DNA of 32,000 nucleotides, from positions 30,001-62,000 of the forward strand of contig JAFGBS010000009.1 of assembly GCA_016933055.1 (NCBI GenBank), written 5' to 3'. Below the pieces are notes generated by a model. It had not been told where the DNA came from, searched no databases, and saw only the letters and a program-made list of their open reading frames with translations. A program made the translations under genes and the position numbers. The stretch is from Promethearchaeota archaeon. GTDB taxonomy: Archaea > Asgardarchaeota > Lokiarchaeia > Sigyniarchaeales > Promethearchaeaceae. The first letter of the stretch is position 1. Every line of letters starts with the position of its first letter. Below are positions 1 to 32,000 of the stretch, in pieces.

Positions 1-669
1 TCGAAAATCATATAATAGCAGGCACAAGTCGTTAGTCGTCTAAAACTCATTCTTTCCCTTTTTTTCAGTCCAAAACCATCCATTATAAGGGTTGAACCAC
101 AGTCACGTTAAGGAAATGCCGAATTTGAAAATAAATACAATTAATCTCTCAAATATTGATATTTTCTTTCCTCATAACATCACGACAGTAAAACCTATTT
201 TTTCTGATTAAGGTTGTTGTACGTAGTAATTGAAAATGTTTTTTTCTCCTTATAATACAGGTACTGATATTCTTATCCTTCGCATAGATATATGTTGATT
301 AAAAATTATCCTCTCATTTGTTTACTGATTATTCGGTTAACGAGCTAAAATGTTTTGATGAGGAGAATATATTAACTATCTCACCATCGTTCTATCGTGC
401 ATTTCTAGGTTCAAAAAAAGAAGAAAATTGTTGATAGAAGAGAATCATTATTTTGATTAGTCAACATGTGTCGTTCGATTTAAATCATTTTTCCTCATTC
501 AACACATGTTAAAGGGGTAACAGTATAGTTCGAATAGGCAACTATATAATATTAAACGGTTCGTGCGGGTAGGTAGTACGGATAAAGCCTCATATCCATA
601 GAATTAAAAACGTAATCAAAAATGCACAATCACTTCACAGATATTGATTTATAAAAAGAAAGAAACCAT

Positions 670-1602
670 TTATTTCCTCTTTTTAATTCTCAGAGTGACA
701 GCAACGATTGAAATGGTACCCACAACAATAACTAATATAGAATTATAACCAGGTATAAAGTTACCAATCTCAAATTCTTCACTAAACGCATAGATGCTGG
801 AGTTCGAAAAATCCACAATTTTTATTCTATAGGTTCCTTTATAATAATCAGGGATGTTCCAAGTATAAGTTCCCTCGTTATTTATTCCAGATGTAATGTA
901 ATCAACTTGATCTTCTCCACTATAAACGTAAAGTGAAATTTTACTAATTGTGCCAGTTGTTTCCCACGTAATTTTCAATTTATCCCTGCAAATCTTACCA
1001 CTTGTCGGGGAGGTTATTGTAAAATCGACCTCTTCGAGGTAATACCAAAATAATCGGGGTTTTGAATAGGACGACTCCTTGCTCCAAAATCTAACATATC
1101 TATTTACATGATTATAAATACAAATGTTTAAGTAATCCCCGGTTGCAACAGCGGATGTAACATTTATTTCAACCATTATATCCGATGCCGAAACAGTCAC
1201 ATTAGTGATGAAATCTCCTTTGGCGGGTTCATTGGTCCCACTTATGGTTGATTCTTCCCAGTCTTCCGTAACATAACATACTGTCAAATTCATTTCCCCC
1301 TCAATAATACCATTATAATCCACGTATAATGTGATAATTACGTTTTCATATTCTTCTGGTCTATCAAGCAGACTAAATCTCATAAAGATTTCCCTTTGTG
1401 CGGAAAGTGCGAGTCCTGCCTGAATAGTATCAGCAGATCCATAGTTTTCTGCGCTACCATCAATCGTTGTTGCATCAGCATCGGCATACACAACGATACT
1501 TTGGACTTTCACGAAAGCACTTCCGTTTGATGTGAAAAGTAATTGTGCAAGTGCGAGAAAAAGTAAACTTGTCACTATTAATGATCTATATTTTAACTTC
1601 AT
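670..1602 (-). CDS. Cell-surface protein: DNRLRE/CBM96-like domain + Ig-like (Kre9/Ser-Thr-rich-GPI-type) domain + Loki-CTERM anchor
   Basis: N-terminal signal peptide. 'IFMRFSL...ITLYV...VCYVTEDWEESTISGTNEP' resembles DNRLRE domains. 'FTITSPT...KITWETTG...GTYTWNIP...YRIKI' is the common Ig-like module. Ends IPGY + hydrophobic helix + RIKKRK. Confidence 0.72.
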   Translation of the reverse strand: MKLKYRSLIVTSLLFLALAQLLFTSNGSAFVKVQSIVVYADADATTIDGSAENYGSADTIQAGLALSAQREIFMRFSLLDRPEEYENVIITLYVDYNGIIEGEMNLTVCYVTEDWEESTISGTNEPAKGDFITNVTVSASDIMVEINVTSAVATGDYLNICIYNHVNRYVRFWSKESSYSKPRLFWYYLEEVDFTITSPTSGKICRDKLKITWETTGTISKISLYVYSGEDQVDYITSGINNEGTYTWNIPDYYKGTYRIKIVDFSNSSIYAFSEEFEIGNFIPGYNSILVIVVGTISIVAVTLRIKKRK

Positions 1603-1807
1603 TTCATTTTCCCTTGTATCAATTTTGGATATTTACTTAAAACGTTGTTATGTTAAATAAATATGATTATTGGACGCAATTAACGAAAGGTAGTAATTTA
1701 TCGTGAGAACTCTCCATCCATAAAAGCAGCCTGTGGTTCCCATAAAAGAGATGTGTTAAATAAGTACATCGGATTTATTTATTAAATCAATTTACTAACA
1801 ATTCTAT

Positions 1808-2452
1808 ATGAGGAAACCTTTCATATTTCTTATTTTTATTCTCTCAGGATTATTTTGGCATCCTATTCCTTATTATGAAGAAGTTTATTTGTACGATCAG
1901 GCGTACATTTATATACTGAGTGCTGGATTAGGGAAGTCAACCTCTATAGAATTATCCGGAGTCACAAATATATCACTGGAGCTAGAAATTTCCTCTGAAA
2001 CTAATTTCACTGTAATTATTGATTATTGTATGTTAGAAGAGAATGATTCCTTTGTAGATTACATTGCAGAACGAGGGTTAACTGACTTAATTCATGGAGA
2101 AAAAGGAGATTTCAACTTTTTTGTATTATTTATAAGAGATCCTTCCATTCTCACAAAAATTAATTCTAGTGTAGCATATAACCGCATTGAACCTAACCTT
2201 ACTACTCATTTCCAGTTTAATTGTTCATTAACTGATGGATCTACTAAAGTGTGGATGTATACCTATGCAGGTTACTACAGTGGAATTACCTACAATTGTG
2301 GTCTTCTCGTTTCCTACACATACTATCTATTAAAATTAAACAATTGGATGTGGATTAGCCCTTTAGTTGCTATAGTGGCATTCTTCGGATTTATTATACC
2401 TTACGCCTTAATTAAAAAGAGGAGGAGAGAAGTGAACCTTCGTGGTTATTAA
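1808..2452 (+). CDS. Hypothetical membrane-anchored surface protein
   Basis: 214-aa ORF with hydrophobic N-terminus and a C-terminal TM helix followed by KKRRR; no recognisable domain. Confidence 0.65.
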   Translation: MRKPFIFLIFILSGLFWHPIPYYEEVYLYDQAYIYILSAGLGKSTSIELSGVTNISLELEISSETNFTVIIDYCMLEENDSFVDYIAERGLTDLIHGEKGDFNFFVLFIRDPSILTKINSSVAYNRIEPNLTTHFQFNCSLTDGSTKVWMYTYAGYYSGITYNCGLLVSYTYYLLKLNNWMWISPLVAIVAFFGFIIPYALIKKRRREVNLRGY

Positions 2453-2734
2453 TAATTGTCTCAGAATCTAACGAAACCGATCTTGCAATTCTAAAATTTA
2501 TTCAATCCCAGATTTACTGGAACCAGAAGAACATACAAAATAACGGGAGTACTTTATTTCTGGATACTATTATATAGTCCTTTAAAATTCTCCCTCGTCT
2601 ATTTTTGTTACCAATATTTCGAAGAGAGTCGAAAGATGTGAAACACAACCTATTTTTCTCTAGAGTCAAATTATTTTTTCTATTTTTTTTTGGAAACTTC
2701 TAGATTTATTATTCTATGAAGCTCAATAAGAATC

Positions 2735-3256
2735 ATGAAGCCTTTAGTGTTCACCGTTATCCTCTCACCTACAAAAGGAATTAACACTGAAGAACTATTC
2801 CGACCATTATCATCAGCTATTCATCACAATATAACATTTAACTATTTATTTGATATATACCGCATACCGGTTGATCGCCCCAATAAAAAAAAAATCTTGT
2901 TGAATATTTGGAAGATTAATATTTGCTCTCATGATAGACCACTAAATAAAAAAATTTCACTAGAAATTTTTCTCCGCACTAACCATATCTCTTGGGCAAT
3001 ACTTATATTTGATATGGCAGATCCAGATTCATATAAAGAATTAATTGCAGAACGAGAGCATTTAGAAGTAACTGGAGGAATCACCAACTTTTCTATTATT
3101 GGAATTCATTCGGATAATGCTGTAGAATCTACCAGACATAATCTCGAAAACCATCTGATGATCTTCGATGATGTTTGTTATGAAATAGATGGGAATTACG
3201 AAAATGTAATAAAACAGTGTATTCAAGAGCTGGCAATCACTATGAATAAGGATTAA
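2735..3256 (+). CDS. Highly degenerate Rab/Ras-like small GTPase-fold protein (pseudo-GTPase)
   Basis: Segments in Ras-family order and spacing: FTVIL (b1), ILLNIWKI (cf. LQIWDT), AILIFDMADPDSYKEL (cf. ALLVFDLTNxxSFENL), IIGIHSD (cf. LVGNKxD). P-loop GK[ST] is absent. Confidence 0.6.
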   Translation: MKPLVFTVILSPTKGINTEELFRPLSSAIHHNITFNYLFDIYRIPVDRPNKKKILLNIWKINICSHDRPLNKKISLEIFLRTNHISWAILIFDMADPDSYKELIAEREHLEVTGGITNFSIIGIHSDNAVESTRHNLENHLMIFDDVCYEIDGNYENVIKQCIQELAITMNKD

Positions 3257-3728
3257 CAAAAAGTATCCCTAAATTTTCGTGTTTTTTTTTCGAACTATAC
3301 AACCAAGAAAACTCTGAAGTGTAAAACCACAATACTCTGAATAAGTTAATAATCAAATTATCTCGGTTGTAGAAAAGAATGGATCATCTTTACAGAAAAT
3401 GGATTTAATTGTGAGAGTGATATACTATTAATCAATTCGATTGCCCCACATTTTTCCGTAATATCATCTGATGCATAAGTGAGATTGATTCCATTCCATA
3501 CTAAATAATTTAGCACTATCTTTGTAATTTCTTATCATAGTTCTGGGGAACTGCGATCATATCCTTGTAAATAATTTTGTCCGAGAGAAAATAAAATCAA
3601 TAAAATCAGTGAAAGTTGGTTCGCATAGGGACAACAGTATCTTTTAAATAGTTGATAAACGATAAAGTATTCCATGCTTTTTTCACGAAAGCATACCCTT
3701 AGTTGTGTAATTAAAAATCGTGAGTATT

Positions 3729-4958
3729 ATGAAAAAAAACGGAATAAAAATCTCTATATTATTAGGGGTATTGATTGCGATTCTTGTATCGGTAAATTTT
3801 GCGATCCAATTTGATACAACCGAAGTAAGATTGACCTTTCAAGAAGCGCAAGAAAAAATAGGGTTCGAGGGTATTCCACAAACATCCGTATCTGGGGATG
3901 GAGTAAATACCTTATCTTACAATGGTCTAGTTCCGGGAGATATCATCCTCCTCGGAACCCCGGGAACAATTTTCGATTATTTGATTCCGGGAGAATTTTC
4001 TCATACCGAGATCTTTTGCGGTCTTGTTCAACCAGGAGAATATATTTGGGATCGAGATTTTCATCAATGGATGGCTGTAGGAACCCCCTATGTGATTCAT
4101 TCTACGAAGAGTGATACTGCTGGAAATGGTCTTGGATATTCAACATGGGGTTATGCAGTTAATGACCACGCAGAAAATGCGGTTGCAGTTCGAGTTGCTG
4201 GATTGACCAATGCTCAACGACAGCAAGCAGTAGATTGGATGAAAAGTCGTCTAAACGGAGGGATCGATGGATACCCGATCGGGCCTGCTTATGATTGGGG
4301 TTGGACATCTAAACAAATTACCGGAACAAACGGATTATCGGGTGTAAACGGATATTATTGCTCTGAAATTGCTTGGGCTGCATACAAATATCTGTTCAAC
4401 ATTGATTTGGATCCGGATGGTGACTCTTGGTCCTGGTCGACAGCATATGGAGTATCTCCCAGCGATTTATACTATGATTCAAATACCTTTGTTGTGGAAA
4501 CCTCAGATTGGGATCCCGCTGATTGCTATTACGTAAAGATAAACATCGTGGGTGTTTATTATGAAGATGATTATGATCCTTGGCCCAAGGGTGCTGGTGA
4601 GGAGTACTTAAAATGGTTTGTTGGTGATGGCTGGGGAGGCGCAGGGTACGTAACAAACAATTTCTACGGCACGATAAGTCGTAATGGTGCCGGATACGTA
4701 TATTGGAAGCGCTCCATGGCAAATGTTCTAATCCCGAAAACTCATCCACTTAAAATTCGGGTTGAGGCGTGGGAGGATGATAGTTGGCCGGATTCAGATG
4801 ATCAATATCCAGTTCATAATTGGTGGGAAAACAACATGCTTAACTATGTGAACCAAGGATGGTTCTGGTGGAATTATTGGGATGCAGGGGATTGTCGCTA
4901 TTGCATCGAATTTTGTGTATCAACAACACCGATAGGTACTTCCCCTAATGGAATCTAA
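3729..4958 (+). CDS. Secreted/anchored permuted papain-like (YiiX/YaeF, permuted NlpC/P60) enzyme with C-terminal acidic C2-like domain
   Basis: PGDIILL...FSHTEIF (catalytic His) precedes YDW...YYCSEIAWAAY (catalytic Cys)...VSPSDL, the permuted order. N-terminal hydrophobic helix. C-terminal beta domain with EDDYDP...GEEY and EAWEDDSWPDSDD motifs. ATG at 3729 preferred over GTG at 3720. Confidence 0.8.
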   Translation: MKKNGIKISILLGVLIAILVSVNFAIQFDTTEVRLTFQEAQEKIGFEGIPQTSVSGDGVNTLSYNGLVPGDIILLGTPGTIFDYLIPGEFSHTEIFCGLVQPGEYIWDRDFHQWMAVGTPYVIHSTKSDTAGNGLGYSTWGYAVNDHAENAVAVRVAGLTNAQRQQAVDWMKSRLNGGIDGYPIGPAYDWGWTSKQITGTNGLSGVNGYYCSEIAWAAYKYLFNIDLDPDGDSWSWSTAYGVSPSDLYYDSNTFVVETSDWDPADCYYVKINIVGVYYEDDYDPWPKGAGEEYLKWFVGDGWGGAGYVTNNFYGTISRNGAGYVYWKRSMANVLIPKTHPLKIRVEAWEDDSWPDSDDQYPVHNWWENNMLNYVNQGWFWWNYWDAGDCRYCIEFCVSTTPIGTSPNGI

Positions 4959-4970
4959 TATTACTCAAGA

Positions 4971-4998
4971 CCCTTCTTTATTCTTTTTATTTTTTTTC
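4971..4998 (+). terminator. Pyrimidine/U-rich archaeal-type terminator
   Basis: cccttctttattctttttattttttttc starting 13 nt after the stop at 4958. Confidence 0.45.
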
Positions 4999-5066
4999 GA
5001 CTAAAAATGAACCGATCCATACTTGTGATCGAGAAATTTTTATAGACCTTATACCCATAGTAAAAT

Positions 5067-5130
5067 GGTGATACTATGTATCAACTTATAATAGGTACTT
5101 CCTAGTATTAGTACTCCGCATAGTATCACC
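5067..5130. repeat. Perfect 12-bp inverted repeat with nested inner hairpin
   Basis: GGTGATACTATG (5067-5078) / CATAGTATCACC (5119-5130); inside it GTACT (5095-5099) / AGTAC (5110-5114). Confidence 0.75.
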
Positions 5131-5536
5131 CCCCATGATGGAAAATCAACTTCTGAAAAATTTTATGTGCTGGAGTATAGGGATCAATCTCCGTACTTTC
5201 TCTCATTTGGTCAAACTAAGAGAATTACGATTGCAGGCGTTTTAGCGATATGTTGATCCCCCATCGTATTAGATGAACCATATTCGAATCTAGATTTTCC
5301 TTCAAGTACCTCATTAATGCAATTCCTTGATCATGAAGTTAAAAATAAGAAGAAAACCATAATTTTTGGAACCCATTTTCGTAATAACATTAACGAGTGG
5401 TCTGATTTTACGGGCTTTCTCGACCAAGGATATGTCTGGTTTAAAGGAGAAAATTCGAATCTATACTATTTTCGGTAAGTGAATCTGCTACGGGGTCCAT
5501 ATAAGAGTAAATTAAAAAGGGAGATAAATTTAGAAT

Positions 5537-6334
5537 TTAAATTTTTTTGAATTTTCGAATTAAGATCACAGTACCGATTATCATTGATGCGAATAGGATA
5601 GAAAAACCATACCCTGGAATCGTCCCTGGAGGAGGTGTATCGCCATTTGGAGCTTCTTCCCCAGTTCCATGGGTGTAACTGGTTCGACGCCATATAAAAT
5701 CTTCAAAAGCTTCTTCTCCCAATCCAGGCTCTTCAGTATCTATCTCATAATAATTCTCATCAACAGAGTAAAGAACATGATCTGAGGTATAGTTTACTAC
5801 GCAGGAATAGGTCCAATCATAACTACTTTCTGAACCACTTCCGGTGAATTTGAAACTTATTTTTGGAGTGGTTTCAGTAAAGCTGAAGGCTGGATAGTTT
5901 GTCTCTAGCCATTGAAAACCCGCTTTCAAATCTGCTAATTCTGTCGAATCAGAAATCAAATTCGTTCCTAAATGTATATCATCTAAAACATCTCCGATAA
6001 AATTACCAGGAGAAGATCCTAAAGATCTCAATGTAATCGGGCTTAGCGAGGCGGGATCATCAATAATTGTACCATTTTGGTTTACACTACCATTGATATA
6101 TGGCATACCATTAAATTCGGGAAAACCATACACGGTAAAAATGATATACCATTCTAAGGTGATTGGATAGGTGAGATATGGAGCATCAATATAATGAGTT
6201 GCATCCCATCGAATGATATCTCCTCCCCTAACACCCCAGTCGGGAGTTGCTGCCTTAGCGGTGGTCATACTTAATAAAAATAAGAACAGAAATAATCCTA
6301 TCGCTGTTTTTTTCGTAGTTTTCATATGAATCAT
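5537..6334 (-). CDS. Acidic cell-surface protein with Loki-CTERM anchor
   Basis: Signal peptide; WGVRGGDIIRW start of mature domain; Pro/Gly linker; IPGY-TM-RKFKK C-terminus. Confidence 0.75.
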   Translation of the reverse strand: MIHMKTTKKTAIGLFLFLFLLSMTTAKAATPDWGVRGGDIIRWDATHYIDAPYLTYPITLEWYIIFTVYGFPEFNGMPYINGSVNQNGTIIDDPASLSPITLRSLGSSPGNFIGDVLDDIHLGTNLISDSTELADLKAGFQWLETNYPAFSFTETTPKISFKFTGSGSESSYDWTYSCVVNYTSDHVLYSVDENYYEIDTEEPGLGEEAFEDFIWRRTSYTHGTGEEAPNGDTPPPGTIPGYGFSILFASMIIGTVILIRKFKKI

Positions 6335-6664
6335 TTGTTTGTTTGTTATTACTCATGATATAATAACTCGTAACTGCTAAGTGATTATCTGCATGAAAGC
6401 TTTCTGTAGGATATATGCAGAAAATTCTTGTCCAAGAGAAGTAATTTTGCTCGCTCTTTGTGTATGACTAGTTCTTTGAAGATAACAGACAAAAGTCCTA
6501 TTAATTATTGGTATCACTTTCCCATCATCGTCACATAACCATAAAAGTGTTACCACAGTATTTCATTAAAATCATTAATACATTTGCGGAGAACAGATGA
6601 AAAATTGTTGCTCAATTACAAATTGGATAGATCCGAATATCCTTCGTGATTTTCTCCATTTCAT

Positions 6665-7459
6665 ATGATTTATTACCCATGTCTTAGAATACAACATATG
6701 GAACGTCTAAATAAGGTCTTCATCTCTTATTCCTACAAGGATGAGATTGCGAGGAGTGAACTTATTTCGAAACTGAATGGTAGGGGCATTAATCCCTATG
6801 TTTTTCCTCCCATTACAGTATCTCCCAATAGATTGAATAGTAATGATCTGATTGAATCCATCCTTCACCATGACAGTATGATTTATATTAAAGGAGAATA
6901 TTCCGATAAATCGTTTTGGGTAGTATTTGAACGAGATTATGCTATGAGAGCACATAAAGAAGTATATTCCTTTGATCCGAGTACTATGAAAATCGAAAAA
7001 TCTCGGCTACCACTACTCGACCTTCCAATTTTTCCCTGTTACATCCATGAAGATTACAAGAAAATTGAGGCAGTATTTGAATTTATGAGAAGGAGGTACA
7101 TCGACTTGGAGACTTTGCACGAGAAATTTTCACCTAAATTGCAGATCGGAGATAGTTTAGCGAATTTTGTTTACAATATACTTCGTAGTGGAAATTACAT
7201 CATATTTTTCTTAACTTCTCATATTCGATCTGAAATGGTAAGTGAAATGAGTAATGTAATGGAATCTCGTCCCGAAAGGATTCTGTTTGCCTTGTTAGAT
7301 AAAGATGCCATTAAAACAATACCAAGCAATCTTCCACCACAAAAAATACTAACGATACCATTATATGGAGACAATATCAGGTCCGAAAAAACACGCTGGC
7401 ATGACCTTATTGTGATGATATATTGGTTGATTCTCCGAAATGCTTACGAATTAGTGTAA
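6665..7459 (+). CDS. TIR-domain protein (TIR_2-like, probably tandem TIR-TIR)
   Basis: KVFISYSYKD...SDKSFWVVFERDYA is the TIR bA and aC with the catalytic Glu. A second block IFPCYIHED...YIIFFLTS...EMVSEM looks like a degenerate second TIR. Alternative start ATG at 6698. Confidence 0.78.
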   Translation: MIYYPCLRIQHMERLNKVFISYSYKDEIARSELISKLNGRGINPYVFPPITVSPNRLNSNDLIESILHHDSMIYIKGEYSDKSFWVVFERDYAMRAHKEVYSFDPSTMKIEKSRLPLLDLPIFPCYIHEDYKKIEAVFEFMRRRYIDLETLHEKFSPKLQIGDSLANFVYNILRSGNYIIFFLTSHIRSEMVSEMSNVMESRPERILFALLDKDAIKTIPSNLPPQKILTIPLYGDNIRSEKTRWHDLIVMIYWLILRNAYELV

Positions 7460-7491
7460 ATTTCTCCCTTCGGATTTAAATAAAAACGAGT

Positions 7492-7500
7492 AAAAAAAAA
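7492..7500 (-). terminator. Oligo-U terminator
   Basis: A9 on the plus strand just past the stop of the minus-strand gene ending at 7512. Confidence 0.4.
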
Positions 7501-7511
7501 TAATTTATTTT

Positions 7512-8192
7512 TTAGGCACTAACTTTCTTCTTTCGATTTAGAATTACTGGTAGAACTGCAACGGATGCAATACCGAATCCAATGAGTACCCATAATCCCG
7601 CACTGAGTGTATTACTCTCGGTTATTGTCCAGACTGAAAAGTGTTCAGTTTCTGTAACTAACATTCCATCCTCATAGGAAGATTCCACTTCAACCCATTC
7701 CTCAGTATCTTCATTGAAATAAGCCCAGCTAAGTCTATCGGCATCCCCTTGAGTCATTTCCATACCCAATCGGGCTTTTACCGACATATTCGAATCAATT
7801 TGTATCGCGAAGCCCACTCGAATTTGATGACGGTGTTGGTTTCGGATAGTGGATCCGTTTTGAACTCCTAATTGTTCTTGATCTCGTCTCAGCGTCATAT
7901 TTAATTCAAATTCGCGTGTGGCATTAAGGATATCAATGGAAAAGGTTTTATCCCCAATATTATTTGCATCACAATCTATATTGATATTTACATCTGCTGA
8001 ACTATTCACTCTGACTCGAGTTCGAGCACGAAACCGGTAGGTTGCTTGCGTTTGTGCCTGCAATTTTGTTTGATATTTATCTTGTCCTACCTCTATATCC
8101 CCTTGAGCAGCGACTATGGAAGTCGAAAGGGTCGCAATGGTTCCTAATAAGACCATTCCTAATACGATGTAGGATATGTATTTTTTGTTCAT
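7512..8192 (-). CDS. Single-pass surface protein with a juxtamembrane HFS (GPS/ZU5-like) motif
   Basis: Signal peptide; WAYFNEDTEEW...TEHFSVWTI; C-terminal TM followed by RKKK. Confidence 0.7.
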   Translation of the reverse strand: MNKKYISYIVLGMVLLGTIATLSTSIVAAQGDIEVGQDKYQTKLQAQTQATYRFRARTRVRVNSSADVNINIDCDANNIGDKTFSIDILNATREFELNMTLRRDQEQLGVQNGSTIRNQHRHQIRVGFAIQIDSNMSVKARLGMEMTQGDADRLSWAYFNEDTEEWVEVESSYEDGMLVTETEHFSVWTITESNTLSAGLWVLIGFGIASVAVLPVILNRKKKVSA

Positions 8193-8536
8193 TTAATTTT
8201 CACTTTAATGGAAAATATTCCAAGTATAACAAATGGACCTTTGATATATAAGGATTGAAGTGCGCTTCTCCCCATATCATCGTTCTGGTATACTTTACCC
8301 CTTTTCGGACAACATATTTTGAGCGTAAAATATTTTCACTTTATTTTAACCATTCTATTATCGGAAAATATCTTTCACCCTATATCTTCCAGCCAAAAAT
8401 TAAGTAGATTTTGACGGATGCCTTCATTCAGAATGAAAATGACAGAAAGCTATAAAAATCCTAACATTGATTTGATATTTATCTGAGATATATTTAATTG
8501 ACTATACCTAAAAGCCTATAAACGGAGTAGGATCAC

Positions 8537-9145
8537 TTGGAAAATTATCTGTTTAAAATCCTTTTAGGGGGGTGCGTTGGTCGCCAACGAACGGAGATTA
8601 TGAAACAATTTACTACCGGACGGTTTCATCCGGATACTAGTTTTATAATTGGGGTCGATTTTGCGGTGCACTTTTTAGACCTACCGGAGAAAGAGGGGGC
8701 AGTTACGCTTCAGATCTGGGATTTCGGTGAAGAAAAGCGGTTTCGCACTTTAGTTTCCTGTTTTTGCCAGGGTGCCGCAGGAGCAATGCTATTTTTTGAT
8801 CTACATGACCAAGATACACTTTATGATTTGGAAGAATGGATTCACCTTATTAGGAAATATACACACAACATCCCAATTATTTTGTGTGGTGTAAACTGTA
8901 AAGAAACAACAAAATCAGAACAACAATCAAATTTAGATGAACTTGACAGAATAAATGAGGAAGATATCCACGATTTCTTGAATAAACATCATTTTCGCGG
9001 ATATTATGATATCCATATGGAATCCGGTCGGAATATTACGGAATCTTTTGAGTATTTATCCGCGCTGATGGTGCAACAGTGGCCATCCTCGGTGCTGAAT
9101 CAAAGCACTCGAATCGAAACATTGTTACCGAATCAAATTCGGTAA
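8537..9145 (+). CDS. Rab-like small GTPase with degenerate nucleotide-binding motifs
   Basis: YLFKILLGG, IGVDF, VTLQIWDFG, RFRTL, GAAGAMLFFDL, LEEWI, IPIILCG and NITESFEYL are clear Rab-like segments. G1 reads GCVGRQRT and G4 reads GVNCKE. TTG start with GGAG (8524-8527) upstream. Confidence 0.85.
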   Translation: MENYLFKILLGGCVGRQRTEIMKQFTTGRFHPDTSFIIGVDFAVHFLDLPEKEGAVTLQIWDFGEEKRFRTLVSCFCQGAAGAMLFFDLHDQDTLYDLEEWIHLIRKYTHNIPIILCGVNCKETTKSEQQSNLDELDRINEEDIHDFLNKHHFRGYYDIHMESGRNITESFEYLSALMVQQWPSSVLNQSTRIETLLPNQIR

Positions 9146-9309
9146 TTCTGTTTATTTGGTACATTATTTTCATTTAAACCTACCAGTTTTCATTTTTTTT
9201 ATCATGAATTCTTGAATTAGTTGTCTGGTAGACAAGAATTATAATTAATCTACTATTTTCACTACTATTGTTACATTATTTCATATCTCTATAAATCAAT
9301 GAGGATACC

Positions 9310-9909
9310 ATGACAGAATTTTATTTGCGGACTCCTATTCCTCCAGAAGACCTTAAAAAAATCAAAATTGGGGATATTGTGTACATCACAGGAATTGTCG
9401 TAACTGTACGAGATGAAGCACATCTAAAAGCTTTAGAATTGCATAAAGAAGGCAAAAAGCTTCCCCTTAATTTTACTGGTGTAGGGCTGTTTCATTGCGG
9501 ACCTGTGATGATGAAAGATAAACATGGGAATTGGCAAGTTGTTGCCGCCGGACCGACCACTTCAGCTCGTATGGAGATATTCCAAGATGAGTTTATAAGA
9601 ATCTTCCACCCCGGGATCATCATCGGGAAAGGGGGGATGGGGGAGAGAACTACTCGAGCTTGCCAAGAGGAGACATGCATTTATGGATATTTCACGGGTG
9701 GAGCAGCTTTACTTGCAGCGGATAGAATTAAACGGGTACCAGATGTGTTTTGGTTAGAAGAGTTAGGGATGCCGGAATGCTTATGGGTGTATGAAGTGGA
9801 CAAATTCGGCCCTCTGACGATAACAATTGATGCTCATGGAGGAAACCTCACTATGCAAAGTAAAGCGAATATTGAAGCGAATAAAAAGAAAATTCTGGAG
9901 GAATTGTAG
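9310..9909 (+). CDS. ttdB: Class I fumarate hydratase / tartrate dehydratase beta subunit (FumA C-term/TtdB family)
   Basis: GDIVYITG..RDEAH, FHCGPV, AAGPTTSARM, IIGKGGMG, GGAA, FGPLTITID..G motifs. Symbol is the family name; substrate (fumarate vs tartrate) is not resolved. Confidence 0.92.
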   Translation: MTEFYLRTPIPPEDLKKIKIGDIVYITGIVVTVRDEAHLKALELHKEGKKLPLNFTGVGLFHCGPVMMKDKHGNWQVVAAGPTTSARMEIFQDEFIRIFHPGIIIGKGGMGERTTRACQEETCIYGYFTGGAALLAADRIKRVPDVFWLEELGMPECLWVYEVDKFGPLTITIDAHGGNLTMQSKANIEANKKKILEEL

Positions 9910-9912
9910 AAT

Positions 9913-10791
9913 ATGAAAGATATTGCACAAATTGTAGAAGATACCGCTATTGAATTATTGAAAATTGCTGCCACCCAGCTTCCTTCCGAAGTGAAAGAAA
10001 CTTTATTAAAAGCAGAAAGTGAGACTGAAGGTGCATTGGGAAAATCCCAATTGCATGCGATTAATGAAAACATAAGATTAGCGGAAACCCAAAGTAAACC
10101 TATGTGTCAAGATACAGGAGTTGTTGCATTTTTTATAACGATCGGAGATAAGTTTCCGATGCGTTCTGTAATAAAAACGGCCTTAGTCAATGCAACAAAA
10201 AAAGCAACTGAAAAAATACCGCTTCGACCCAATGCGGTTGACATTTTTGAGGGAAACACAAAGACGAACGTGGGTTTTAGAGGATACATTCCATGGTTTT
10301 ATTTCGATTTGGTAGAGGGGGATTCCTGTGAGATTATTGCTATGCCGAAAGGAGGGGGGAGTTCTAATGTCGGTATGATGAAAATGATTCCTCCTGGAAA
10401 AGGTATAAAAGGCATTAAAGAATTCGTTGTGGAAGCAGTTGCGGCTGCAGGACCTTTAGCATGTCCTCCCTATACAGTAGGAGTAGGTATTGGTGGAGGA
10501 GAAGATATTTGCATGAATCTAGCGAAACAAGCGTTACTTCGTCCTCTTTATCATTATCATGACGATGAGAAAATCGCATCCTTAGAGAAGGAGCTTTTGG
10601 AGGTACTGAATAAGCTCGAAATTGGAGTGATGGGATTAGGAGAAGGTCCCTCGATCCTCGATGTGCATCTAGAAGTAGCGGCACGGCATCCTGCAAGTCT
10701 CCCTGTTGGGGTGGTTATCTCGTGCTGGGCATTACGTCATGCGGGAGCAACTGTTGATAAAGATGGAAACATAAAGTGGCATCCTCACTAA
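9913..10791 (+). CDS. ttdA: Class I fumarate hydratase / tartrate dehydratase alpha subunit (TtdA family, Fe-S)
   Basis: PMCQDTG, MPKGGGS, ACPP..VGVGIGG, HPASLPV, SCWALRH motifs with three cluster Cys; 3 nt downstream of the beta subunit. Confidence 0.92.
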   Translation: MKDIAQIVEDTAIELLKIAATQLPSEVKETLLKAESETEGALGKSQLHAINENIRLAETQSKPMCQDTGVVAFFITIGDKFPMRSVIKTALVNATKKATEKIPLRPNAVDIFEGNTKTNVGFRGYIPWFYFDLVEGDSCEIIAMPKGGGSSNVGMMKMIPPGKGIKGIKEFVVEAVAAAGPLACPPYTVGVGIGGGEDICMNLAKQALLRPLYHYHDDEKIASLEKELLEVLNKLEIGVMGLGEGPSILDVHLEVAARHPASLPVGVVISCWALRHAGATVDKDGNIKWHPH

Positions 10792-10798
10792 TTTCATC

Positions 10799-10809
10799 AA
10801 AAAAAAAAA
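10799..10809 (-). terminator. Oligo-U terminator between convergent genes
   Basis: A11 on the plus strand 9 nt beyond the stop at 10819. Confidence 0.45.
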
Positions 10810-10818
10810 TAAAATGAA

Positions 10819-12027
10819 TTAAAATAATCCTAATGGAATCCCAATTGCTGCGATTGCGATTGCCACTGCGAGAAAAATTAACGCTGCTTTTATAGTAGAA
10901 AACGATTTCTTCTTCTTATACAACCACAATACGAGAAGTGAAGTGTAGGTCAGTAGTAGTACGAGCATAATGAAATTGCCCCAAATTTCTATACCTAAAT
11001 CTACTCCGATTGTCATATCCAATAAAAAGATCGGCAACTCTGAAATGAAATATACAAAAAATGGATACATTCCGAAGGCTCTTAAATATTTTAACTCCCA
11101 GTTTAGTTTGCGATCCATTAATGAGAAAATGAACAGACCAAAACACGTCACTCCAATTGATATCAAATTATGGGCAAAGGACACTTGACGTTTCGATGCC
11201 TCCCATCCTGGGATAAAATTAATTCCAATCCCGATCCCATAGTTAATGAGGGCAAAAATAAGCAAATTCCAATATTTCATTGATTCTTTTTTTGTTGGAT
11301 CTACCAAATAATCCCCAACTGCACTGGCGATAATGCTAATGGAAGCATACCCAAAAATGGATCCAAAAATCCCTCCATGACTGGATAATATTGCATAGTC
11401 CTTAAAAAAGGTCGTTACCATTAAAATCTGATAAATTAACCCCCATCCATAACCTACTATTAGTCGATATAATGGATTTCTGATTGAGATAAATAAAAAC
11501 GCTATAAGACCAGCAACTGCTATAGAAGGCAGTACATCCCATCCGATAATGATATATTCATACCCCAAGACGTAATCATACCTTACTTTATAAAGTCCTT
11601 GGTCGACTACTACAATCAGCGCCCCTAACACAAATAATACTCCATACCGGATGAGTACATGCATAATCGCCTTATTTTTTCCCTTCTCTTCTACCCGTCT
11701 ACGATAGGCAACATTCAAGAGGATTCCCAAAATAAAAATAAAAGCTGCGGCACCCACGTCATATAGTGTCATATACGTCGCACCTCTAGGTGCGTGGTCA
11801 AATATATAATGGAGAATTATACTGAAATCTGCTTCTTTCCAGACTTCTGGGGGAAAAACTAGCGTTATAACCAAGTATAGAACAATGAATCCACGACCTT
11901 GATCGATAAATCTCAATCTTTTATGTTCGCGTTCGGTATCTAACTGGTCTGGCACGTTTACTTCAGCATTTGAATTTTTTTTTTCTAGTGTCATTATTTT
12001 CACATTCTTTGAGTAATGGAAAATCAT
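10819..12027 (-). CDS. HGSNAT/NagX-like (DUF5009/DUF1624 clan) multi-pass membrane acetyltransferase
   Basis: RLRFIDQGRG and HAP...TLYDVGAAAFIFILG (cf. HGSNAT R..SLD.FRG and H..W.G.T.AD.VFP.F.FI.G), VL..IA, many TM helices. Alternative start ATG at 11994. Confidence 0.75.
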   Translation of the reverse strand: MIFHYSKNVKIMTLEKKNSNAEVNVPDQLDTEREHKRLRFIDQGRGFIVLYLVITLVFPPEVWKEADFSIILHYIFDHAPRGATYMTLYDVGAAAFIFILGILLNVAYRRRVEEKGKNKAIMHVLIRYGVLFVLGALIVVVDQGLYKVRYDYVLGYEYIIIGWDVLPSIAVAGLIAFLFISIRNPLYRLIVGYGWGLIYQILMVTTFFKDYAILSSHGGIFGSIFGYASISIIASAVGDYLVDPTKKESMKYWNLLIFALINYGIGIGINFIPGWEASKRQVSFAHNLISIGVTCFGLFIFSLMDRKLNWELKYLRAFGMYPFFVYFISELPIFLLDMTIGVDLGIEIWGNFIMLVLLLTYTSLLVLWLYKKKKSFSTIKAALIFLAVAIAIAAIGIPLGLF

Positions 12028-12178
12028 ACGATCTTTTGTGAATCGAATATATAATGATTTAGTTCAGAACCAGAAAAAATTGTATTGGAGTGATTTTATT
12101 AATTAACTGTTGGTTTTTGGAATACCTAATATAGACCCCGTAATTAATTTGAATCAACCTTTAATTTGGGGTGTCGGA

Positions 12179-13123
12179 ATGAATACTGTATTCGAAATTC
12201 AGCAAGTTTCCAAACAATATCGAGACCTTATAGCATTAGATAATATTTCTCTTGATATTAACCAAGGAGAAATTCTTGGATATATAGGTCCGAATGGTGC
12301 TGGTAAAACAACTACAATTAAAATTTTAGTCGGATTGATTAAACAGTATCAAGGATCGGTATTATACCAAGGTAAAAATATCAAAACTTCTGAAATTTCT
12401 AGTTTGTTGCATAAAGAACTTGGATATTTACCGCAAGAAGTAGATTTTCAACAATGGAGGACCGTAAAACATGCCCTTACAACATTTGGATTACTTTCTG
12501 GAATACCCAGAGAGATTTTAAATGACTCCATCGTATCTACACTAAAGCTTGTGGGATTATCTGACGTAGAAAATAAAAAAATTGTTCATTTGTCTGGTGG
12601 GATGAAGCAGAAACTGAAATTGGCACAAGCGTTAATGCATAATCCGAAATTTTTGATCTTAGATGAACCGATGTCGGGATTAGACCCAAGTTTCCGCTAT
12701 CAAGTAAAAAATATAATTAAAATCCTTCATCAACAAGGAATCACGATCTTTTTATCATCGCACATTTTAAGTGATATCGAAAATTTAGCAACCCGAATTG
12801 CAATCATCCATCAAGGGAAAATAAAGAAAATTGGAACTCCTTCGGAGCTAAGTGAAGAATTTCGCATTGGGAATGACATTGAAATAATGTATATAAAAGG
12901 AAGTCCCCAGATACGGAAAGATGATTTAAACTGTATTCAATCGATAACCCAAGAATCTGGGATCAATCATATAATCCATAGTAGCCCTGAGGTAGAGACC
13001 GATGAATGCATAAAGATATTACTTCGCTACATTTTGGACAATGGAATCAAAATAAGAACGCTCTCTCTCAGAGAACCCGATTTAGAAGATGTATATTTAC
13101 ATTACGTAAGGGAGGCGTACTAA
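12179..13123 (+). CDS. ABC-2 type exporter ATP-binding subunit
   Basis: Walker A GPNGAGKTT, Q-loop YLPQ, signature LSGGMKQK, Walker B LILDEP, H-loop SSH. ATG at 12179 preferred over the longer ORF start at 12110. Confidence 0.95.
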   Translation: MNTVFEIQQVSKQYRDLIALDNISLDINQGEILGYIGPNGAGKTTTIKILVGLIKQYQGSVLYQGKNIKTSEISSLLHKELGYLPQEVDFQQWRTVKHALTTFGLLSGIPREILNDSIVSTLKLVGLSDVENKKIVHLSGGMKQKLKLAQALMHNPKFLILDEPMSGLDPSFRYQVKNIIKILHQQGITIFLSSHILSDIENLATRIAIIHQGKIKKIGTPSELSEEFRIGNDIEIMYIKGSPQIRKDDLNCIQSITQESGINHIIHSSPEVETDECIKILLRYILDNGIKIRTLSLREPDLEDVYLHYVREAY

Positions 13124-13800
13124 TGATGGGTAAATCAAAACTGGGATTATTATATTTAGATGAGTTGAAAGGGTACTATAAGTCGAAATTAATGCTTGTA
13201 TTATGGATCGGGCTGCCCCTTCTTTCATTTCTTATGCAATATTTGCAACCAAATGCCGAGGAGATCCCCTTATCGATATTCGTTGCCATTTTAGTAGGTT
13301 CTATCGGAGGAACACTCTCTTCAGTATTAATCAGCACGACGATTACTAGTGAACGCAATCGCAATGTATATGACTTATTTCTGATTCGACCCGTTAAACG
13401 CTGGGAAATTATAATTGCAAAGTATTTTGCAGTTCTCACGTGTTTATTATTCGCCGTGGTGATAAGCGTAGTAATGGGAATTATCGTGGATATAATAAAA
13501 ATTGGAACACCTATATCAGAATTACTTAAAATTAATGCACAGAGTTTAATTGTGGCGTTTATGTCAATCTGTATAGCATGCTCAATCGGAATTTTCTTCG
13601 GTATAATAATCAATTCTGTTGCAGTTTCTGCAGTATTATCGGTATATCTCGGAAATCAAATATCTGCAATCGTTATATTACCAACGGTCTTGATTCCCGA
13701 AATTAACGTCATATTTTATGCAATTCTAGTGGGAGTAGGAGTGAGCATATTGATTCTAGCAATATCCATTATTATATTCTCGAAAAAGTCTCAATACTAA
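13123..13800 (+). CDS. ABC-2 type exporter permease
   Basis: About six TM helices with the SER...YDLFLIRPVKRWEIIIAKY motif. TAATG stop/start overlap and GGAGG at 13111-13115. Confidence 0.9.
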   Translation: MMGKSKLGLLYLDELKGYYKSKLMLVLWIGLPLLSFLMQYLQPNAEEIPLSIFVAILVGSIGGTLSSVLISTTITSERNRNVYDLFLIRPVKRWEIIIAKYFAVLTCLLFAVVISVVMGIIVDIIKIGTPISELLKINAQSLIVAFMSICIACSIGIFFGIIINSVAVSAVLSVYLGNQISAIVILPTVLIPEINVIFYAILVGVGVSILILAISIIIFSKKSQY

Positions 13801-13995
13801 TTTATTTTCTTTACCTAAATTTAGTTTCTCCGTATGTCATTAACAAGAAAGTTCCAGAATAGCTAGATTTTCTTGAAACATAGTGTACTTATAGTCGATC
13901 CTATCGTGAATATTTGATGGAATTGTTGGGAACTGTTCAAAACTTAATATAAAACGGTAGATCAACTTTGTTGTAAGAATGAAAAAAAGAGAAAC

Positions 13996-15690
13996 TTAAA
14001 AATCAAATCTGTCGACGGGCTGGATATTCATATCAGAGCCTATTTCTTCGTATGCGATTACAGGAAGTTTAGGTAACAAAGATGCAATTAATGTTCGAAC
14101 TTTGTGACGGATATCTCCATTCGTTATTATCGTTGCTTTTACTGCATTTATTGGATCGCCGATTTTATTGATAAAGGCTTTTAGTAATTTTAAACGCATA
14201 TTCTCGTCAATGACTGCAGTTTCATTAATCGCTTTTTCCAGTTTATCATTTAATAAGTAACAGACAAGGCTTTTTCGATCCATTCCCCTTCCATAGGTCC
14301 AAGATATGAATAGTTGTTGAGATATTCGTAACTCCTTGACGATTTCTGAGATGTAGATATTAGGATTACTCGAGTAGAATTCCTTTATGTTTCGTAATTC
14401 AATGATCTTTTCCAACAGTGCGGGTAAATTCCGAATAGAAAGCTCCTCTTCCAGAAAAGATCTTAATATACACGTTAGTTCGGCCATGGAGTACTGTTGT
14501 TCCACTGCTTTAATTAGAAAGGGATATTGTTGTTTCAACTTATTAAGGAGAATATTAGTAGTCTCTATAGAGAGAAACATACAGGCATTCCCTCGAATCA
14601 AGGCAGATAATGCCAAAAATAGATATTGAGTTGTATTCCAAGTAACTAATCCTGCCCTCTCGCAAAATCCCACGGATTCGGACTCCGTAATAATTGCTTG
14701 TTCGGAATAATTCGCCGGATTAAATGCTTTTCTCCCTTGAACTCCAATTAGCTTAAGACGATCTACTGTATCATTCACAAGGTATTCATTTTCTCCCATC
14801 ATTTTGAGGGGAAGGAAACGTAAATCATTTATTTTAAACCTACACTCCCATTCTCGCAATCGATAATCCAAAGAAATCTCGGGTTTGGGAAGAAATAATC
14901 CCAATTCATAAAATAAACCTTCTAATGTCATGGCAATTCCATCATTGAATGTATCGATTTTAGTTACAGGATGCTTGTTTGAGGTTGCTTGTTCTCTTTT
15001 CTCTTCTTCCTCCTCATATTTTCGGTACATTTCGTCATTCAGAAGAATCTCAATATTGATATTATCCATTGAAAACGCATTTTCATGGTAGAATAAAGGT
15101 ATTGGGTTTTCTACATCGTCATATTTTGAAATTTCTTCAATATATCTGTTAATTGATATACCATGGCGAATACAAGATTCTAAAGCTTCATGAAACTGCG
15201 ACTTCGAATATTGTTTTAGAATATCTCCATGAAGGCTTGACCAAGATTCCAAGATTAAAGCGGAAAGAGATTCAGTCAATAAAATTTGACGATTTTCAAG
15301 GATTCCCTTAGATATTTTGATAGCGAGTTCATTTCCCTCGGTAATTTTCTCGTGTGGTTCGTCTAATCGATAAATAACGCGCTTATGGTTTACATAGGTA
15401 ATATAGGGAACTCCCAACATCTCGATTTTTTCATCTGCAACTGTAACATCCAAGGAAATTTCGAATGGTAATGCCAAATCTCTGACAATTCCTTCGATGA
15501 ATAAATGTAATTTCTGGTGAAATTCTTGATGTTCTTCCTTCCCGAGGGTAGCAAAATTCTTCAATGAGGAATCTAATTTCACTTCTATCAGAATACTATC
15601 CGATTTTTGCTGTTCCGTTGGGGGAGATGATTTGATCTCTCTCTCGGAGGGGATTTTATCCAAATTCGTTTTCTCCTCAGACAATTTCAA
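13996..15690 (-). CDS. Soluble FHIPEP (FlhA/SctV cytoplasmic domain) protein; degenerate N-terminal copy plus full C-terminal copy
   Basis: LFYELGLFLPKPEI, RFKIND, NPAN, ILRSFLEEELSIRNLPALLE, IRHKVRTLI...LPVIAYEEIGSDMNIQPV match the FlhA/LcrD C-domain. No TM segments. The start may be TTG at 15684 (AGGAG 9 nt upstream). Confidence 0.88.
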   Translation of the reverse strand: MKLSEEKTNLDKIPSEREIKSSPPTEQQKSDSILIEVKLDSSLKNFATLGKEEHQEFHQKLHLFIEGIVRDLALPFEISLDVTVADEKIEMLGVPYITYVNHKRVIYRLDEPHEKITEGNELAIKISKGILENRQILLTESLSALILESWSSLHGDILKQYSKSQFHEALESCIRHGISINRYIEEISKYDDVENPIPLFYHENAFSMDNINIEILLNDEMYRKYEEEEEKREQATSNKHPVTKIDTFNDGIAMTLEGLFYELGLFLPKPEISLDYRLREWECRFKINDLRFLPLKMMGENEYLVNDTVDRLKLIGVQGRKAFNPANYSEQAIITESESVGFCERAGLVTWNTTQYLFLALSALIRGNACMFLSIETTNILLNKLKQQYPFLIKAVEQQYSMAELTCILRSFLEEELSIRNLPALLEKIIELRNIKEFYSSNPNIYISEIVKELRISQQLFISWTYGRGMDRKSLVCYLLNDKLEKAINETAVIDENMRLKLLKAFINKIGDPINAVKATIITNGDIRHKVRTLIASLLPKLPVIAYEEIGSDMNIQPVDRFDF

Positions 15691-17683
15691 TCTCTCCTTT
15701 TATTCGATTTAGTAAAAATCGCTGCAATTCATTGCGAGACAAGCAAGGGATTTTAAATTCTATATTAATTAATTCTTGTGTAAATTCGCGGATTGAGGGA
15801 TTTTTCACCGCAATAGCCATATCCTTATATTGAGTAGAATATTCACGTATTTTGGACAGAATATTCACCACAGCGCTTGGATCCATATCCAAAATTTTTT
15901 GATATCCCGCATCCTTTATCGAATTCTTGATCTTCTCTTCGATTTTATCACCCAATTGGAATATTTGAAAATTTTCGTCATTGCCTGGTAGAACATTGCG
16001 AATACTCGGTAATAAGCGCATGTTCTGGTAAGTTTCTGTAAGATCTTTATTCTCAGATAAGCAAGTATTAAATTCTTGAACTATTGCCTCAAGTGAAGTG
16101 ATCGGAATTTTGTCTTTCACCAATTTTCGTAGTATTTGCGTAAATGCACTCAGATTCTTTTCTTCTATCTCAAATGTTGCTACTCCATAAAGGATATTCT
16201 TAACGAAATCATGCCCAACAAAATCTCCCAGATGTTCTTCAATAATGGGTCGAATTGCATTCATTAAAGATTTGATGATCATTGTTTCGTTCTTATTCAC
16301 TGAACCTTTTCCTACTTGAACTTCATCTACTAAGACCGTAAAGTCCTGCGGTCCTAGATTGTTGTTATCTCGGAATCGGATTCCCGGTATTTTCACTCCA
16401 TAAGTATTAAGTATTCTTTTCCGGATTTCTTCGACTTCTTCTAATGTTTCTTTACGGAGGTCATTAGAAGAAGGGACGATTATCGCATTCATTATATCAC
16501 TACCAATTTCTACTGCAAGGGGATTGACTCTTGGAATTTTATCCGCAATCTCTTCCCCATATTTTGAAAGACTCTTCATCCGATCATAATTCTCCTTATA
16601 GATTTTTTTATCGGGATTCAGTTTGTAGGCTTCTTTGAAGTACTGTAAAGCTTGATCAAAGGATATTCTCTGTGTCTGCTTTTTGGTTACCTCTTTTGCC
16701 GAATCCGTTACTTTTAAGTCTTCTTTCTTTTCCCATCCTTGGGCTGATTTGAAGTAAAATTCTGCCACTTCTTCACTATAATTGTCTTTTTCCTCAGGAG
16801 TCATTTTATTCAGTTCTTGGATAGCACGAGAATGTTTTTTCTGTTCAACAAACACCTTTGCAACTTCTAGTTTATGGTTGATATCGTCGTAAGCGGGTAC
16901 CAGATCATATATATCTTCAGTATAAGCATAATGTCCCGTTATGAGTACAAGTTCCTTTGGATCAATACTGGGGTCTTCTTTTAATACATCTTTCCACCCC
17001 TCTAATTTTCCCACTTCTTGAAAATCTTCGGTAGAAAGATCTAACATCATTTGTCCCTTGACCTCCTTTTGGCGTAAAAAACCGATTTGTACCCTGAAAC
17101 AATACGTACCATGCCCGTGAATCGTTATTGGGAAAATATATTTTCTTCCTTCACCTTGTTTGTAGCGATATTCTAAAATATCCCTACTTCGATATTGCCA
17201 GTGGCTTTGATTACAATTCCCATCATATCTTACTATCTTCTCTCCCTCTTTTTCACTGGAAAACGGAGTTAATAGAGCCTTTCCTTCTAAGGATGGATTA
17301 TAGGTGACATTGGGTAGAGTTTTTTTATTATATTCTAATTTTTGGCGGAAAAAGATGGTGTAACTTTCCTCTTTCTCGAACAACAAGGTGGGTCTTTCAG
17401 TTTCGCTTTTGGGACGGTATTGCCATAAATTGATAATAAACCATGACGGTATTGTCATAATTTTACCGGCATTTTGTAAGTCAATTGTTAAAAATAAAAT
17501 TCGATCATAGCCTGTTTTTTTTATTTCTGTTGAGAGTTTAATCTCCATGGTAGGAATCCATTTTCCAAATAATTCCTCTTCCTCTTTTTGTGCTAATTTT
17601 GCAAGGCGTAGGGATGCTAGAGCAATGGCAAGACTGGCAGTTGCTACTAGAATTTCGGAAATTGTTGCAATATCCACTGCCAT
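15677..17683 (-). CDS. Membrane-anchored fusion: single TM + beta-sandwich-like domain + TPR-like repeats + FHIPEP (FlhA/SctV C-terminal) domain
   Basis: N-terminal hydrophobic helix ILVATASLAIALASL. TPR-like FDQALQYFKEAYKLNP. VNPLAVEIG, IRKRILNTYGVKIPGIRFRDN, ILRKLVKDKIPITSL, IRE..IPCLSRNEL are FHIPEP hallmarks. AGGAGG lies upstream of the ATG. Confidence 0.88.
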   Translation of the reverse strand: MAVDIATISEILVATASLAIALASLRLAKLAQKEEEELFGKWIPTMEIKLSTEIKKTGYDRILFLTIDLQNAGKIMTIPSWFIINLWQYRPKSETERPTLLFEKEESYTIFFRQKLEYNKKTLPNVTYNPSLEGKALLTPFSSEKEGEKIVRYDGNCNQSHWQYRSRDILEYRYKQGEGRKYIFPITIHGHGTYCFRVQIGFLRQKEVKGQMMLDLSTEDFQEVGKLEGWKDVLKEDPSIDPKELVLITGHYAYTEDIYDLVPAYDDINHKLEVAKVFVEQKKHSRAIQELNKMTPEEKDNYSEEVAEFYFKSAQGWEKKEDLKVTDSAKEVTKKQTQRISFDQALQYFKEAYKLNPDKKIYKENYDRMKSLSKYGEEIADKIPRVNPLAVEIGSDIMNAIIVPSSNDLRKETLEEVEEIRKRILNTYGVKIPGIRFRDNNNLGPQDFTVLVDEVQVGKGSVNKNETMIIKSLMNAIRPIIEEHLGDFVGHDFVKNILYGVATFEIEEKNLSAFTQILRKLVKDKIPITSLEAIVQEFNTCLSENKDLTETYQNMRLLPSIRNVLPGNDENFQIFQLGDKIEEKIKNSIKDAGYQKILDMDPSAVVNILSKIREYSTQYKDMAIAVKNPSIREFTQELINIEFKIPCLSRNELQRFLLNRIKGEIEIV

Positions 17684-18162
17684 TATTTTTTAACCTCCTT
17701 TTTTTGTTGTGCTGCAAGCAGTAACTTCGCACGGTCTAACCACGGACTCGGAGTATTTAAATTTGGATTGGTGAGTATTTCTTCTAAATTCTTTATGGCA
17801 TCTTTTTCTTTTTCGCTCATAATCAGGCATTCAGAACGGTACACATGACTTACGATGTCTCTCGAATCATTCGCCAACGCCATATCATACCCGGCAATTG
17901 CTTCCTCGTAATTCTCCATTTGTTGATTAACTGCACCGTAAGCCCTCCAATAATGATTAGTATATGGAGCAATAGTAGTGAGAAGAATGAAGATATCTTT
18001 GGCTGCCTTGTAGTTACCGATAGTGAATTGGTTGTATCCTAGTGCATAGAGGTCCTCGCACTCTGCATCACTGGGGTTGTTTTTTTGTTTTAGACGGATT
18101 AAACCATCATAATATCCATGAATTAGATATTCAAGATATTTACCCGTCGTTTTTTCTATCAT
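17683..18162 (-). CDS. LcrH/SycD-family (class II T3SS chaperone-like) TPR protein
   Basis: EDLYALGYNQF..GNY..A..IF.LL....PY...YW.AYGA..QQM.NY.EAI..Y..A...D.......Y.SECL matches the SycD/LcrH/IpgC pattern and size (159 aa). Stop overlaps the next ATG (TAATG). Confidence 0.8.
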   Translation of the reverse strand: MIEKTTGKYLEYLIHGYYDGLIRLKQKNNPSDAECEDLYALGYNQFTIGNYKAAKDIFILLTTIAPYTNHYWRAYGAVNQQMENYEEAIAGYDMALANDSRDIVSHVYRSECLIMSEKEKDAIKNLEEILTNPNLNTPSPWLDRAKLLLAAQQKKEVKK

Positions 18163-18184
18163 GAAAACCGCATTGGTTTTTGGA

Positions 18185-18200
18185 TTTATAAAAGTTCTCC
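18185..18200 (-). promoter_or_regulatory. Archaeal BRE/TATA promoter of the lcrH-FHIPEP operon (probably near-leaderless mRNA)
   Basis: Minus strand reads GGAGAAC-TTTTATAAA; the TATA element ends 23 nt upstream of the ATG at 18162. Confidence 0.55.
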
Positions 18201-18277
18201 TAGTTCTATATTGGGTAGAAAATAAGCACTGAACCGAAGTAAGATCTAAGAATCCCTTTATCTGATACTAAATTTGT

Positions 18278-19096
18278 TTAGATAGTTACACTGACCATTA
18301 AACCCCGATGATCGGATGAAGAACGGTTCCATACTAAATCTGCGGTGTGTTTTACCACGGTACATAAATGGTTAATCCATATGTAGTCAATTCGTAAGAA
18401 AGGGAAACATACATGCCAGGTTTTTCCCAGAAACGGGGTTTTACCGGATGCAATCCAAGCATCTTGCAAGTGGGAAAACAAGCTCCAATAGCTAATATCT
18501 ATTAAATAATTAGGAGTATTGAAGTCTCCCAGAAGTATTAGCGGTTTTGAATAATCAATAATATCCAATATTGATTGAACATGCTGGAATCTCCGGACAT
18601 ACCTTAATGGAATGTCTAAATGTGAGTTTATCACATTAATTAGTGTTCCATTGATATCTAGTTCTGCGATAAGGATTCCACGTGACAATACCTCATCCTC
18701 CCTAATCGTAATGAAATTTGTGCTCGTGATGTTATATCGAGATAATATAATTAATCCATAATCCCAGACGTTAAGTTCTGAGGGGATCGCAACATACTCA
18801 TAGGAGAGTGCTGAAGCATATTCAGCTATGCTGAGAGCGCGCTCATTCGCGATAATATTCGTTACCTCTTGTAAGGCTACAATGTCTGCATCTACTTGGG
18901 TAATAAGGTCCATAGTTGCATCATTCGACCCAAACTGCACATTATATGTAAAAATTTTCACTGAATTAGTCATATCTCTCGTTGTGGAAACGGACAGATT
19001 AAAAAAGACAGGGATCAAAATGTGGATTATATAGATTGATAAAAGAATGGTCAATGTATATGCCGCTTTTTTCCATTTTTCAGCTATAAATTTCAT
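18278..19096 (-). CDS. Endonuclease/exonuclease/phosphatase (EEP) family protein with N-terminal TM anchor
   Basis: TYNV, DIVALQEV, NSHL, LLGDFN, RIDYIW, SSDH catalytic motifs. ATG at 19096 preferred over TTG at 19108. Confidence 0.93.
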   Translation of the reverse strand: MKFIAEKWKKAAYTLTILLSIYIIHILIPVFFNLSVSTTRDMTNSVKIFTYNVQFGSNDATMDLITQVDADIVALQEVTNIIANERALSIAEYASALSYEYVAIPSELNVWDYGLIILSRYNITSTNFITIREDEVLSRGILIAELDINGTLINVINSHLDIPLRYVRRFQHVQSILDIIDYSKPLILLGDFNTPNYLIDISYWSLFSHLQDAWIASGKTPFLGKTWHVCFPFLRIDYIWINHLCTVVKHTADLVWNRSSSDHRGLMVSVTI

Positions 19097-19142
19097 GAGA
19101 CAACTCAAAGACAGTAAAATGTGCCCTAATATGTTTGGGTTA

Positions 19143-19225
19143 GATGTGAAAAAAGTGGGATGTGAAAAATGGGGGGTTTTTTATTAATGGTGTGCTAAAC
19201 AAAAAAAGAGGAATCTCACATCCCA
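19143..19225. repeat. GATGTGA motif cluster (direct plus inverted repeat) in a divergent promoter region
   Basis: GATGTGAAAAA at 19143-19153 and 19159-19169; TGGGATGTGA (19156-19165) / TCACATCCCA (19216-19225). Confidence 0.5.
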
Positions 19226-19336
19226 GAGAACGATATCATTTAAAGTATAAAAAGACTAAGTGTGGAGCTAAAAAGCAATACTTAAGACTGTGAGACGCCA
19301 TTTTTATTTCAACAAATATATAAAAAGAATTGGAAC

Positions 19337-19471
19337 ATGTCCCAATTTAAAAAGAAACCTGAGAGAAAACCGGATAAAAAAAATCTCGGATTTTTCATGG
19401 TGAATGATGTAGATAAAGCGCTTCGAGACGTCAAACGTAAAGAAGCTGAATACGAAGATGATGAAGATTAA
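19337..19471 (+). CDS. Small 44-aa charged protein (not in the supplied ORF track)
   Basis: MSQFKKKPERKPDKKNLGFFMVNDVDKALRDVKRKEAEYEDDED*. ATG start, protein-like composition, fills an otherwise empty gap. Confidence 0.5.
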   Translation: MSQFKKKPERKPDKKNLGFFMVNDVDKALRDVKRKEAEYEDDED

Positions 19472-19567
19472 GATCCAAGCTTATATCAAAATCAAGTATT
19501 TTTGTTCTTTTTTTTAGAAACATTTCCAAAGGATTCATTCATAGGAGTAATGCGGTTTTTTATTCCT

Positions 19568-20038
19568 ATGGAATTACTTGGTTTCTTGGTCTTTACAGAA
19601 AGTTATCATAATTCGAAACGCATGTTTAAGTTAGTATCCCGATTCCCCCCGTTTAATCCCGATAATCGAGATACCTTACATTATTTAGAACTTACCGTTA
19701 GAGAATTTTTACTACAATCCCACCCAATAACTCAGTATTGGACATGGCATCGTGGAGGGAGAGATGTCTATGGAGCCGTATCATTCTGCTCGGGAATTAA
19801 TCAATATTTGGTTATGTGTTTCGGTTCAACTTCTGAATATTATTTAGAGAACTCTCTTTTAACCCTACAGAAATATTTAGAGGATAATAAAATGCAGGAA
19901 AGATTATTGAATAGCCTATTTTCATTAGATGCTGAACTACCACTTAGGATTTTAAGGGAGTTTTCAACCCAGATTTCTCAATTACTGAAATTACGTAATG
20001 CTAAATATTATTCCAATGATACTGTTTTTATCCCGTAG
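19568..20038 (+). CDS. Longin/uDENN-like fold protein (putative)
   Basis: b-b-a-b-b-b-a pattern: LLGFLVF / KLVSRFPP / helix / YWTW / RDVYGAVSF / YLVMCFGS / helix, resembling uDENN segments. ATG at 19568 preferred over the TTG-type start at 19502. Confidence 0.5.
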   Translation: MELLGFLVFTESYHNSKRMFKLVSRFPPFNPDNRDTLHYLELTVREFLLQSHPITQYWTWHRGGRDVYGAVSFCSGINQYLVMCFGSTSEYYLENSLLTLQKYLEDNKMQERLLNSLFSLDAELPLRILREFSTQISQLLKLRNAKYYSNDTVFIP

Positions 20039-20053
20039 AAATAAATAAAATCT

Positions 20054-20431
20054 TCACCCATGTTTTGACTCAGGGATATGTTTTCTTTCGACTATTCTGT
20101 CTCTATTCTTCGTTGCCGCAATATAGATCGCTCTAATACTTGCCCACAATGACGGTGAAGCAACAGCCATTATCGGAGTAACGAAAAACATCATCATCAA
20201 TGGAAAAGCAATAGCTCCTCCAATTCCTCCAGTATCCACATCTCGTACTAGTATGAAATTCAACAAAAAATTGATTGCAAGCATAATACCGATATTACAT
20301 AACCACGAGAATGTATTAGCTCTTAATCGTGTTTGCTTTCGAAACACGAATCGAAAAAATAAGATATTGATTACTAATCCCATTACAGAGGAAATCAAGA
20401 TAAACAATAATAGTACTTCTTCGGAATTCAT
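20054..20431 (-). CDS. Hypothetical membrane protein (about 3 TM)
   Basis: Three hydrophobic segments and a basic C-tail. ATG at 20431 is in frame with GTG at 20440. Confidence 0.65.
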   Translation of the reverse strand: MNSEEVLLLFILISSVMGLVINILFFRFVFRKQTRLRANTFSWLCNIGIMLAINFLLNFILVRDVDTGGIGGAIAFPLMMMFFVTPIMAVASPSLWASIRAIYIAATKNRDRIVERKHIPESKHG

Positions 20432-20510
20432 AAGGAACACTTAAAGGATTGTTTAGGTATGGATGCTCAAACCTCCCTATAAATGTAAGTGAGGGAAAAA
20501 TTATTGATCG

Positions 20511-21716
20511 TTAACTAGCGGACTTAATCATAATGGAGAATAACCACCACCATCGGTTTATCGCTTTGCCTGTAGCTAGTAACCGGAATAAAAATGCTTC
20601 TGAAATCCCGATTAATGAATAAGATTTCTTTATGTGCTTGAAAATTTTAGTGTTTCGGAATTGATTTTCGAGATTTCTTGAAGCGACAACATTCCATACT
20701 CCATTTTTTTTCAAAAAAATATCGAGAATGTTTACCCATTCTTCCGCCATTTTCATACCGTAGTATAGACCGGAGGATCCATTAGCATCAACAAAACCTG
20801 CAGCATCCCCGATAATTACCACTCCTCCATTTCCGAGTACAAACGATTCCACCAAAGATGCATTCGGCATGCCAGTTAAGGCTTCATATTCCACTTCGAT
20901 TTCCTTAAATACCTCAGAAAAACCGGGATACTCTTCTTTCAATCGCCTCCATACTTGCATAATTACTTCGTCTGATGGCAATTCTGCGGATTTTATTTTT
21001 GGAACTTGTCCCATGCGTAACATAACTCCTGCTTCAATATTGTTCCCCCCGATAGGGAATACATACGCTGCACATGGAGGAAATAAGGGTGCATACTCTA
21101 AATCACCATTCGGAATTAACCAGAACTGGGGATTCGGGGTTTTTTGTATATCAATATTTGCGTTTTTGCCCCGAAATTTTACAATTGGGCAATTTATTTT
21201 TGAATAATCCACACCTAATGAACTTCCGATAGTACTATAGTATCCATCGCATGCAAGTACAACTCGAGCTTGAATTTTTTGGTCCTTCCCAGATTCATCC
21301 GTATAGGATACTCCCGTGCATATTTCCATTTCATTCATTAATGCAGACTGAACTTCACAATTATATCGAATTTCAACCCCGGCCTCAGAGGCGGATTGAA
21401 CAAACCGATCGATAAACTCTCGCCATTCAAAGAAATAATATGGGACGTGGACATTGACTAAAGTGGTTTTCTTATCTCCTGGACTGTGATATCTTCGATA
21501 GGAAGGTTTCACGGTAGCTATGTCTTGAAGGAATCCCTCCCCCAGGATTTCATCTACTAAGGGATAATATGCCATAGATTCCCCTCGGGGTAAAGGTCCC
21601 GCGATGTTCCCTTTTTCCAATATTGTAACTTTATATCCTTTTCGTGCTGCGAGCGTGGCCGCGGTCAATCCTGCCGTTCCCGCGCCTATGATGCAAAAAT
21701 CACAATCATGGTTCAT
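20511..21716 (-). CDS. FAD-dependent oxidoreductase, geranylgeranyl-reductase-like (FixC/GGR family)
   Basis: IIGAGTAG...ILEK Rossmann motif, ARVVLACDG, YVFP, IGDAAGFV...G.SG.YYGM. ATG at 21716. Confidence 0.88.
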   Translation of the reverse strand: MNHDCDFCIIGAGTAGLTAATLAARKGYKVTILEKGNIAGPLPRGESMAYYPLVDEILGEGFLQDIATVKPSYRRYHSPGDKKTTLVNVHVPYYFFEWREFIDRFVQSASEAGVEIRYNCEVQSALMNEMEICTGVSYTDESGKDQKIQARVVLACDGYYSTIGSSLGVDYSKINCPIVKFRGKNANIDIQKTPNPQFWLIPNGDLEYAPLFPPCAAYVFPIGGNNIEAGVMLRMGQVPKIKSAELPSDEVIMQVWRRLKEEYPGFSEVFKEIEVEYEALTGMPNASLVESFVLGNGGVVIIGDAAGFVDANGSSGLYYGMKMAEEWVNILDIFLKKNGVWNVVASRNLENQFRNTKIFKHIKKSYSLIGISEAFLFRLLATGKAINRWWWLFSIMIKSAS

Positions 21717-21851
21717 AAGTAAGTAATTGTGGATTTCACTCTTTAAAAATGTAAAACTATAGAAAACGCAAACAGTCAATAAATTACATTAAAAACACAA
21801 AATTTCGATCCCACCAGCCCTTTTTATATTCTATTTAAGAACTGGATCCAT

Positions 21852-22190
21852 ATGGCAAAAATGTATAACCTAACAGGAGGAACTGCATTTGATCTGTTAC
21901 GCATGGGCGATTTTATAACTATCATAGCTCGTGCTCAAGATTATGCTTTATACTCCTCGTTGATGTCGGGATTAGATGCAGATGTAAGGGAAAAATATTA
22001 CAAACAAGCTTTGGAATGGTTTGATTTTGTAATTGAGCGGAATCCCCTATTCTCACATGATGCGTATTTAGGTAAAATATACGCATTATATTTGAAAGGA
22101 GATGTGAACCAAGCCAGGTACGTATATGATGAAATGAAGAAGAATGAAAATACAGATGAATTCAATCCATTAACCAGATTATTTTCGTGA
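21852..22190 (+). CDS. Small TPR-like helical protein
   Basis: YYKQALEWFDFVIERNP...AYLGKIYALYLKGDVNQARYVY resembles one TPR pair. Confidence 0.6.
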   Translation: MAKMYNLTGGTAFDLLRMGDFITIIARAQDYALYSSLMSGLDADVREKYYKQALEWFDFVIERNPLFSHDAYLGKIYALYLKGDVNQARYVYDEMKKNENTDEFNPLTRLFS

Positions 22191-22241
22191 TGATAGTCGA
22201 GTTAAAAAAAATAAAAAGAGAGTAGTAATAAATTTAATGCT

Positions 22242-23663
22242 TTATTTTACATAGGATACCATTTCAACGTCCCATAGGGAACCCCTTAATCCAATTGGGT
22301 CCTTCCAATCCCGTTTTCGACCTGCTTTCGGAATCTTCAATAGACTGAGGAAGAATTCGAAAGATCCGTATCCTCGTGCAATGCGATCCCATGCAAATAG
22401 TCCGAAAGTCCAAATCAGCATCAAAATTGCAACAGTAATCCATGTCCACATTGCATTAAGACCATATCTCGAGATAAAATCTGCACCAGCTCCGCTGGGT
22501 ACGATCACACTCATAAGGAATCGCAAAATGAAATCTAAGATACCTAAGAAATACACAGTAAGTGCAAAAACTCCAAATCTCCGAATCCATCGGGTTCCTT
22601 TCAACCATCTTTGTTCATTAATACGAGGATTAAATTCCACCCAGCTTAATAAAGCTAAAATTAATGGAGCTTGCAACCCAAAAGAGACAAAAGCAAACCA
22701 TCGTGGATGAATGTGAAAACCCAAATCTAATGCGGCTCCATTCAAGAATCCTCCATCATGGATGAACAAAAATTCTGCAGCCCCCCAAATCACTGCTAGT
22801 AAACTCGGAAGGCACATCCAACGTAGATGTTTTCTTTTGGGTTCATCTTGAAGAATGACATATGCAATCCCTGCACCAAAGAAATAGGATGCCATCATTG
22901 GAAAAAGAGGCGCTTCTCTACCGGAAATCCAGTTCATTGCGACACGATACATAACTAAACCGAAATTATTGAAGAAATCCCCTAGTGTGGTAAATACATC
23001 GTGGAAATATACACCTGGTGAAACAGCTCGGAAACCCTCGAGCATGGTAATATCAATTCCCACAACATTTGTGGCCCAATCTCCGACGATCGGACTGATT
23101 GCAATAATTACTATTCCAATTACATAACAAACCGCCATCTTGATCATCCAACTGTATTTTCCTTTGAATAATTGGAATAATAGGAAGAAAAAGGATGTAA
23201 CAATCATCATTAATCCAATAGATTCAATTGCCTCAATTAAAAAGAACATATCCCAATGACTTGCCCAGATGTCAGAAATCGGAACCGAACCGATAGGAAT
23301 TTGTCGAGACCAAATCTCAACAAAACCCCAGTACGGGAACACAGTTACCCAGAGTTTGCCTACTAATATCAAAATTAATCCAGCAAATAATTGTTTTCCC
23401 CAAACTCCCCAAAGATTTTTCCCATTTTTAACGGCATTTTCCAACTGATAAAAATTAACAACAGCACTTATCATTAAAAAGAAACCTCTCCAGTGGATAA
23501 AGATGAATATAAACGCAGCTAATAAAATCAGTCCTATATTACCAGAACCTAGAATAGAATTAGGGTCGGAAAATTTATCCCAAGATGTAAAGAGAAAGTG
23601 AAACATTGCTGTAAAAAAGATGGCAATACCTCTCCAAAAATCCAAACTTGTTAATCGTTTCAT
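22242..23663 (-). CDS. HGSNAT/DUF1624-like multi-pass membrane acyltransferase
   Basis: KRLTSLDFWRGIAI, FFLMISA, IEAIESIG, PLFP, RRFG.FALTVY, GSFE motifs; about 11-12 TM. Confidence 0.75.
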   Translation of the reverse strand: MKRLTSLDFWRGIAIFFTAMFHFLFTSWDKFSDPNSILGSGNIGLILLAAFIFIFIHWRGFFLMISAVVNFYQLENAVKNGKNLWGVWGKQLFAGLILILVGKLWVTVFPYWGFVEIWSRQIPIGSVPISDIWASHWDMFFLIEAIESIGLMMIVTSFFFLLFQLFKGKYSWMIKMAVCYVIGIVIIAISPIVGDWATNVVGIDITMLEGFRAVSPGVYFHDVFTTLGDFFNNFGLVMYRVAMNWISGREAPLFPMMASYFFGAGIAYVILQDEPKRKHLRWMCLPSLLAVIWGAAEFLFIHDGGFLNGAALDLGFHIHPRWFAFVSFGLQAPLILALLSWVEFNPRINEQRWLKGTRWIRRFGVFALTVYFLGILDFILRFLMSVIVPSGAGADFISRYGLNAMWTWITVAILMLIWTFGLFAWDRIARGYGSFEFFLSLLKIPKAGRKRDWKDPIGLRGSLWDVEMVSYVK

Positions 23664-23831
23664 GAAAAATCACTAAATTAATTTTCTCATATATCTCTAC
23701 TTGTTCTTAACGGTAGTTATTCCTATCTTATCCAATTAGTATTAAAAGATTGTGTTTGGTTACATTGGAATGAGGGGATTTTCTATGGAATACTATTTTT
23801 ATGCATCCATGGGAGGAAAACGGAATGCATA

Positions 23832-25502
23832 TTAAGCAACCGCTTCGATTAATTCTCTTCCTATTTTGGGATGAGTCTTATGCTCAATAAAAAAATACGG
23901 TGTGACATCATATAATGATTTAAGAACATTAATACGAGAAAAAGTAACATTTTTCCACGCGGTTTTTATTCGAGACGTGAAAACAGTTAATCCTTCCAAA
24001 GTGATTTTTTTGTTAGATTTCCTGCTTTTAATTATCCAAACGAATACATCAACTATCGCAATAGTTATACTGAAAATAGTAGACAGTACCTTTGTGATGA
24101 AGATTATCAACCATTCAAAACTCAAGAAATAGTTGTTCTGCCGTGCTATTTCCTGCGCTTTTTTGAATGTTATTTGCTTTCGGAATTTAGGGAATAACGC
24201 AAGAATGGGAACAATGGGTAGTAAGATAATTACGATCAGAAATCCGCTATTTTCCCAAATCCTTAATATTATATCAAAATAAAATGCTGCAACTACCATT
24301 AAAATGCATGACCATAACATGGTCTGCCTTCCGTGATTGATGAAATCTAAGCCGGTAAATATTGTAAATAATTTACGAGGGTAGATATCTAACAATTGCA
24401 ACATGTATACAGTTAATGCAAGCAATCCCCAGCGACGTAAAAAAGTGGTTGCTTCTGCATAGCGATATAAATTTGCTGATTTTCGGAATTCAAATAACCG
24501 CATAAGTAAAAATACATATAACAAGTACAAACCTTGATTGATTAGGAGAAACCAGACGGGAGATACGCGGAACCACATATTAAAAGAGAGGTGTTCCACA
24601 AACACCCAGTAGTGTACTCCTGTTAAAATAAATCCTAATGCAACTAAACATCCCCTTCTGGCTATGCGTTTATCGGTATTTGGTTGGGTTAACCGATGTC
24701 CAATAATGCAACCGATACACACACAAAAGAAATTTGGAAAGATGGGTTCTTCAAGACCTGCGATAGCATACCATAACAGACGCATGAATTTCTCTTTTTC
24801 ATTAGAGAAACCATTAAAATATCCTCCTAGAGTAATATCCCATCCCACGATTTCACTTAATTTTACTTGCACGAACGGTGTTGCAAATAAGAAGAAAAAA
24901 CCTAACAAGGTGAGTGTTGTATAAAACAGGAAATTTTTATTGTATGGTTTCATGTTACGGATTTTTATGAACAAATAATTTATTATAGTCAAGAAAATTA
25001 CGGCTAATCCGATTACCTGCAAAGTTTCGAATAAATACAATCCTTTCCATTGAGATTGGATCAAAGCAGATAACAGTCCATCGGGATCATACCCTGCCCA
25101 TATCCGAATCGGATATTGATAAAATACACCATGCCAAGGATTAAAAAAACTCTCCCGTAGTAATCCTAACCCGTACATCAGGATTCCTTTTACGAAATTT
25201 TTCACTAACAGATTTTCTGGATTCCTTCCTCTTTCAACAGATTTAATGAAATTAAACTGGTGAATTATTGCAGATAAAAACAAAAATAGTGAGCGGGAAT
25301 GCCCTAACGTGAACAGCAGAACTCCGATTATTATTACAAAGATGCTTATTTCAGACAACTCGAGATTATGAAAAGTGGTTAAATCCATCACATTTGTCCA
25401 TGTGTGAATAATTGTCATAAAAAATATCGAAATACCTCGTAGCACATCGATCGTGAGAAATCGAGTACCCCTTCCCACTTTTGTCTGAAGATTGCTCTCC
25501 AT
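23832..25502 (-). CDS. HGSNAT/DUF1624-like multi-pass membrane acyltransferase (tandem paralog)
   Basis: RFLTIDVLRGISI, LFLFLSA, FETLQVIG, PIFP, RRWG.LALTVY, LSFEW; colinear with 22242-23663. Confidence 0.75.
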   Translation of the reverse strand: MESNLQTKVGRGTRFLTIDVLRGISIFFMTIIHTWTNVMDLTTFHNLELSEISIFVIIIGVLLFTLGHSRSLFLFLSAIIHQFNFIKSVERGRNPENLLVKNFVKGILMYGLGLLRESFFNPWHGVFYQYPIRIWAGYDPDGLLSALIQSQWKGLYLFETLQVIGLAVIFLTIINYLFIKIRNMKPYNKNFLFYTTLTLLGFFFLFATPFVQVKLSEIVGWDITLGGYFNGFSNEKEKFMRLLWYAIAGLEEPIFPNFFCVCIGCIIGHRLTQPNTDKRIARRGCLVALGFILTGVHYWVFVEHLSFNMWFRVSPVWFLLINQGLYLLYVFLLMRLFEFRKSANLYRYAEATTFLRRWGLLALTVYMLQLLDIYPRKLFTIFTGLDFINHGRQTMLWSCILMVVAAFYFDIILRIWENSGFLIVIILLPIVPILALFPKFRKQITFKKAQEIARQNNYFLSFEWLIIFITKVLSTIFSITIAIVDVFVWIIKSRKSNKKITLEGLTVFTSRIKTAWKNVTFSRINVLKSLYDVTPYFFIEHKTHPKIGRELIEAVA

Positions 25503-25622
25503 ACTGTTTGTGTAGTGGTCAATGGTTATAAATATTCCATACTTTCAGCTGCTCGAAGTAGAAATAAATACGCAATATTAAGAAAAGAGTAAATAAATTT
25601 AGATAATTGAAATTGAGAAAAG

Positions 25623-25633
25623 AAAAAAAAAAA
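25623..25633 (-). terminator. Oligo-U terminator
   Basis: A11 on the plus strand 4 nt past the stop at 25638. Confidence 0.45.
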
Positions 25634-25637
25634 GTAA

Positions 25638-26543
25638 TTATTTCTTCTTCCGTTTGATGATTAAATATAACGGAATAATGCCTAGAACCATCGCACCTAC
25701 TAAAATCCACAACGGATAGCCAGGTATTACAGCCGGATAATCATTCACAAGCTCATCTGGGTATACAACTTCATGTGTATATCGAGCTCGAACCGTTTCC
25801 GTAACAACTCCACTTGAATTTCCTTCAGAAGCATCTATTCTTGAAGTACACACGCTTTTTAGAAGCATATTTGAAGTCTTCCCGTAGGTTAATTCACTAG
25901 TAGAATGGAGAGTTATGTTTTCCCAAACCCCATCCGTCTCATTTCCGTATTGGATATCTAAGTCATAATTGATCTTTCTCGCCGATATACTGTTAATTGT
26001 AGTGCTATTTGTATCGAGAACAAAATATCCGCCGAAAGCTTTTATCAAAATATACACGAATACTATAGCTAACACACTTGGATCCAATAAAATATTCATT
26101 ATCATTAGTACCATCGTTTGATTTTCTGCAGATAAAGTCTGAATCTCTGTGAGATCTGTATTGAGTTCATTGAAAAATGATTTGAATTTTGTCATTAAAT
26201 CATTATCTTCTATATCTCCATCAATACTCATCGATTCTAAGGTCCAAATAGTTGGATCATTATATCCATAAGATGAAACATCAGCGGTACTTGCGGTATA
26301 CAATTTTCCTGTAATATTTATATGATCTGTTCCTGGTACAACTTCAGTAAAGTTCAATTTTCGATAGGAACTATTTAGATCAGCGACTTGCATGCTTTCG
26401 TCAAGCAGCTCTTCTGTATATCTATAAATGATCTCAGTTGTATCGTTGAACCATACTTGAGAAGAAGCGGCTTGTACAAACGGAACTAATAGAAAAAGCC
26501 CAATAATTCCCATACTTGCTAATAACAATTTTCCTTTTTTCAT
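25638..26543 (-). CDS. Acidic cell-surface protein with Loki-CTERM anchor
   Basis: Signal peptide MKKGKLLL...VQA; ends PAVIPGY-TM-IIKRKKK. ATG at 26543 (GTG at 26552 is in frame). Confidence 0.78.
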   Translation of the reverse strand: MKKGKLLLASMGIIGLFLLVPFVQAASSQVWFNDTTEIIYRYTEELLDESMQVADLNSSYRKLNFTEVVPGTDHINITGKLYTASTADVSSYGYNDPTIWTLESMSIDGDIEDNDLMTKFKSFFNELNTDLTEIQTLSAENQTMVLMIMNILLDPSVLAIVFVYILIKAFGGYFVLDTNSTTINSISARKINYDLDIQYGNETDGVWENITLHSTSELTYGKTSNMLLKSVCTSRIDASEGNSSGVVTETVRARYTHEVVYPDELVNDYPAVIPGYPLWILVGAMVLGIIPLYLIIKRKKK

Positions 26544-26955
26544 AATAACCACTCACTTAAAATTATCTTTAAGTTTGTCATAACCTTAGAATCAGTACCA
26601 GTATTTAATTATATGGGAACGATCATAATGGGATAATTATTCACGTAAGAAAACCCTTTATTGGTTTTTTTGCAGATGATGAAGCCTTGCGCGTCCCAAT
26701 GAAGTATAAGAGTATTACGTAGGGTCTTTTAGCAAAGGTCTACCTATAACTCATGAAAGTACCCTAAAGATAATTTAGCGTGTTCAAGTAAAACCACATA
26801 AGTTTTTGAGTGCAGATTATTTTCCCAATTTTACCTGATAATCGATATTATAAAGGAGAGTTACTACTCGAGTGCGGATATGAGGAAATAGGTAATAAAA
26901 AATCAATAATGAGAGAAGAAAAACAAGAATGACCACAAATTAAAAACATACACAC

Positions 26956-27231
26956 CTACTTTCTCCTTCGTACAAAAAATATTGCACATGCACTAATTAA
27001 CAGGAATATACCAAAAATGAAGAATGGAAGGTAAAGATAGCTACGATATTCACATACGAGGATGCATACTCGACTTGTAGGAATTCCAGGCCAAATAGTG
27101 CACGGGCTTGAGCAAAATGACCAAAAATCAGAAAATAATTTCAATTCATAGATTAAAATGGAAAATATCTCGAAACAAATTCCCATAGTTACTCCTGAGA
27201 ATCCTATTATACCCAGTATTCGTTTATACAT
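26956..27231 (-). CDS. Small 2-TM protein with Cys-containing loop (paralog A)
   Basis: TM-LFS.FW.FC..PC.IWPGI....C...C..RSYLY-TM-RRRK; paralogous to 29263-29544. Confidence 0.75.
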   Translation of the reverse strand: MYKRILGIIGFSGVTMGICFEIFSILIYELKLFSDFWSFCSSPCTIWPGIPTSRVCILVCEYRSYLYLPFFIFGIFLLISACAIFFVRRRK

Positions 27232-27327
27232 GTTCAGAACTTGTTATTTGGATGAATTTAGTCCTATTAAAACTTCACCTTGATCACTTTCATTCCCAAC
27301 AATTAGCGTTGATAGAAGAGGAAAGAA

Positions 27328-28026
27328 TTAGGGTTTTTGGGTAAAATCAACATGTACGAAATATTTTCCGCATCCTAAACATCTGAATAAATATCCAACA
27401 GCATTATCTTCTTGTTTTTTTAATCTTTCTGCAAGAGCGGTTCCATTTTTGATTTCAACTCCGATATCACGCAGTCTCTGAGCTTCCACTGCGAAAGTAT
27501 TTTCTAATTCTAAGAATAATTCAGCTACACTTTTCCCTTCCAAAGTAGCAGTTATTTTAGACAAATCTTTTCCCTTCACTAAGTTAAGATTTTGGGAAAC
27601 TTTTTCTCCCCCCCCTAGATATCCAATAAAGGCTGTAAAATCGTGGCAACATATAGGCCACAATTCCGTCTCGAAGCCTTGAAAATTTGGCGTCTGATCT
27701 AACCAAGTACGTATATCACACTCTTGTTCAATGTATTCCTCTTTATAGCATGTTTGTTCCAATATATCAATATCTTTGAAATCTGCATCGAGAATTTCAG
27801 CAGCCTTCCCATTTTGGATACACCAGGGACAAATTTTATGCATAGAATTTGTTACTTTGATTGTTCCATTTGATTTTTCTTTTTCCATGTAGAAGGGACC
27901 TACATAACGATATTCTTGCTCAGTATTGCATATATCACAAACGAACTTTTCATTATTAAAAATTCCAAGATCATATGCATTTGGGAGATATTTGAACTGT
28001 GGTAATTCTAATTGCTTGCTCATCAT
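27328..28026 (-). CDS. cbrC: CbrC/UPF0167 family protein (colicin-tolerance CbrC-like, Zn-binding)
   Basis: FKY.P, CDIC...Y.GPFY, ICPWCI.NG.AA, TP.F, W..CC.DF.AFIG, GYLFRCL.CGK match the CbrC pattern. Confidence 0.82.
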   Translation of the reverse strand: MMSKQLELPQFKYLPNAYDLGIFNNEKFVCDICNTEQEYRYVGPFYMEKEKSNGTIKVTNSMHKICPWCIQNGKAAEILDADFKDIDILEQTCYKEEYIEQECDIRTWLDQTPNFQGFETELWPICCHDFTAFIGYLGGGEKVSQNLNLVKGKDLSKITATLEGKSVAELFLELENTFAVEAQRLRDIGVEIKNGTALAERLKKQEDNAVGYLFRCLGCGKYFVHVDFTQKP

Positions 28027-28152
28027 TGGTCAATAAATTAAATGGCAAACTGCAATAAAACTCAAATCATAAAGAAATATTTGCTAGAACTAGGAAAAGG
28101 GTTTTAGTACAGAAACTTTCAGAACATAAAGGCTATATCTCTAAAATTCATC

Positions 28153-28163
28153 AAAAAAAAAAA
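28153..28163 (-). terminator. Oligo-U terminator after mscL
   Basis: A11 on the plus strand 18 nt past the mscL stop. Confidence 0.4.
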
Positions 28164-28181
28164 GAATATTAAAATAATAAA

Positions 28182-28631
28182 TTACTCCAATCCTATTTTT
28201 TGAGTCAATTTCACAATTATGAAGATAACTAAGGCGACTATAATGAACGTGACTAAACTACTCAGTAGAGCTCCCAGTCTTATCGGAGATTGGAACGGCC
28301 AATCCATCCATGTAATTGTTTCATCAGTAAGAGATGCAAATCCAGGTAGATATTCTAATAACGGGAATATCAGATCATTTACTACACTGTTGACCACTGC
28401 ACCAACATAAACTGCCATTATGAATGCTACCGCAAGTCCAACAACTTTATATTTTTTCAGAAAATCCACAAACTGATTTCCAAATTTTTTCGCTCGTTTT
28501 GCTACCCCTTTAACTCCTTTAACTTTTTCTTCAGGGGGTTCTTCTGGAGGGGGTGGGGGTGGGGTTAAAAGTTCACGAATTTTCTTTACTTCTTCAAGTA
28601 ATTCTTCATAACTTGGTTCACTTTTTGACAT
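28182..28631 (-). CDS. mscL: Large-conductance mechanosensitive channel MscL (N-terminally extended, C-terminally truncated)
   Basis: FVDFLKKYKVVGLAVAFIM..YVGAVVNSVVNDLIFPL (S1+TM1) and LGALLSSLVTFIIVALVIFIIVK (TM2). Confidence 0.92.
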   Translation of the reverse strand: MSKSEPSYEELLEEVKKIRELLTPPPPPPEEPPEEKVKGVKGVAKRAKKFGNQFVDFLKKYKVVGLAVAFIMAVYVGAVVNSVVNDLIFPLLEYLPGFASLTDETITWMDWPFQSPIRLGALLSSLVTFIIVALVIFIIVKLTQKIGLE

Positions 28632-29035
28632 GGTTTTTCATCTTTATTGTAGGATCATCTAACTTTCGCATTTTGTATTTATATCATTTTTGGTGATTAA
28701 CCACAATAATGAGGGAATTAATTAATCAATACCTATCCCGACATCTCTTAAGTCATTAGGCTATGTTCTTTAATAATGTTCCTTATATAACCGTATACTG
28801 CACAAAATCTATATGAAAATGGGATTTCCATTAGCACATCCGTGTGTAACCTATCAAATCCGATTAAGGGGTTTAGGAACACTTACGCGAAAAAAACCAA
28901 TCAGTACGCTCTTTTTGATGGGATTTTGACGTCATTTGAACGATATGGATGAGTAGGTTAAAATTGGATAGAAAACTGAGTGGTATTGATAGATAATCTC
29001 TATGATTGGATACTCAAAATCAATCATTTTTTAGT

Positions 29036-29120
29036 AATTTTTCCAACTGTGCTATATCTTTAGAATTTTAACTACACTACAAGCTTATTACATTATTCTG
29101 GTCGAAGTATTACGTAGGTT
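29036..29120 (+). repeat. 85-bp intergenic direct repeat, copy 1
   Basis: Aligns without gaps to 30431-30515 with 73/85 identities (counted by hand). Confidence 0.9.
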
Positions 29121-29262
29121 TGGAAATGAAATAGAATACGTTTTATACACTTAAAAGGTCAAAAAGTAGAAATTCTTTATCAAATCTATCATTACTTAAA
29201 CTACTTTAAACTATATTAAACATGTATTCCTATATTTATAGGAGATTTGTATTGTAAAGGAA

Positions 29263-29544
29263 GTGATAAGAATTAGATCGAAATATTTTATTCTAATATT
29301 TTTAGAAATTTTGGGAATTGGATCGATAATTCTATCCTATTTCATTTTTGGAGGATTATTCTCAAGCACATGGACATTTTGTGGGGATCCTGGACGAATT
29401 TGGCCTGGAATACAAAAACCTGGTATTTATCCGCCAGTATGTGTGGATCGCAGTTATTTATATATTGTGTTTTTTATTTTGGGATTACTCGTAATTATTT
29501 TAACCCCTTTATTCGTAACATTCTGTAAAAAACGCCCACAGTGA
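29263..29544 (+). CDS. Small 2-TM protein with Cys-containing loop (paralog B)
   Basis: LFS.TW.FC..P..IWPGI........VC..RSYLY; 24/48 identical to paralog A over a gapless block. GTG start. Confidence 0.75.
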   Translation: MIRIRSKYFILIFLEILGIGSIILSYFIFGGLFSSTWTFCGDPGRIWPGIQKPGIYPPVCVDRSYLYIVFFILGLLVIILTPLFVTFCKKRPQ

Positions 29545-29550
29545 GAGATT

Positions 29551-30327
29551 TCATTTCAAAGAAGGATAGGGATATAATCTAGTCCAAAATTTCCATTTAT
29601 GCTGAATTGTGAAATATGAAAACAAGCTGGGAATTAACATGATAAGAAAACCGCCAACGAACAATGGAATTTGTATGATAATGTCTGGATTTAGATAAAA
29701 TAATATGTAGAGTATGGGGATTACCCACCAGAACAAAAAAATTAACCATTTAGGTTGAAGTGACACAAATGGATAAAATAAATGAAAACAATTTATTGAA
29801 ATAATATAATAAAATAGACTAAAGAAGATAAAACCAGGTATGGTAAATATCCACACAGATATACCTGAATAGTACGAAATATCGGCGATATCCCCATAAC
29901 TTAAAATTGAACCAACTAAAAGGTATCCTACTGAGTTAGTAAAAGCCCAAAATCCGTACCAAAATAGAGTATGAAATAGAATCTCCCCAAACCAATTGTT
30001 CCTTAATGATGTTTTTTCGAGATAATAAACACTCAATTGCGAAATGGAAGCCATAAAAAGACACATTATAATTCCACCACCTTTTGTTACAGCACGTGCT
30101 GCATTCGTAGCAGACGATTCGAAATGCACAATTGCATATCCAAATTTCAATGGCCAAAGCCATGCAACTTTGAATTCCACCGGATTCCCTCCCACTAAGT
30201 AACCGAATCCAATATGACCGAGGAATTCATGAGTCCATTCAGACAGAAATTTGGTTAGGAATGAGATCATCGTGATACTAAAAAAAAAAATTAAGATCGT
30301 AACTGATTGATTTCTTTTTCGCATCAT
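29551..30327 (-). CDS. M50B-like intramembrane zinc metallopeptidase
   Basis: EWTHEFLGH zinc motif within a TM helix, following GG loop, GG.I, and downstream GD third-ligand motif; about 7 TM. Confidence 0.72.
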   Translation of the reverse strand: MMRKRNQSVTILIFFFSITMISFLTKFLSEWTHEFLGHIGFGYLVGGNPVEFKVAWLWPLKFGYAIVHFESSATNAARAVTKGGGIIMCLFMASISQLSVYYLEKTSLRNNWFGEILFHTLFWYGFWAFTNSVGYLLVGSILSYGDIADISYYSGISVWIFTIPGFIFFSLFYYIISINCFHLFYPFVSLQPKWLIFLFWWVIPILYILFYLNPDIIIQIPLFVGGFLIMLIPSLFSYFTIQHKWKFWTRLYPYPSLK

Positions 30328-30430
30328 CTCGCAGAAAGAAAAGAGGGTGCGGTTTTAAACCCATGTTTTAGAACAGTTTTTTGATTAAAAACCAATCTTA
30401 CAAAAACTTTTGCTATTATTCTTATGTATT

Positions 30431-30515
30431 AAATTTTCCAAGCGTGCTATCCCTTTAGAATTTTAACTACGCTACAAGCCTATTACATTAATCTGGTCGA
30501 TCAATTACGTGGGTT
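30431..30515 (+). repeat. 85-bp intergenic direct repeat, copy 2
   Basis: See copy 1; shared core CTTTAGAATTTTAACTAC.CTACAAGC.TATTACATTA.TCTGGTCGA. Confidence 0.9.
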
Positions 30516-30539
30516 GTTGCGTTGGCGTGCATCAAACCC

Positions 30540-30571
30540 ATGTGTTCAATAGAACACATTCAATAGAACAC
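30540..30571. repeat. Palindrome plus tandem duplication (putative operator)
   Basis: ATGTGTTC-AATA-GAACACAT (30540-30559); TTCAATAGAACAC occurs twice (30545-30557, 30559-30571). Confidence 0.6.
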
Positions 30572-30779
30572 GTAAAATTTGGGATAAATGCCATTCTTGA
30601 CGATTAGCTAAAGTTTTAAAATGGTTTCACTTGAAAGCGTTTCACTACTATTTACCTTCACTCTATACAGAACGGAATAGATGTTGAGTAGACAAAATTT
30701 TCTCCAGTTTAATATTTTGAATAAAAAATAGATATAGAGATTTTAACTACTTGATGATTATACTACATGATGAAAAAAC

Positions 30780-31418
30780 ATGAGATTTGAGAACCGTAGG
30801 GAAGCGGGAAAGCGACTGGCAGAAAAATTAGACAAATATAGGGGGAAAAAAGATACTATAGTACTAGGATTACCAAAAGGGGGTGTTCCCGTTGCATACG
30901 AGATTGCGCAAAGGTTGAGTTTACCTATGGATATCGTGTTAATCAAAAAGATTTCCCATCCCCAAAGTCCAGAATTTGCTATTGGAGCTGTTGGAGAAAC
31001 AAACAAAGTTCATTTAAATGAATATGCTGAACAGTATAATATTTCATCTCAATATATCAAAGCGCAGATTGAATTAAAAAAAGAAGTTATAAAAAAACTA
31101 AAACAACTATTTCGAAATGGAAGAGATCTGCCCTGTTTAACGGGAAAAACCATAATATTAACGGATGATGGTGTTGCAACGGGGGCAACTGTTCAAACAG
31201 CGATCAATATTCTCAAAGAGGAACACTTAAGGAAATTCGTCTTGGCATTACCGGTATCTCCTCCAGATACAGCGCGAAAATTAAGAAAACAAGTAGATGA
31301 ACTTATTTGTCTATATACACCTCATAATTTTTCAGCAGTTGGACAATTTTACAAACAGTTTACCCAAGAAACGAACGAAAATGTGAAAGATATGTTGACT
31401 AAAGCTTCGAACAGGTAA
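30780..31418 (+). CDS. Type I phosphoribosyltransferase family protein
   Basis: RFENRREAG..LA, LGLPKGGVPVA, KI..P..PEFAIGAV, ILTDDGVATGAT (PRPP loop), AVGQFY..F.Q. Confidence 0.93.
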   Translation: MRFENRREAGKRLAEKLDKYRGKKDTIVLGLPKGGVPVAYEIAQRLSLPMDIVLIKKISHPQSPEFAIGAVGETNKVHLNEYAEQYNISSQYIKAQIELKKEVIKKLKQLFRNGRDLPCLTGKTIILTDDGVATGATVQTAINILKEEHLRKFVLALPVSPPDTARKLRKQVDELICLYTPHNFSAVGQFYKQFTQETNENVKDMLTKASNR

Positions 31419-31520
31419 TCTCCGTCTATTGAAAAATAAATGAATAGAATATGATGCTAGAAAAGCATTTAAATTGAAGAATTAAACAGATGGAAAAAAA
31501 ATGTGTTGGTTTTACTTGAA

Positions 31521-31823
31521 TTACATTAAGAAAAATCGTTTGTTGCTACTCATAGAGTCAACTAAGGGTTTTTTATGAATTTTTATTATGGATTTTTGTC
31601 TCATCTTTCTATCCTCACGTAATTGTTTTCGTGAAATTTTTGATCCTAATTCATATTTTTCATTGGATCCTAGTAATTCTTGTTCCTGCACTTTCGGTGA
31701 TTCGAATTTAGATTTGTCTACCGGTTTTTCTTCGAAATCTATTTCAATTTCTATTAAGCTCATTTTTTGGTTCTGTTTTTGAAATTTATTTGATTTTTTT
31801 AATTCCTGACTTTGCATTGACAT
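31521..31823 (-). CDS. Hypothetical charged soluble protein
   Basis: 100-aa ATG-initiated ORF rich in K/E/Q/S; no recognisable domain. Confidence 0.45.
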   Translation of the reverse strand: MSMQSQELKKSNKFQKQNQKMSLIEIEIDFEEKPVDKSKFESPKVQEQELLGSNEKYELGSKISRKQLREDRKMRQKSIIKIHKKPLVDSMSSNKRFFLM

Positions 31824-32000
31824 ATTTTTATCACCATCAAGGAGTGAAACGTATAAATCAATATACTATTGCGAAGCATGTTTGGTGTAAAACACCTGAG
31901 ATCCATAACGTTTCACTTAAGATATATTATGAAACGACACATATAAATATTACGTTTCGAAAAACTATAGCGATGAAACGTTATATATTATAAGACATCC

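Follow-up and report, generated by a model that had tools for sequence, protein, structure and literature searches.

A SycD-like gene and two SctV/FlhA-type genes lacking the export-gate membrane domain in a Promethearchaeota genome

To our knowledge, the parts of type III secretion systems (T3SS) are regarded as strictly bacterial and as strictly bound to secretion or to the flagellum. The locus described here, in a Promethearchaeota archaeon, has a relative of the class II chaperones and two relatives of the export-gate protein SctV/FlhA side by side in an archaeal genome. The locus lies within a 32,000-nucleotide stretch of contig JAFGBS010000009.1 (hereafter the window), and its features are collected in Table 1. 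As an earlier note made from the sequence had described, the three open reading frames share one strand and overlap at both junctions: the first and second by 1 nt at TAATG, and the second and third by the 8 nt TTGTCTGA, or by 14 nt, according to the choice of TTG start for gene 3 (the TTG at 15684 is the start in the record's own protein). These overlapping starts and stops suggest that the trio may be translationally coupled.

Table 1. Features of the trio and its immediate flanks, in positions of the window
Feature	Coordinates	Strand	Evidence
P0001, SycD/LcrH-like TPR protein, 159 aa, operon gene 1	17683..18162	-	TIGR02552, PDB sequence matches
P0002, A-type gate-less SctV/FlhA protein, 668 aa	15677..17683	-	PF00771, TIGR01398, A clade
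P0003, B-type gate-less SctV/FlhA protein, 562-564 aa	13996..15690	-	AF2, Foldseek, hhalign, SD2 motifs
TATA-like box TTTATAAAT, ~22 nt upstream of gene 1 ATG; candidate archaeal promoter	18184..18193	-	sequence reading
T-rich run immediately 3' of gene 3 stop; candidate archaeal terminator	13981..13995	-	sequence reading
Membrane-anchored Exo_endo_phos (EEP) enzyme; weak candidate for associated gene	18278..19108	-	PF03372 E 3e-20, TM anchor

The assignment of P0001 as an LcrH/SycD-like TPR protein was borne out, with a qualification on its score. The LcrH_SycD model TIGR02552 is its best family match by a wide margin (E 1e-24; residues 22-137 on profile positions 5-120), at 86.8 bits (86.1 in the genome scan) against a curated cut-off of 104.8. 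The top PDB sequence matches are SycD (4e-9), PcrH, AcrH and IpgC. P0001 shares with these class II chaperones a length of about 160 residues and an all-TPR architecture, its residues 28-156 aligning to residues 14-144 of SycD (2vgx/2vgy) over the full length, whereas it differs from them in the sub-cut-off score and in having neither translocator genes nor a T3SS for company. No translocator or T3SS families were found among the window's proteins, and the closest relatives of P0001, Myxococcota proteins named SycD/LcrH with 50-56% identity, are orphans located beside rsmE and not in T3SS clusters.

The second and third products both match the FHIPEP family PF00771 (cut-off 29.1 bits), P0003 with 94.9 bits over residues 248-554 and P0002 with 89.5 bits over profile positions ~309-657 only. 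P0003 consists of a disordered tail (residues 1-30), a degenerate SD1'+SD3' unit (~30-208) and a complete SctV-C domain with subdomains SD1-SD4 (209-564). Its AF2 model (pLDDT 89.8, pTM 0.89) has the four-subdomain cytoplasmic fold of SctV/FlhA and is closest to CdsV (6wa6; Z 28.4 and 22% identity, with an rmsd of 2.4 across 327 residues) and YscV (7alw/7qij; Z 26.4 for 7alw), with FlhA at Z 25 and a Foldseek match at E 3e-20. When the two halves of the protein were compared by hhalign (88.5%, E 2.7e-6), the gap fell on SD2, and both this alignment and the model place the N-terminal unit without SD2 and SD4. The unit is a family-specific feature of B-type proteins, a profile built from the N-terminal halves of 83 family members matching P0003 at E 4e-44. 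The soluble "double FHIPEP" protein of the earlier note is therefore about 1.5 units: its complete C-terminal SctV-C stands, and its N half is a degenerate SD1+SD3.

P0002 begins with a single hydrophobic helix (residues 5-27; KD19 maximum 1.99 at residue 5), followed by a domain at ~35-265, weak TPR-like helices at ~270-375 and a linker with SctV-C at ~362-668, of which residues 362-472 align to positions 320-426 of TIGR01398. The linker, SD1, SD3 and SD4 are present, and a deletion of ~55 residues spans exactly SD2. Of the membrane-anchored TPR-FHIPEP fusion proposed earlier, the transmembrane (TM) helix and the FHIPEP part were retained, while the TPR part is weak (E 0.004-0.05). Modelled with AF2 from a 4-row alignment, P0002 gave a poor result (pLDDT 43); atlas structure matches of residues 35-265 to beta-sandwich domains (TM 0.34-0.51) offer a weak lead that this region may adopt such a fold.

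In known export gates, the SD2-SD4 cleft docks the chaperone:substrate complex and SD3/SD4 build the ring (PMC9163089). Within the module, SD2 is kept by B only, with the motifs LVNDT, NPAN and GL(V/T)TW in common with the SctV of Myxococcota; the SD3 motif EE(L/I)SIRNL, likewise shared with Myxococcota SctV, is intact in B and altered in A. The module differs from SctV/FlhA in having two paralogues in place of one, A without SD2 and B with an extra SD1+SD3, and in an archaeal host. It also differs in the absence of the gate itself: the membrane domain of ~8 TM helices with its FHIPEP loop was not found by hydropathy in P0002 (one TM helix) or P0003 (none), and the Pfam and NCBIfam FHIPEP alignments of both proteins begin at profile position ~309-355, in agreement with the earlier reading. 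The equivalog models (TIGR01398/TIGR01399) gave 109.6 and 73.3 bits, far short of the cut-offs of 692 and 772.

A search of the 91%-complete genome with PF00813, PF01311, PF01312, PF01052 and PF01514 returned no match for SctR, SctT, SctU, SctQ or SctJ, with positive controls, so that no C-ring or basal-body genes were found by these five profiles. The earlier note had already reported that SctR/S/T/U, SctN ATPase and needle genes are missing from the window. The T3SS origin of the parts themselves is supported by PF00771, TIGR02552, the Foldseek and Z scores and the PDB matches.

The earlier note had read these parts as an exapted system in an archaeon. The trio is not an archaeal exaptation or invention, however; it belongs with a large family of gate-less A/B pairs in bacteria. 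At E<1e-30 this family has 904 representatives; among the best 150, nearly all are TM-less. Its tree resolves an A clade and a B clade (SH-aLRT 100 each) with archaeal and bacterial members present in both, and P0002 and P0003 group in their respective clades with the proteins of loci L005, L007 and L009. The bacterial pairs have in common with the archaeal one the two paralogue clades, the order A then B and the degenerate N-terminal unit of B. They differ in that the archaeal A carries a TM helix and the ~35-265 domain instead of a long TPR array and has no SD2, in that the archaeal locus adds the SycD-like gene, and in their partners. Among 24 TM-less loci, 9 (including the Heimdall locus L009) carry a CHAT protease gene immediately 5' of A-B, whereas profiles of the CHAT protease and of a 355-aa partner protein found no homologue in the host genome (best E 0.068; positive controls, E<1e-130). 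A literature search outside subscription journals returned no description of gate-less FHIPEP proteins, of the trio or of T3SS-derived archaeal genes.

Physical interaction of A and B is argued by a 1428-aa protein of a Pyrinomonadaceae locus that joins one unit of each type in a single chain. For the chaperone relative, a SycD-like gene adjoins A-B in the window, L005, L007, L009, L098-100, L101 and L102, although most bacterial A/B loci are without one. Because these loci fall into two separate B subclades, the recurrence favours a real pairing, as had been argued from the window. Complex prediction for P0003 with P0001 gave a median score of 0.14 (runs 0.14, 0.57 and 0.07) against a mark of 0.32. 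An origin of P0001 from the TPR array of an A protein was rejected, the A arrays giving E 1e-3 to 1e-4 as against 50-56% identity to free SycD-like proteins.

As relatives of all three genes are mostly bacterial, and as no junction of the stretch, which the source run's contigs leave uncovered, was bridged, the possibility was weighed that a bacterial fragment had been misassembled into, or misbinned with, an archaeal genome. This can hardly be credited. The genome carries an archaeal SSU rRNA and 54 Ras-family matches, 14 of them on the contig of the trio and one within the window; the trio lies 44 kb inside this 819-kb contig, which also encodes TFB and on which Ras-family GTPase genes flank the window. 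Additionally, the trio recurs between the same neighbours on an independently assembled Promethearchaeota contig at 70-77% identity, its GC and GC3 equal those of the flanks, and short contigs identical to the trio and to its flanks are present in a second, independent metagenome. The earlier assumption of an archaeal host and a non-chimeric contig is upheld by the rRNA, the Ras-family genes, TFB and the conserved synteny.

Across 400 genomes of the phylum, FHIPEP exceeds its cut-off in only 4, which makes transfer from bacteria likely, and the trio was probably acquired in this way. The same scarcity, together with the loss of the CHAT and 355-aa partners and the deletion of SD2 from A, would fit a functionless relic of such a transfer, decaying or neutrally retained. 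We regard this as very improbable and disfavour it: none of the three reading frames is broken in either of two lineages, the comparison with L005 gives dN/dS of at most 0.18 for each gene with synonymous sites saturated, the overlapping starts and stops are retained, composition is fully ameliorated, and P0001 shares 50-66% identity with its module-linked SycD-like counterparts from L005, L007 and L009, across Loki and Heimdall. The trio is under purifying selection.

The surroundings of the trio were considered for hints of its function. The window does not stand out as a defence island: the genes directly beside the trio encode an ABC transporter, a fumarase and an FAD oxidoreductase, with a TIR gene at a distance of 6.5 kb. 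PADLOC, run on the trio and its neighbours, returned no defence-family match besides a weak generic TPR. The EEP protein (TM anchor, KD19 2.3) is encoded upstream of the trio here, and in L005 its orthologue (61% identity) sits immediately downstream of the trio, indicating that the adjacency outlived a rearrangement. The Heimdall operon L009 also contains a distant EEP protein, not closely related to these (E 0.35), and jackhmmer found none in the other loci. Overall, the link of EEP to the trio as a conserved effector is weak.

The reading that we prefer, and to which we give an even chance, is that of a horizontally acquired, domesticated A/B module with a TPR adaptor, serving as a signalling or conflict scaffold and not as an exporter. 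P0002 would be tethered beneath the membrane through its N-terminal helix and would co-assemble with the soluble P0003 into a hetero-oligomeric ring of SctV-C type. B alone would supply the SD2-SD4 cleft, at which the SycD-like adaptor may dock carrying a peptide client. With no channel, ATPase or needle, the A/B assembly would be unable to export proteins, and the gate-less family probably no longer secretes. Its role would instead be that of a scaffold for sensing or assembly within signalling or conflict, which the CHAT proteases adjoining the bacterial and Heimdall relatives suggest. In the archaeal lineage the protease would have been lost, with the neighbouring membrane EEP a weak candidate for the output; since the host lacks both the CHAT protease and the 355-aa partner, the conflict-system reading rests on the relatives.

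Alternatively, the tethered ring and its chaperone could form a cargo-sorting platform, the leading idea of the earlier note, that passes hydrophobic clients to an archaeal translocon, for example Sec or YidC, or itself inserts them into the membrane; it would then be a minimal device related to secretion. The homology of P0001 to class II chaperones, a tether that would place the ring beneath the membrane as in FlhA, the conserved SD2-SD4 cleft motifs of B and the membrane anchors of two products, P0002 from the operon and EEP from next to it, are consistent with such a role, which we nevertheless consider unlikely. The tether is confined to the lineage of the window and L005, the A proteins of L007, L009 and bacteria being without it; no conserved translocator-like or other client gene adjoins the trio; no chaperone-binding motif of PxLxxP type is present in P0002 or P0003; and the partners of the relatives are CHAT proteases and not transport genes. 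The CHAT context of these relatives argues for a scaffold in conflict or signalling more than for cargo sorting.

Building on the scaffold reading, the A/B ring and its SycD-like adaptor might constitute a new "apoptosome-like" sensor or scaffold that crossed into the Asgard archaea, became membrane-tethered, lost its caspase-like protease and gained a new output; we offer this tentatively, as possible but doubtful. If it is true, the docking of chaperone to gate in T3SS would be reusable as a signalling switch outside secretion, in archaea too.

This study describes an Asgard archaeon that keeps the ring domain of an export gate together with a class II chaperone relative under purifying selection, in a genome in which SctR/T/U/Q/J were not found. 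Annotations of FHIPEP or SycD/LcrH in metagenomes are unsafe as evidence for a secretion system. The gate-less family provides a tractable example of a component of a large machine that has been repurposed, probably to scaffold enzymes of cell death or immunity, and the archaeal variant extends this family across domains and to a setting without its usual protease.

The three genes of the trio share the minus strand and overlap by 1 nt and 8 nt, upholding the arrangement claimed in the earlier note, namely three same-strand genes overlapping at both junctions. At the TAATG junction of genes 1 and 2, one base is common to the TAA stop and the ATG start, and inspection of the sequence located AAGGAGGT upstream of this junction. 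Between genes 2 and 3, the 8-nt stop-start overlap (TTGTCTGA) applies given a TTG start at 15684, the start of the recorded gene 3 protein. Inspection also revealed a candidate TATA-like box, TTTATAAAT, ending about 22 nt 5' of gene 1, and a T-run directly 3' of gene 3.

Features of the trio and its surroundings, in window coordinates
Feature	Position	Strand	Length	Remarks
Gene 1 (P0001, SycD-like)	17683-18162	minus	159 aa	ORF, head to tail with genes 2 and 3
Gene 2 (P0002, type A)	15677-17683	minus	668 aa	ORF
Gene 3 (P0003, type B)	13996-15690	minus	564 aa	ORF; 562 aa in the recorded protein
TIR_2 protein	6665-7459	plus	264 aa	E 3e-8; 6.5 kb from the trio
Ras/Roc-family small GTPase	8537-9145	plus		One of the genome's 54 Ras-family matches
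Two large ORFs	22242-25502	minus	473 and 556 aa	No Pfam match

The assignment of P0001 to the LcrH/SycD chaperones held in part: TIGR02552 (LcrH_SycD) is by far its best family (E 1e-24, all other TPR families being at E>1e-4 in the profile search), but the score of 86.8 bits does not reach the curated cut-off of 104.8. Its top sequence relatives of solved structure are SycD, PcrH, Chlamydia SycD, AcrH and IpgC. P0002 and P0003 pass the Pfam FHIPEP cut-off of 29.1 with 89.5 and 94.9 bits, respectively, with both matches limited to profile positions of about 309-657 (linker and cytoplasmic domain). One hydrophobic helix was found in P0002 (residues 5-27) and none in P0003, confirming that both proteins are missing the membrane domain of the gate. 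By the positive-inside rule, most of P0002 would be cytoplasmic; its predicted model is of low confidence (pLDDT 43).

The predicted model of P0003 (pLDDT 89.8, pTM 0.89, from an 83-row alignment) gave a Foldseek E-value of 3e-20, and its residues 209-564 superpose on the cytoplasmic domain of CdsV (Z 28.4, rmsd 2.4, 327 residues) as well as on those of YscV (Z 26.4), MxiA, SsaV and FlhA. The N-terminal half (about residues 30-208) is modelled as an alpha/beta unit followed by a helical bundle. Family profiles of the two halves align with 88.5% probability (E 2.7e-6), the sole large gap coinciding exactly with SD2, one of the four subdomains (SD1-SD4) of the SctV/FlhA cytoplasmic domain (SctV-C); the N-half profile also weakly matches canonical SctV-C domains. 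This alignment suggests that P0003 consists of degenerate SD1' and SD3' copies followed by SD1-SD2-SD3-SD4, or about 1.5 units, and the description of gene 3 as a double FHIPEP therefore stands for one complete unit, the other comprising only SD1'-SD3'. Additionally, about 55 residues spanning SD2 are deleted from P0002 and its orthologue, so that SD2 is kept in only one of the three units. LVNDT, NPAN and GL(V/T)TW, motifs also present in Myxococcota SctV, are found in that SD2-bearing unit.

A family profile built from P0003 and three relatives matched 904 cluster representatives at a threshold of E<1e-30; among the best 150, nearly every protein is TM-less and either 530-600 aa long or a giant of 1300-2000 aa. 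TM-less homologues turned up in species-representative genomes of Acidobacteriota, Chloroflexota, Cyanobacteria, Planctomycetota, Bacteroidota, Smithella and others, as well as in that of Heimdallarchaeota YT1_002; the closest canonical gates are Myxococcota SctV proteins (715 aa, about 34% identity). The usual locus encodes a long TPR-FHIPEP protein (A) and then a 550-600-aa protein (B), and the tree of SctV-C units resolved A and B as paralogue clades (SH-aLRT 100 each). A natural A-B fusion of 1428 aa in a Pyrinomonadaceae MAG (DASVGE010000407, L010:4737-9020; A unit 720-1031, B unit 1083-1422) speaks for joint action of A and B. Within both clades, the sequences of the window, L005 (a related Promethearchaeota contig), L009 (the Heimdallarchaeota YT1_002 operon), L007 and an Asgard fragment cluster beside Pyrinomonadaceae with moderate support (84-96). 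FHIPEP exceeded the cut-off in 4 of 400 genomes of the phylum, two of these being contig-end fragments, and in 2 of 61 genomes of the order and family sample. In a genome of the same family, a contig end holds a 57-70-aa fragment similar to the last part of the FlhA/SctV C terminus (L004, G008:C176:135-278). This sporadic archaeal presence, nested in bacterial diversity, makes bacteria the probable donors, in trees whose only root is Myxococcota SctV.

The source genome (3.76 Mb, 36 contigs, 91% complete, 3.3% contamination) contains an archaeal SSU rRNA (1461 bits), and the 819-kb contig bearing the trio also carries a TFB gene and 14 of the Ras-family matches, one of them within the window. 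Many Ras-family GTPases are a typical trait of Asgard archaea, and the host is taken to be one of these, probably of the Lokiarchaeia type. In the independently assembled JGI contig L005, the trio recurs at 55-70% identity with the same neighbours, namely a 112-aa gene, a FAD oxidoreductase (77%) and a 165/178-aa gene (72%), and the trio does not differ from its flanks in GC or GC3. Given this synteny and composition, and the archaeal context, a bacterial chimera is unlikely, and an artefact of assembly or binning is improbable in the extreme. In the read check, the trio junctions were not bridged, and short contigs from run X2 showed no differences from the trio and flanks. These contigs, from a hot-spring metagenome of another study, lie within positions 11757-20006 of the window; the source strain, or one very close to it, seems to be present outside the source sediment sample as well. 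When the window is compared with L005, each of the three genes has saturated synonymous sites and a dN/dS of no more than 0.18, making it very improbable that the trio is a functionless relic.

Searches for FliP/SctR, FliR/SctT, FlhB/SctU, FliN/SctQ and FliF/SctJ found none in this 91%-complete genome while all controls matched, extending genome-wide, for SctR, SctT and SctU, the earlier observation that these genes are missing from the window. FHIPEP occurs at the trio locus only, and the genome has a single strong SycD-like gene.

The pairing of chaperone and export-gate domain had been held to be functional rather than random. Across 24 TM-less loci (species representatives plus direct look-ups of P0003 relatives), a close SycD-like copy (E<1e-40) adjoins A-B only in L005, L007 and L009. 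Searches begun from the SycD-like protein recovered further A-B-chaperone loci, L098-L100 (58% GC), L101 and L102, and the B protein of L098 belongs to a subclade other than the archaeal one. This recurrence across the family favours a functional pairing. Identity across the same loci is 50-66% for the SycD-like protein vs 25-33% for A and B. More than 200 relatives of the SycD-like protein are 50-56% identical, many of them Myxococcota proteins named SycD/LcrH chaperone; module-linked copies fall outside a compact Myxococcota clade in the tree. Three Myxococcota genes with this annotation (L097:10001-10510 and two further contigs; 50-54% identical to P0001) were examined and are orphans next to rsmE, outside T3SS clusters, with conserved neighbours rsmE, an RDD protein and glmS/glmU; one of the three shares its assembly with a canonical SctV locus.

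In 9 of the 24 A-B loci, the gene immediately upstream encodes a CHAT (caspase-like) protease, often preceded in turn by one for a 355-aa protein that matches no Pfam family; the genome search found no homologue of either in the source genome. The fullest operon, L009:575-5119, encodes on one strand an Exo_endo_phos enzyme (EEP, 346 aa), a 190-aa protein, the 355-aa protein, the CHAT protease, A (931 aa), B (543 aa) and the SycD-like protein (161 aa). Compared with usual A proteins, P0002 has a TM helix and another domain (about residues 35-265) where the long TPR array stood, a tether specific to the window/L005 lineage. A membrane-anchored EEP adjoins the trio in both Loki-type genomes, at opposite ends, and the EEP of the Heimdall operon is a distant one; the link of EEP to the trio is weak. 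The wider neighbourhood in the window is mixed, with a TIR gene, a Ras GTPase, fumarase and an ABC transporter. In L005, a gene for a 1313-aa TIR-TPR protein (1007-4948) separates the 112-aa gene from that of the FAD oxidoreductase; the window has no counterpart there. At L102:3173-3844 (minus strand), 2 kb away from the A-B-SycD-like locus, a 223-aa protein shows weak HEPN-like matches that do not reach the cut-off (E 2.5e-4).

The nonameric ring of export gates is made by SD3 and SD4, and chaperone:substrate complexes, among them those with the TPR chaperone YscY, dock in the SD2-SD4 cleft (PMC9163089). In the trio, this cleft is retained by B alone, with conserved motifs, and docking of the SycD-like protein on B is proposed on that basis. 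A and B would form a hetero-ring tethered to the membrane, on which the SycD-like protein may act as adaptor for a client, the ring serving as an assembly or sensing scaffold and not as a transporter. The chances of this reading are judged evenly balanced; a cargo-sorting role for the trio is considered unlikely. Relatives probably control CHAT proteases through the same scaffold. In the searchable literature outside subscription journals, no published description was found of gate-less FHIPEP pairs or of T3SS-derived genes in archaea; the parts are known families, and the module is a use of them for which no such description was found. What is new here is the Asgard host, the membrane-tethered A protein without SD2, the protease loss and a third, SycD-like gene that recurs.
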